DNA of 61,121 bases, filler included, from Rhabdomonas costata (taxonomy: Eukaryota), in NCBI GenBank assembly GCA_019059605.1. It is 20 parts of 20 records of this genome, joined end to end, with 100 filler letters (N's around TTAATTAATTAA, not from the genome) between each part and the next. Parts side by side here need not be neighbours in the genome. Positions count along the whole stretch, not along the records: positions 3,065 to 6,028 come from JAHMHO010001638.1; 19 more parts are not named here. One strand, written 5' to 3'. Below the pieces are notes generated by a model. It did not search any database and was not told the origin of the DNA. It worked only from the letters and a program-made list of their open reading frames with translations. Position numbers and translations under genes: made by a program. Positions 1-61,121 of the stretch are shown one piece after another; position 1 is the first letter of the stretch, and every line of letters starts with the position of its first letter.

Positions 1-490
1 TGTGGTGGGTGTGGTTGGTTGTTTTGGTATATTTCTTTCTGAGCAATGTCATTGCGCTTGGACAATTGTCCGCGTCTTCTCTTCTCTTTTTTTTTTTTTT
101 TGTATTGCTATATTTGACAAACCTAAAATGAAAAGGATTCTGAGGCAAGTGATTCTGCACTTTTGTCCTCTGTTCCCCTCTGGTATCAGTGTTGGGACAA
201 AATTTGTGCGCATACCGTAAACCTATCTCAATATTGACTTTTCGGGGGATAGGGGGACGAAATTGACGAGACAGACGCTTTTTATGAGCAAAGTTTTTTT
301 TGTCTATTTTTGGCTATTTACCTGGCTTTGGCTAATTTCGAGCATTTTTATGGTTGTTTTAGTTCAAATTTGACTCTGGGGCCTCCTCAGACTTCACAAG
401 AAGCGAGCAAGGGAATTTAGATTGAGTTTTGTCATTTCATCGTCGTTTTTCCTGATTTCTTCTGTTTTTGCGGCTTTTCTACCCCCCAGG

Positions 491-2251
491 ATGCCCAAGT
501 GCCCGTGGTGCAGGGTGCAAGTCCACAGCATTGTCGAGAACCGGGGGCTGATACTAGTGCCGCAGGAGAATTCCCCCCGGGATCAGATCGCCCCGCCTCC
601 GCGGCTTCCCCTCACCGAGGAGCGCGCCCGGCGGCAGGTGGAGATGTTCCTGGAGAACCACTGCTCGCGCTTTGCCGAGGGCACTGGGGCGAGCGGCACG
701 GACTTTCCCGTTTTCGCCACGGAGATCCAGAAGGAGTTTGCGGATCTGGTGGACCAGCTGTGGACGGAGCACTGCTGCTTCGACATCCCCGTTCTGGGGC
801 GGGACCCCCAGGACCCCGACAAGCCCCACCCCGGGGAGGTCGCGTTGCTGGCTGTAGAGGCGAACCAGGGCACCCCAGAGGTCCTGGCGGCCGTTCAAGC
901 GGACCCTACTCTGAATTACCTGCGGACGTTGTTTGGGTTGATCGACTACCAGAAGAGGGAGGAAATTGTAGCGTTTGTTCGGCTGATGCGGAGCACCCAT
1001 GCCAGCCTGGCGTTCCAGGAGTTCCGAGTGCACGTGTTGTGGGACACGGAGAATATCCGGCTGGCCGACACGGGGGAGTTTCTGACCGCGCTGGAGCAGC
1101 TGTTTACCTTTCTAGAGAAACAGGGTATCGGCAGCCGGTACCGGTTTCGGCTGTGTGCGTTTTTCACCGGGGGGAAGCCCCAGGCCCCGAGCAAAAGGAT
1201 GCTGAAGTCGCTGCGCGACCTGGGTTTTGAGCTCCAGGAGTGTCCCGCGGCGAAGAAGGAGGAGGTGGACCGCCAGATCGAGCGTCGAATGAACATCATC
1301 GCGGATGACTGCGATCCCCGGAAGACGCGCGTGGTGGTGCTGTCCTCGGATAAGGACTTCATTGCGCCGATGCAGATGCTTCGGGGCCGGGGCTTCCTGA
1401 CTTACTTCATCCACGACGCCAAGCCCGGTTCCGTGCACACGAAGGCCCTGGCTGTTCACGCTGCGGGGACGTTTTCGATCCGGGAGGTTCTGGATCGCCG
1501 GCTGCTCCCTCAGCTGTGCGTGTGCCCGCGGTGCCCGGGGCAGAAGCTCACCCCAGGCGCCCGGTGCACGTTGTGCGTGCCGTGTCGGCAGTGCAAGAAT
1601 TTCGTCCCCCCCACCGCAATTGTGGGGATGTCGCAGACCTGCGAGACCTGCTGCAGCTCCTTGGGGGAGTGCCAAAAGTGCAGAAACCGGTTCTTCCCCT
1701 CCCTTCTGGTGAGAACTGCGGGCGCCCCGGGGGTGGCGGGGGGCTTTCTTTGTCGGAGCTGCAAATGCCTCACCGGCGGCTGCGACCGCCCTGCCGTTGC
1801 CAACGGCCACTGTGTAGCCCACCAGTCTACCGCACCCACCGGTGCAGCTCAACAGCCCCTGACCCTGACCCGGTCACTGACGCCGCCGGTTCCGCTTCAA
1901 CCCGTCCTTGTCTCCGAAAGCCCCCAAAGGCCCTCGCCTAGCGCCCTCCGTCGGCTGTCGGGCACTCCCCCGCCACAACGGGAAGTCTGCCGAGGACGCA
2001 TCCACCGGTGGGTGGCCGGGAAGGGGTTCGGCTTCGCACAGTTTGTTGGGGTCCCTGGTATGGTCTTCGTGCACATCCAGAACTTCGTGCTGCCTGCTCC
2101 CGGCGATGACACCCTGCTGCGCCAGCCCGGGATCCTGGCCGTTGCCCCGCAGCTGGTGAAGTCTGAGAAGGGGATCCGGATCGCCCCGAATGACCGCTGC
2201 CTCTCCATCACTGAGACGATGCGCACTCTCACGGGAGGCCGGTTAAGCTGA
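491..2251 (+). CDS. NYN (PIN-like, MARF1/LabA type) ribonuclease + Cys-rich zinc fingers + C-terminal cold-shock domain; single long exon
   Basis: NYN acidic motifs VLWDTENI, KEEVDRQI, VLSSDKDF..MQMLRGRGF; multiple CxxC pairs and CxxxxCx9CxxH; cold-shock motifs GKGFGFA and VFVHIQNF. ATG at 491 follows a pyrimidine tract and CAG, so an upstream exon or trans-splice is possible. Confidence 0.8.
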   Translation: MPKCPWCRVQVHSIVENRGLILVPQENSPRDQIAPPPRLPLTEERARRQVEMFLENHCSRFAEGTGASGTDFPVFATEIQKEFADLVDQLWTEHCCFDIPVLGRDPQDPDKPHPGEVALLAVEANQGTPEVLAAVQADPTLNYLRTLFGLIDYQKREEIVAFVRLMRSTHASLAFQEFRVHVLWDTENIRLADTGEFLTALEQLFTFLEKQGIGSRYRFRLCAFFTGGKPQAPSKRMLKSLRDLGFELQECPAAKKEEVDRQIERRMNIIADDCDPRKTRVVVLSSDKDFIAPMQMLRGRGFLTYFIHDAKPGSVHTKALAVHAAGTFSIREVLDRRLLPQLCVCPRCPGQKLTPGARCTLCVPCRQCKNFVPPTAIVGMSQTCETCCSSLGECQKCRNRFFPSLLVRTAGAPGVAGGFLCRSCKCLTGGCDRPAVANGHCVAHQSTAPTGAAQQPLTLTRSLTPPVPLQPVLVSESPQRPSPSALRRLSGTPPPQREVCRGRIHRWVAGKGFGFAQFVGVPGMVFVHIQNFVLPAPGDDTLLRQPGILAVAPQLVKSEKGIRIAPNDRCLSITETMRTLTGGRLS

Positions 2252-3463
2252 AGTTGTTCTTCTTTTTCAATTGCTGCTGCTGGTTTTGCCGCCCTTTCGT
2301 TCGTTTCCGCGGTTCTTGAGCGTTTTCACAGAAACACATCCGCGTACCCCTGTGTGCCTTGATTGATTGCTTGCTTGCTCGCTCGCCCTTTGCCTATTTT
2401 GGTGAGTACCACCTTTGGCCCCTCACCACCCCTCTCTCACTCTTTCCCTCTATCTGTGTGTTGCTTTCTCTTGCTTTCCTCGCAATTGGGATATGAATAC
2501 ATGCAATGGTGAAGGGTCACGACTCGGCACTTTGGCAGGATCACATGCTTCTGTATCGAGAAGATTTTCCTCGGGTTTTTTGACCGCCTCGTGCCCGTTC
2601 GGTCGGAACGGAGGCAGTAAACTTGCTCGTTTCGGACAGTTGGTGTCCTGCCACAATGGATGTTGGAGGAAGTGCTTGAAGTTTCCATGAAGGCTAGGAA
2701 AGACTTTTAAGACTTTTACTGGCTTTCTTCTCGGACTATAATAATGGCGAAATGCAAGATTAATTCCAAGAGAAAGGTGTTGCCCGCTCCGGAAAATGGG
2801 ATGTGCGGACTATCTAGGGACGTGGGAAGTCGCGAGTAGCGAGAAAAACAGTTTCGCTAATTTCCCCGAAGCAGAAGTTGAAAGACAACATTTTGCCTAG
2901 CGCGTTTTTGTTTGAACAGCGATAACTCCTGAAATTGCGTTCCGAAACGTTTTCCAACCAACAANNNNNNNNNNNNNNNNNNNNNNNNNNNNNNNNNNNN
3001 NNNNNNNNTTAATTAATTAANNNNNNNNNNNNNNNNNNNNNNNNNNNNNNNNNNNNNNNNNNNNGTGTTGGTGGTTTGGGTGGTGGGGTGGGGGATCCGG
3101 TAGTGCGCTGTGCTGTTGCGCTGCACCTGACCTGGCCGAACCTTCAAACTATAAAAACTATGAGAAGGTAGGATTTAATATTTGGATGTTTTATGGAGGT
3201 GCTGACATTTATGATGCCATTGAAGTGTGCATTGGCTAACAAATCAGAGTTTGTGCTAATTACTTTTTATTACTTTTTAATTGCAGGGGAGCGGTGTTCT
3301 TCTCCCCAATACAAGGAAGCACACCCAGAAGGAAACCCCTTCCCACCGGCACAGCACTCAACTCCACCTTCACAAGTCGTGATAATCACACAAGAGGGAT
3401 GCACGTCTTCACTGTACCGCGGGGTCATGCCCATATGTCGTTCTCCTTATACGCCTGTGGCAG

Positions 3464-5567
3464 GAAGCAAGGGGATTGCCGGGATTGGCTGTCACATCCT
3501 CACCCTTTGGATGCCTGACGCGGCGCAGCGCACCAGCCTGAAGATGACCCAGATGGGCGGCGAGGGGGCATCATGGGTCGGCGAGGCTCCCTTTAGCACC
3601 CGCCCCCACGTGTTCCAGGTTCACCCTCCACCTCCGCTCTCATTTCCTTGAAAACCAAAAAGGTATGTAGCCCAGGTTTTTCTTCCCTTTCTGCCCTTCG
3701 TTTTTCAGAATATGGGGGACGGCACATACTACCACTCCGGGCTGTTATCGATTCGTCACGCCATTGCTACGAACACTACCATGACCTTCAAGCTGCTGTA
3801 CAACCAACCCGTGGCTCTAACCGGTGAGCGCTGAGTTTATGTGTTGGGTGTTGAGAAATGTCAGTTGTTTGGTTGGACAGAAAGTTCAGATCCAAATCTA
3901 TGACATTTAATACACACACATAGTGCAAGCTCTCTCGACGACTGATTTGGTTTTTGGGAACAATGGACACTGGACATTCCTGTTGTGGTCGCGGTTTGCG
4001 AGCATTTTGATCCCAAATCTTGCGCCAAAAGCAGGTGCCTCCCCGATTTTCCAGAGCATGTCCCGGCACTAAAGGTTCTGGACTATTCCGCCCCGACGAA
4101 TCACGGTATTCTGGGCGGCCTGGCTGGTGATCAATCCCCCGAGCCTGCAGTGGCGTAAACACTTGTCCGCCAAACGACTCTGTTTCCCTTTTCTTCTGAC
4201 ATTTTCTTCCAACACACCTTCGCTTCACAGGGGGGCAGCCCGTGGATGGCCCGCTGAGCCTGTCGCAGCTGGCCCACCAAATTCACTCTGAGGGGGTGGC
4301 CAAGCTGGTTGTAGTCTCTGTGGACCCCAAGGCGCACAAGCACACGGCCTGGCCCCCCGGCACTGAGGTGCACGCATACCATGTTGCTCCTTCACGCTCG
4401 TGTTTCTGCTTCGCCCCGAGGCCAGTTCTGCTTTGAGATCTTGATGCCTTTCTCTTCGCACGTACATAACCCATCTCTGAAAATTCCTTATGGAGGGGAT
4501 AAACCCAAAGGGTGGGAGAGCGCAGTGGAAGACTTGAAGCGGGGTGCACGACAGGTTCCCTGGATGGAGGGATGGAGGACTGTCTAACCGGTTTCAGCGC
4601 TACATAAACATCCCAACAAAACGGGAAGTATAAATGCGGTCGTTGTGCTTTTGTTATTCGTTGCCATGGCTTTGTACGTGCTGCTTCGTCGAATTAGCGT
4701 ATGACATGTGTCCTCCGAGTCTCTCGAATCATAAAATGCATAGGTTTACGTTTTGTGGATGACTTACCAACCAGCTTGCGTTAAGGATCCGCGCAAACAT
4801 TGACCGAATATGTATACATGTATTTCTATTGCGGCCTCGATGGTTTGTGCCACTCGTCGTTCGCAGTTGTACCCCAGGGAGGACTTGGACTATGTGCAGA
4901 AGCAGCTGCGCGAGGTTCCTGGGGTGAGTGTGCTGATCTACGATCAGGCCTGCGCCACGGAGACCCGCCGCAAGCGCGTGCGGGGCTCCCTGCCCCCTGC
5001 CCCGGCGCGGGTGTTCATCAACCCTGCCGTGTGCGAGGGCTGCGGGGACTGCGGTAAGAAGTCGCTGTGCGCCGCGGTGGCCCCTGTGGAGACTGAGCTG
5101 GGGCGCAAGCGCCAGGTCAACCAGTCCATGTGCAATACCGACCTGTCCTGCGTCACAGGTGTGTTTGACCCTTCCCAGTAGCCATCCAAAGTTTCGGAAC
5201 AAGACTCCGGCTATTAAAGCGCGCCGAGGCAATGATGTCGTATGTAGCACATGGTGGACCCCACACAGGGGAAGACCTGGTTGGGTTGGGACCAGAGTCG
5301 CCTTCTTTGTTCATTGTGTAGCGCCGTTCACTCCATTCTCCCCCGGTTGTTGCAGGGTTCTGCCCCAGCTTTGTGACGATCCCCAATCTCCCGCTGCGTC
5401 GGGTCACCTGCGAGGGCCTAGAGGATGTTCTGGGGGACGGAGCTGAGTCACTTCCCGCCCCTCCTGCGCCTAGTCTTACCCGTCCCTTCGGCTTGGCTCT
5501 GGCTGGGGTGGGAGGCACTGGTGTCTTGACCGCTGCCGGGATCATCTGCATGGCAGCCCACCTGGAG
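3464..5567 (+). CDS. Indolepyruvate:ferredoxin oxidoreductase family, fused alpha-beta type, partial; exons 3464-3618, 3709-3823, 4231-4367, 4867-5158, 5356-5567
   Basis: Manual GT-AG splicing gives one continuous frame: GIGCH, QMGGEGASWVG, TPP-binding NMGDGTYYHSG..LYN, TGGQPVDG, ferredoxin CEGCGDC...CNTDLSCVTGFCPSF, then the beta-domain start GVGGTGV. Confidence 0.93.
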
Positions 5568-6128
5568 GTACGCTCACCTGTGAATTCCGGCTCACGCCAC
5601 ACGTGTCGCTTGCTGCCGTTCGGTATTGGCTTCAGACCTTTTTTCTTTTGACAGAATGCATCACAAATTCATTTTAATTGGAAGTGACTTTGTTTCATTC
5701 TGCTCCTCTTTTGCGTTAAGCAGCCTCGTTTGACACATAGGGCTATTGTGTCCTGAACCACGTGTTAATTTGCATAACCAGACACACACAACCATCCACC
5801 AATAACAAAGCACGTTCCCCAGATAAGCATTTGGGTCATATGCCGTGCAAGGCCATATTCCTTGACCCAGCTGTCAAGCTGTCGATGACAACAACAACAT
5901 CATGTCATCATGATGTGTGGATAAACAATCAGCAAGAATGATTTGGATCTGGTAACCACTTTCTTCAGTTTTCTAAGAACCAAGTCCCAACTGAGTTTTG
6001 CCTTCCTTGTGGTGGCTAACACACCCCCNNNNNNNNNNNNNNNNNNNNNNNNNNNNNNNNNNNNNNNNNNNNTTAATTAATTAANNNNNNNNNNNNNNNN
6101 NNNNNNNNNNNNNNNNNNNNNNNNNNNN

Positions 6129-9093
6129 AAGCGGCACTGTGTCACCTAGCCGCAGCACCACATCCACGCCAAGTAACTCCTGGACATCCTCTGCAAGCCT
6201 CAGCCCCACGCCGAGCACGTCCATATCTTGCAGCCCAACTACAACACCCTCTGCAAGCTTGAGTTCAACGGGCACGGATTCAGTAAGCAAGAGTTGGTCG
6301 CCGAGCCCCACTCCAAGTGCATCGATTAGCGTGTCTGCGAGCGGGAGCCCCTCGTGCAGCATCACCGTGTCATCCACATTCTCGTCCTCTTCCACGAGCT
6401 CGAGAAGCTCGAGCCTGTCCCTCTCGCCCAGTACGACCTTCACACCAAGTGCTACCGGGAGCCTTTCGCAGAGCCTGTCGAAGACATACAGCCAGTCAGG
6501 GAGCTTTAGCGGAAGCGTTTCTGTGACCCTTAGCCCATCCGGATCCCGATCCAGGTCCTTCACCAGGAGTGCCTCAGTTTCCCTGACTGCGTCCAGGTCG
6601 ATGTCGACCAGCTTTTCGCGGAGTGCTTCAGCTTCAGCAAGTGCCACGGGTTCCCATCCCTTGTCTGCGTCGCAGACCGAAACCTGCTCATCAAGCCTCT
6701 CCGCCACTTCCACCTTGAGTCCATCGGCATCGCAAACTCCGTCTTTGAGCGCCACGAGCACCAACTCCCCGACCTGCTCTTCCCGTTCCGTTTCACTAAC
6801 CCCATCGATCTCCTTTTCACCTTCTGAAAGTTCAAGTTCGAGCTTGTCTTGCTCGGCGAGTTTTTCTCGAAGCCTGACATGCTCGGTGACTGAAAGTTCT
6901 ACAGCTAGTTCTTCATGTAGCAGTAGTGTGACGCCTTCTGTTTCGAGCAGCTTGTCTCCGACCATTACGTTGTCTTTGTCCACTTCTGGGTCTGTGTCAT
7001 TATCACATTCTCCGTCTTCCACCCCAACGGAGAGTTCAGCCACGGTTTCTCCAAGCTTCTCCTTCTCGAACTCCCAAACCCCTTCGCTAACTCCCTCTGT
7101 CAGCACGAGTTTGACTTCCAGCTCGACCACCACGACCTCCCTTAGCGCTTCGGTCAGCTGCACAAGGACAGCTTCATTAACGTTGTCCATTCACAAAACT
7201 ATTACTGTCACTCGGACACCCACTGCCATAAAAACTCGCACCCTCTCGCCTTCTCTTTCCCTAACCGGAAGCGTCAGTTCGTCTCCATCTCCTACATTGA
7301 CGTCAAGCTCGTCTCAGACAAACTCTCCCACCACAACCGCTTCTGAAAGTGGGTCATTGACTTGCAGCTCCTCACCCTCAGCGTCACCAAGCTCAAGTCT
7401 CAGCTCATCCATCACTGGAAGTCCCTCAATGTCCCAATCCCGCTCTCCGTCGTTGACTTCCTCGGGAACACTGTCGGGTTCAGGCTCTCTCACGGCTTCT
7501 TCTCGTTCTCTCAGCTCTTCCGTATCATTTTCAAGGTCCTCCAGTAACACCCCATCCCTGACGTCCTCAGCGACAGGTTCTGGAACACCGTCAATGAGTA
7601 CTCGCACTGTATCATTGACAAAGTCATGTTCCAAGACGTTCTCTGCGACATCATCCTTCAGCACGACACCATCTGTATCCCGATCGGGATCCCCAAGCAC
7701 CTCCCTCTCTTTGTCGTCCACACTCTCACCTTCACCTTCCGCGAGCCTTTCCCCCACTCCTACAGCCACAGTGTCGTTCACAATGAGCTTCTCTGGCTCA
7801 CCGTCGTCAACCCTCTCTCCATCCCTTTCTGGATCCCTATCAGGTTCACCAAGCAGCTCTGCATCGGCCACCCTATCTTCATCGTTCTCAGGAAGCGGCA
7901 CGCCTTCATCCTCCCGGACTCCTTCCCGGTCACCATCCATGTCTCCTTCTGGCTCTTTTTCCTCCTTCACTGCTTCTCGCAGCGTTTCCTGCAGTGGTTC
8001 TATTACTCCCAGCCAGTCCGGTTCCCTCTCCCCTTCGATTTCTTCAACACAGACGTGCACAGCGACCATCACAAAGTCACTCACTCCTTCAATCACCCTT
8101 AGCGGCAGTTTATCTCCGTCATACTCCAAATCGCCAAGCCCTTCATTAACCCCTTCATCAAGTCAAACACTCACATCAACAGGCAGTCATTCGTTATCGT
8201 CAAGTACCACTCCTAGTTTTTCCTTGACCTCTTCCGTGTCACAGACAAGCTCATCCTCTTGGTCCGTGTCACGGTCTTTGAGTATCAGCTCATCTGTTTC
8301 CACCACGATGAGCGCAACCAACGCCCTCTCCCGCAGTTTTTCTCCGACTGGTACCACATCTTGTACATCGACACCTTCCCTCACCACAACCGGATCGGCA
8401 TCAATTTCTACAACGCAAAGCAATACGCTCTCCCCCACTATCAGCACTTCGCCAACACCCACGCCGACTATTAGCGCCAGTGTTTCTCCAACGCCAACAC
8501 TCACTCTTACAGCTACGCTCACGTTCTCGAAAAGCTCCTCTTTTCTTCCGACGCAAACACGATCTTCTTCGCGCTCACCTACGCAATCTCACTCCTCACT
8601 TTCGTTGACACCCTCCTCCTCTGGCTCGGCCACCGACAGTTTTTCATCTTTCTCACGATCGTTCAGCTTTAGTATATCTGTCTCTAATTCACCATCCGCC
8701 ACGGAGTCTGTGAGTCTCTCTCCTACTTTGCGGAAGTCGCATACATTCACGGTCACTTGGACTCCCCTCTCGACACCTTCGCTCTCCGCCACAGGTTCTT
8801 TAAGTGCATCGGCGACAGCGTCTTCATCACATACATGCAGCAGTTCTTGCACAGCTAGTTGCAGTTCTTCAAACTCACTCTCTGGAAGTTTTTCGTCGCC
8901 AACCTCTTCCCACAGTCTTTCTCATTCAAGAAGTGCCACGTTATCCTTCTCGGCCTCGTTATCACCCTCGTTATCAACCAGCAGAACCGCATCGTTCTCA
9001 TTATCCAGCCTGCGAACTCCCTCCGCCACTCCATCTCCCTCATCCTCCAGTTCGCGAAGCGATTCAGTCACCCCAACCCGAACGAATTCCCTT
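6129..9093 (+). CDS. Ser/Thr/Pro-rich mucin-like stalk of a large surface protein (internal fragment)
   Basis: Stop-free frame spans the whole contig (about 990 codons) with alternating S-x/T-x low-complexity sequence. Confidence 0.75.
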
Positions 9094-9193
9094 NNNNNNN
9101 NNNNNNNNNNNNNNNNNNNNNNNNNNNNNNNNNNNNNTTAATTAATTAANNNNNNNNNNNNNNNNNNNNNNNNNNNNNNNNNNNNNNNNNNNN

Positions 9194-11927
9194 CTTCTTC
9201 TTGCGCTCCTCCTCCTCGGCCTTCTTCTCCTCTTCCTCCTTCTGCTTCTCCACCTGTGTTCATATGTACGGGTTGGAGTTTTGTGGTTATGGTGATGGTG
9301 GTGGTGGGACGTGAACACTTGAACACTTGTAAACTTTGAACTTCAACAGTGCATACGCAAATGGGCAAGCCCCTCCCCCCCGCCCTCCCCCAATGAGAAT
9401 ATGCAGAACGGGAAAACAAAGGCGACCAGAACCCAACGGGGGGAGAGACGGTCGAAAAAATGAGGGTGACGCCCAATAAGAGACAAAAAAGAAAATAGAG
9501 CAGGACAGGAAATTAGAAAAAAAAATGCGGGTCTTCGGTCTTCAACCTCATCAGAGTGGCAGGGTAGGGGGCATGCCTCCATTCTAGCTGCCCTCTCCTC
9601 CTCGGTGAGGGTCTTCATCTCTTCTGCGAGCTTGGCCTGCGCTTCAAGCTTCGCCTTGGCCTTCTCCTCCCGGGCCTTCACCTCCTCTTCCACCTGTCGG
9701 GAGAAAGACCAAGCCCACGGACGAACATTTTCAGAACAGGCCAAACAAAACAATCCATCCGAAGGGCGGGAGATTCGAAACGGCCCCAATTCTTTGTGAG
9801 CGTCTGATTTTCACAAAATACGAACAATTCCTTCCCGCTACCATGAAAAGCAGCAATTGGCTTCAACGCTTGTGTGCACCTCCGTTAGCGCCAACGTATT
9901 TTCAACATACTACAGGCGGAACACGGACCGGGCTCCACAACTCAACGCTCAGCCGATGAGTAATTATTGGTCACCCGTATTTGCATGACCTCACGGTTAC
10001 CCCTGAAACCAAATTAAACACAGGAGCCGCAGTGCCAAAAAGAAACGAGCAGCTGGGAAAATCGGCGAAGAGGGGTGAGGGGCTGACGGTAGATACAACA
10101 AAGAGCAATTGCAAAAGAGTGAATGCTACGCTTGCAGAAGAAGAAGAAAGACCGCCGAACAAAAGCAAAATCTCACGGTAAACCGTGAAATGGCGAAATG
10201 TGACGAACATTTCAAGTTTTCTGAGTTTCTTCGATCAGCCTAGCGTCTCTCGCAATCTCTCTCTCGTTGACCTTCCGGCGCTTCGCCTCGGCCTCCTCCC
10301 GGGCCTTCTCGGCCTGCGCCAAGCGCTCCGCGGTCTCCTCCTCGCGCTTTCTCTTCAGAGTAGCCGCCTGCACATCCCAACCACGTCACACAAACACAGA
10401 GACTCACGAAAACCACCCCATAGTTCCCAGCCGACTGGAGTAGGCTCCACCTTAAACTGAGACTTTTTTGTAACCTGAACAGAACTCGGGCTCTCGGTGT
10501 AAACCTTGCGTCTGTGCAGCGTTCCCAGTAGGCCCCGATGCAGCCCTTTTGAAGCAACCCGACGCATCTTTGTGTGCCAAGCTACACCGGCAACTGGGGT
10601 TATGCACCTGTACTCAAAGACACCCATCCCAAACCAGCGGAAGGAATATACGGCAGAAAGATCTGATCGAAATGCTGCAATCTAATTTCTCAGTTTCCGG
10701 GTGAAGCTAACCTTACATCCCCCGGGATTGACGCAGAGCCTAATTGGCAGCTGACTCATTCGCCCCTTCACGTGCCAAAGTGGCGATGCCAAGTCACCGC
10801 AGTAGAAGGTGTGTGGATCCCTATTTGCACTGTCGCTCTGTATCGGGTGAGCGCTTGAGAGATCCAAAACCAGGAAAAACAGGGGTGCAGCACCTGCTCG
10901 TCGGCCTCGAACTTCTTTTTCCGGAGGAAGGGGAGGATCTTCTTGGCGTTGAAGTAGCTCAGCATCTCATCAAAGGCGTGCGCAAACAGGCATGCCTCCA
11001 CAGTGTCCTCGCCTACCGATGGACCAGGAACGACAACTACTAGGTAAGTACAACAATGCAACAACGCATGCGATGTGTCCCATGATAAAGGTTTACGGCA
11101 CATTTTACAAAGTGCCTTCCAGCAGACATAAGTGTAGGTGCCCAACCTCATCCAAACAAAACAACTAATCCATTTTCTGCGATGTTTCGCTGCCAGTACG
11201 TGCAGGATGCCGTAAATCGTAAATGGACGGCGGAAGAAACTTTCCAAGGAATTCCACATGAGACAAAAGCCCCCCGCCCAAAAAAAAAGTCCCCAGGGAA
11301 GTTCTGAAAACCGGTCTCGTAAGTGTTGTAGTCCATCAAGGCGGCGAGGGACATCTCCACTGGCTTCAGGACAACCTTCTCGGTCTCCTTGGTGACCTTC
11401 CTCTTGACCATCTTCTTCACCTTAATCTTCTGTGAAGGGGCAACCCCGCCATGGATAGTTTACACACTTCACAGGATAGATAAACCATATCATCCAGGTT
11501 TGGGTCTGAAGACGTTCCCTTCGTTTGAATTCGCAGAAGGAAACAAATCACAATACGTCGCCTTACCAATATCCACACCCATTTTGACGATGCCATGACC
11601 CTCCCCCCTTCTATGTCTTTGGTCCTTTGCGGCTGGTAAAAACCGCCCCTCAAGCCCCACCTGCTTGGGCTCCTCCTCCTCCTCCTTCTCCTTTTCCTTC
11701 TCCTCGCCCTCGGGCTTAGCCTCCTCAGTGTCGCCCTCCGTCTTCTCCTCTTCGGGGGCCTTCTTGGGAGGCTCCGGGGCGTCCTCCTCAACCTCAGTCT
11801 CCACATCCTCCTCGACCTCCTTGGCCTCTTTCACCACAGCCTTGTGCAGCTCTGTCTTGTTCGAGAGATCCCCGAAGGCCTTCCACACGTCCGGAACCAG
11901 CACCACGGTGTGCTGGGTCAGCCCAGA
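9194..11927 (-). CDS. CCAR1/DBC1-like charged nuclear protein, partial, 6 exons
   Basis: Spliced exons give VVLVPDVWK..acidic tract..SLAALMDYNTYETGEDTVEACLFAHAFDEML, resembling the CCAR1 motif LLDY..FEVSLFAELFNEML, followed by E/K coiled coil. Exon phases are consistent. Confidence 0.6.
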
Positions 11928-12948
11928 CTGCCGCAAAGCAGCGTGGTGTGTGTGTGTGCGTGATTCAATAAGGTTTATAGCTCACTCTGAGCTGGAAGTG
12001 CTTTGTGTTCGACTCGCTCGGTATCGCCGCTTTTGATTCTAGCGCCGACGAGAACTGCGCCGGTCGACGTGCTATCCTTGAGGAACCGCTGGCCCCTGCC
12101 GAATCAAACACGGCCTCCTGGGGCATTGTCAAAAACAGTGAAAGTGTGTGTGTGTGTNNNNNNNNNNNNNNNNNNNNNNNNNNNNNNNNNNNNNNNNNNN
12201 NTTAATTAATTAANNNNNNNNNNNNNNNNNNNNNNNNNNNNNNNNNNNNNNNNNNNNCTCTGCTCAGGAGTGCAGCCAGCAGTAGTCAGGACTATTGCTG
12301 GCACCGCGCTAGCAAGGTATTTTGAGTTTTTACAAACATTTGGCGTCTATGCAAAACAAAATTTTTCGAGTTTTTTTTTTACAAAGACAGGCATTACATT
12401 TCATATGTGATTTTGCCCCATTTGGAGGCATGAATTCCAGTTTTAAGAGGATGCGCACACTCAGAAATTCGGATTATATTAAAAACAAGTTTGTCCTTTA
12501 TGGACATGAAAAAAGGACTTGTCCTTTCAATAAGGACCAAAGCAAGGCGCCCCCCAAAAAGTAATGTCGGTCTGCGAATGCTTGCAATTCAGCTGAAGTG
12601 AGCATTTAAGGACCCTTTTCAGGTCTTTTTGAGCCTTCACCAGGCTTGGAAGTTGCACTTTGGGATCTTCACAGGCCTGCTCAGCCTATGCTTTCGGACG
12701 GGGCTGCCTGGTGTAAGGGTCGAGCCAAGGAGTGCTTCATGCTGGCACCAGAGTGGGCTTCCTTATTAAAACTTCCGGCTCCCTTTGCTAAAACATAAAC
12801 ATAAAGAACAGTAGGCTGGCATGGCTGCTCCCAGGTGTAACAGCAACGGTTTTAGGAACTGTTCTCAGTTGCGAGTGAATGCATCTCTGTCTACGTGTGC
12901 GCATCACCGAATGTGTGTGTGTGTGTGTGGTGCGCGCGCGCGCGTCAC

Positions 12949-13056
12949 CGAATCCGTCAGAAGGGCAATGGTCTGCTCGACGTCGCCGCCGGTGTGTCCA
13001 AGGATCCACTGGCAGCGGTCACGGTCAAACCCCATCTCCACAATCTGCTCCAGATG
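12949..13056 (-). CDS. Exon encoding a UBA domain (gene probably also includes exon 14720-14858)
   Basis: TAG|HLEQIVEMGFDRDRCQWILGHTGGDVEQTIALLTDS|GT; classic MGF loop and GDVE.AI.LL pattern. Not present in the ORF track. Confidence 0.8.
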
Positions 13057-15686
13057 CTACAGACACAAAACAGGCACCGCCCTCCACCCCAGCTCAACAT
13101 TCCCACACTAAAGAAAAAAGAAAAGGCAATGCTCTGTACCAAACTGCAAGATTTGTAAGTCTGGAGGAACACGAACGTCACAGAAAACCAAAAACACAAA
13201 AATACCATCAATTCCGCACTGGGCGCTGCCATCCCAGGACGGTGAAAACGTGAACCTTTGTGCAAAAGGACGGGGTGATGGTGGCGCATCATCCACTCGG
13301 AAGGAAGACCCACGAAGAAGAAAGAAGAAGAGCACAGCTGGCAAGAAACGCGACAACAATGCCGGACAAACGTCGGAAATCAGGATAAAAAAGGGAGGAC
13401 TCAAAGGCCCTGATCCCGGAGAGCCTTTCTATCTAATGCCTTTTGAACACTTCGATTGAATTAAGCCGTTCTCAAGCACACTCACTTTGACCGGGGGCGA
13501 AAAAACTGTAAGGAAATAAGTGAGTCATTATGCGCAGATTGAATGGTAAGTGGAGAGGCTGTGTCCCACTATAGAGCCAGAATCTCCAAGAACAGAAATC
13601 TTCTTGGACCTCCCACACCCTTCCTGCTATTATGGCCGCCACTGATGAAGGGCTGAGCTCGATCACTGTTTTTGCAGCACCCTCGTTTGGGCGCAATTGC
13701 AATGCGGTAATTCGGTGCAAGAAAATGTTACGACATCACCAACGAACTGAGGTGGGGCGTCCTGATTCAAATGCTAACATTGTATAAATCAATGCAGCTG
13801 CTGGACTCGAGGGAAGTTTCACAAAACCAATATGACTCCGTATTGATTTTGCTTCGTGGTGCGGTTTCGAACAGGGAGACAGTGATAATCGTCGTGTATG
13901 GGTTCGCCCACCTTCGCCGCCAACCAATATCGCACAACACTACTGCAATAACAGTGTGAGTGCCAGCTTCGAGTATCGGAAAGGACACATGCAGGAAAGC
14001 CGGGGGGCACCAGATGCTCTCAGGGTGGCATTCAGTTTTGAGACAAGGAGGACACTCATAACCCCACCCCACCACACTGCCCACCGGTCAGCCAAGGGCC
14101 AACATGAACACACAGAGACAAACGCAAAACAGAGGCACATGGCCCAACAAGCAACAGATCTGTGTATCCCAGCTTTGCGGAGTGGTTGCCGCGCACGGAG
14201 GAAATTTCTCAGTGAATACCTGCAAGCGTTACCTCAGAAGCCGATCAAAAATACATTGGTCTTCCGCCAATCCGGCCAAAGTTCACTGGTGGATTTGCGT
14301 CAAAGAGTGCGAGTAACCCACAAAACGACAAACTATTACAATTGGAACACCACCGGGAAAGGAGGCCGCTTGTGGGTCGCTTGTATCCGATATTCAGGAG
14401 ATCGTCTAATTCGTTCACCTGAACGCTGGCGACACCATACAGAAACAAATGGCGATATGATACCGTATCGGACCTGACTTGGGCCTCATCACTTGAATAG
14501 AGTGGCGGGTTGGGGTTCATATTTGCTGGTATGACAGTACAATTGAGAGGAGTTGGCTGGCCGGTTCCTGCCTGCGTGTAATTTATTTCTGGCGACCACC
14601 ACTCCAAGCATATTTACAAAGCTGCTCTAATGCAGCTGGAAGTGGAAGCTACACTGAGGTCTAGGATCCCTAAGGTCCCCCAAAGGGGGGCCCAGACATG
14701 CACAAGTGGATAGGCTTACACTGGCAGGCCCGGCTGCGCCACCCACCGAGCGATATCACCTCGGGTGATGGCCCGGACCTGCCCCGTGGCATCCCTGGCC
14801 TGCTGGCCCTCGCACAGCTTGCACATCTCCTCAATCTCTCGAGTGCAATCTTCACCGTCTGCAAAAGACGCAGAATCGATAATCATGTTTGGCACGTCGG
14901 GGCCACATCGAGACATCGGATGACACGTCAAAATTACAGCAGACTAAAGCCATGCCTTGGGCTGGAATTTGGGTAGAGGAGTGGCCGGGGCAGGAACGTG
15001 GAACGGTGGACCCAGCCCTCCCTTTTAGAACTCTTTCCGGTGAAAAAACATTGTTACGAATGGGAACGGTTCTGCAAAAGAAAGCGGCCCGCCGGCAACA
15101 CATGCGGAATCGATAATCAGGTCTCTTGAATAGAAGCCGAGACATAAGGTCAGCAGGGACAAAGTCGCACAAAAAACCCATTTTTTTGTGCTGGAGGAGG
15201 GTCCTCGCCCTCCCCCCACCNNNNNNNNNNNNNNNNNNNNNNNNNNNNNNNNNNNNNNNNNNNNTTAATTAATTAANNNNNNNNNNNNNNNNNNNNNNNN
15301 NNNNNNNNNNNNNNNNNNNNGGGGGTTGGTGCTGTTGACGGGTTACCCGGTTGCCACACTGCAATTCCAGATAGCGTGTCGGGCCATCGACGTATGCAGC
15401 AGCGTCGGCTCTGCTTGTCGTGTGTACCTGGTTTGCCGTCTTTTACTGTGCTTCACCGATCGGAAGTCATCACCTGATTCCTCCTTTCCCGAACCGCTCA
15501 GGTGGTATTTAGGGGTACCGTTCGTTTCAGTTGGCAAGTATTTGCGGTTGGCTTCCTTTTTTTTTTTGCCCGCTCCTACGTATCATTATCAAACGGACGA
15601 GAGCAACTTACTCATCAACGGTTTGTTTTCCTGTGGAGCTGCCAAATGTCATCTTTCTCGTTCCGGTGGTGATGCCTTCTTCAGGG

Positions 15687-17100
15687 CAGAACCTTGGAAG
15701 ACGTTGTGCAGGAGCTGGCCGAGGAGCACCGCCAGAGACTTCAACAGAACAGCGCCCGGCGGCTGGCCGACGAGGAGGGCAAGACTGTCCGCCTGACCCG
15801 ACTAAGCCCAACTCAGCTGAATGCCTCTCACCCGTTCGGGCTGACCGTTTCGGTGACGGAGGTCAGCGGGCATGCGGAGAGGGTTCGGCTGGGCCCTGGT
15901 CCGGTGGTGACATGGTTTTCGGATTCGGTAGTTGCGTGTGTACACGTCTGTGTGGGTGGATGTGTCTCAACATGTTCGTACGAGTACCGATGCTTGTTTG
16001 TTTTTTGGTTTTTCAAGACTGGCCCAGGTTTTGGTGATTGCTGATATTGTAGCAGTGGAAGCTAGGTACCCCTTCGCGTTTCCGGTGCTAACCACAAGGG
16101 AATTTAATGCGCCTTTCTGTGCTTACCCCTTATTTTGCTGAGTTTTTTCTTGCCTCACGAACGAATTCTGACACGATACAGGAGAGTTTTTCAATTAATT
16201 GGATTGCTGGGTTTGCTAAGTGTGCACAATGAAGCTCCGTGGCGTAGACATCCTGCATTTTCTGCCTCCAAAAGTACCGCAAAGCTTTCACATAGACTGG
16301 CAAGATCATTACGGTGCAATACGCTTCTTTTCGTCTTTAGAAGTGCCATGACGAATGGGCCTACGCTTGCCGCGTGGAACCGCAGAGCCCTTTCCCCCCA
16401 CCCAGCGCCCCGAGGAAGATCTCCAGCGGTTCGAGCGCGGTGAGCGATGCCCCTGTGGGGTTTTGGGTCCGCTTTGGCGACACGACTATATTAGAGGAAG
16501 CTCTTCATTTCGTCCAGCCGGTGCTCGCGCCAGACGCAGCAGTGTCCTCGGCAACGGACTTTCCTCGGAAGAGGTTTGGAGGCGTGCTGGACTGGACCAC
16601 AGGAAACAGGTAGCACCCGAGGAGCTCCTTTTACGGGAAAGGGGTACCAATTAATTGCTATCACACTACAATTGTATTGTACAGCACAACCATGATGTAA
16701 AATCCAGCATAGCATTCAGCGTCGGCGCCGGTGCGAAAACGTAACATTATAGTATCTCAGTACATCTCATATCGGTGCGAACGAAAATGGCTGTTGGCAT
16801 TGCGGAACCCTTTATTCAGACTGTAGAAGACGATGGCAATAATATACCACTGAAACGGACCCTCTCGTATGGGAAGCTTTCCGCTGAAACTGCGTGAGCT
16901 TTTCCTTGTCCGAAAGGACTGATTTTCAGGATTGCAAGTACGAACTCGTTGGGTAGTATTAGCTGTAGTATTAGCTGCACTTTGCTCCCCGGCTTGTCTG
17001 TCTCTGGCATTTCAGGCACCTGCTTGCGGGTCTCATCGCCGCGGTGCGCCCCGGAGCCACCGTCGCCCCCTCTCAGGAACCCGAAAGCTACACCGTTTCT
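15687..17100 (+). CDS. Uncharacterised multi-exon protein fragment
   Basis: GC-rich exon-like blocks at about 15687-15903, 16341-16609 and 17016-17090 with AG/GT borders; no family recognised. Confidence 0.35.
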
Positions 17101-18895
17101 AAGCCAAAACGTCAGTGGAAAGCATTGGTGCAACCCCTGTTTGCATGCCAATAGAACCCGGATGCAGCACACAAAACCACGTGCACCAGTCTTGTTTTTT
17201 TTTTTTTGTGTTTGCGAAAAATGTTCCAGAAGCACTTTGCTTCTGCTGCAGTGATCTTGATCCTGCTGAGTGTGGGAACTTCTGTGTAATGTAGAAGGAT
17301 TGCATTATTCTTTTCGGCGGGCATTTGCCTTGAACTAGCAAAGGTCTCTCTTGCAGTGGGGTTCTCTAAAAGGGGTGGCGACTTACGTCCCTGCTCCCAC
17401 AAACTCGGAAGCTATGCTGCACTACCTCTTTTCTTTTCTTTTTTCATTTTCCCGTGCGTGCGACCGTGTACGTGTGTGCCTGTGTGTTTGTGTGTGTGTG
17501 TGTGTGGAAGAGATTGTGGTTAGGATACGCACAAGGCCCAAGTATTGGGCTGAGTCTGTATAAGCGGGGGCGGGGGATTGGAGGGGGTGAACTCCCCAAC
17601 GCTGCATGGGGCAGCGCTATTTGATGCGCTTATTTCTGCCTTGTGTTTGTAATGAGGCTGTGCTTTGAGTGTGTCAGTTCTACACTCCTTCACGAGTCAC
17701 GACCCCATTTCTCAGTTGGGTCAGTGATCGCCCCCCCCGCCGCCGCCGTTTTTTCCGTACGTCATGCAACAGCGAGAGCTGTGCTCTCTTCGAACTCCTC
17801 CGGACATGTGACTGCTTGGGCTGGACCGGAGGCTGTTCCCCAACATTCTTTCTTTCCCTCCTCCCCTCTCCTCTGTGATGGCCAACTGGCGTGCCCTCTA
17901 CTGGTGGTCCCCACTACTTCAAACGTGCACGCACACTTACAGACTTTTACTTTTCTGCCTTTCTTTATTTCTGACATGGCACAAAGAGAACATAAGAGAA
18001 TGGATGGATCGGATCCAGATGAGAATGAAAAGATGAAAACAGAAAAGACGTACATTCCTTCTCGGAGAGAAACTCTTTCCTTGTGCCTTGACACCGTGCA
18101 CCCCTCAGACCGCGCTTCCACGCGTTCTTGTCTCCTTACTCCTTTCGTGGGTGCGGCGTTAAGCCCCGAATCTGGCTGCGAGGGCACAATATTAATGAGA
18201 ATTAATGAGGGTCGCCGCCTGGAAGTGCAATTCGGCCTCGGATCCTTGTGCCGATACAAAAAACACTAAATTCACCCAACACANNNNNNNNNNNNNNNNN
18301 NNNNNNNNNNNNNNNNNNNNNNNNNNNTTAATTAATTAANNNNNNNNNNNNNNNNNNNNNNNNNNNNNNNNNNNNNNNNNNNNCACAGCGAGTGAAGAAA
18401 ACAAACTTGACGATCGTGCAGGATGAATGAATGATTAAATGCCGCACGTTGCATTTCCAAACTAGCAGCTGACAGAAAGAGTTTCAGAATAGAATTTGAG
18501 GGGGGGGGGGTCGTCGAATTTCCTTCCCTGCAAGTCATTTATTGAGGGTTCCAAGCAACTGAAATGGTAAGAGCTAAGGGAAGTGAGCTTTTAGGCCGCA
18601 AAAACCCGCTGAGCCAGTTGAGCCAGTTGAAGAAAAGGTCATCTCCCACCCCCAAAAAATTCACCCCTCAACCCTAACCCCAACCATCCGGAGTAGGCTC
18701 ACAACTCCAACTTGCCGTTGGCTTTGCGGAATTCTTCTCCGAATGGGGGACACTTCTCTTTCTGTGACTCTGGGCAATGCTTCCGGGCATGTCCATGTCC
18801 ATTGGCCTACACATTGAGCGTATCCCAACCACAAGAACCCGCGAGATAAATGAGCCTGGAAAACAACAACAACAGAAGTGCGGTATAACAATGAC

Positions 18896-21170
18896 CATCT
18901 GACGTGCGCTCCTCCACGAAGTCCACCGCGGCGTGGCGGCTGACATTCGGCCCCAAGGGGTCGCAGTGGGTATGCAGCAGCGTGCCATCCCACAGTGGTT
19001 CCTCGCCCCTCCCCAAGCACCTCAACGGCACCCGCACCGCGTGCAGCACAAACCACGTCCTTCGCAAAAAGGAAAGAGAAGCAAGGGAAGGAAAGGAAAG
19101 GAAAGGAAAAGAAAGGTCACTTTCAGGACATCCCATCCCATCCCATCCCAGGATTCACTTCACCTTCAGCCCAGAATAACACCGAGAGAGCGTCAAATGG
19201 GGCGCAGTGGGGAGCGTACTGTGTGTAGGGGTCGAAGTCCACGTCATGGCTGACTGGGCCCAGGGGGGTCGAGGTCAGCGTGTTGTGCACAAAGTCCCAC
19301 ACTATCCCCGCGGAGTGGTCTGACATTCGCCCGTCCGTCCCTCCACCACTTTTCTTGCCCTCTCGGACGCAATTTGAGTCAATTAGCACAAGCGATGCTC
19401 ATGTCCAGATGACGGAAGAACTAAACGAAGACATCGGGTGACCTCGAGTCAAGTGTGGGAGACGTGCACACCAGCGGGCGTGAACGTCAGTGAGACACTC
19501 CGCCGCAAGGGAGAAGCAAACTGAGCAGCGCCGAAAGGAAAACGAAGGGACCCTATATCTCCCAAGGTGAACTCGGCGAATCGTACTGTTGTTTGTGTGA
19601 ACCCGGTACAGAAACCGGCCACGCGAGACGCTTTGTTACACTGTCATGTGCAAGTTTGTTTCATTGATGACGTTACCCTCTTTTTCTCGCCTCGCTTGCA
19701 TGCTTGAGTGAAAGAGCAACCACCAAATAAGAAGCCCAATCACACCTGCAGTGCAGACTGTAAAGAAAAGTGAGGAAGAAGATCCCCCCGCATTCTAGTC
19801 TGCGGTGATTGCGCCAAGGAACGGGGGGTGATACAAGGTTTAACAACGCGGTGCGGCTGAGGCGGGAACGTTGTCTGGGGGGATCTTCGTAGTCATGCGC
19901 CCCCAAGTCGACACCTGCAGGGGGTTTTCTGGCGCCCGAGTCTACCAGCTTAGTTCTGAACATTATTACTCAACGTCGTTAAAGAATTTAAAAACGTTCA
20001 ACGTGGTAACATGGTTTACCCCCTCCCCGCCACCCACCAATAAATGCGTCCGACCCTGATTTCAACGCTCCACATTTCGACTGTAGGACCAGTGCAAGGG
20101 AGGAAGAGGATCCCCGCGCTGACAGGTAAAGTCATGCAAAACAAAGCGTGTGGACGGGGATGGTAGGCAGACCTTTGTAGCTGTCTCGGGTGTCCATCAG
20201 CGAGCGCAGCACCACCACGGCGGTGGAGTTGATGAACCTCGCGGTCCACAGCCGGCCCTGGAACTTCCGACAGAACAACACTTCGCCCCGAAGGTTCAGA
20301 ACCTGCAAGCCATGGGAACGTGGAGAACAAACAATAGGTAAGCGAAAGCCTTCTCGTACTCTGTTAAGTTACCGCCTCACGGAACCGAGAATTACTTTGG
20401 AACAGATGCCCAAATGGGTGCACCCATACACCCACACACGGGTTGATATTGTTTTTGTCGGGTTTTGCTTTGCAATGTTCCACGGTAAACCAGGATGCAG
20501 CATTGAATCAACCAGGACATAAGAAACCAGAACCCGCCGAACTAAACAGAGAAGAAAGGCCTTGCCCTGAGTCACGGCAAAACCTCCAAGGAGCTGGCGA
20601 AGTTCCACTTCCGGTGCAGGGCCCAGGCATGCAGCAGGAGGGCATCCTTGTACAGTGACATCACCCCTTCGCCCCATGGGTACACAATGTGCCTGGAATT
20701 GTAGGAAAGCAAACAGCAACCTAGGCGTTTCACGGGGCAGGGAAAACTAAGAAACAGTTCAGGACGCATTTCCTGTTTGTTGGCTACTCCCGTTGGAAAA
20801 ACTGACTTCTTGCTTGGCTTCGGTGTTTCAGCCTGATTGCCAGCTCATGGTGCGGTCGTTCGGCTGAGGCCTGGGAACATACCTATGTGTCGTGGGAAGC
20901 GGTGACAACAGCGAGACATCGAAGATCTGGCTGTGGCAAAGCGATCTGGAACCCAAACCCTAATCCATTGTTTGCAATGGCCGTTCCAGTAAACAACGGC
21001 GTCATACCGATTGCCACCCTCCCCACTATAGCTCAGGTGCTCGGGCCTTCGCGCAAGCATGGCAGAGACAAACTCAGCGAGCATGGTTGCGTTCTTCTGT
21101 ACATGAGCTGCCGGCTCCACGAGGGTGTATTTCAAAAGCAACGGTTTGAAATGTGCAGAGGCACCTACGC
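18896..21170 (-). CDS. Arylsulfotransferase (ASST)-like beta-propeller protein, partial, at least 6 exons
   Basis: Spliced path: LEVLNLRGEVLF..ARFINSTAVVV..GIVWDFVHNTLT..VSHDVDFDPYTQTWFVL..VDFVEERTSDG. Five consecutive exons join in phase; motif order resembles ASST-family proteins. Confidence 0.5.
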
Positions 21171-22567
21171 AAACCTGTGGGAGCGGGTCTCGACCCACGC
21201 AGTGAAGGAGTCTGAGCACCCCTTCATAGGCAGTACGTTGTCAGGCTCCGCCCAGGGCGCGCCAGAGCGCAGTTTCGGTGATTCCCCGCTGCGGTTGCGA
21301 AAGCAGATCTGCCCGGCCACTGCCGCAGCGGGGAATCACCAAAACCNNNNNNNNNNNNNNNNNNNNNNNNNNNNNNNNNNNNNNNNNNNNTTAATTAATT
21401 AANNNNNNNNNNNNNNNNNNNNNNNNNNNNNNNNNNNNNNNNNNNNTGAAAGGGAAGGAATTGGATATTGCATTTTACATTTTCGCCCCTCCTGTTTCAG
21501 CGATTTTGTTGTGTTACTGTCTGGCTGTGTGTGTGGTGGGTAGGAAAACTTCCGCTCGCCCCCCCCCCCAGGTTCCCTGTGGTGTCTGAGGAGCAGCAGC
21601 GGCTTTGGCTTGCTGAGCACAAGGCACAGCTTTCAGCCCAGCTGGCAGCACATGACGGCTCTTGGAAGGAACTGTTTCAGCTGTGAGGCGCCGATTTTTT
21701 GGCATTTTTCTGCTCGGACCCTTCCCTGCGAGGTGCTGCGGACCGCACTGCTGCAGTGTAACAACAGAGCATTCAGCTTTCCTGCGGCCGCTGAAACCTT
21801 CAGGGTCCTTGCGGGTGGACTGTGTTGATTGCCACCGCCGCCTGGGTGAGTTTTCAGCATATGCCGACGGAGTTCAGTTTGCCAGATAGGTCATCAGATT
21901 AGTTTAGTCCAGCAGCGGCCGCCCGTCATCGACCGAAGCGAGCATTGGGGCGGTGTTCCAGCGTTAACATGCTTTTGCACAGGAAGAGGGTCATGCGCCG
22001 CTTTCGTCAGCCCTGTTTTCCTTTTTGCCGTGATGACGAAGAAATCGATCTCAACTTAGTCAGTTCCCTATGGGGGGCGGGCTCAAATTCAAGCCCTCCC
22101 ATAAGGTCATCTGGCAACGAAAGCAAGCAAGATGCATGACTGTTAATCATTATTAAAGGTTTAGCGTCGTTGCACGTTAGCGGTGCCAGACGGTGAGCGA
22201 TTCCCCTCCCTCCAAAAAAAGCTTCAGCTGGTAACGAGCACGTTGGGGTTGATCTTGCGGCACAGGGCAAGTTCGGATTCACCCGATTTACAAGCAGGGG
22301 GCGAGCGGTAAAGAGCTCTATGTCTATTTTGGCGGTTTAGCGCTCAAACCAATCTGATTGCCCTGAAGGCCCAGGCCTCACGAAATGTTCATCTGGCGAT
22401 GAAGGCGAGCGGAAATTGTACAATAATTGTGCACAGAAGCAGTGTTAAACGTTAAGCACTGTGTATGCAAGTACGTAAGTTCTCAGTTCGGATGTACCCG
22501 ATTTACAAGCTGAAATTTTATTCCTAACTTCTCGTCGCAGCCTTTTCTCATCTTCTTCCCCTCAAAG

Positions 22568-23470
22568 ATGATGTCGTCCCTGTCCGAGAATACATTGTTA
22601 TGCAGCTTTCGGTTTCTGGGACAAAAACCACAACTTAGCCTGCGGCTGGTTTGCAAGCAGCTCCGAAGACTTGTTGATGAGAATCTCGCCCCGAATTGGA
22701 AGATTGTTCTCCGCCGCTCCCTCCCGTATAGTATCCGTGGTCAAAGTTTGGCTCAGAAGTTGCGGCTTGCGTGCTCTGCCGCGGTGATTTGCGTGCAAAA
22801 TACGAGGCTCTTGGAGCGTCTGCTTGGGACCGCAACCGAAATGGCTGCGCCGCCTGCATTGTTCTTGTTTCCCAACCTCACGTCTCTGGTAGTCCGAGAA
22901 ATCAATATCCGAATTGCGGGACTGCGTGCACTTGCCTCTTCCTCTTTCCTCACTAACCTTTCCTCCTTGGATGTCAGCGCTAATGAGATTGAGGCTGCGG
23001 GACTGGAAGCACTTGCCGCTTCCTCATTCTTCCCCAATCTGTCCTCCCTGTATGCAACGCACAATGTTATCGGAGATGCGGGAATCCGAGCATTTGCAGC
23101 TTCCTCTTTCTTTCCCAAACTTTCCTCCTTGAACGTAAGTTCCAATGCAATCGGAGATGCGGGATTGGAAGCACTTGCCTCTTCCTCTTTCTTCCCTAAC
23201 CTTTCCCAGTTGGATGTGAGCAGTAATAAGATCGGGGTTACGGGATTGCAAGGATTTGCATCTTCCTCTTTCTTCCGCAACCTTTCCTCCTTGTACGTGA
23301 GTAACAATGAGGTCGGAGATGCGGGAATCCAAGCACTTGCTGCTTCCTCATTCTTTCCCAACCTTTCCCAGTTGAATGCGAGGAACAACGCAATCGGAGT
23401 TGCGGGACTGGAAGCACTTTCCTCTTCCTCTTTCTTCCCCAACCTTTGCTCCTCGGAAATATGTGTTTAG
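22568..23470 (+). CDS. F-box-like N-terminus + RI-like 28-aa leucine-rich repeat protein, intronless
   Basis: N-terminal LRLVCKQLRRLV (F-box tail); about 7 repeats of FPNLSSLxVSxNxIGDAGLEALASSSF. Confidence 0.85.
   Translation: MMSSLSENTLLCSFRFLGQKPQLSLRLVCKQLRRLVDENLAPNWKIVLRRSLPYSIRGQSLAQKLRLACSAAVICVQNTRLLERLLGTATEMAAPPALFLFPNLTSLVVREINIRIAGLRALASSSFLTNLSSLDVSANEIEAAGLEALAASSFFPNLSSLYATHNVIGDAGIRAFAASSFFPKLSSLNVSSNAIGDAGLEALASSSFFPNLSQLDVSSNKIGVTGLQGFASSSFFRNLSSLYVSNNEVGDAGIQALAASSFFPNLSQLNARNNAIGVAGLEALSSSSFFPNLCSSEICV
22866..23447 (+). repeat. 84-bp tandem coding repeat (LRR units)
   Basis: Near-identical recurrences of ATCGGAGATGCGGGA..GCACTTGC..CTTCCTC..TTCTTCCCCAACCTTTCC at 84-bp spacing. 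Confidence 0.9.
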
Positions 23471-24516
23471 TTCCCCTTATATGTTAACCCACTGCTGTCA
23501 CTGGGTGGAATGAGGGAAATCGAACCTACTGTGCAGAACTTTTCGGTGTGATTTTGAAGAGCTTTTCGTTGTCATCTAGCGTTTCTCGCTCAGTGTTCTC
23601 CGCTCCAGCGCCTGAGCTCCAGGTGGATTGTCACATCTAACCCGAGGGGTTCGTGTTTCAGACATTTCCTCAGGTTCGTTGCAGAGACGTTCGTTGTAAA
23701 TTGTAAATTCTCATGTTGAAAGTTTGAGATTGATTGTCACATTTACATGAATTGATACGCTTGTGCTTGATTTCCACCCCAGCCCATACAAGGGTTTGAA
23801 AAAGCACGCAGTGACCAGGCTCTGTTTTGGTGCGAGGTTATGGAAGCAAATAATTATCGCTGAGCCGCCTCCCTAAGCCTGGAGCAAGTGACGCTGAAGC
23901 CGACCCTTCCTGACCCTGCTGCGCGGAAGGCAGCAGGGCAGCAGGGTAGGAATGCAGATTAATATCCCGAATTTGGATCGTTTTTATTTTGAGTTCTTCA
24001 AACCTCTTTTTGCATACCCTTGTAGGGGAACCGCCAAGAACGATAGCCACGGTCCCCTGCAGTTGTGAAAACCAACTGCAATCGCGCTAAAAAAACAAAA
24101 TGAATACGAAAACAACCTTTCTCAGGACTGTTGTATGCAAATGGCGGGAACCCGCAGAGGAAAGAGGATGGGTCCCAGCCGTTCCACCTGGAGAGAGATC
24201 ACATCACATATAGTTTTAAACAACTCGCCGGTACGTGCACAGCTGTGCACGCCACTAGTCGACACGTTACCACGTGACCACGTTTTGTGTTTTTGCGCTG
24301 ATATGGCAACTCGCGCAAAGTTCTGTGCTTTGGTTCCCGTGCCCCTCACTCAGTCAACCAGTCTTTTTCCCAGACGGATGCGCAGTCCGGGTCAGGAGCC
24401 ACCACCAACNNNNNNNNNNNNNNNNNNNNNNNNNNNNNNNNNNNNNNNNNNNNTTAATTAATTAANNNNNNNNNNNNNNNNNNNNNNNNNNNNNNNNNNN
24501 NNNNNNNNNGTGTGGT

Positions 24517-26489
24517 GGTAGTCCAGAGCGCCCCAGTTCACGTCGGTGAGGAACTGTGTGGGGTTCCCATCCGCCATCGTCACAGAGTGTACAAAGCAGC
24601 CCAACGAACTGCTGACCAAAGGACAATTTGCACGTGCATCCTCATGCGCGATAGGGAATTTTTGGTGAGTTACTCCACCATATCGCTGCCAAATGCTCTC
24701 ATCCGCATCCTCTGGACAGCGGCAGAATACCAACAACCTCTCTCCAAAGCTGCTCTTTGCAGTGTGGCAGCCAGGCAGACGATTCGCCATGCAGCACTGC
24801 ATCCCACCCGCGCAAATCGGAACGACGAAGTACCTGGGAAACCATCGCGGACTTCCGTGGGCCCCGCCACACCACAGCGTCGTCCGGGCCGATCAGGAAT
24901 CCAATGGAGATCACGCACAGGCGGCCCCCTCCACCTGCGGCAGCCCCAGGTAGGGCTACCTCAACAGGGGTCCACCCATCCTCACTGCGAGAGCGTGAGA
25001 AAAAGAGATGTCGGTCTGCGCAAAAACATCACTTACAATGTGCGCAACCAGTGCGTCAGAGAAACAATGGAAGGCAGAACGCTCTATTTGTATATTTGCC
25101 ATAGGCTTGAAAGGGCTACTTTAGAACCCTTGCCTTGTTGGCTGGATGCACAGCTTTTTCGGAACGGGCCGTTTGGGCTGGGCTCGAATGCTTCTATTTA
25201 GAGCTGCCCTTGAGGCCGTTACGGGCTCTTTTGCCTCTACGCGGGCGTGGAAGGAGCTTGACAGAACTGTTTCTTCTGCTTTCAGAAAAAGAGAAGCCGA
25301 CCGCCTCCACGCAATGCCAGGAATGATTGAAACGATCCAAAATCTGCAATGCTGGTAGGTATAGGGGTGTGCGGAAAGGAGACAAAGTCAGAAGCAAAAC
25401 GCCACGGATTGCCGATAAGAAGCAAAGGTGCATCACAATGTTCCGTGCCTAAGTGCCAACCTGGAGACCTTCCGTCGAGGGAAAGTTGCTGCTACTGTGG
25501 TAACAGGAACATAACCCAATCTTGTAAATTTACCGATGGATTCAAAGCTGACCGCTCGTCGCCACCATGCTCGAAACCGTGCAACGATCACTGAGATCCA
25601 CCATTCATTAAACTTCTCTCTGCCGCAGGCCTGTAATGCTGACTCTACCTCTGCCTTACTTCACGGCCCTCGACGCCCATAATCTTCGGCACGCTAGGGC
25701 CGCAGATGTCGACGTCCAGCAGACCCACCCGCCGGCCCTGAGAGGCTAGGCACCACGCCAGCTGGCAGGCCACCGTGCTCTTCCCAACACCCCCTGTGCA
25801 CCACCACCACCACAACCACCACGAACAACAACCCCGCCAAGATAGCATTCCCACCTCTCCGTCCTTCAACCTGGTTATTGCCATTAAACGTTCGTGTTGT
25901 CATCGATAAACGCCCTCTCATTTGAGAACTAGGTACTGTTTATTGAATTGATCGTCGTGCCGGAGCAGGGGCAATGTGCTACCCACCCTTCGAGTGCCGC
26001 TATTTCTTGCGCAACCCAATGTGGTGGAAGGTGCTTGGTTCACCTCTGGGGGGAGGGAAGATAAATCGTCCAAACAGATGTGTGGTCTCGAAAAGCCTTT
26101 TTCGCAACAGCACCTTTCTGGAAATCTCTCACCATAAATCAGACAGCTTGCTAAAATAAAAATCCAGGTCAGCGGGTAGGACGCCAATGGAAAAAAGTGT
26201 AATATGTAAAGGTTGACTTAGTTTGGTTAGATCAGTTCGCTTCAACCCAGTCTAGATGTATATCAAAATCTTCCCGTCTCCGATTCTTTCACCAACTTGA
26301 GCAAAAGCGGGAAAGCCGGAAGATTTCGCATGTGTATGATCTACTGCGACCGCATTAAAAAGATTCCTCGCACCCAGCGAGAACTCCAGTGAAAAAAATG
26401 GCGGGTGCCAGATGCACACCTTTGCCGCTCATTACGAGCACAATGTGCTGCACAGCGGCCAACCGGCTCTCCTCAGCGGCGCTCGCCAT
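24517..26489 (-). CDS. NUBP2: Cytosolic Fe-S assembly P-loop NTPase Cfd1/NUBP2, 5' part; exons 26489-26420, 25793-25649, 24984-24834, 24553-end
   Basis: [62 protein letters not shown]; lacks the N-terminal Cys cluster of Nbp35. Confidence 0.9.
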
Positions 26490-27720
26490 TAACTCGGGCA
26501 GGCAAAGCGCAAACCCGAGCGGGGGGGACGGTCGAACGGTCCAAGAAGAGGCAAGAAAACGGAAAGCGAGCTTCCTCGTGGGTAGACAAACGTGAGTTTT
26601 GTGATGGAAGGTGATATGGGGGAAATACCGGGGAACCAAATATGCACAATATTACCTAAAAAGTTCTAATTCTGCCATGGTGTCCAAAGCCTGCTGTTCT
26701 ACAACACAAAGGAATGCAGTCGAGAAACCAGCGTCAGAGAAATTGAAAGTTCAGTCAGTCGGACGCGCCCAGCAGATCAAGGCATCAGGAAATGTTTCCG
26801 AAACGCAACAATTTTGCCCGTGGCTATAACAAGCCATTGAACGGCCCTGTATTTTTTTGTCGGCAAGAGGCGGCGTCTGCAACCGCCTCCTCGAACTACT
26901 TTCCAAATTATAATGTACTCAGTCGGAGGCATCTGATTACAAGCAGCTTAGGTAACGTTAGGTTACTTCAGGTCAGACATTCCTGACGGTGAGATGGCTG
27001 AAGAGGGCAGAAAAAAATAGCGCGAACTGCCTGCCTACGGGAGCCCAGCTCATTCCAGCGATCTCATGCTCTCTCCCTTCAGACAAAAAACTGTTAAGGT
27101 CCACATGAAGAGAGGGGAAGTGCCGAGTGAACATTCTGTAACTACAAAACGAGCGCACGCTTTTGAGGAACCAACGCACGAAAGGGAGAGAACTGCAACA
27201 CAACACACAAAAGAGGAAGAGGGTGGAGACATCTTTCAGAACAATCATGCACGTCAGTATCACGCAGACGAAAGGAAAGAAACGAGCGACTGGCTGAGCA
27301 GAGCTGGTTTCCTGGTTTCCCGCATATGGGGTAGCCATGACACAAAGGCATAGGAAGGCACGGCTACCTCGGAGGCAGATAAAGGCCACCCTTACACCAT
27401 CCCCTTCTTGCCAACATACGATCAGACATGAGAGAGAAAGCAGGCCGGTGCTTGTATACTTCCCAACACCCCNNNNNNNNNNNNNNNNNNNNNNNNNNNN
27501 NNNNNNNNNNNNNNNNTTAATTAATTAANNNNNNNNNNNNNNNNNNNNNNNNNNNNNNNNNNNNNNNNNNNNAAAAGGGCCCCTAGACCAAGAAGCGGCC
27601 AATTCTCCAGTTTGCCAAACTACCTCATACGAGTCCCCAGCCCGCCACGGGGCAGTGCTGTCTCAAATCCGAATCTGTGAACACCTGACCATTGGGAATG
27701 TCTTACCTGCGTTGGGCCAT

Positions 27721-27773
27721 AGTAAAGCATAGCAAAGTAAAGTAAAGTAAGTATAGTATAGTATAGTAAAGTA
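27721..27773. repeat. AGTAA/AGTAT pentanucleotide microsatellite
   Basis: agtaaagcatagcaaagtaaagtaaagtaagtatagtatagtatagtaaagta. Confidence 0.8.
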
Positions 27774-28085
27774 TTTGGTCCCCCTCCACCTCCCGAACAA
27801 GGATGTGCGAGCTGGTAGGGAAGATAGGCCCACCCTCGAAGCAATTCTCCCCCTCCCCAAGAACTCAGAGTTGTTAGAATCGTTTCTAGGGGTTACGGTT
27901 ACGGGGTGTTAGATGAAGGCCGCCGTATGCTCCTCTGCTGGCTTGGGGCAAGCCATCATTGAAATCTGAATGAAGTCTTGACAGGTTCGTTACCGCCTCT
28001 GCAATTTTTCCATGTTGCGCTGAAATGTATGTGATGTATCTTTCAGCTGTGCCTTGCTTTTCAATGCTCTTCCTCGCCTTCGCAG

Positions 28086-30161
28086 TTTCCTCGGTAACCT
28101 CGACCATGAGCGGGGGCCGGTGCACGGGCTCTCCCTTCACCTACGTCCAAGATTGCCAGCATGGCGCCGTCCTGACCTTCAACTTCGCCACAGCGATCAC
28201 CAACACCTCGATCGCCTACTCCTTCTCCTATTCCGATCCCTCTCCCAACAACTACCCCACAAACATGACCTGCTCCCTGCTTGGCAGCAGTGGCTCTGGG
28301 GTTAGCCCTGGCTGGGTGAGCTGCGTGCTGTCAGTACAGGGGCAAGGCCTCGCCTCCGTCGCCTTGGCGACCGTGGTCAACGTGACCCTCTCGGGAGTCT
28401 CAGGGTGCACAGGAACGGACTGCACCGTCACGGTGATTCCGAAGCGACCAGCGAGTATCGCGCACGCACACAAACATAAGCATTAGGTGAGGGTGGGGGG
28501 TAGGCGTCGGCCGGTACTTGGGCACATTCCCATACCACTCATTGCATGGTCAGGTGGAATTTTACGTTCGTATTAAAAAAAAAAGTCCCGAAAAATCTGA
28601 CAAGATTTTTATAGCTGGTAACAATATAAAATCTAATATCTGTTTACAAAAATTTGAAACAATTCTATCATTCCATAATAGTATTTGGAATCGACATCGG
28701 GTCGAATTCATGAGAGACAACATATTTTTCTTTTTTCAGGGTTTTTTGGTTTCCATCCTCCCCGAAATCCATGCTCACCAATGTTGCAGCGTACGCTTTC
28801 TGTGTCATTCATGACACGCGGTTTTTTTTAAATCGTAATATTGACCATTTTTTGGAAGTCATACGAAAGCGCAAAAGAAGAACCTCTTAAGTCCTTTCGG
28901 GAATTTTCTACATTTCGGACCCAAAACAGTATACATTATTCCGTCAAATGTCTTACTGCCATCAGCGCAACAGCGCATCGCTCTCTTCCTTTCCATTCTG
29001 TGCTAAGGCTACGGCGTGCTCTCGGGGTGTCTGGTCGGCGTCCCTGGGCCAGACCCTCGCCAGTGCTACCACGGCACCACCCTAACCCTGGCCTTTACCT
29101 CCCTGGAGCTGTTCCTGGGCAGCCCCTCCAATGTCACGGTAAAGTTCCCGGCCTCCGGCCCAACGTGTGCCAGCCAGACCTTCACAACGTGCGCCATTGA
29201 CCCCTCGGCACAGTGCCTGACCTGCCTACTGTATACCGTCACCCAGGCGGCGTACCTGATCACCGTGGAAGTGACGCCCACCGCATTGACCACAGCCCCC
29301 GTGTCGGTGTTGCAGTACATGGCCCCCGATTACACCAAGCTGCTGGAGCTTGGGGTGGCATACACCACGGGTATGCGTGCGGTGGTGTTCTTTCGTATCG
29401 GGTTCCGCACTTTTTATGTAGTTGTAAATGTTTATGAAATGGCATTAAAAAAATCACATTGGTCCATCTGAAGTGTGTGTGTGATTGCATTCGTGATTCC
29501 ACGTTTCCACACACGCACACACATACACCACCACCAGAGGACTTCTTCAGTGAGTTTAATTCAAAATCGCATTTGAAGTGGTGCACCTGTACAAAGTAGC
29601 ATCGTTGGCGTCGTGGTGTGAGGTGGCATAGTAGGACTCTGTGCCACATATCCGTAATAGTTGGGCCAAACACAATTACATTACTGGTGTTCTACTAAAA
29701 TTGTCGGGTGCAGTACTACTGCGTAAGTCGTCCATTGTCCGATCAACTGTATATGAGATGGAACAGCGTGGTATTCCGAGTCACAAGTTGGTTTGCCATG
29801 GTCACTGTCACTTTGCCTGTGCCAGGCAATCTGAAGCAGCCTCTGATTGTACAGCGGCCATGCGGTGAGCTGTGCACCTGCTTCCGCCTTCGCGCCCCCC
29901 TCCCCTCCACGCGATTCATCTCCTGTAGTATCCGCTGTGACGGGCTGCCTCAGCAGCGCCTCGGTGTCCGCGCTGGGACAGTGCTACCACATGACCAGGA
30001 TCACAATCACCGGCCAGGGCTTCTACGCGGGGGCTAACTCGGTGTCCATCACTGGGGGTACCGGGGGAGTGCCGACCTGCGGTCTCATTGCTAACGAGTC
30101 CCCCTCCAGCCTGACATGTGTGCTGGACGCTGGGTCCTCCATCATCACGGGGTCCTGGCTG
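28086..30161 (+). CDS. Cys-containing IPT/TIG-like repeat surface protein, partial (exons about 28086-28432, 29008-29370, 29928-30161)
   Basis: Three similar beta-rich modules (VSxVxGC...QCYH..ITITGxGF...LTCVL); exons 2 and 3 join in phase. Confidence 0.55.
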
Positions 30162-30978
30162 GTGTGTGCCTGTTCGGGTCTTTGAGTCACCTTCAATCAC
30201 CTTTAAAACCTCACCGCACCCTAATTCCACCGCCACCCCGTTTTTTCCGGTTCCTCCACCTTCATTTTCCGCTCATGTCCTCTTCCGTTTTCTGCCCGTG
30301 CTACTGTGCCTGCAACTCCTGGCACGCCGTCTTTTTCACTTTCCTCCCTCCTTTTTTTTTTTGCCTTTCTACCGCTGTTGTGGGTGGTGGACATGGGCCG
30401 CTGGACGTTGACCCATGTGGGGTCGTGCCAAAACTGTGTGACGCTACGCCACGGCAAGTATATTATCCCTTTTTTTGCTCTCGCAGGTCTCTGTGACCTC
30501 TGTGGTTGAGGGGCAAAGTCGAGCCACCACAACCNNNNNNNNNNNNNNNNNNNNNNNNNNNNNNNNNNNNNNNNNNNNTTAATTAATTAANNNNNNNNNN
30601 NNNNNNNNNNNNNNNNNNNNNNNNNNNNNNNNNNGGTGGTGTGGCAGACCACCTCTGCAACGACCTCGCAGTCTGTAGACTTTCTGGCCGGGCGAGTCTT
30701 TGACGTGGTGGAACTTCAGCTCGCCGCGCGGGTGTGCCATCGCAATAGGGACGAAGAGTGTTTTGCAGACCCCATTTGTCTGACGGAAACGGCACGTTAG
30801 TGTTGCGTATCGTCCATTACCATTTCGTGCAAGCCGTTGCACTATTGTTTACCTTGGTAAAATGCCTCCCAGCTGGCACTACGATATTGTTATCCGGTGA
30901 GTGTTTTACTGCCGTTCCTGCTGCGACTGGGGCCGCGGCGGCTTGCTTTGGTTTCCCTTCCTCGTTGTGCGCACTCAG

Positions 30979-32016
30979 GTCGATGTGCTGACCCGTGAGA
31001 TGGCCGCTGTCTCCCAAATGGGTGCCGCAGCTGTCCTGATGGACTCTTCCGTGACCAGCCTGCAGAGCTATTTCTACCATGTCCTTGCCTCAATCAAGGA
31101 CCCGTTTGTTGTTGGGTACTCTTCGACCCATGGCCTGCACGTCGAAGCGATGCGGCTTCCAAGTGGGGAGTTGCAGGTCGCGCTCCGTGATCCCGAGCAG
31201 GCCAATGTGACTGAGCCCGAGCTGCTGTACTGGGCAGTCAACTCCCAGCTGCAGAAGCTGGCCCTCGCCTCCACCACCCCATACAACCCTTTGGTGCGGC
31301 CCTGGTACACCGCCGTCTCTTCGCAAAACTACACTCCGGCCTTCTCCGATATCTACAAGCACATCGTGCTAAACAACACACTGATCACTCTAGGGGTCCC
31401 CGTGCGCTCGGCCAACGGCTCTGTAATGGGGGTCTTTGCAGTGGGATATGACCTGAGCACTCTGCAGGAGGCCATTCAGTCGGCCCACCAAGCCCTTCGC
31501 ACCTCGGGGATGCTTCTTCTTCTCACACAAAACGGCAGCCTGATTGCGAGCTCCGTTCCAAGCGAGGCGCCTGAGGTTCTGACGACAATTCGCTCGCTGT
31601 CGCTGCTCCGCGAGGCTGTTCCCGGGGATGTTGTTGAGGCCACGGTTGCCCCGTATGGGTCGTGTTTTGTGCTGCAGATGATCATTTCTGGGCAGGTCCG
31701 ACCTGACTTCTATGCCCACGGGCTGAACTGGAGGCTATATGTGGTTCTTCCCCAGTCGGACTACAAGGCCGGCGTGTGGAAGAACAATCGCCTTGCCGTC
31801 ATCCTCGTGGCCGTGTGCTGCGTGACCTTCTTCGTGGTGCAGCTGTTCTTCTACCGAATCATCCTGGTGTTCCACCTGCGGACGTTGCTGGATGGGCTTG
31901 TGCGGCTCCGGGGGGCCGTGGAGTGCTCCATTGGCTTGAGTGAAAGCAGTGTGGTGGACATCGAGTCGATTCCGGCGAGCACATCGGTGTTCAGGGAGAT
32001 TCGTGTCTTGCATCAG
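30979..32016 (+). CDS. dCache-domain transmembrane receptor exon (sensor + TM + degenerate HAMP-like segment)
   Basis: YNPLVRPWY, FSDIY, ITLGVPV..GSVMGVFAVGYDL, LNWRLYVVLPQSDY, hydrophobic helix LAVILVAVCCVTFFVVQLFFY; CAG/GT borders. Confidence 0.8.
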
Positions 32017-32442
32017 GTTGCTTTCTATGCATCTGCAATGATGAAAGCAATTGGGTTTCAGACGCACCAGTTTGGGTTTTCTCCATTTGTATCAAGGATC
32101 CCATGTCGCAGATTTCCACGATCATTTGAAAAGCAGGAGAACACTTTTGCTAGATGTGGATCCTCTATCGCTTACTGGCTTTTCAGGGATTAGTTTTTGT
32201 TGTTGCAGGGTTTCTGCTTGTTACGTTTTTGTCCGAATTCCCCTCCTTTCCGCTGGATCTCTCATAAGACCATCTGTCAGGAGGTCAGGGTTGTGTGCAT
32301 CCCTCTGCGAGCTGCAGCAGAAAAGTGAAAAATGTATCGCTTTCCTGTTTAGTGCAGTTCCGGTGTGCGTTTCGCTCATTGTGCCTCGTTGTTGAGATGT
32401 GAGACACTACCGTAGGGACATGCGACCATCAAGCGTCAGGGG

Positions 32443-32482
32443 CCCCATGGCACGAGCGTAGCGCTACGCTCGTGCCATGGGG
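32443..32482. repeat. Perfect 40-bp palindrome
   Basis: CCCCATGGCACGAGCGTAGC|GCTACGCTCGTGCCATGGGG, flanked by CATCAAGC direct repeats at 32427 and 32484. Confidence 0.95.
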
Positions 32483-32489
32483 TCATCAA

Positions 32490-33597
32490 GCATTCTTCCT
32501 CTGCATCTTCCTCACTGTCGGGTCTCTCATTCCCTTCGAGCCCCTCCTACATCACCTATGATTGTCACTCCACTCGTTCCACCACCATAATGTGCTTCCA
32601 CTCGTTCCGTCCTTGGCGAAACCACAGTGGAAAGTACCCGGTGGGTTTACGCTTACATTCGGCCTTATTTGGCATCTTGGATCTTGGGCTCAGAATACGC
32701 ATCTTGGCATCGTACTCTTACACCCTCTGCCATCACTAGCGGCATCTTCGTGGCACCCTTGCATCTCAAGGCCCACTACACCGCTCGACCCCCCATGGCA
32801 GCCCTCCTCATAGCATCAACATCCAACATCATGGGCTTATGCGGCTGGTTATTGCCACTCCTTGACATCGGGTTCACGCCATGCCTCATACCACCACAGC
32901 AACCCCTCATATCGGCATCGACACAACATCACACATTGGGCTCATCGGGTTGCTACACCGTTGCCTCTGTGGGACATCATGCCAACACCACCAGGCAGCA
33001 GTCCATGCCCGAACACAACACCCCATAACGGACTGACAAAGTTGCTACACCTCTGCCATCATGGGATGGTGTGCCAAAGCTGACTATGACATGATATCAC
33101 CCCTCCAGTGCAGTGGGTTGACAGGGTTGTTACGCCCATACCACTACCCTAGAAGGGATGACACCAAGCCATAGCAGACCACCACCATGCAGGTTGGCAC
33201 ATAGGCATAGGGTAGCGTTGCACTTCCCTATCCACTACTACGCCCTAACCCTGACACTGGGAATGGCACACACACGTATACACTACTAATAGGGTAACAG
33301 AGCCCCTACGTTGGCATGCACGCATATCTACTATGGTGCCTTGGCCATACAATAGCGTCCTACCACCCTGTTGTACCCTACTATGGCCCTTGGGTGCATA
33401 CGCTACCCGGCTCAATTCGGCTTTACCACGCGCTACCACGGTGGGTGTGGAACCACTACTTAAGTGATGGCTACATGGGAGATGCTGTATCATACAGTGC
33501 TTATCCCTCCAACATAAGACGCTAGATGAGGTCATACACGTGTGGCCAACCTGTGACGTACGCATATGACTGGCCCCACCCCCCAAACACACCAACA
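32490..33597. mobile_element. Probable decayed repeat/transposon relic
   Basis: CA/TG-rich, CpG-poor composition unlike the neighbouring exons and introns; no clean ORF or splice structure. Confidence 0.3.
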
Positions 33598-35757
33598 NNN
33601 NNNNNNNNNNNNNNNNNNNNNNNNNNNNNNNNNNNNNNNNNTTAATTAATTAANNNNNNNNNNNNNNNNNNNNNNNNNNNNNNNNNNNNNNNNNNNNTTT
33701 TGCTCTCTTAACAGCACGAACGTTGCTCTCGTTCGTCTTGATCATTCTTGGCCTTCTATTTTTGGGTTCCTCTTTGCTTCTCATTACATTCAGAAATTTG
33801 GGGTTGAGATTTCCATTTTGCCAAGACACATCACGGGGGTGGAGAAGAAAGGGTCACCGAATATAGGACGGAAAAATTCTGCCGTCCCACCTCTTCCCCA
33901 CCTCTTGGTCGTCCTTCGTTTTCTTTGTCAGCCCAAATGGGATGAATGCTTCGTATTTTCCCTGCCATCGAACGGGCGCCCACCCGTACTTCATGTGGAG
34001 CTCTCCACCTGCTCGGAGCGCGTGGAATCTGCAGCCAGGTACGGCACTCACGGTGCTTCCTATGACACTGGGGTTTGTCTGGTTTCGGGTTTGGTATTTG
34101 GCTCGCGAGCTCCTCCTCCTCCTCATTCTTGGATGATGTGGGTGGGTGTCTGTGTGTGGTCCCAGTTTGGGTTCAGCTCAGCTTTTGCTGAGTTCGGCGC
34201 TCTCGAGTGCGGCGGTGGTTGAGGGCTGGCTTCCGCTCTCTATGGCGGGCAAAGGCGCCGCCCTGTTCCACAACGGCTCCGTGCTACTTCACATCGACAG
34301 CCGCCGGGTTTATTCCCGTTCCCTTCGTGCTGGTTTCATCACCCATTCTTTGCATTTGGGTAGGTGAGAGGTTGCGCTCTCTTGTCGTTTGTTGCCGTTG
34401 GTGTTCATATGCTTCCATATTGTTTCCACGGGTGCACGGCTGCATGACAGTTCTTACCGTTTCTTTCAAATAGAATATTTTGGAAATGTTGTTTTTGCGG
34501 CGATAAGGGAATCTAAAATCTGAAGTGAAGGGGGGGGGGGCTCGGCATCCTCTTCTCGGTTACTGGAACATCTAAGGTGAAGGAAAGCTGTGTGGCCTTT
34601 GAGCGACACTCAAAGTTGTCTTTCCAAATACCTCGGGCTGGCACCACCACCCGTTGCCATTTGCTAATCTCACCATGTGTCATGTGATTCGTATCGGGGG
34701 TGGCGCTCTGGCACCTCCGGGTCATTTGAGGACAAGGGCTTTGGCTTTGGCCACCACAGGGTGCATTAGTTGTAATTGGTAGGGTGCATGACGTTCTGCC
34801 TCACTTCCCCCTCCCCTGTTTCCCCATCTCTTTCATCTCTTTCACCGAAAAATGTCCTTGCTCACAGATTCCGGGAAGCAGTGCAGGTCACTAGAGATGC
34901 ATCCCCCCCGCAGCGAACGAACGTCCTGTGAATATCTTTGGGTGGGGCTGCCGGTTGGAACGTCCCTCCGTTTTGCGTTCTTCTTTCCTCCCCGGGTGTT
35001 ATGTCGTTTCTTTGTGTGTCCTTTCATATGCTTCTGCAATTTCTGGTTTCCCTCGACTGCGATCTACTTTCCTTTTGCAGGGAACCCAGCGTACCACCAA
35101 AGTGGTGTCGCATGTTGTGCATACGAACCCTGTACATGAGTGCCTCGTTTTTCTTCCCTCCCTTTCGTGGCTATTTCCGTTGGGCGTGGTCTTGGCGATG
35201 GAAGAGTCAATGGTTAACTTCCAGTGACCTAAAACCTCGAAGCCCTGTCATTCACACAGAACTGAAATAGAAAGCGCCGCTTCCCCACGTCGACCTCGTG
35301 GCATTACGGATCGTCCCCCTTTTCCCCGCTTAGGGAAATTGTCAGAAAACGCACTTTGGTTTTTTCGTGGTTTTATCTCGTTGAACTTCATGATGAAGGT
35401 GACAGCATCGCATCCTGACCTCATGCACACATTCTAGTAACGTAATGGAAACCGAAAGTTACCATGTTTGCGAAAATATGCTCGAGTCCTTGAATCCCCC
35501 GATTGGCAATTTGCACTTGATTCCCCACAAAAAAATGTAGCTCCTCATAACTTTTGGTGGTGCATCTTATGTATCTTATGCGTTGCCGCGATCCGCGTTT
35601 TTCGCGTCTTTGTTTTGCTAAGATTTTTTTACCCATTGCTGATTATTTATTAATTGTGTGTGCTGCTTTTAACGTGGCATGCTTCTTTGAACTGGTATTT
35701 CGAACTTAACCAAAACCAAACTCAAGTCCGGTGTAACTGATCCATCCAAAGCTTGCA

Positions 35758-36439
35758 ATGGCACAAGTTAGTCCGGAGAAGATGTTTGAGGAGATCGTGG
35801 CGCAGTCGAACCAGTTTGAGCAGCACGAAAAGGCCTTCCAAGAAGTACGCCCCTTTATCTCTCTTGTGCTGCTTGATCTGTTCTTCTCCAACGTGCTTGG
35901 GGGGGGGTGCTGCTTTGTGCTTTGTCGAACAATCTCCGCCGCTGCACTCTTGAGAACTAATGCCCGCGATAAAATCCCTCTTATTGTTTTGTGTGCATGT
36001 GCATGTGCATGTCCATCTGCATTTACGGGGGGCGATTGTGACAGCTCCTGATGGAGCTGGAGGGTGACGAACTGATGGAGCCCTTCCGCAAGGAGTACGA
36101 GACGCTGCACCATTCCTTTCTCAAGAGCCACGAGAGTGAGAAGCGGCTGATTAAGAAGTGCCAGGACCTCTCCGCAGAGATTCTGGCCTGCCAGAACAAG
36201 GTATGTGTGTGTTGCGTACTCTCACACAGAGAGTTTGAAGTGTGTGCTTTCTCCTTGTTTCAGCACTTTTGAACCAACAAAACGAAATTAAGGAACCTTG
36301 GTGATGGGCACAGGTTCGGATTGCAGAGGAGCTTACCGCGGGGGACCACTCCACGATCGACTCGCTGCGCAAAGAGATCGGGAGGGCTCGGCAGAAGCTT
36401 GAGGTCAGCCGCGACAGCGAAGTCCAAAAGAAGGAGGAC
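35758..36439 (+). CDS. CFAP58: Cilia/flagella-associated protein 58 (CCDC147), first three exons 35758-35844, 36045-36200, 36314-36439
   Basis: FQELLMELEGDELMEPFRKEYETLHHSFLKSHESEKRLIKKCQDLSAEI..NKVRIAEEL..D.STIDSLRKEI matches the CFAP58 N-terminus; all phase-0 GT-AG joins. Confidence 0.82.
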
Positions 36440-39173
36440 GTATGGGCCACATCACCTTCCCCCACGCCCACACTGACGCCCCTCACCCGCGCACTCACAT
36501 ACTTACACACAAACACACACAGTGCTCCTTTTCTTTTTCAGACGTAGTATTTTTGGTTTGTGGTTTGTTTCCGTGCACGTAAGCTCACTCCCTCACTAGC
36601 TAATTCAAAGTGGTTCATCCGGTCCTGCCCGTTATAATGCAGTTGCTGACCGTCCCCCNNNNNNNNNNNNNNNNNNNNNNNNNNNNNNNNNNNNNNNNNN
36701 NNTTAATTAATTAANNNNNNNNNNNNNNNNNNNNNNNNNNNNNNNNNNNNNNNNNNNNGTGGGTGGTGGTACTTACCGAAGGGGTGGTGATTTAGTATGG
36801 GACAGCGGGTCTATCAAGACAGCCGGGACAAGTCACAACTTAACCGGCGAGAAGCAATGGTAGGGACACACGCACGTAGTGCGTGATAGTGGAAATTCGA
36901 AACGAACGGCATCCCCCCTTTTATATGGGGACGCGTGGTCCCGCTCTTGAATTTTGTATTTGCGCGCATTTAGTGAATACAACATTATGTTTATGTATGC
37001 GTGTGGACATTTGTTTTTTGTGTTTCATGTCGCGAAAAGTTGGAATTGTGCTTTGTATATGTGGCGAACGTTTTCTGAAAGTGGTGGCGTGTGAGTGCGT
37101 ACATATGTGCGTGCGTGAACAGGACACTCATTTGGAAACAGGGGAGAGCAACGGGAGGGGGCGGGGCTGAACTTAAAAGGAAAGGAAGGGAAGGAAAAGA
37201 GCTTCTTCCAATAAGTTCACGAAAAATGCGCCCACCAGCTTGGGTAACATGTAGTGCCTGAAGGGCGCACATCATCAGCGCGCAAATTCTGCCCCCAGAC
37301 CAACGACAAAACACAGAGCTTCAAAAAGAGAATTCACCCAGGACAGACCATGCCTACCGTAAACTAACCTGAAGAAAACCAACCTGACCTGCTCCAAGCT
37401 GTGACTGTGAAGACCACTCTCAACAATTCAGCTGCAACCAAATTACGCTGCGGACCACAGGACAAGAGGTTGCTTCCAGATAATTACCACATGATAGACT
37501 TCAGTGCAGCGCTGCGGCCGAACATATAAGACATTCAGGTGAGTTAAGGATACATCCTACCATAAATCACAACTGCGCACAACACCCATTATCGTGATTG
37601 CATTTCCAGCTTCTTCATACCCTCATCAGTCCCGCATCATACTTGTTAGACAAGGGTTCTCAGAACTACGTGTGTGAAGTGGTCCGATGTTGTGGTTCTC
37701 ATCGCGGTGGGGGTAGGTGTCGGGCTGTGACCGGGCGTGTTTGTCGTGCTGGCGGGTGCGGGTGAAGCAAATTTGTTGCCACGGATCTTGTGGTCAAAGC
37801 CGCTGACGACCCTGTACGCACGCGATGGTACCTTCGTTGTGGAGAGCTGAGCGGCTGGTAAAGCACCACAAAAGACAGGAAGAGAGCCCTCGAACCATAG
37901 AGCTTGACGAAGCTGTCCAGTCTTGTACCATTCTTGGGTGTGTAGACTGGGGAAAGAAACCGGCCGCACGTGACGCTTTGCTACAATGCTGTCGTGCGCA
38001 GGTTTCTACTGAAGACGTCCCCTTTTGCTCTTTTATTCGGGTGAGACGAAATATCAACCGCCACAGAAAAATGAAGTCGGAGTCCCAAAAGAAAACAACG
38101 TCATTGGACACAATTAGCCCCCCGTCACAACCGACCTCTTCAGGTCCTTCCAGCCCTCCGCCTAAGCTGACACTTGCCCCCTCTACGGTGTGATGGCGAT
38201 TCCTCCGCCCCAGAGCACCCAAAAACCTCCCCGCCACTACAGGACTACATTCAAACATCCAAAGATGCACGCCGCAGCCCGGAAAACAAAATTACCCCCC
38301 ACCCCCACACGCACTACACCGCAGTCCATCACAGCCACAGCCCAAACCACCCTCATCGCATCCGATCATAAAAAAGCCCAACTGGGCGTCCTGAGACAAC
38401 GCAAATTTCCTGATTATCCCTCCCTTTCCCAAATCTGCCAATTCCTCTCTCGAAGAAAATTGCACGAAAAGGACACGAGGACAAAAGATGTTACTGGACC
38501 GTAAGGCCGTTCTCATGGGCACAGGGGAGCAATCTGGAGATAAAGAAGGAGGGTGAAAGGGGGGTAACATTTCGCTAGATAAAATCAGCGAGGTACAGAC
38601 ATTCACTGAGCCGCAAAATCAGCGGGAAAAGGGATCGAAAGAAACGCAGGGAAAATAATAAAGAGAAGACGCCACGCACGCAGCCGAAATACAGCAGGCT
38701 TTTGGAGCGTGGGGCATACAGTGGAGGTGGAGGATGCCGGTGTAAACAAGCGCCAACCCATACTTACCGATACCTTGGAGAAGATAACCTCAAATCCTCT
38801 GCTCTCCCATCCTATGTATCTGAGGTTCTTTGCAATTAGTATTATTGCTATTTGGGTGGCAGTATGAGGTGGTTTGTGAAACGGAAAGAGGTTGCGCAAC
38901 GAGGCATCACAAGCAACACTCCAAACTGAAGAAGAAAAGATAAGGCAGCCTCCAGGTCGCCCCGCCCGCAAACGGCAGAGTTTAAAGTGCCTGCCGTAGG
39001 GTTGGGGACCCAAAAGCTCATTGACGCGAAGGCCCCCTGGGGCATCACCCATCCTGCCACGAGCTCGCCCGAGAGACGTGCGCCGGAGTGAGAGCTGGCT
39101 GGGGGTCCCCCGCAAAAAAAAATAGCCAGGAGGTGATAGCTAAAGGGGCAGACGCTTTTGTGGATGCAGGGCG

Positions 39174-39322
39174 TCACCACCAAGGAGGTCGTGGCTGCTG
39201 TCCATATAGACTCTCGGTGTCCACGTAGCGCAAGGTGACCTTGTCAGGGTTATTGGGGAAGTTGCATTGCACCTCCTGAACCATGAACCGCGATAGCGGC
39301 GGGAACAGCACCTCGTCCTCCT
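39174..39322 (-). CDS. Terminal exon of a mono-ADP-ribosyltransferase-domain protein
   Basis: CAG|xEDEVLFPPLSRFMVQEV...* contains the ExE-VLF-P catalytic motif of R-S-E class ARTs. Absent from the ORF track. Confidence 0.6.
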
Positions 39323-39928
39323 CTGTGCGTGCATGCGTGTTGGGCGCATTGCGCGCATGCTGTGGCGTGGTTGACTGGCTGCTTGCTTGTTAGTGACCGA
39401 AGTAGACTGATGAAAGTTGTTGCTGACTGCTTGTTTTTTTTGAGGTGAATGTCGCACTAACCACTGCGTTGCGAGGAGGATACTGCTGACCTGAGACTGC
39501 GGACCACCTTTCTCTGATTGACGGGAAACCTACAATGCCGGCCAGTGAAACCCTGTGAAGGCTGAAATCTACAATGCTGGCCAGAAACCTGCGGATTTCC
39601 AGGTGGACACTGTGAAAAACAGTCCGAAATCACGAAACCCAGTGCCAGGACATTCACTGCCTGGTGTACTAGTACTAGCACTAGTGCACAAGCCCGATCA
39701 AAGAAATCAACACACACCNNNNNNNNNNNNNNNNNNNNNNNNNNNNNNNNNNNNNNNNNNNNTTAATTAATTAANNNNNNNNNNNNNNNNNNNNNNNNNN
39801 NNNNNNNNNNNNNNNNNNGGGGTGGGGTCTAGTTTTGCGCTCTGTAGTGTGTTCCTTCTCCTCTTTGTAGTGTGCTCCTTCTTTCTGGCTCTCCAACGGG
39901 TTTGTGTTTTGCGAATGTGTCACTTCAG

Positions 39929-41183
39929 CCTGAGCTCCCACTTGGATCACTTGGGATGCACTGATGTGGTCTCGATGTTCCTGGGATCGCTTCTGGGTGT
40001 CTCCGCGCCGTACACCATTCACGACATGGCGCTGGACGCGGCGGCGCTTCTGGACCACCTTGGCGTGCCGCAGGCCCACCTATGCGGGTTCAGCATGGGA
40101 GGGCTGATCGTGCAGCAGATGGCGGTCAGCTTCCCGGAGCGTGTGCTGTCACTGACCACGGTGTCGTCGCCGGCAGGTCTGAGCGGGACCTCGCTTCGTG
40201 GAACGATAGCTGTGCTTCAGCTGAGCTCGCAGGACCCCGACGATGACATCCAGCGTACGGTGAATGTGGTGAAGAGCGTATCCACTCGGAAGTACTTTGA
40301 TGAGCAGGAGTACGTACGTTTTTATGTTTCCGAAATTAAATGAATTGGTTGCCGAGCGGTTTTCTTCTGTTTGGGATGGGGATGCCTCCCAGTTCTTGTG
40401 AAATTCAAGGTTTGGGTTAGCAGAAAAGGCGATCTACAGATTGCCCACTTCTCAAGCTGGCCGGGATTTTGCGATTCTTGCCGGTGAGACCTGTTGCAAC
40501 CAAAATTGGCGTCAAAAAAGTGTGTGCACTGTTGTTTGCCCTTTTCATTTCGTAGATGCGAAGCCTGCGTGCGGGAGGTCGTCGCTCGCTCTCCATACAT
40601 CGGAGGGGTGCCCCGCCAGCTGGCCGCCATCCTGGCCACGGGCTATGGGGTCCCTGATGTCCACACCGTGCGGGCCCCGACGATGGTCTTCCACGGCACG
40701 GAGGATCCCATCGTCCCCCCGGAGTCCGGGAAAGTCCTGGCGAGCGCCATCTCCGGGGCGCGGCTGTTCATGCTGAAGGACGGGGCCCACGATCTTCCCC
40801 CGGAGATCGATGAGATTCTGATCGACGGGCTGAAGGAGAACGCCGGGATCGTGGACCAGCGCCTGCCTGAGCACTACGCTGGGTACGAGGCGGAGGGCCG
40901 CTCGGAGCCCTACAATCATGACGAGTATGATCAGCACTACGACAGTTACGCGCGGGAGAACGACGATGTGTCGTCTTCGGCGCAGTACTCTGCAGAAAAT
41001 TGGTCGTTTGACTCCCACCCTCTGTCCGCCTCGACACCTTCCGATTTCTCTGCCTCTGCCTTATCCTCCGATGGTGATTATGGCTATCCCCCTCAGGAGG
41101 ATGCCTACGCTTCAGGCTGGGCACTGCGGTCTTCGGACGAGTCCTACCCTCCTGAGTATGCCGGGCGCGTGATCTCTGCGTGA
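39929..41183 (+). CDS. Alpha/beta hydrolase (bacterial-like esterase), 3' part; exons 39929-40309, 40556-41183
   Basis: PYTIHDMALDAAALLDHLG, nucleophile GFSMGG, HGTEDPIV, GAHDLP; acidic low-complexity tail. Confidence 0.9.
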
Positions 41184-42577
41184 CGCACCCTGACCTTTGC
41201 TTGGATGGCTGGCTTTCGCTCTTTTGTTTTCTGTGGTCCAGTGAGGAAGCTTTCTGTTCTTCCTTCGGATCCCTAGCACTTTTCTTTTTTGCTTTTGTAC
41301 CTCTTTCTTTTGTTCGGAAACTTTAAAAGCGATGCCCGTTGGGCAGTACTCACAACTCATATTTTGAGAGGATCTCGGAATCGGGTGTTTGTTTCTGTGT
41401 GGATACACGGTGCCGAGTGGCAACGACGCTTCGGACATTTCGGAGGTTGTCATTCGTAATCTGTGCTTTCCACCGGTTCTCTGCCAACCTTTGGTTTTTT
41501 TTGGTGGGGGATGAAGAACCGTGAGTTTCCCCGCGAGCCTGGATAGACATTGACTTTCCGTCTGCCGTCCAGACAGCTCTTTCCAGCATGGAATGGGTTG
41601 ATTAGTAATGCGAGTAGGTCAGCGTGCTGTTCAACGGATAGAACGGGTTGTGATGCCTGGGGTGCCCGTGGGTAGCGTCTGTGGTTCAGGCACAAGGGGG
41701 TTCCCTACCTCCAAACCTCGCTCCATATCTTCGGTGCGTTGAACGTCCAAAGGACAACGGCAAATACACCGCCAGTTTTGATGAAAGCAAACCCTGGGAC
41801 GTCTTGGGCTGCGAAGACGGTCTGTACGATCCAAGGGTCAAGGGCCCGCAGGGATTTAACTCCCCCAAAAAGTGGGAAAGTTGCCTTCTTTTTTTTTCTT
41901 TTTTTTTTTGGTGAGATGGTTATTTCGGCATCCAAGAAATTGTAAACTCAACTTGGATATATCGCGGTGGACGCTTTTATCGGGCGAGTGCACACCTAGC
42001 ACCAATTTTTCTGGTGGAAAATTCTTGTAAACGCAAATTCTGGATTAGCACAGTAAAGAGGTTTAAATCAAAATACGGGCACAGTTTAGGTACTATGGGA
42101 CATCAGTGAGCTCGGTTGACGATATTTCTGGTGGTATATGATTAAAACAAGGAGACGACCGTTGTTTGCAGCATAATCTAGTTCCTCCTTGTAAAGTCTC
42201 GCGATTTTCGTACAAAAAACATAAAGAAAAATAAGTGCACTATATATTCGCAAAGTAGAAATCTCCACCCCGATAGATGAACCCAACCCAACCCGACCCT
42301 GTTCTCTCCCGCAGTCGCGGGTAAGCTCCGAGGGGGGGGGGGGGGGGCGGCAGCGCTTCCTTGTGGAGCTTCTTCGTTCTTCTTTCCTGGGGTTACGGTG
42401 CTGCAGAGAGAAAGTCAGCGCTGCCTCTCCGGTTCGTATCCAAACGGGAAAATGGGTGCCACCACACAGTCCTGTTTTTGCCTTGTTTTACATGGTCGCA
42501 ACAACATAATTTCTATTATTTGCTCAGCGGCATTCTTCTTTGCTCTTTTCCGTTGGAGTAAGCGCAGATAAAGTATA

Positions 42578-42777
42578 ATGCCGCTGGTCACCGTCCGGTA
42601 CTGCCCGAGCGCGGGGCAGGACATCCAGCTCTTCTACGACACCTTCGGGGACCGCAGCACGGGGCAGCCCCTGCTGCTGGTGATGGGGCTTGGGGGGCAG
42701 ATGATCCTTTGGCGGACGGAGTTCTGCGAGAGGCTGGCGGAGGAGGGCTTCTTTGTGATCCGGTTTGACAACCGACA
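42578..42777 (+). CDS. Alpha/beta hydrolase, 5' part of the next copy
   Basis: FYDTFGD..PLLLVMGLGGQMILW..FCERLAEEGFFVIRFDNR; truncated by the contig end. Confidence 0.88.
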
Positions 42778-42958
42778 NNNNNNNNNNNNNNNNNNNNNNN
42801 NNNNNNNNNNNNNNNNNNNNNTTAATTAATTAANNNNNNNNNNNNNNNNNNNNNNNNNNNNNNNNNNNNNNNNNNNNGGTGTTGGGGTGGCACTTTTGCA
42901 CGTCTCCCGTCCTTCTTTCGCCGTGCAGCCTTTCTCGTTTTCACTGCGTCATGGTTGA

Positions 42959-44789
42959 TTGAATTGGGCCATGGCAGCTTTCGGGCTGTCTCCGGTCACG
43001 TGCATGGGGTTTCCTTCCCAGCCGGACAGCCAGTCTGTGTTCAGTGTGCTCGCTTCGCAGCCCACCGGCGTGCGGAGCGGTGTTCTGGCTGCGTTGAGTG
43101 CGCAGCTAGGGGAGGCTCAGCCTTCGCGGCAGCGGCCGTCCTCATGGCCATCGAAGGGGCAGCTGCAGCCCAGCTGGTGCAAAAGCTCCTCCTCGTGGGC
43201 TCGTCCGGACTCCCCTCCTGCTCGGTCGGCCACATGCACAGTCATCCGCAACGTTCTTGCTGATCTTCGGGCGATATGGGACGGGAAGAGAGCTGGTGCG
43301 CCTTCCGTGCCCGTCCGCGTGGCTGGCGAACCGTCTTCTGCACCGGTCGTGTCTTTGGCGGTCGGAGTGCAGACCCAGACCGACGCGGGGGAGGACAAGA
43401 TTCAAGCTAACGGTGCAACCTCGGTGGGCAGGTGCGTCCCCACTGCGGCAAGCCAGCAGGCCGTAGCGGAACCCAATGGTGGAGTTCTGTCCCTTGACGC
43501 CGGCACCAACACAGCGGCGCCAAGGGTAGAGGAAGCCTCGACATCGCCTCGGTCCCCATTCCCAGCTCGATCTCGGGTCACCATGGTATCTGCACCGACT
43601 TCCCCTCTGGTACTTTCGCCCTCTCTGGAGAAGGTTGCAGTACTTCCAGACCCGTCATCTGCTGGGAGCCCTTCAGCCTTCTTGCCTTCCCACCCCATGA
43701 GTACGATTCCAAGACCTCAAGTGCACAGTGGGGCCCCGAAGTTGAGCGCCGATGAGCTGTACATGGGGTTGAAGAGGGAGATCGAAGCGCTGGAGGCTCT
43801 TCACGACGCTGTGTCCCAGGCTGCTGATGTTGGAGCTGCAGTTCGGGTTCGGCGGGCGGAGGTGTGCCTCTGGCAACGTGAATTCTTTAATTCCACAAGC
43901 ACCGGCCCAGCACCTGTGTCCCCACCCTTCCAGCTCATGCCTTGCCGAATGTAAGAGTGTTTGAGAAGAGTCTATTCAATGGTCGCTTTGTTGCAGAGCT
44001 CGCAGTACTTCGATCTCGTGATCTCCCGTTGCTCCGAGAAACATTGCGAGTGTAGCGCAAAAAGTAATCGCGCGGAGAAGGTTCGTATTGCCGAAAATGA
44101 TCGGGGCACCGCGGCATGATTCTAACGAGCCTGTCAGTGGTGTTTTATTCCTGATAAAGTCTGGAAATTCTGCTGAAACCTCCGAACAGCTGCGTAACTC
44201 TGAACAGAAATATGGCCTCTAGGTTTCCTCAGCTTATGGTCACACATCTTCGCCGCCCAACAGTGCATTTGCCCGAAAATTGCTCGTTTGCCGCGCAAAC
44301 TTTCGTTTCGCACATGAAAGTAACAATGCTCTTCACGTGACCCGTACGGCACAGTGCCGTGGCAGAGTACGTCTGCAGCACTTCGAGGGTGGGGTGGGGT
44401 GGGTTCCGCAACACAGGGAATGAGAGAATTAAATGTGTGGCTGTGGTGGCAAAGGAGGGGAACGTGCGAAACATCAGTTGCCCTGTTGTTTTACTCGAAA
44501 AATATTGCCTACAGGTTACACGAATACCTCCTATGGAGTGCATCTCCAAAGACTCTCGCCTTCTCTTTGGTAGCGCGGATATTGTGGGTGTATTGTGTAG
44601 GACAGATTGCAGAGATTGCTTTGGGATTGTTTTTCGTTTTTTGTATGCTGCCTTCGCTTTGTTGTACAGGAGTGTGAGATCGATTCGTTGGCGACTCTGC
44701 TTACCCAACATCAGCGCCGGCAGAACTTAGAGCAGGCGATGCTCACAAAAGAACTTGAGCATCAGCTCGCCTTGTGCAAGCAGCAGCAG

Positions 44790-44820
<31 letters not shown>

Positions 44821-45180
44821 TGCAACTGCAGCAGCAGCAGCTCCGTGCTCCGCCCGTGCCCTGCCCGTGCCCGTATTGCATGGAGTCATCCCTGCCGTAC
44901 CCTGCTGCCGCAGCGAGCTCCTCCCGCGACGTGGGCGTGGGTGGGGAGCCGCCTTGCCTGTGGATTCCTGACATCTGTGCGTGCCCTTTTTGCCGAGTAG
45001 GCGCGGATCCTGCCCATCCCCAGCCTCATCCGATGATGACCGCGCAGGCGCCCGTGGAACCTAAGATGCCACCGACAAGGGCAAAGACTCCGCTCGCTCC
45101 CGTGGATACAGCTGTCTCCCCCATGACTCCGGCCGCACCACTGGCGGAGTTAGGGGGGGCAACAACAACCTCGGCATGTG
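42959..45180 (+). CDS. Low-complexity/coiled-coil protein with poly-Q; weak resemblance to a CEP350 segment
   Basis: Exon ending 43861 joins exon starting 44670 in phase: REIEALEALHDAVSQAADV..EIDSLATLLTQHQRRQ; CAG/CAA tract 44781-44840. Confidence 0.4.
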
Positions 45181-45936
45181 CGCGCTGCCCTCCCGTAATA
45201 CTCACCAGAAACCTTCAGTCCACCCCCACCACAAGTCCAAAATGTTCTTTAAGATGAAGCCTCACTTTCTGGTTGCCCATGGTTCGCACGATAGTACCGG
45301 TTGCATATTTGTTACTGGTCTCATTTGTCCTTGCTCTTGACAGAGCACCGTTTTCTCCCTTTTGGGGGGCAATCTCAGACTGCGGTGAACACCGATTTTC
45401 AGGCTGCACCTGTCAGTGCCGCCCGCCCTGCGAAGCCAATCACAGTGGTTGCCGTGAGAATGCCCAGCGATGAGCACGGGATGGTGAGGCACCTCACCCG
45501 TCACGTGAGCCGAAGGGACCGCAGGAAGGGCCGCGCGGGCACCACAATTGAGCGCCGCCGGTATGACTCCCTTCCCATATGCCACGCGATTAATACGTCA
45601 AAGCTAAACGCAATGAGGTAAATGTCGGAGAGATTCCCTCCCCCGTCGTTTTGCACACGCATCGCTTCTTGCCAGTGTCCAGTTGGAGCTGGACCAATGT
45701 TCAGTGCCCACGTTGCCTTACTCCACTAAACCGTCATTTTCTGTGACCAGGCCTGTTAGGTTTCAAAGTGAAACTGAGAATGGGCACCAACAACGCAACT
45801 GTGTGTATCTCGTTTCACCAAACAGAGTCCTAGTTTNNNNNNNNNNNNNNNNNNNNNNNNNNNNNNNNNNNNNNNNNNNNTTAATTAATTAANNNNNNNN
45901 NNNNNNNNNNNNNNNNNNNNNNNNNNNNNNNNNNNN

Positions 45937-46332
45937 TCTTTGCGTAGCTAATTGCGACCTGGTCCGGGACTAGTCGATGTTGTTTTCGTTGCTCGACTCG
46001 GACGAGCCATTCAAGAAAGTGCTCAAGTTTCCCGTCAAACTTTTCGAATTCTGGGTTTGCTTCTTGAAGTAGTAGGCCCGTAGGCCTGCTGCTTCTGCAG
46101 TATCCGGCTGGTGAAAGCCGGTGACGGTATGGAGTGATTGCCCCGTAACTTGCACGAAATTTTGCATCATGTTCATTAGGGCTGTTTGGTTTTGTGCCAT
46201 TAGAGTCATGGCTTGGCCCAGTAGGCTGGCTGGTGTGAATGCCTGCGGTAGAGGCGCTTGCTGCGGTACCTGAGGTCTTGGGGGTAATCCTGCAGGGTTT
46301 GGTGTTCCTCCTTCAGCTTGGTTACCGCTCAT
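45937..46332 (-). pseudogene. Retrotransposon gag N-terminus with a frameshift
   Basis: ATG 46332 opens a P/Q-rich leader; the -1 frame from about 46075 reads EANPEFEKFDGKLEHFLEWLVRVEQRKQHRLVPDQVAISYAK, a gag-like FDG..WL..VE pattern. Confidence 0.65.
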
Positions 46333-47898
46333 TGTTGTTTGTTTCTATTCCAGACAGCTAGGTGTACGGTCAGGTTTTTTTTCGGATTTTAGCTGTACTT
46401 TTCCCAGCGTTTTCCACTGTGACTACTCTATTCTTTCACGGTAGGGGAACCAATATAGCAAAAAGTGGGCTGGATTGGTGTTTCTTGCAAAAACTTCACT
46501 GAGTGGTGTTCCTGGGGGGTGCGCAGGTCGAAACACAATCCTCTGCTACCATGTATTAGAGTCCGGTCTCCCGGATCTACTCTGGTTTTTTACCCTTTGA
46601 TTTCACTTTTTGTTGATCCCAGTTGTTTGATCCCAGTTTGCTCTCTATCTTCCCCTTAAAACAGGAATAATCGATGGGAATTTTCACCGGTGGGTAATCA
46701 CAGTTCACACGGTAAGTTCAACACAGGAAGATCGAAAGAAGGAGAAGGTGCCAGCAGGCAAGAAAAGCACGCCGCCTGATTCCGAGAGGTCGGTTGGCGG
46801 TTGGGATTTATTTTGGAAGCTCAGAAAGAGGTAAAATAAAGCCAAGAGGGAATTTACAAGCAAGGCATTGGAAAACTCTCAGAAAATGAAAAGCTTTAAT
46901 GGGGATTGATTCTAAAGCCTGATGATCAATTTGGAAAACTCGGTAGGAAATTTCCGACAAAATCAGCGGTAGACTTGCACTTTTATTAAACCAAAAACCG
47001 GTCAGTGGAAAACACGCAATACTGTACAAAACATGGGCGACAATGGGATGAGGGGATGAAAGGCGCAATGTAACGCAAGGGGACTCGAACCAAGGTGCGT
47101 ATTGATGTCACTGCGCAGCACAAGTGTGAGGAAAAGAAACAGTCCGTCAAAAGAACTGTGTTTTGTCAAAGGTTGTGGGTTGTCCAGCCATGATTTGGCC
47201 CACAAGATGGATGAGGGAATAATGGGCGAAAGGATCGGCCATAAAATTTGACGGTAGTGGGGAGAATGGGACTTGTCATGGGACACAACAGGAAAGAGGA
47301 TTTCGTGGGGGAAAGGTGTGAATGGGAAACATGTCAGAAAAATCGATAGAATTTCGGGTGGAACTGGTGGAAGGCACGATCTGATCCAAAAGGGATTTTT
47401 GTGTGGGCAGAAGCCAATGGGTAAGAAGGATACTTCATTGGAATGCACAAAGGACTGCGGCATCATTGGGATATGAGATGCAGACTTAACAGTGCTAGAG
47501 ACTGAGTTATGTGTTCTGAGCGGCCGCAACTCCAATTCTTTTGTAATCACTGTAAGGAGCGCTTCTCTGTTCTATTTCTTGTTCCGGGCTCTGTGGCCGC
47601 CGTTGCCGATTGTTATGCAAAGCGGTATCACTTGCAAAACCACAAGGCTGAAAAGCAGGGATTGATTTTGCTTCGGTGGGCATTTTTGGTTCAGTCAAAG
47701 TTGAGGAAGAATGGAAATTAGAGGAGGTGGGGACATATAGAGCAATAAACGCTCGAATTCGTTGTGAACATAAATGAGAGTGCAGGAAGAAAATCCCGTG
47801 ATGATGCGGCGTGGAAAATACCATTGCAGAGTCCAGGTCCGAGGGTGTTAATCAAGGCTGTTTATATGGGTGATGATTCGGAGTAGGCGTGGACTATA
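45937..47898 (-). mobile_element. 5' end of an LTR retrotransposon: putative LTR about 47898-46454, primer-binding site 46452-46436, gag
   Basis: TGGTTCCCCTACCGTGA lies about 100 bp before gag; TATAG...CTATA inverted termini bound a compositionally distinct block. The 47898 boundary is tentative. Confidence 0.55.
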
Positions 47899-49879
47899 AT
47901 GTTGGGAATGGCGATGAGACACACCACATAACGCACACCATCACCTGCCATGAAGAAGACTTATCAAATTTTCAAACATGGTTAACCGAATAAAAAAATA
48001 TAGCTGTTGCGCTGCTCAGAAGGCAAGTTTTAACCACAAGGCAACGGCGACATCATTGCAAATCCAGGATCCGGCCACTTTCGGCCATATGCTACCTAAC
48101 ATCACCATCGGTAGTAGTGCATTTACCATGTGAAAAACAATTCCAAATTGGCCCGCCAGCTGCCGCTCCAGAGGCGGTTTTTCTTTGTAAACTTGGTGTT
48201 TACCAAGGTTTATTGTTTGCGTTCCTTGACCCTTATTACGTGTCCTGCTTCTTGGATTCCTCTCGGCTTTTTTGGCTTCCTGCATTTAGAAGGACTCTGT
48301 CACGTTGCCACCGCCGTTTCTTATTTCTCCATTCACAGCCTTTTTGGTAAATTTCGTCGTGCAAATGCGCTTTCCATTAAAAGTTTTTTTGATCCCATGA
48401 GGAAACGGATCAAAGTGCAATTTTGAGTCTTTTATGTAACATAAGAATTTTGGTATTATTTCCTTCGGCCCTCATGCGTCACGCGTATAATTTGTATCAC
48501 TCATTGCCTCTGGCAACATTTCGTCTCCAAACAGCCACATATAAGTTATGTGCTTCACATGCTCCACATTCACACAGCCATAAAATTTCCACGGATTCCA
48601 GATCTTGACGTCGCAACTGGCTGCTTACACCGTCATTTTCTTCGCCTCATCCATAGGCTCGTTTTTCTTTTTTCATCCACTTGATGGAAAAGCCATAAAC
48701 TTAGGAATTCTCCTTTGAAGTCAAACAGAAATTATATTACACTATTGTACTTTCTTTCTCATGTGCTGCGGCAGCTGTTTATAGTACCCTCTCTATCTTT
48801 AATGCTTGTATATTTGTGGTCTTTGCTTCAATTAAATCAGCGAAAAACTTTTGGCGCGCGTATGCTGGCAGGGTAAATTTTGTATTAGTAATAATATNNN
48901 NNNNNNNNNNNNNNNNNNNNNNNNNNNNNNNNNNNNNNNNNTTAATTAATTAANNNNNNNNNNNNNNNNNNNNNNNNNNNNNNNNNNNNNNNNNNNNTGC
49001 CTACGTTAGTATACTGCTAATATCCTCGCTAATGTTTTGCACGAAGCCCCGGGACCCCTCGCCAAAATAGTTCGGCTTAAACCCAACAGATGCACCATGC
49101 AACACGAATGGCATATCCACAAAAGCACTAAAAATCTTGAGCCGCGGCCGGACCAAAACTACAAGTGCATCACTCTCTAACATCTAATATTTTTCTGTTG
49201 CAATCTGTTGAAATCCCAAGAGAATCCCTTCGCTCTAACCCCCGTTGTAGTCTCCATAAGCTTTCAGGGGACACCCGAATCTGAGTGTCTTTTGTTTTGT
49301 ACTGAATAGGGGCCGCGGCTGAGAAGTGAGCGAGTTCGAAGGACAGGTGACAGTGTGCTGCGCCGCGCAAGCGAATTCCAAGCGCGTCCCGTGTATACTG
49401 CCGTGCTTATTGTGAGTCAGTCACGGAAGGGGCACTTGCAGCTGGGTTTCGGCTCCTTGACCACTTGGAGGCCCTGCGGACCGCCGCTGTTCGCCGCTGT
49501 TGTTGGGTGAAAAGGGTAAAAACTGGTACGAATACTGTCAGACACCGAAATGGACTGAAATCCATATCACGGACTAACACGCTGGTCTCGATTACCCCAA
49601 CAAGGTCTTCCCCTGTGGAATATGGGGGCCAGCAGGTGCATGGTTGGGGACATAATGCCTCGGCGCGCTTAAATGATGGCATTCTCGTTCCGGGGCGACA
49701 CTTGGGATGGCTACTGGGAAGGGTCGTAAATGAGCGTTCTTCAGTCGCCCCTTGCCACCAAACCCCATACACAGCCACCCGGCATTCCCCGGAAGGCAAG
49801 TTCACCCCTGTTCCGGACGACGAAGAGCAGGGATAAAGGCACCATATGTTTGGTCGCCAGAGAGGCACTCACGGACACT

Positions 49880-50535
49880 CACACGCTCATATACCAACTC
49901 GTTTTCCCATTTAGAGAACTCCGAGCGGGTGATGTCCACCGTGCTGGCGGCCAGCACGGCAGGCTCGTGGTGAATGGAGAGGCCCATTTCCCCTGTGACC
50001 TGGTTGACGAGGTAGTACTGAACAACGCTGGCGTTGTAGAACTCGTTCGGCATGCTCTGCGCTATGTAAACGGTGGGGTTGTTGTTGCCATGGATGAGGT
50101 CCAGATTCAGACGCGAGTACGTGGTCCACAGGTTCCAACTCAGGGTACCCGTCTCGGGGTACCTTCTGAAAAAGAGAAACACTGCAGCGTTGCAATTCCC
50201 AAACTTCTCTGCTTTCATCATCTGCAGTACGACATGCCAAACCCTCCGGGGGAAGCATGCAGCACATGAAAGCAAGAGACAAAAAAAGAGCCGTGCCAGC
50301 CAAAGGGGTGTAAGGAAAGCCCCACAGCATTGACTTCATTTGGAACATCCGCAGCGCCTCGGTTTTAGAATCAAGAGTCGCTTTTACACACATTCACTTT
50401 GTGGAATACAGTACCTGTCCGCTCCACATCTGTGTGATTAGTGCTTCGGGAGGGATAATATCCACCCTCAACCAACCAGCCGAGCTACGAACGTGGCGTG
50501 GCATTCCACCTTCCAGCCGCCCGGCCACCTGCACT

Positions 50536-50566
<31 letters not shown>

Positions 50567-51047
50567 GATCCTGGCGAAGTCGGAGCCTCCACACAGGTTT
50601 TAGAATGACCCCACCGCCAAAACGACCCACACAGGACAGCACTCCACCGCCTTTATTCAACCACTCTTGAATCCGCACCGCTCCCTCAGCAACATCAGAA
50701 GGCTTCCTCCTCAACCTGCACCAACCTGCGCTAACCTACATGTATCGTTACAACGTGAATCCGCTTTAAGCTTTGTCAAGTGCAGCACCTCGGTGTGGAG
50801 TGCATGAGCATGGTGTAGGTAATCATGGAGAGGTACTGGCTGCCCCGGAGGTCGAAGTGCAGGCTCAAGCAATACAGGTGCTGGGTGAAGTTCTGTAGCA
50901 CCGTTTCCGCGGAGTTACCGAGCACCCCAGTGCCCTTCAGGCGGTAGGACGAAGTAAGGCTGAGGTCCTCCGAGGGCTGCACCAGCGCCATGAACGCGCT
51001 CTGGGTGCTGCGCATGGTGGAGCTGCGGAGCTGCAGGGTCACCGCCT
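49880..51047 (-). CDS. Uncharacterised protein exons, possibly an extracellular sensor region
   Basis: Two GC3-rich exon-like blocks (about 51047-50790 and 50163-49880) with AG/GT borders. Confidence 0.4.
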
Positions 51048-52430
51048 GAGAGCAGAAAATTGCCTCTATAGAAATTGCCTCTGGGGTGAGCGTGCGGTGG
51101 TGATTTGTGGGCATGAGACCACTTTTCGGATCCAAGCAAACCGAATCTGTGGTAGTGCAGACAAACAGGGCTTGCTCACGTCACAGGGAAGAACTGGAGC
51201 AAAAGAACAAGGTCAGGCGAACAGCCTGTCAAAGAATCATGAAGTAGAGGGTTCAGTTCCAGCACTGTATTTTCCTACAAAAAGGGGAGTCAAACAAAGC
51301 AGTAATAGCCACGAAGTCACTACAACACAAAAGCCAACAGTGTTTCTCACCACATGAGACTTTCTGTAACCATTCACCCACGATAATTCCGCACAGTCCA
51401 CTACGAGAGTCTGGGCAGTTGTAACGTACCTGCACTGTTCGAGGGGGGGGGGAGTAGAGGGCTTGAAAAGCACACACCATTAGGTGCTCGAATAATCATC
51501 TCAGGCCAATAGTGCACATACCACAGCATTCCAGAATAACAACAGCAGCCATTCCCGTTCCTTCCGACCCAATCCTCATACATCCACTTTCACAGCATAC
51601 CACTCATTCCCTTTTCTTGTTTTGTATACTTCATCCACGAACTAAGATCAGCCTTGCGTTTCTGCGACCCACGCAACGTTGATCCTTCCCATCATCTGGG
51701 GGTACCTCCTTGCCGTTACCCGTCTTTGCCCTGCTGCGCAGCTTCCTTTTTGTTTCTCATGCCCCTTGTAAATCTCTTTTTTCCTTGGCTGTCTCAGTGC
51801 CTCGTGCGCCCGCCCTCCCCTCTTGGTCCTCGGGGTGCCCACTGTTAGTGAGCAGTTTGTTTTGTTTTGCTCCCACCGTGCCTCAACATGTTGCGATGCA
51901 ATGCCACGCATTCTTGAGTGTAAAATGCCACCCACACCCAAACACACCCACCACNNNNNNNNNNNNNNNNNNNNNNNNNNNNNNNNNNNNNNNNNNNNTT
52001 AATTAATTAANNNNNNNNNNNNNNNNNNNNNNNNNNNNNNNNNNNNNNNNNNNNGTGTGTGTGTAATTCACCAGTGAGTGCGCGGACGAGCCGTTCGACG
52101 CTTCTGATGCCAAAGCGTAAGTTTCAGTCGCACCCCCTCGTGTAGCTTGTGCCGCTCAGATGCGAAGTGACATAAGATGTCAGCCGTGCACCATGAGTTA
52201 CGATAATCTCCCCTGAGAGGTGTCCGCACGGTGGATGTCCATGTCCACTGAATTGACAATTTTAGCTCTGAGCCAACAGAGGTTGGGAGAGGAGTTGGTA
52301 GACCATGCGAACTCCCGGCTTCAGTTGCTGATTGTGTTTGCTTTTCATTGTATTCCCATCCTCTCGCCCCTCCCCCTCCCGGGACTGCTTCCCTTCTGCT
52401 TGAAACCTGCTTGTGTGAGCCCAAGAAAAA

Positions 52431-53070
52431 ATGGACGAGGAAGAGCAGAAGCGGGACACCGTGAAGATCTACAACCCGACCTATCTGATGAAGCCCCGGC
52501 CTGGCACAAAGTTTATCCGAGTGACCGTCGAGGGAATCATGCAGCGTATCCTGGAGGCTAGGCTAAAGGAGGTGAAGTACGACGCCGATGAGATGGTCTG
52601 CGTGTCTGCGTTCTTGGCGGGTTTTGGCGGGGCGGACCACAGCCAGTATCGCAGCGTGTTGGCTATTCCGGATGTCTTGGGCTGCTTCGCATATGCTTCG
52701 CGGCGCAAGATCCCAGGTGAGAGGCTGTTCTGAGGGCTTCACGAGCGATAGTTATGGCCGGGACTGACACGCAGCGAAATTTTGGGACCCAAGTTTTTGG
52801 TTAATAGATGCGAGTTTATGCGGTTTATTGGGATTTCAGATCAACCTCAGCAAGGAGCTGTGCGCGGAGATCCAGGCCGAAGTTAAGAAACTGGGCTACG
52901 AGCGCTACAAGCTGGTCACTCAGGTGGTCATCTCCGAGGCCAAGGGCCAGGGCCAGCGCGTGGCCTCACGGTGTCTGTGGGACCCCGAGCAAGACAACTA
53001 CGCCCAAGCCACCTTCCGGAACAACACCCTGATCTGCGTGGCCATCGTGTTCGGATGCTACTGGGAGTGA
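52431..53070 (+). CDS. Tctex-1 family dynein light chain (TCTEX1D2-like); exons 52431-52595, 52840-53070
   Basis: PTYLMKP..KF..ILEARL..KY.., RYKLVTQVVISEAKGQGQRVASRCLWDPEQDNYA..FRNNTLICVAIVFGCYWE*; complete gene. Confidence 0.92.
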
Positions 53071-53850
53071 GCCTGGCTCGAAATAATACCTGTCCCCCCT
53101 CCCTGGCACCTGAATGACCTATCTCTCAATTCCTGCCCCCCGAACTTCTGCCTGTACGGAGCTGTAAGTCGCTGGGGCGGCAGGGCCTGTGCAGAGCTGG
53201 TCGATTGTACTTTCTCGCTTCCTGTTGCATGAGACTGCCCCCCCCCCAAGCACCGGTGGAGCTTTGTATGTGTTTCTGGAGTGTCTCACCGTGTTGCTGC
53301 TTCATGTCTGAGCCACCGTGTGTTTCCGTTTTGTTGAGGGACAAGGGAAGGAATGTGGCTCTTCACCAATTTCTTTTCGGTTTCTGAAATGGAAATGTAT
53401 TTAAAAAAAACAGGGGGAGTGCCCACGATTACTGACCTGTATTGAAATCGGTAAATCACTGCAGAAAAAGATCCTTGCGGAAATTCGATTTTGGTCACCC
53501 AACCTGACCTCGTTTGATTTTATTTTGGGTGGTGGGTGAAACTCAAACCATTTCAGTGGGTTACATATTCAATGGCTTTATTATGGGCGTTACTAGCAAC
53601 TGACCCTGATCGATCATTTCATGCTTCGAATTGCCCAACGACTGACATCGCACAGAGTTGATGGAAGAAGATCTGGTGGTGCGAAAACAGATTAAGTGCG
53701 CATGATGGCATGAGCTCGCGCAAGCCTTGCACCAATGGTGCTAGCTACACACACTTGTGATGCCCACGTGTCGTCGCATAGGATTTATCTCTTCGTTTTG
53801 TTTGTTTGTCGAGTACCGTGGAAAAAAGAAGCCCAGATCTCTGAGCAAAG

Positions 53851-54932
53851 ATGGCGGAGATTGTGCATATGTACCAGAAGCCTCGGCGGGAGTTCGGGAG
53901 GCATCCCGAGTTTCAGGTACACAGCCGCCCACACAGGCTGCCCTCCCTCGCCTGCCGAAGCAGATTGTACCCTGCCTTCTTTTGGGTTGCTCCCCGGAAA
54001 AGGTTGCCCTCATGGTGTGCGCTTTACTGAGGACCGAAAGAAAAAGATCTGAGGCTCTTCGGCCCTTCGACAAGAAGCGGTACAGGGTCCTGCTGTATAG
54101 AATCGCTATAAGTCCAGCTTCAACTTCAGTTTCCGTAATGGCGTGCCCTCTCTCCTTTGCCGCCTGTTTTTCTCACTATGACACCCCTTTGCTCGATACT
54201 TGTTTATTTTTTTTCACAGGACTCGAAGCCCGAGGTCCTGGTGGACACTCACCCCAACCCAGACATCCAGGCGATATACCTTCGGCAGGACCCTTATGAG
54301 ACGGAGATTCAGTGCGTCGACGAGCTCTCGGAGTCCCAAACTAACACGGAGCGGATCATGCTGAAGCCCCAGGGCATGGTTCACCTAGAGGTACCACGGC
54401 AGCGCTTCGAGGGCAGAAGGGTCGGACTGACCTTGCGGGGGATTAAAACAAAAGTCCGTGCTTTCCCCCAACATAGCTCGCATTCGTCGCCTCCAGTCAC
54501 TTCTGAAAACTTAATGGATCAGATCCTTCTTTCACTTCACGTGTGTGCCTTTTATTTATGAGATTCCTGAGGGTTGTTGGGGTTGGCCATATATTATTAT
54601 CGCAAAAAGAACGTAAAACAAACAGGAGGTTCGGGAAAAGGAAAAAACTCCCGAAAAACATTTTAGTGGTCAGCTCTGCTGTTGCTGCATCCAGGCTTCC
54701 TATCTATCTATCCCGATATTTCAGATCGTTTAATATCATTCTCGTTCTGGTGCTGCCCAGGGTGGTTGGCCCAGCGGAGTGGATCCCACGGAGATTGAGA
54801 ACAAGATCAAGTACACCAAAAAGGCCGAACGTGAGGAGGGCTACATCAATGCCTGCAAGGCCCTCATCGAGCCCTCCGAGCGCTACATCAAGCACAACAA
54901 CACCATCGACATCTATGACGAGTACTTCTCAT
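53851..54932 (+). CDS. DNAI2: Outer-arm dynein intermediate chain 2 (IC2/ODA6), first exons 53851-53916, 54220-54390, 54761-54932
   Basis: MAEIVHMYQKPRREFGRHP..ELSESQTNTE..GMVHLEGGWPSGVDPTE..KYTKKAEREEGY..IKHNNTIDIYDEYF. Confidence 0.9.
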
Positions 54933-56639
54933 GTACCCATTGCCCCCCTCATCCCGCCCGCATTTGCTGACGATCGAAGCACAACGCACCGCCGAAGAGA
55001 CCAATTCCTATNNNNNNNNNNNNNNNNNNNNNNNNNNNNNNNNNNNNNNNNNNNNTTAATTAATTAANNNNNNNNNNNNNNNNNNNNNNNNNNNNNNNNN
55101 NNNNNNNNNNNTTGTGGGTTTCGGTAGTCATGGCCTTCGCTTCTCGGGTGGGTTTGGGTCGCTCTGGTGTTTGGGTTCTGGGGTCTTGGGGTCTGAGTTG
55201 CATCCCAGTCCCAACGTTACGATGACCCCTGAACCCGAGATGTCGACACAGCCGCTGAAGACCCACGCAAAGAATGGCCCGAAGCGCAGCGGAGTAGGTG
55301 CCGAAGGCGCAAGGGGCCCCACGATATCGTGGAGGGGGAGATGGCGGAGGGCGACTGCTTGTGCAACGAGGAAAGACGAGAGCGACGGGAAAAGCAGTCC
55401 CCGAAAGGAGTTCCTGTGGTCAGGCTGGTGGACTGCGGGATTGATTGTTTTCAAGTCTTGCACTCGCCACATTGTCAGTGTTTTCCCATGTTTTTGTCAA
55501 CACAACATGTCCAGGTCACTACCTGAACTTCAAGAAGCTTCTTCCGACCGTGAATGGCGTCTGCTTAAGAGTATTTGCAAGCGAGTCCTCGCTCGTCCTC
55601 AGCTTCTCAGTAGCGTGGAACGCTGGTTTGCTGACGTCAGCTGTGAGCATGCTTCGATGCAGTTTGACTTTGGAAGCGACTGAGAGAAACGAACAGCACA
55701 GATTCCCTGTATCCTTTGTGTTTCAACCTCAAGAAAAACACGGTTGGAGAGAAAAACGGAATAGTTGGATGTTAAAAAGAGTGAAGGACGCTTATTTTGG
55801 TCACAACAAAACAGTTGTAAAATAACGCTGAGCAGCTGAATGATTTCAGCACTGGGAGTGAGCAAAAATATGTGAGCGTTTTACACTGTTCAGGTACCAC
55901 AAGGAAGCCATCACTCCGCAGCGCCAGAGCTTCTCCTTCGTCCTCAGTGGCATTTTTGCAGCAAAGCGGCAACCTGTTTCCAGAGAGCATCCGCTGTATT
56001 TGGAATGTCGCGAGGATGTGAATCTTTTCGCACAGTCCGTTCTCAAGGAGGCGTACTGGCCGGCCGCTGTGGCGTGGTTATGCCGCAACCGCGAACTTCG
56101 TGAAGCTTTTGTTTCGGTATTTTTCACTCTCAAGTCGCGTTATGTCGTTCAGTTGTGAAGCTTTCGGTGCTTGACGTTTTTGTGTAATTTGGAATTTTCA
56201 GAACTTTCCAATGCATTCAACTTTTTGGTGGAGTGTGCATATGTCGTTGCGCAGGTCTGCGCGACGATTCGGAGCAGCACCTTGGCATACACAAGCAACT
56301 ATGCTGCCTCCTTCGAATCACCCCCACCGTCCTTCTCTAAGCCTCGTCTTATGGCCCCGGCTCAAACTTCTTCAGTGGTATGGCAGCTTCTCATCTTTTC
56401 AGCTTCTTATCCAGCTCTCTTAGCAGCGTTCCTGCTTCAAATAACACACCGCAAAATCCATGAAAAAATTCAGAATATAGGCCTGCGCAGTGTTTTGGGA
56501 GGCCCACTGTATATAAAGATGCTTCGGCTTTGGAAACGTGGGTTCCGTCTCAAAAAATCTTTGTAGTCGTTCGTGTCCTTGGGTCCTGTTTTAAACGTTT
56601 TCACTGTCGTTTCACTGTTATTTTTCGTTTGTCTGTAGC

Positions 56640-57915
56640 TTCTGCCTGGTGGATGGCGGCCGTCTCCTGGCCGAAACAAACCCCTGGCCGCATCGGTTCC
56701 ATTGTCTTCGACAGCAAAGTATGCTTCTCGCGGACCTGCTATTGAAGCACCGGAGGTTGACCTGGGTGCGATCAAGCGAAAGTTGCGGGCACGGCAGGCC
56801 AGGGATCCGCAGACGGAGACCGGCCCAAAGACGGTTTATGTTTGTGCTGACCACACCCACTCCCGGCTTCCGCATGCGTGCGGTTTTGATTGATGGTCTC
56901 ATTTGTTGGTTTTTTTTGCTCGTAGACTTTTGTTCTGTGCTTCCCAACCCTACTTCACTCCCTTCGACAGGAGCGAGTGCCTTGGAGTACATTTCAGTAC
57001 TCTGTCAACTCCATGCGGTCGGAACACCAGGCTTCTTTTGGGAAGGTGCGCGTCTACGACGCCACAGCCGGTGGAAAACGGTACCTCCGCTATTTTTTGA
57101 GGGGCCTGCAAAAGAATATGTGGGAAGCGAAAAGAGCAATCCGTTCTGTCATGGATTTTTTGCCGTCGAGTTTTTCGTGCGTAGTGACTGTTTTAAAACA
57201 TGTGTGACCTCAATGAGGGCAATAGTGATGGTCAGTTGCGAAATGTCTCTTGGTTTGTTCCTGCGCGGATGTCTTCCTCCGCGCCACACGCGAGTTCCAT
57301 GCGCAAAGTTCTGCTGCCCTGCGCTTCTCTCACGTTTCAGACGACAGGTTGCTGTCTCGCACGCCCCAACGGCCCCACTAGGTTACTCAATGTCTGCCCT
57401 GGACGAAGCAAGGGTCGCCGCAGAGTTGCAGTCTCTCAGGGAGGTTTGCTACCCGTGATCCTGTGGCTGTGCGCAACGATCATGACGACCAAAATTCTCT
57501 AAATTTTTGGATTCTAAATTTCTAAATTTCTAAATTAGGAGCATTTCATTCTTTCCATTTCAATTTAGCTCGTGCACTGTTTGCGACAATACCTGTTTGC
57601 GACAATACCGGTTTGCTTCGCGAGCAGATAATGAAGAGGCGCAGGTATGTGAAAATCGAGAGATGAATGTAACGTTCCCACTTTCTTGTACTCCCCAGTG
57701 TCGCCGGTCAGCAGTGTGTGTATGTGCCCGGTTGCGCAGTCCAGCCCACCCCTTGACCTGACGAAGCCCCCGCAACGCAGTGAGGCTCCCAGGCCAGTCA
57801 TGGCCCGGCGCGAGGTTGACATGCTGCAGGGCGTGGCCCTGGGCAGCCCTGCAGCGGTGCGCTCGCCTCTGCCTCCGCAGACGGAGAGGCGCATCCCGTG
57901 GGACATCACCGTGGT
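56640..57915 (+). CDS. Uncharacterised multi-exon protein fragment
   Basis: Exon-like blocks at about 56640-56833, 56971-57080, 57349-57443 and 57740-57913 bounded by AG/GT. Confidence 0.3.
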
Positions 57916-59329
57916 CCGAGGCCCCTCTCATTCTTTTTTCGGCCCTGAAAACGTGATCGTGTCAAATCACTTGACTTCCTCTTATAAACCATGTTTGGTT
58001 TTTAACCCCCCCTTGCGCGTAGGGAGACTTCTGTCTGTTAGGTGCTTTGTCCATGAGCTGCGAGCTGNNNNNNNNNNNNNNNNNNNNNNNNNNNNNNNNN
58101 NNNNNNNNNNNTTAATTAATTAANNNNNNNNNNNNNNNNNNNNNNNNNNNNNNNNNNNNNNNNNNNNGTGTTTCTCAGAACCAGAACCTCTGAATACTTC
58201 CCATTTCGCTCAGTCGGAGGACCCCTCGGAGGAGCTGGACAGCGACGGCAGCGAGATGCTCATCGCGGCCTTCACACCCTCGCGGCCGTGGAGCTCCTGC
58301 GGGGACCTCCCCTCCCACCGGTACGCGGATCATTCCATGGAGGGTCCCTCCAGTTCCGCCGCTGCGGAGGGGCTGCTGCCCTTTGAGCTGCCCCGCTTCG
58401 GGGACATCTTATTTCTTGTCATTGATCTTTCGGTCACTCTCATGCTTACTAAGTTCGCACCTTCCTTTTCTCGAAAAAGGGGAAGGCCACTTTGGAAAAG
58501 CGAGAAGGTGAAGGACAGAAAGCGTCGTTCTCCCGCTCAGTCAATGAGCAAGAGGCCCCGCAAATCGCAACAATACAAAAGAAATAAGGTTGTATACTCA
58601 GAAATATAATCAGATTTGAACGTGAGCCCCAGCATTCAGCCGAGTTAGCAGGAATGGAGGAGTCCAGACATCTACACCAGTCCTTCTGGTTTTCTCAGCG
58701 GATTGGCGGTGGGAATTGAGCTCGGAATTTATTTTTCCCCATGCAGAACAAAAGAGACACAAACGTCATATTAAAGAATGAAAATGCACACTGAAAAGAC
58801 GATAGCGCGGTTGTGTTGGTGGGAAGAAGTCCGACTCTTTTCACTACTGCACGCAAACTCACTCCGAAGAGCAAATCGCGCGCATCGATAATACCGGTTC
58901 CAACTCTAATTTTACTCGTTATTGCAGTCCACACGTAGCAGTGCAGGCAAGACCGTTTCGCTTCAGGGAAAACCTCTCCAGTTTGGATGCGAGACACGTA
59001 CAGAGGTGAGGACACACATACTCGAAGGTTTGGCTCCGCAGGCTCGGCAGGATGAGGAGGAGGCAGCAAAGGCGAGCTTCGGCCTTCAGCGGGGTCGGAA
59101 ACAAGCTGTGGGAAGCGGAAAGAATGTACAATGCAGGAGTTAACGAGCGCGGATTAGTAACCCAAGCTTGCAGATGCGAGTGGGTGACTCGCATTCTCCG
59201 AGGGCAGAAATCAGCACGCAAAAAAAAGCGCTTCGCTCCCCAAAAAGTTCAGGAAGTTGGGGACGTATAACGGGACAAAAGGCGAGAGAGAAGCTGCGGG
59301 AGGAGGGAGGGGGAGAGATGGCTTGTACC

Positions 59330-60940
59330 GCAATAAAGTCGGTGTAGTTGAAGTTGGGGTTGAACGACTGCAGGGGATCCGCAACAGAGGGGCCTGGGCT
59401 GGCCCCCAAGGTGCCGGTGGCACCCTGCGACGCAGCGGGTGCCCCGCTGCCTGGGACATCACAGAGGCAGGTGGGGCGGAGGGCTCGGGCCCCACGGAGA
59501 GGGTCATCGAGGGCGCCGGGGTGTCAAGGAAGGGCGCGGGCTCCTTCAGCGCCGTCGCTGTGGGTCCGGGGGCCTTCACATTCCCAGGGCTGACACAGGC
59601 GGCAGCGAGCAATGCAGGCGGCGCAAGCAAACCCCGATACCATAGTTCACCAACAAAAAATAGAAACGGCATAACTATGGTGCACGGACCTCCCTCTTCC
59701 TCCTCCACTGTGCTAAGTGAAACCCTACCTACAGCAACAATAAGGCGACACACACTTCAGGGGAGGCGTGCATCCCAGTTAACGCCGTGCAAAATCTGTT
59801 GGAATTCCAGAGGGAAACTAGCACCGTCTTCTGGGGAGGGTTCACATAAACTAGTTGTGCCGAAGAAATTGCCCGCTGATGCATTTGATGTCGGTGGGCT
59901 GTGGGACTATGCACACCCAATTCCGGGTTCCATCCCACTTAATTGACCTGCCACATAACTTTTCCACAATAATAACATCGAGCCGCGACCATGTGTGCAG
60001 TTACACAAGCAAACAGACCTTTCGGAGACAGAGCCCGAGAAGAGGTATCGGCTGGCCTTGGTGAGGAAGCTGAGGTCCTCGCCTCGCTCTGCCTTGCCCT
60101 GGTGGTGATGGGGGTTGGGGGCGTGGTCTGGGGAACTGCTCCCCGGGCCACCCTCTACGGGGCCCTTCCCGAACGAAGCCGTGGGACCGGAGAAGAAGCC
60201 CAGGTTCAGAGGCCGACCATTGGGACCCAGGCACCGCGACACCTGATGAGGAAACACACTCAGATGACAGGCATGGGCCCATTATCCTGAAATTGCAGTA
60301 CAGATATGTCTGGATTGTGTTTGTTTGAATTATTCGCGTGAGCAGCTTTGGGGACCGCGCCCTGCATGGCCGGTGATATTTGACAATATATCACAAAGGA
60401 GAGTGCCTCCTCGGCACCATCTTCGACGACGGTCATTGGGAGTGCTCCGATGGCAAAATAAGTTTTCCCGTGTGTGCACACTGCTGGAAACTATTTCCCT
60501 TCTTCCTGAATCCCTTTGTCCCTTCGAGTTGAGAATAAAAAACTGAAAAAAAGAGCTGTAATGACTCCACCTCTGCAACTCCTCCCCACCACCACCATAT
60601 CCAGGCCGCGATGCAAATGATGTTTTGGGTATTTCTGTGACGTGTGACTGAAGTAGCGAAGGGCGACGAGGCACCAGCTTCGCATTGGGAAACGATAAGC
60701 ATATGGGGGATGACAGAAAACAGGGCCTTTCTGTTAGACTTTGAAGGGCACGTGGTGGGACACACCGCGGACTGAGCGGCGAGAGGCTGCAGGGTCTCGG
60801 AGACTTCCCCCGCCAGCAGGGCCGGACGCAGCATCATGGGGTACCGGGTGAAGTACGACGCCAGCACGTGCAGGGCCAGGTAGGCCGTGCGGAAGCCATG
60901 GCGCTGCTCACTGGTCAGCGGAAGAACAAGGCGGATCACC
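59330..60940 (-). CDS. Uncharacterised multi-exon protein fragment
   Basis: GC-rich exons at about 60940-60766, 60242-60019 and 59612-59330 with CAG/GT borders. Confidence 0.35.
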
Positions 60941-61121
60941 TGAGGTCAAAAATAAAGGCAGACAACCTTTCGGTGCTTCAATGGACACGCAAACAGCTGG
61001 AACAGGGGATTTTTTTCCTTTCAAGATTATTTCATGTTCCTGTTGAACGTTCTTTGGGCGAAACTGACTGCCACGGTTTTCATGAAGAGAAAGAAAAATA
61101 GGAACAATTCGCCCTCCACCA

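Follow-up and report, generated by a model that had tools for sequence, protein, structure and literature searches.

The DNA analysed here, referred to as the window, is a stretch of 61,121 nucleotides from Rhabdomonas costata, composed of 20 unlinked pieces of about 3 kb whose spacers read N44-TTAATTAATTAA-N44. The initial annotation, all of whose quoted sequences were found at the coordinates it gave, cited end-pairing introns of euglenids as a mere analogy, yet the DNA is euglenid indeed: the exons encoding the N-terminus of DNAI2 are identical to EukProt R. costata protein P0124 at 134 of 136 positions. An Rfam search of the window returned no matches, and no U1 gene among its 59 kb. A scan of the whole window for inverted repeats was dominated by spacer artefacts.

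One piece carries a fragment of an IOR-family gene on the plus strand, in which tblastn with the bacterial IOR protein P0004 places an upstream exon at 3709-3823 (NMGDGTYYHSG...ALT+G) and a downstream exon at 4231-4367 (GQPVDG...PPGTE). These are separated by a phase 1 GT-AG intron of 407 nt (3824-4230), whose excision restores ALTG/GQPVDG in the same comparison; its border can be slid by 1 nt in either direction, leaving the mRNA unchanged. The gene belongs to a bacterial type: among 3138 matches, the best are 64-72% identical and all named ones are bacterial. Its introns are therefore gains after acquisition, and the bacterial origin of the gene marks the intron at 3824-4230 as a dated intron gain. 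Several short IOR-like proteins encoded on long contigs, P0001 and P0017 among them, were considered as eukaryotic exons and rejected, as they resemble frameshifted bacterial genes.

The long imperfect terminal inverted repeat initially described in this intron is present and proved even longer than reported. When the first 70 nt are hybridised with the last 80 nt in RNAduplex, the first 58 nt are predicted to pair with about the last 67 nt in a helix of 45 bp (-48.0 kcal/mol). The 5' arm (3824-3881, 58 nt) starts from intron nucleotide G1 and the 3' arm (4162-4228, 67 nt, including an unpaired insert of 16-18 nt) ends at C-3; in the predicted fold G1 pairs with C-3 and the terminal AG stays unpaired. 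Exact sub-repeats lie inside the arms at 3856-3864/4196-4204 and 3840-3847/4209-4216, and the helix is retained in both the MFE and the centroid fold of the entire intron. This helix exceeds random controls (p 0.003-0.009): the local alignment score is 23 against a mean of 12.9, a value matched by 0.28% of 3940 random 407-nt windows, and the end-anchored score, compared with 3000 random GT..AG windows, gives p=0.009 at the DNA level and p=0.005 with G.U pairs. On a looser test, the 70/80-nt duplex energy ranks at the 4.5% quantile when set against random windows (p=0.045), and the total folding energy of the intron is not exceptional (z=-1.24).

Two sets of introns were compared. The curated set holds 18 introns with homology-supported borders derived from protein colinearity, and the extended set of 20 adds two whose borders rest with the ab initio gene finder. 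This program admitted GT-AG solely, a restriction to which colinearity-based borders are not subject; it misplaced three of the 18 introns in its own first set (11037 for the correct 11013, 9546 for 9576, and 52727-52850 for 52596-52839). One NUBP2 junction (24554-24833) was placed from the reading frame and from a conserved motif. Among the curated introns, 17 are GT-AG and one is GC-AG (9254-9576), the preceding exon terminates in AG in 13 of 18, and C occupies position -3 in 17 of 18. Borders can be slid by at least 1 nt in 18 of the 20 introns, through short direct repeats. The weak polypyrimidine tracts reported initially were borne out, with 41% pyrimidine or less at -25 to -4 in six of 18 introns, while the variability claimed for donor positions +3 to +6 held in part (+3 G/A in 14/18, +5 G in 9/18, +6 C in 11/18). 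The 5' consensus of conventional introns in E. gracilis is given as GTGTG, complementary to U1 snRNA, in the account of PMC11170887; two of the 18 curated introns start in this way. The proposed anticorrelation between terminal pairing and tract strength ran in the expected direction and fell short of significance (rho 0.40, p=0.10); after correction for sticky arms, tract weakness and pairing gave rho 0.26 (p=0.29).

Conventional/intermediate (C/I) introns are described as combining canonical junctions with a stable RNA structure that joins the intron ends, at least in the accounts of Milanowski (PMC3935182, PMC4770533) and Canaday (2001). All 20 introns bear GT/GC-AG ends, the canonical junctions shared by the conventional and C/I classes. 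Conventional introns leave the transcript as spliceosomal lariats, nonconventional ones as full-length circles and at a later stage. The nonconventional code, 5'-N3-CDG... at the donor side and ...CH'G-N5-6 followed across the junction by R, fits none of the 20 under any border slide compatible with the mRNA, and a CAG/CTG-type motif at +4 to +6 and -8 to -6 likewise occurs in none of them.

A stable end-joining structure is predicted in the main intron and in 25794-26419, 54391-54760 and 30732-30978. Ranks are given below as row/column positions in a matrix of full-length folds with swapped 3' ends for 19 introns, in which the main intron stands first in both its row and its column. Of the five short-stem examples listed in the initial annotation, two showed specific pairing by this measure. 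The first is NUBP2/CFD1 intron 1 (25794-26419, minus strand; 15.4 expected end pairs, ranks 1/1), in which U2-U9 pair with -2 to -9 in a G.U-rich stem; its borders fit the P-loop motif SGK/GGVGKST, and PDB chain 6g2g_A is continuous over the next junction. The second is DNAI2 intron 2 (54391-54760, plus strand; 10.6 expected end pairs, ranks 1/1), with borders from P0121 and GGCAGC at +8 to +13 paired with GCTGCC at -9 to -4. A metagenome scan for euglenid DNAI2 loci recovered 17 loci, 37-57% identical, all 17 intronless and none usable for covariation. The third example, in CFAP58 (35845-36044, plus strand; 6.1 expected end pairs, ranks 3/6), is intermediate, pairing CGCCCC with GGGGCG in an offset register; its borders fit P0128, P0137 and P0150 by tblastn, and the first exon of CFAP58 (27 aa) had no match when the PDB was queried with it. 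The remaining two, both in a CCAR/DBC1-like gene on the minus strand with borders from P0125, show no excess over controls: in 10368-10893 (0.21 expected end pairs, ranks 13/13) the stem CTGCAC/GTGCAG exists but loses out to other pairings once the full-length intron is folded, and 11430-11660 has 0.02 expected end pairs (ranks 17/17).

End pairing was also found in introns that the initial annotation had not listed. In the CCAR/DBC1-like intron at 9694-10271 (minus strand, borders from P0125; 8.05 expected end pairs, ranks 1/2), a GA-rich 5' end is predicted to pair with the pyrimidine tract, with GUC/GAC at +1/-3. A second CFAP58 intron (36201-36313, plus strand; 10.5 expected end pairs, ranks 2/3) has borders placed by continuity in PDB chains 9e5c_1b and 9y6s_9Z. 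Two probable introns on the plus strand have gene-finder borders alone: one in a dCache-domain gene shows strong end pairing (30732-30978; 14.3 expected end pairs, ranks 1/1), and the other lies in an alpha/beta-hydrolase gene (40318-40563; 9.6 expected end pairs, ranks 2/2), where Pfam Abhydrolase_1 matches both flanking exons.

The reading favoured here, with a probability of roughly 0.5, is that these are spliceosome-type euglenid introns with ordinary GT/GC-AG borders, a subset of which has complementary ends and corresponds to the C/I class; the intron at 3824-4230 is the clearest case. The helix would work at the RNA level, aiding the spliceosome in pairing distant and poorly specified splice sites, that is, sites with variable donors and often no pyrimidine tract, and it would not substitute for the spliceosome. 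Such a helix, by burying the 5' splice site, could equally impede U1 binding. In the genome-wide accounts of E. gracilis and E. agilis (PMC11170887; PMC12501133), GT-AG introns are described as having little or no terminal pairing, which counts against an explanation by end pairing; as far as these accounts go, intron classes were contrasted with one another and true ends were not contrasted with swapped ends.

The complementarity might instead have arisen by chance and been chosen by eye, the long imperfect repeat being a lucky draw among about 20 introns. The consensus GUG...CAC/AG, together with 3' ends rich in G/U and 5' ends rich in GA, yields many stems of 6-9 bp, and the per-intron p values of 0.003-0.009 need multiplying by the roughly 20 introns inspected. 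The 40-nt hybridisation test put forward in the initial annotation did not separate true from mismatched pairs (-17.20 against -15.68 kcal/mol, p=0.106; p=0.30 when the main intron is omitted), and the measure used by Gao et al. (2024), which joins 10-nt ends through a U7 loop, gave zero energy for 5 of 18 true and 26% of mismatched pairs, which is no difference. The 4.5% quantile of the 70/80-nt duplex and the two short examples ranking 13th to 17th among swapped partners also fit an origin by chance. A difference does appear in duplex energies at 15 nt (-7.36 for true against -5.56 for mismatched ends, p=0.010) and 20 nt (p=0.026), values that come from six window sizes and several statistics tried on a small sample of 18-20 introns from 59 kb. 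A reversed 3' arm, which keeps the composition, gives no signal (p 0.18-0.40). In full-length folds, partner permutation yields p=0.045 for 17 curated introns and p=0.006 for 19 introns; the curated test gives p=0.14 once the main intron is removed. Four of 19 introns (3824-4230, 25794-26419, 54391-54760 and 30732-30978) are maxima of both row and column, against about 0.5 expected if cells are exchangeable, and the main helix sits exactly at the intron termini, is collinear across 58 nt and is first in both swap directions. Chance is held to be improbable, while keeping some weight.

The claim that end pairing recurs across unrelated genes gains weak support: a signal is seen at 15-20 nt and in full-length folds but not in the 40-nt test, and it stems from some of the introns. 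In the swapped-end full-length folds, specific end pairing is found in about 4-7 of 19 introns and almost none in 9 of 19, which suggests that end pairing may be bimodal, some GT-AG introns having specific terminal helices and others lacking them; the paired class was delimited post hoc from the same data.

According to another reading, the introns were made by MITE-like or introner DNA elements whose terminal inverted repeats (TIRs), now decaying, form the paired ends, and the helix plays no part in splicing. This is judged about as doubtful as chance. It draws on the intron with the longest arms being located in the bacterial-type IOR gene, where introns were gained after acquisition, on the MITE-like source proposed for euglenid nonconventional introns in the accounts of PMC3935182 and PMC11282704, and on dinoflagellate introners, documented in a preprint (10.1101/2020.10.14.339549), in which inverted repeats lie at the ends of the intron. 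Apart from the arms, however, the initial suggestion of an origin from TIR elements found no positive support. The main intron lacks a target-site duplication (exon ...AACCG, intron, exon GGGGGC...), the flanks ...CTAACCG and GGGGGCAG... having one G in common and nothing more; no second copy of it occurs across the 59 kb of the window, and a window search with the arm motif gave 6 matches against 4.65 expected. The Symbiodinium pattern, a 4-nt repeat GHNN with CT at +5/+6, does not apply to it. At the DNA level, true pairs show no enrichment in terminal-repeat scores relative to mismatched ones (p=0.18; p=0.44 once the main intron is left out), whereas scores tolerant of G.U pairs gave p=0.08 for 18 introns and p=0.008 for 20. 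True pairs are 1.4-2.1 kcal/mol stabler on the sense than on the antisense strand, beyond the difference in mismatched pairs (p=0.07-0.08), and G.U pairs are numerous, making up 46 of the 227 pairs counted in the 10 best introns. This sense-strand bias and these G.U pairs hint at the RNA level, where the C/I reading would place the helix. The two readings may meet in the IOR gene, where the long arms may also be a relic of intron birth, the intron having perhaps been gained, after the bacterial gene was acquired, from an insert with inverted-repeat ends. An assignment to dinoflagellate introners, prompted by base composition and AG/G acceptors, was rejected on the euglenid lineage and on the lack of the pattern of a repeated tetramer with CT.

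A stronger form of the C/I reading, distinctly unlikely on present evidence, is that a quarter to half of the GT-AG introns in Rhabdomonas, a primary osmotroph nearly without nonconventional introns, need an end-to-end helix for splice-site pairing. If true, structure-guided pairing of junctions would predate the nonconventional introns of Euglena, and these would be helix-bearing spliceosomal introns after loss of GT-AG, or else the introns described here would serve both pathways.

Least probable is the view that the introns are hybrids with GT-AG ends removed by the nonconventional, structure-guided and circle-forming euglenid machinery: although 0.8% of E. agilis introns are reported to carry both motif sets with pairing like that of nonconventional ones (PMC12501133), dual excision was left possible in the account of Milanowski et al. 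(PMC4770533), and +4 of the main intron pairs by inspection with -6, the nonconventional register, the code fits 0 of 20 introns at all mRNA-compatible borders, the exon flanks obey the spliceosomal AG/G pattern, and about seven candidate nonconventional introns in all are reported for R. costata (PMC8219788).

The reality of 'intermediate' introns, as opposed to an accident, has been in question among euglenid workers since 2001. If the helices matter, conventional and nonconventional euglenid splicing become linked; should they prove irrelevant, the class can be given up. The existing genome and transcriptome of R. costata could probably settle the question cheaply.

Pairing within an intron is familiar from other systems. 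In yeast, 'zipper' stems between the 5' splice site and the branch point shorten the effective distance between U2-type splice signals. Lin and colleagues reportedly found in 2016 that teleost introns with GT/AC repeats are bridged by structure and that pairing can offset weak signals. The paired segments of these yeast and teleost introns adjoin the splice sites, whereas the main intron's helix contains the 5' splice site and stops 2 nt before the 3' splice site. Introners and MITE-derived introns, as presented by Huff et al. (2016), Gozashti et al. (2022) and for dinoflagellate ILEs (10.1101/2020.10.14.339549), resemble the main intron in inverted-repeat bounds and recent gain, but the latter lacks a target-site duplication, a duplication-derived splice site and a family of similar copies in 59 kb. 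With nonconventional euglenid introns, as characterised by Nomura et al. (2025; PMC12501133) and Gao et al. (2024; PMC11170887), the introns studied here share end pairing that juxtaposes the junctions, the lack of a pyrimidine tract in several cases and borders slidable through short direct repeats; they are unlike them in their canonical GT/GC-AG borders and spliceosomal-looking exon flanks. The closest known class is that of C/I introns, which the available accounts report from a handful of cases in tubulin, gapC and fibrillarin genes of Euglena, Phacus and relatives (PMC3935182; PMC4770533); no description from Rhabdomonas was found in the main-text literature searched. Like these, the present introns would combine GT/C-AG borders with a predicted end-joining structure, in a euglenid and beside ordinary conventional introns of the same genes. 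They differ from the C/I introns described so far in the length of the helix, a predicted 45 bp, and the analysis adds to earlier work a control with swapped partners, whose outcome suggests the trait to be present in a sizeable minority of introns.

End pairing is real in the main intron (3824–4230, +), a 407-nt GT-AG intron in a gene fragment of the indolepyruvate:ferredoxin oxidoreductase (IOR) family, and in a few other introns of the window; the initial annotation, which described such introns as recurring across unrelated genes, holds for these cases and overstates them as a general rule. The intron ends that it quoted are present in the sequence, and the pairing reaches beyond the extent it described. 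Nucleotides 1–58 pair with the last ~67 nt in a helix of 45 bp (−48.0 kcal/mol), with G1 paired to C-3 and the AG unpaired. Folding all 407 nt retains this helix in the MFE and the centroid structure alike; the intron as a whole is not unusually stable (z=−1.24). Of 3940 windows of 407 nt drawn at random from the same pieces, 0.28% reach the intron's inverted-repeat alignment score of 23 (null mean 12.9, sd 2.5) and 4.5% match its duplex energy. Against 3000 random GT..AG windows, the end-anchored score gives p=0.009, or p=0.005 with G.U allowed.

Since the purpose-written gene finder, limited to GT-AG introns, was unreliable, introns were kept only with protein colinearity, giving a curated set of 18. 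These lie in the IOR fragment (3619–3708, 3824–4230, 4368–4866 and 5159–5355, +), a CCAR/DBC1-like gene (11928–11985, 11430–11660, 11013–11311, 10368–10893, 9694–10271 and 9254–9576, −), DNAI2 (53917–54219 and 54391–54760, +), CFAP58 (35845–36044 and 36201–36313, +), a Tctex2-type light chain gene (52596–52839, +) and NUBP2/CFD1 (25794–26419 and 24985–25648, −, by colinearity, and 24554–24833, −, whose junction is placed by reading frame and a conserved motif). Two probable introns, 30732–30978 and 40318–40563, have gene-finder borders only. The coordinates of all five additional introns of the initial annotation were confirmed. The intron at 9254–9576 (−) is GC-AG (GCATGC...ACACAG) and colinear with P0125, a CCAR/DBC1-like relative; an in-frame GT donor at 9546, 30 nt on, would lengthen the protein by ten residues, which makes alternative use of 5′ splice sites a possibility. 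The 58-nt GT-AG intron at 11928–11985 (−) carries a CA-repeat tract and fits the short-intron class of E. gracilis GT-AG introns described in the available text of PMC11170887.

Within the curated set of 18, RNAduplex energies of true 5′/3′ partners were tested by permutation against those of every mismatched combination. With 15-nt windows, true ends reach −7.36 against −5.56 kcal/mol (p=0.010; 0.016 without the main intron), and p is 0.072 at 10 nt, 0.026 at 20 nt (0.052 without the main intron), 0.080 at 30 nt and 0.090 at 50 nt. The 40-nt comparison originally proposed did not separate the two groups (−17.20 versus −15.68 kcal/mol, p=0.106; p=0.30 without the main intron). Reversing the 3′ arm, which preserves composition, gave no effect (p 0.18–0.40), and the measure used by Gao et al. 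(10+U7+10) showed no difference, with zero energy in 5 of 18 true and 26% of mismatched pairs. For the 18 introns, end-anchored scores against mismatched partners gave p=0.18 (DNA level) and p=0.08 once G.U was allowed; with 20 introns the G.U score gave p=0.008.

Each of the 19 introns that reach 80 nt was folded at full length and scored by the number of pairs expected to join its first 20 nt to its last 25 nt; native values were set against those of chimeras whose final 30 nt came from each other intron in turn. Row/column ranks of 1/1 were obtained for 3824–4230 (13.3 pairs), 25794–26419 (15.4), 54391–54760 (10.6) and 30732–30978 (14.3), followed by 9694–10271 (8.1; 1/2), 40318–40563 (9.6; 2/2) and 36201–36313 (10.5; 2/3). 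Pairing is intermediate in 35845–36044, 24985–25648 and 24554–24833, and near zero (0.00–0.47; ranks 10–19) in the introns starting at 3619, 4368, 5159, 11430, 11013, 10368, 9254, 53917 and 52596. The introns at 10368 and 11430 therefore fail as examples, and four introns that the initial annotation had not listed pass. End pairing looks bimodal in these folds, in a small sample whose "paired class" is post hoc. Permuting the partners gives p=0.006 for 19 introns and 0.045 for 17 curated ones, and, without the main intron, p=0.025 (18 introns) and 0.14 (16 curated).

In true pairs, the sense strand is more stable than the antisense by 1.4–2.1 kcal/mol, an excess larger than in mismatched pairs (p=0.07–0.08 at 20–30 nt), and G.U makes up 46 of 227 pairs in the ten best introns. 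The evidence leans towards an RNA-level feature, with a strand effect that is not significant. The curated introns have spliceosomal flanks, with AG preceding 13 of the 18 and C occupying −3 in 17; donors are loosely GTRNGC, and pyrimidine tracts are weak in 6 of the 18. On the favoured reading the helix is an RNA-level aid that would bring together weakly specified splice sites in spliceosomal introns; chance is one rival.

The IOR-family fragment (3463–5567, +) holds four complete GT-AG introns before a fifth donor at 5568 and aligns only to residues 445–742 of a 1152-aa bacterial protein. The best 120 matches listed for one exon share 64–72% identity, every named match being bacterial, and the gene looks like a bacterial one taken up by a euglenid and later colonised by introns. 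The long arms of the main intron could also be the birth mark of an intron gained after transfer. A second rival would see such arms as inert transposon relics; the main intron has neither a target-site duplication nor a second copy within the window, and it does not match the introner pattern of dinoflagellates as set out in the available part of preprint 10.1101/2020.10.14.339549.

Spacers of the form N44-TTAATTAATTAA-N44 recur every ~3063 nt throughout the window (2965–3064, 6029–6128 and on), which therefore comprises 20 unlinked pieces of ~2964 nt with genes truncated at their ends; features crossing a spacer, including many "inverted repeats" of the whole-window scan, are artefacts. One frame is open throughout piece 6129–9093 on either strand (Ser/Thr-rich on +, Glu/Asp/Val/Leu-rich on −), with strong GC skew (−0.3). 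Other features include an intronless 583-codon gene with an NYN domain (491–2239, +), a tandem array (22906–23457, +; period ~81 nt, copies 75–88% identical) within a 318-codon open frame, and a long exon (30979–32016, +) with a sensor domain of dCache/PDC type (E 3.8e-10, short of the Pfam cut-off), a domain known chiefly from bacterial receptors. A perfect 40-nt palindrome (32443–32482; 20-nt arms, no spacer) and a hairpin (21272–21345; 23-nt arms, 96% complementary, 28-nt loop) also occur. The 26-nt inverted repeat at 43778–43803/43992–44017 (+; 77% complementary), with its first arm in a predicted coiled-coil exon and its second 188 nt downstream, may be further exon–intron pairing, or chance.

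Euglenid introns had been invoked as an analogy only, but the host lineage is itself euglenid: three DNAI2 exons encode 136 residues, 134 of which match the R. costata protein P0124, and the DNA therefore belongs to R. costata or a very near relative. The DNAI2 fragment aligns only to residues 1–138 of a 605-aa relative, and three of four candidates from the exon query are relatives (EukProt clusters of Rhabdomonas costata, Entosiphon sulcatum and Ploeotia vitrea). Excision by nonconventional machinery is the remaining rival; at no mRNA-compatible border position does any of the 20 introns match the code of Euglena nonconventional introns, N3-CDG/CH'G-N5-6|R (PMC12501133). Short direct repeats at the junctions (e.g. 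GCAG|...GCAG| at 10368–10893) let the borders of 18 of 20 introns shift by 1–4 nt with unchanged mRNA, a slidable property also reported for 84% of E. agilis introns (PMC12501133).

The available text of the R. costata genome paper (PMC8219788) reports introns almost only GT/AG and is silent on end pairing, and the papers searched hold no other report of it for Rhabdomonas. Genome-wide studies of E. gracilis and E. agilis (PMC11170887; PMC12501133) describe GT-AG introns with little terminal pairing, and no swapped-partner control appears in their available text. GT/C-AG borders with an end-joining structure are precisely what Canaday 2001 and Milanowski 2014/2016 describe as "conventional/intermediate" introns, a class whose reality its describers leave open in the available text (PMC3935182; PMC4770533). 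Introns of this kind were thus known before, and only the species, the helix length and the hint of bimodality are new here.

Follow-up and report, generated by a model that had tools for sequence, protein, structure and literature searches.

Introduction

Does the genome assembly of Rhabdomonas costata hold a bacterial-type, fused indolepyruvate:ferredoxin oxidoreductase (IOR) that has become a eukaryotic gene, as proposed from a first inspection of the DNA (hereafter the sequence-only reading), or is the fragment in question a relic or a piece of foreign DNA? In the available passages of PMC13768988 and PMC10411912, PFOR is named in eukaryotes, as is OGOR in the latter, and IOR is named there in neither. 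Moreover, a literature search gave nothing relevant on a eukaryotic IOR. Our preferred answer, which we hold with a probability of about 0.78, is that the fragment belongs to a genuine eukaryotic nuclear gene, the host being probably a euglenid-like flagellate, and that this gene derives from a bacterial long IOR, has been intronised, has acquired a host-like composition and evolves under purifying selection.

The contig and its exon-intron structure

The window, i.e., the whole stretch of 61,121 nucleotides analyzed here, consists of 20 unrelated contigs of ~2.96 kb artificially joined by N/TTAATTAATTAA linkers. The sequence adjoining the contig of interest thus belongs to other contigs and is uninformative on the neighborhood of the gene. 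The first ~30 nt of this contig form a G/T-only tail, perhaps derived from a primer, and its last ~11 nt an A/C-only tail, which suggests amplification of little input DNA; indeed, the assembly is fragmented and looks amplified.

Table 1. Features of the contig that carries the IOR fragment (positions in the window)
Feature	Position	Strand	Description
Contig with IOR fragment	3065-6028	.	2964 bp; N/TTAATTAATTAA linkers on both sides
Cut upstream intron	3065-3463	+	Pyrimidine-rich tract, then CAG at 3461-3463
Exon A	3464-3618	+	NF009589 458-502, E 3.5e-14; GIGCH, QMGGEG; ends ...HVFQ; first two bases finish a codon
Intron 1	3619-3708	+	90 nt, GTTCAC...TTTTTCAG, phase 0, in-frame stop
Exon B	3709-3823	+	NF009589 503-540, E 3.8e-15; putative TPP-binding motif NMGDGTYYHSG ... 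LLYN
Intron 2	3824-4230	+	407 nt, GTGAGC...CTTCACAG, phase 1, Gly codon split
Exon C	4231-4367	+	NF009589 542-586, E 9.4e-09; end of TPP domain (GQPVDG...)
Intron 3	4368-4866	+	499 nt, GTGCAC...GTTCGCAG, phase 0
Exon D	4867-5158	+	NF009589 589-682, E 1.2e-46; YDQAC and cysteine-rich ferredoxin-like stretch (CEGCGDCGKKSLC, CNTDLSC)
Intron 4	5159-5355	+	197 nt, GTGTGT...GTTGCAG, phase 1, Gly codon split
Exon E	5356-5567	+	NF009589 685-755; NF009588 702-771, E 1e-16; FCPSFV, variable linker, GVGGTGV (start of beta-like POR domain)
Cut downstream intron	5568-6028	+	GTACGC start, extends to contig end

The contig carries five exons separated by four complete introns, with a cut intron at either contig end, and the boundaries agree with those of the sequence-only reading (Table 1). 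All four complete introns have GT..AG borders and a pyrimidine-rich 3' tract, to which the contig ends add one acceptor and one donor, and AG precedes the donor GT at four of the five exon ends. When the four introns are removed computationally, frame and homology are restored exactly in every case, giving a product of 303 residues with neither stop nor frameshift in 909 coding bases over the five exons. Although the length of intron 1 is divisible by three, it holds an in-frame stop and the frame closes at 3651. Introns also differ from exons in their G+C content (0.47-0.54 vs ~0.645), and neither a group II intron nor any other RNA family was matched in Rfam across the whole window. Judged by their borders and by the restored frame, these would be genuine spliceosomal introns of the U2-type (GT-AG) and, as the sequence-only reading had argued, plain bacterial contamination is thereby excluded.

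Several additional candidates were discarded. No further exon 3' of position 5567 on the contig scores in the profile search, nor does any upstream exon with the FCSGCPH cysteine pair. The segment 3287-3353 has a good acceptor and reads PLPTGTALNSTFT, but both cysteines are absent and it obtains no profile score; it was hence not counted as an exon. On another contig, a GTACGT..TAG pair within a hydrolase gene was considered as a comparison intron and rejected, its removal failing to restore the frame. Regarding trans-splicing signals, a motif resembling the euglenid spliced leader has no match in the 61-kb window, a result that says little at such a length.

Family identity and domain content

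The translated exons match NCBIfam NF009589 ("indolepyruvate ferredoxin oxidoreductase family protein", 1170 positions) in order and at abutting positions (458-755), with E-values from 9.4e-09 to 1.2e-46. The corresponding scores, from exon A to exon E, are 51.5, 54.7, 33.5, 159 and 53.3 bits, to be read as those of a fragment set against curated cut-offs meant for whole proteins (816 bits for NF009589 and 952 bits for NF009588). With a custom profile of 1159 positions, made from 30 of 85 full-length bacterial matches, only the five exon pieces score among the 2423 stop-to-stop ORFs present across the window; the three remaining rows have E > 6. The spliced product aligns to this profile as a single unbroken stretch (447-745 of 1159, 461.6 bits) with no insertion or deletion at the four junctions. 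The visible part thus amounts to ~303 of ~1160 residues (~26%), i.e., the middle quarter of the gene.

The motifs announced by the sequence-only reading (TPP, ferredoxin-like and beta-domain) are all found in this single polypeptide. In exon B, the TPP-binding GDG...N motif (GDGTYYHSG ... LLYN) aligns to invariant bacterial columns, while the cysteine-rich ferredoxin-like stretch comprises CEGCGDCG... and CNTDLSC in exon D and FCPSF in exon E. All cysteine motifs of this stretch are present (GIGC, YDQxC, CxxCxxCx5C and Cx5Cx4CP) and, by analogy with the superfamily, we infer that the conserved cysteines hold Fe-S clusters; exon D also gives a match to Fer4_10 (E 3.4e-4) that falls short of Pfam's cut-off. 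The open frame of exon E extends from FCPSFV across the linker as far as GVGGTGV, and residues 44-68 of this exon weakly match positions 3-31 of IOR beta-subunit models (E 0.011-0.24). Both the end of the alpha-like part and the beginning of the beta-like one lie within this single exon, so that the alpha/beta fusion is real. Together with the ordered NF009589 matches, this joint bears out the earlier assignment to the fused IOR family, and a predicted long, fused IOR-type 2-oxoacid:ferredoxin oxidoreductase is supported.

Comparison with known systems delimits this assignment further. The bacterial long fused IORs (NF009589/NF009588) have ~1150-1200 residues and contain the Pfam domains TPP_enzyme_C, POR and DUF6537; their N-terminal pyrimidine-binding domains (residues 1-450) as well as the remainder of POR and DUF6537 (~745-1150) correspond to regions that lie off the contig here. 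The fragment resembles them in its motif order over 458-755, in its TPP motif, in the alpha/beta joint and in every cysteine of the stretch; it differs in belonging to a gene with at least six apparent spliceosomal introns, in its eukaryote-like DNA and in its identity of 46-57%. The two-subunit IorA/IorB enzymes of archaea and anaerobic bacteria (TIGR03336, TIGR03334) are of the same superfamily and chemistry but are made of separate polypeptides, whereas alpha and beta are fused here within exon E. Exon D matches the C-terminal positions 512-586 of the 595 of TIGR03336 (IOR_alpha) with an E-value of 3.1e-4, and matches of the fragment to the two-subunit models are weak overall (E 3.1e-4 to 0.24) compared to those with the long form (1e-46). 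Eukaryotic PFO/PNO, which the available passages of PMC13768988 and PMC10411912 likewise describe as bacterial-type 2-oxoacid:ferredoxin oxidoreductases, have another domain order and belong to another family. No exon matches a PFOR-type model in NCBIfam or Pfam at E-values up to 1. Regarding solved structures, a single-sequence search for the long IOR family gave no match and a profile search gave only one, the gamma subunit of PFOR (9bt4_E, E 1.8e-06).

Selection, composition and provenance of the contig

Of the 58 columns that do not vary among 112 bacterial rows, the fragment has kept 57, and of the 87 columns conserved at ≥95% it has kept 82, compared to 81-87 in the bacterial rows themselves; of the 114 variable columns (consensus <60%), it has kept only 29. 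Despite a very long branch, this contrast between invariant and variable columns points to purifying selection on the encoded protein. Indeed, over 299 columns the fragment is 46-57% identical to the bacterial rows, and the terminal branch measures 1.67 changes per column in a tree of 113 rows and 1.39 in a tree of 60 rows (medians 0.13 and 0.27), hence ~5-13 times the median. Such a length could alternatively reflect relaxed constraint. It is also what would be expected if the transferred gene were silent or truncated, a dead or dying relic of which a readable piece was left on the contig, an idea with which the missing cysteine-pair exon and the cysteine-less look-alike at 3287-3353 also agree. 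However, a reading frame uninterrupted over five exons, splice borders that are all intact and a pattern of kept columns that neutral decay at such a divergence would not give make this relic very unlikely.

Identity in this range combined with a long branch also indicates that the contig is not a recent contaminant. Its exons have a G+C content of ~0.646 and a GC3 of 0.79, compared to 0.645 and 0.80 for the ORF of a neighboring contig, and their relative synonymous codon usage (RSCU) correlates at 0.81 with pooled host ORFs and at 0.71 with the bacterial homologues. The contig might nevertheless be foreign, as bacterial DNA mis-assembled with spacers or as DNA of another eukaryote, be it a prey, a symbiont or a contaminant: the assembly is fragmented, the contig tails suggest low-input amplification, and the gene has no physical link to a host gene, all its neighbors being separate contigs. 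A bacterial origin of the contig is excluded by the four GT..AG spacers whose removal restores the frame exactly and by the lack of a group II intron match. Moreover, composition and codon use match those of other contigs, and no near-identical sequence occurs among the best 80 of 489 relatives in bacterial genomes or the best 80 of 377 in metagenomes. We therefore regard a foreign contig as highly improbable, a different eukaryote being the one source of this kind that is still conceivable.

As to the host, a gene with an NYN domain on a neighboring contig has a single database relative, located in the euglenid Rhabdomonas costata (53% identity), and its protein has no usable match in the ESM Atlas. 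This makes the earlier designation of the organism as a flagellate plausible. Since the NYN gene lies on a different contig of the same assembly, it is no proof that the IOR contig is from the flagellate, the sole ties between the two being the shared assembly and a similar composition.

Relatives, probable transfer and possible donor

The closest relative anywhere searched has 72% identity to exon D. This is the best value among the 120 listed of 3138 longer proteins; the best identity is 69% among 39 proteins of near length, 68% among the best 80 loci of 489 relatives in species genomes, 69% among the best 80 of 377 relatives in metagenome contigs and 69% among the 150 listed of 1263 representatives. 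Bacterial relatives number in the thousands, exon D finds in the ESM Atlas only bacterial or archaeal clusters, and no eukaryotic relative ranks above the bacterial ones among the best-ranked matches of databases including EukProt. Short database proteins that could have passed for eukaryotic exon calls (P0001, P0017, P0008, P0023, P0032, P0085 and others, on long contigs) read as frameshifted bacterial genes, as do P0176, P0179, P0231, P0160 and P0164.

The direction of transfer is taken from this distribution of relatives and not from the branching of the trees. The phylogenies are quick trees. In that of 113 rows, the fragment stands apart from the Actinomycetota clade (support 99), but placing it with this clade is not rejected by the AU test (p-AU 0.666) and even gains 10.35 log-likelihood units over the unconstrained quick tree. 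A proteobacterial donor is consequently not claimed, the AU test allowing the Actinomycetota placement. The lateral transfer proposed by the sequence-only reading is thus supported through the distribution of relatives, which points to a bacterial source.

An older route has also to be weighed, namely inheritance from the mitochondrial ancestor by endosymbiotic transfer, with retention in the present lineage only, instead of a later lateral transfer. According to the available part of PMC10411912, no other 2-oxoacid:ferredoxin oxidoreductase is as common in alphaproteobacteria as the long IOR. In the quick tree of 60 rows, the fragment lies loosely beside the alphaproteobacterial row P0018 (SH-aLRT 91, not starred). 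The Actinomycetota placement fits at least equally well, many independent losses would be needed and, among the best-ranked matches, no eukaryotic copy ranks above the bacteria; we thus consider this origin extremely improbable.

Proposed chemistry and physiological role

In our preferred scenario of a naturalised bacterial gene, the ancestor would be a bacterial "long" (alpha-beta fused) IOR-family gene which, after its transfer, would have acquired six or more spliceosomal introns together with a host-like base composition. By analogy with other 2-oxoacid:ferredoxin oxidoreductases, the enzyme would bind thiamine pyrophosphate at its GDG...N motif, convert a 2-oxoacid and CoA into acyl-CoA and CO2 by oxidative decarboxylation, and, via [4Fe-4S] clusters coordinated by the conserved cysteines, deliver two electrons to a ferredoxin or flavodoxin of low potential. 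On the substrate of the fused bacterial form (an arylpyruvate or a branched-chain 2-oxoacid), a literature search gave nothing relevant.

The sequence-only reading went further and proposed a role at low oxygen, in which aromatic or branched-chain amino acids would be catabolized and reduced ferredoxin would feed an anaerobic pathway. The ferredoxin-linked chemistry of the family favors such a role. Euglenids are also said to include facultative anaerobes, which reportedly possess a pyruvate:NADP+ oxidoreductase. Moreover, according to the available part of PMC13285125, two-subunit IORs act in anaerobic amino-acid fermentation. However, indolepyruvate goes unmentioned in the literature found on the organelles of anaerobic protists. 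Furthermore, the closest named relatives, among the best 80 of 489 in species genomes, are from Caulobacter, Burkholderia, Pseudomonas, Actinomadura and Nocardia, all genera of aerobic heterotrophs; the presence of the family alone does not, therefore, imply anaerobiosis. The proposal is not borne out by these relatives, and we now see a low-oxygen role as unlikely, albeit far from negligible.

A broader and more speculative view, which we deem quite unlikely, is that the gene encodes a second ferredoxin-linked 2-oxoacid oxidoreductase in a euglenid-like flagellate, from a family unreported in eukaryotes, acquired long ago from bacteria, heavily intronised and still under selection. The substrates of this enzyme might be aryl- or branched-chain 2-oxoacids and its products acyl-CoA starters and reduced ferredoxin, with hypoxic mitochondria as a conceivable site of action. 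In a bolder version, it would be a relic of the long IOR of the mitochondrial ancestor.

Conclusion

The finding does not yet have any bearing on anaerobiosis in Rhabdomonas costata. If the gene is confirmed as intron-bearing and selected, the long IOR would join PFOR/PNO and OGOR on the list of such enzymes in eukaryotes, as this list appears in the available passages of PMC13768988 and PMC10411912. It would also be a clean example of a fully naturalised bacterial gene, its 0.9 kb of coding sequence being split by about six introns. Finally, as the bacterial long form is poorly characterised, a eukaryotic copy could prompt biochemical work on this family of enzymes.

An exon-split gene of the long IOR family

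Five plus-strand coding pieces (exons A-E) match in order the NCBIfam model NF009589, "indolepyruvate ferredoxin oxidoreductase family protein", which describes the long IOR, a bacterial enzyme family with fused alpha and beta parts. These exons abut along the model, so that no residues are lost or gained at the joints. Our own profile, built from 30 of 85 full-length bacterial matches (1159 positions), was run unfiltered against every stop-to-stop ORF of 12 residues or more in the whole window, 2423 in all; exons A-E were the sole scoring ORFs (E 2.9e-10 to 2.1e-57), the remaining three rows of this search having E >6. Joined by coordinates, they give 911 bases, the first two being the end of a codon that starts on an exon not seen here, and a stop-free splice product of 303 residues which matches this profile in a single stretch (447-745 of 1159, 461.6 bits). 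The sequence-only reading, which had placed an interrupted gene of this kind here, is thus borne out, start and end coordinates included, by five ordered matches and one continuous spliced match.

Exons and complete introns of the gene fragment
Feature	Position	Strand	Match or properties
Exon A	3464-3618	+	NF009589 458-502, E 3.5e-14
Intron 1	3619-3708	+	90 nt, phase 0, GT..AG
Exon B	3709-3823	+	NF009589 503-540, E 3.8e-15
Intron 2	3824-4230	+	407 nt, phase 1, GT..AG
Exon C	4231-4367	+	NF009589 542-586, E 9.4e-09
Intron 3	4368-4866	+	499 nt, phase 0, GT..AG
Exon D	4867-5158	+	NF009589 589-682, E 1.2e-46
Intron 4	5159-5355	+	197 nt, phase 1, GT..AG
Exon E	5356-5567	+	NF009589 685-755, E 9.9e-15

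Motifs occur in four of the exons: GIGCH and QMGGEG in exon A, the thiamine-pyrophosphate motif (GDGTYYHSG through LLYN) in exon B, YDQAC, CEGCGDCGKKSLC and CNTDLSC in exon D, and in exon E first FCPSFV, then a variable linker and finally GVGGTGV. Exon D is also similar to the C-terminal end of the separate alpha-subunit model TIGR03336 (positions 512-586 of 595), and exon E shows, over its residues 44-68, a weak match to the start of beta-subunit models, which locates the fusion joint within one exon, independently of the splice prediction. That alpha and beta parts form one polypeptide, as had been proposed, therefore holds, the joint being inside exon E. The Pfam domains of two full-length bacterial homologues are TPP_enzyme_C (~450-610), POR (~725-917) and DUF6537 (~935-1145); by this layout the contig covers the TPP domain, the insert rich in cysteines and the beginning of POR, and the N-terminal 450 and C-terminal 400 residues are missing or lie in other parts of the genome.

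An exon with the FCSGCPH cysteine pair was expected upstream, and our profile found none among the ORFs of the contig. At 3287-3353 (+), following a strong acceptor (T-rich tract and CAG) and at roughly the right distance, the frame reads PLPTGTALNSTFT where bacteria have FCSGCPHNTST, with neither cysteine present. This stretch was dropped as the cysteine-pair exon, as both cysteines are absent and it obtains no profile score; it appears to be either a chance likeness or a degenerate exon.

Introns and selection

The four complete introns proposed earlier are confirmed as spliceosomal in type by their GT..AG borders and by their computed excision, which restores the frame and a continuous profile match. 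A pyrimidine-rich tract precedes the 3' AG in all four, AG stands directly before the GT donor at four of the five exon ends, and both phase-1 introns split a glycine codon at positions where bacteria also have glycine. Even the 90-nt intron could not be read through, as the frame closes at 3651. Introns have a G+C of 0.47-0.54 versus 0.645 for the exons, and no Rfam family matches anywhere in the window, which sets the spacers apart from group II introns. Two further introns are cut by the contig borders (upstream, an acceptor ends at 3463; downstream, an intron opened by a donor at 5568 runs off the contig), hence at least six introns interrupt 0.9 kb of coding sequence.

The splice product was aligned with 112 bacterial rows (299 columns kept), namely 77 of 80 named genome loci, three having no ORF spanning the region, and the first 35 full-length database matches. 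It keeps 57 of the 58 columns invariant in bacteria and 82 of the 87 that are at least 95% conserved (bacterial rows keep 81-87), the five departures being A to G, A to S, M to L, K to V and I to V; it keeps 29 of the 114 columns with a consensus below 60%. Bacterial rows are 46-57% identical to it (mean 52%), and bacteria average 60% among themselves (500 random pairs). Much change at free sites and nearly none at fixed sites indicate purifying selection on the visible quarter of the protein, a pattern unlike that of a decaying pseudogene.

Context in the assembly

The window strings together small, unrelated contigs of a fragmented assembly. A pattern search of the whole window found TTAATTAATTAA within N runs 19 times, as evenly spaced linkers of ~100 bases each, and the 20 pieces measure 2954-2965 bp each, in nearly descending size. 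The gene fragment lies wholly inside the second contig (3065-6028); all other sequence belonging to separate contigs, no genomic neighbourhood is readable for it, and adjacent "genes" are not its neighbours. At least 11 of the first 12 bases are G or T in 8 of the 20 contigs (e.g., 3065-3094) and at least 11 of the last 12 are A or C in 11 of 20 (e.g., 6018-6028); all-G/T 12-mers make up just 0.36% of contig interiors. Such tails presumably resemble degenerate-primer remnants of whole-genome amplification, and given this likeness contig ends may be non-genomic.

Several other contigs have coding potential. The first holds a complete intron-less ORF (491-2248, +) whose 586 residues include an NYN domain and cysteine-rich repeats; its sole relative in a 5.8-billion protein set is EP00906_Rhabdomonas_costata_P037459 (53% identity, 99% query coverage). 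This match, made by a different contig of the assembly, points to a euglenid-like euglenozoan as the host and makes the flagellate proposed earlier plausible. The contig at 6129-9093 (+) is entirely one open frame, rich in Ser/Thr, the long acidic ORFs on its opposite strand being probably a by-product. At 22565-23467 (+) an F-box precedes LRR_6 repeats (SSFFPNLSxL type), and the ORF at 30901-32193 (+), in which a hydrophobic stretch comes after a dCache sensor domain (E 5.7e-10, below the Pfam cut-off), looks like a receptor-type protein. An alpha/beta-hydrolase is encoded in two frames (39930-40340 and 40488-41180, +), which implies one or more introns between them; the GTACGT..TAG pair at 40314-40555 was rejected as this intron, its excision leaving the frame unrestored. 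Neither RNA genes nor a spliced-leader motif were found in the 61-kb window.

Predicted reaction and relation to oxygen

In the 2-oxoacid:ferredoxin oxidoreductase superfamily, thiamine pyrophosphate attacks the 2-oxoacid, CO2 is lost, the acyl group passes to CoA and electrons reach ferredoxin via [4Fe-4S] clusters. By homology, the encoded protein is a predicted member, and the alignment has its cofactor-binding residues and cysteines intact in the visible stretch. Beyond these residues the mechanism is inferred: thiamine pyrophosphate would attack the 2-oxoacid, CO2 would be released, the acyl group would be transferred to CoA, and two electrons would travel, one at a time, via the clusters to ferredoxin. 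A pathway-annotation resource reportedly lists a fused enzyme of such kind for branched-chain 2-oxoacids, and no paper on the substrate of the long form was found in the literature. Among solved structures, a single-sequence search gave no match and a profile search one, to 9bt4_E (E 1.8e-06), the gamma subunit of a PFOR; a structure of the long form itself appears undetectable by sequence. The superfamily mechanism is summarized in PMC13768988.

Lateral transfer serving a low-oxygen metabolism had also been suggested for this gene. The closest named relatives, in the best 80 of 489, include Caulobacter, Burkholderia, Paraburkholderia, Pseudomonas, Actinomadura and Nocardia, genera known as aerobic heterotrophs. 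PMC10411912 describes the long IOR as the commonest enzyme of the superfamily in alphaproteobacteria, and its passage on anaerobic eukaryotes names PFOR and OGOR, not IOR. The word indolepyruvate is absent from the literature found on anaerobic protist organelles. Given these relatives and the absence of the word there, the presence of the gene is not evidence for an anaerobic pathway; since euglenids include facultative anaerobes, the predicted enzyme might still have a low-oxygen role.

Origin

In all collections searched, the closest relative of exon D has at most 72% identity among the matches listed. In the 5.8-billion protein set, top identity was 72% for longer proteins (best 120 of 3138 relatives) and 69% for near-length ones (39 relatives); it was 68% in prokaryotes, one genome per species (best 80 of 489), 69% in metagenome contigs (best 80 of 377) and 69% in an exhaustive HMMER search of 1.84 billion representatives (best 150 of 1263). 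Short proteins on long contigs, considered as eukaryotic exon calls, were read as frameshifted bacterial genes. As the 5.8-billion set includes EukProt, a close eukaryotic copy there should rank first, and none stands at the top among the matches listed; distant eukaryotic copies could lie below these ranks. A literature search covering open-access main texts turned up no eukaryote described as having a long IOR.

Among 113 rows, quick maximum-likelihood inference placed the splice product in an open polytomy, on what is by far the longest end branch (1.67 vs a median of 0.13). In a second tree of 60 rows, picked by hand to span clades, its neighbours, loosely joined (support 91, not starred), are an alphaproteobacterial row and a clade of betaproteobacteria. 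The AU test did not reject a tree in which it was grouped with a clade of Actinomycetota plus one Acidobacteriota (p-AU 0.666), and the tree so constrained exceeded the free quick tree by 10.35 log-likelihood units. Long-branch effects on its placement are likely, and, as the AU test leaves the Actinomycetota placement standing, the origin is claimed only as "bacterial long-IOR type". The exons (G+C 0.646, GC3 0.79) are close to the NYN-domain ORF (0.645, 0.80), and their codon usage correlates at 0.81 with pooled ORFs of the other contigs and at 0.71 with bacterial genes; this composition and codon usage would fit long residence, although high-GC bacteria differ little. We rate the fragment as a known bacterial enzyme family that became naturalized in a eukaryotic host by ordinary means, and at present it leaves existing knowledge standing.
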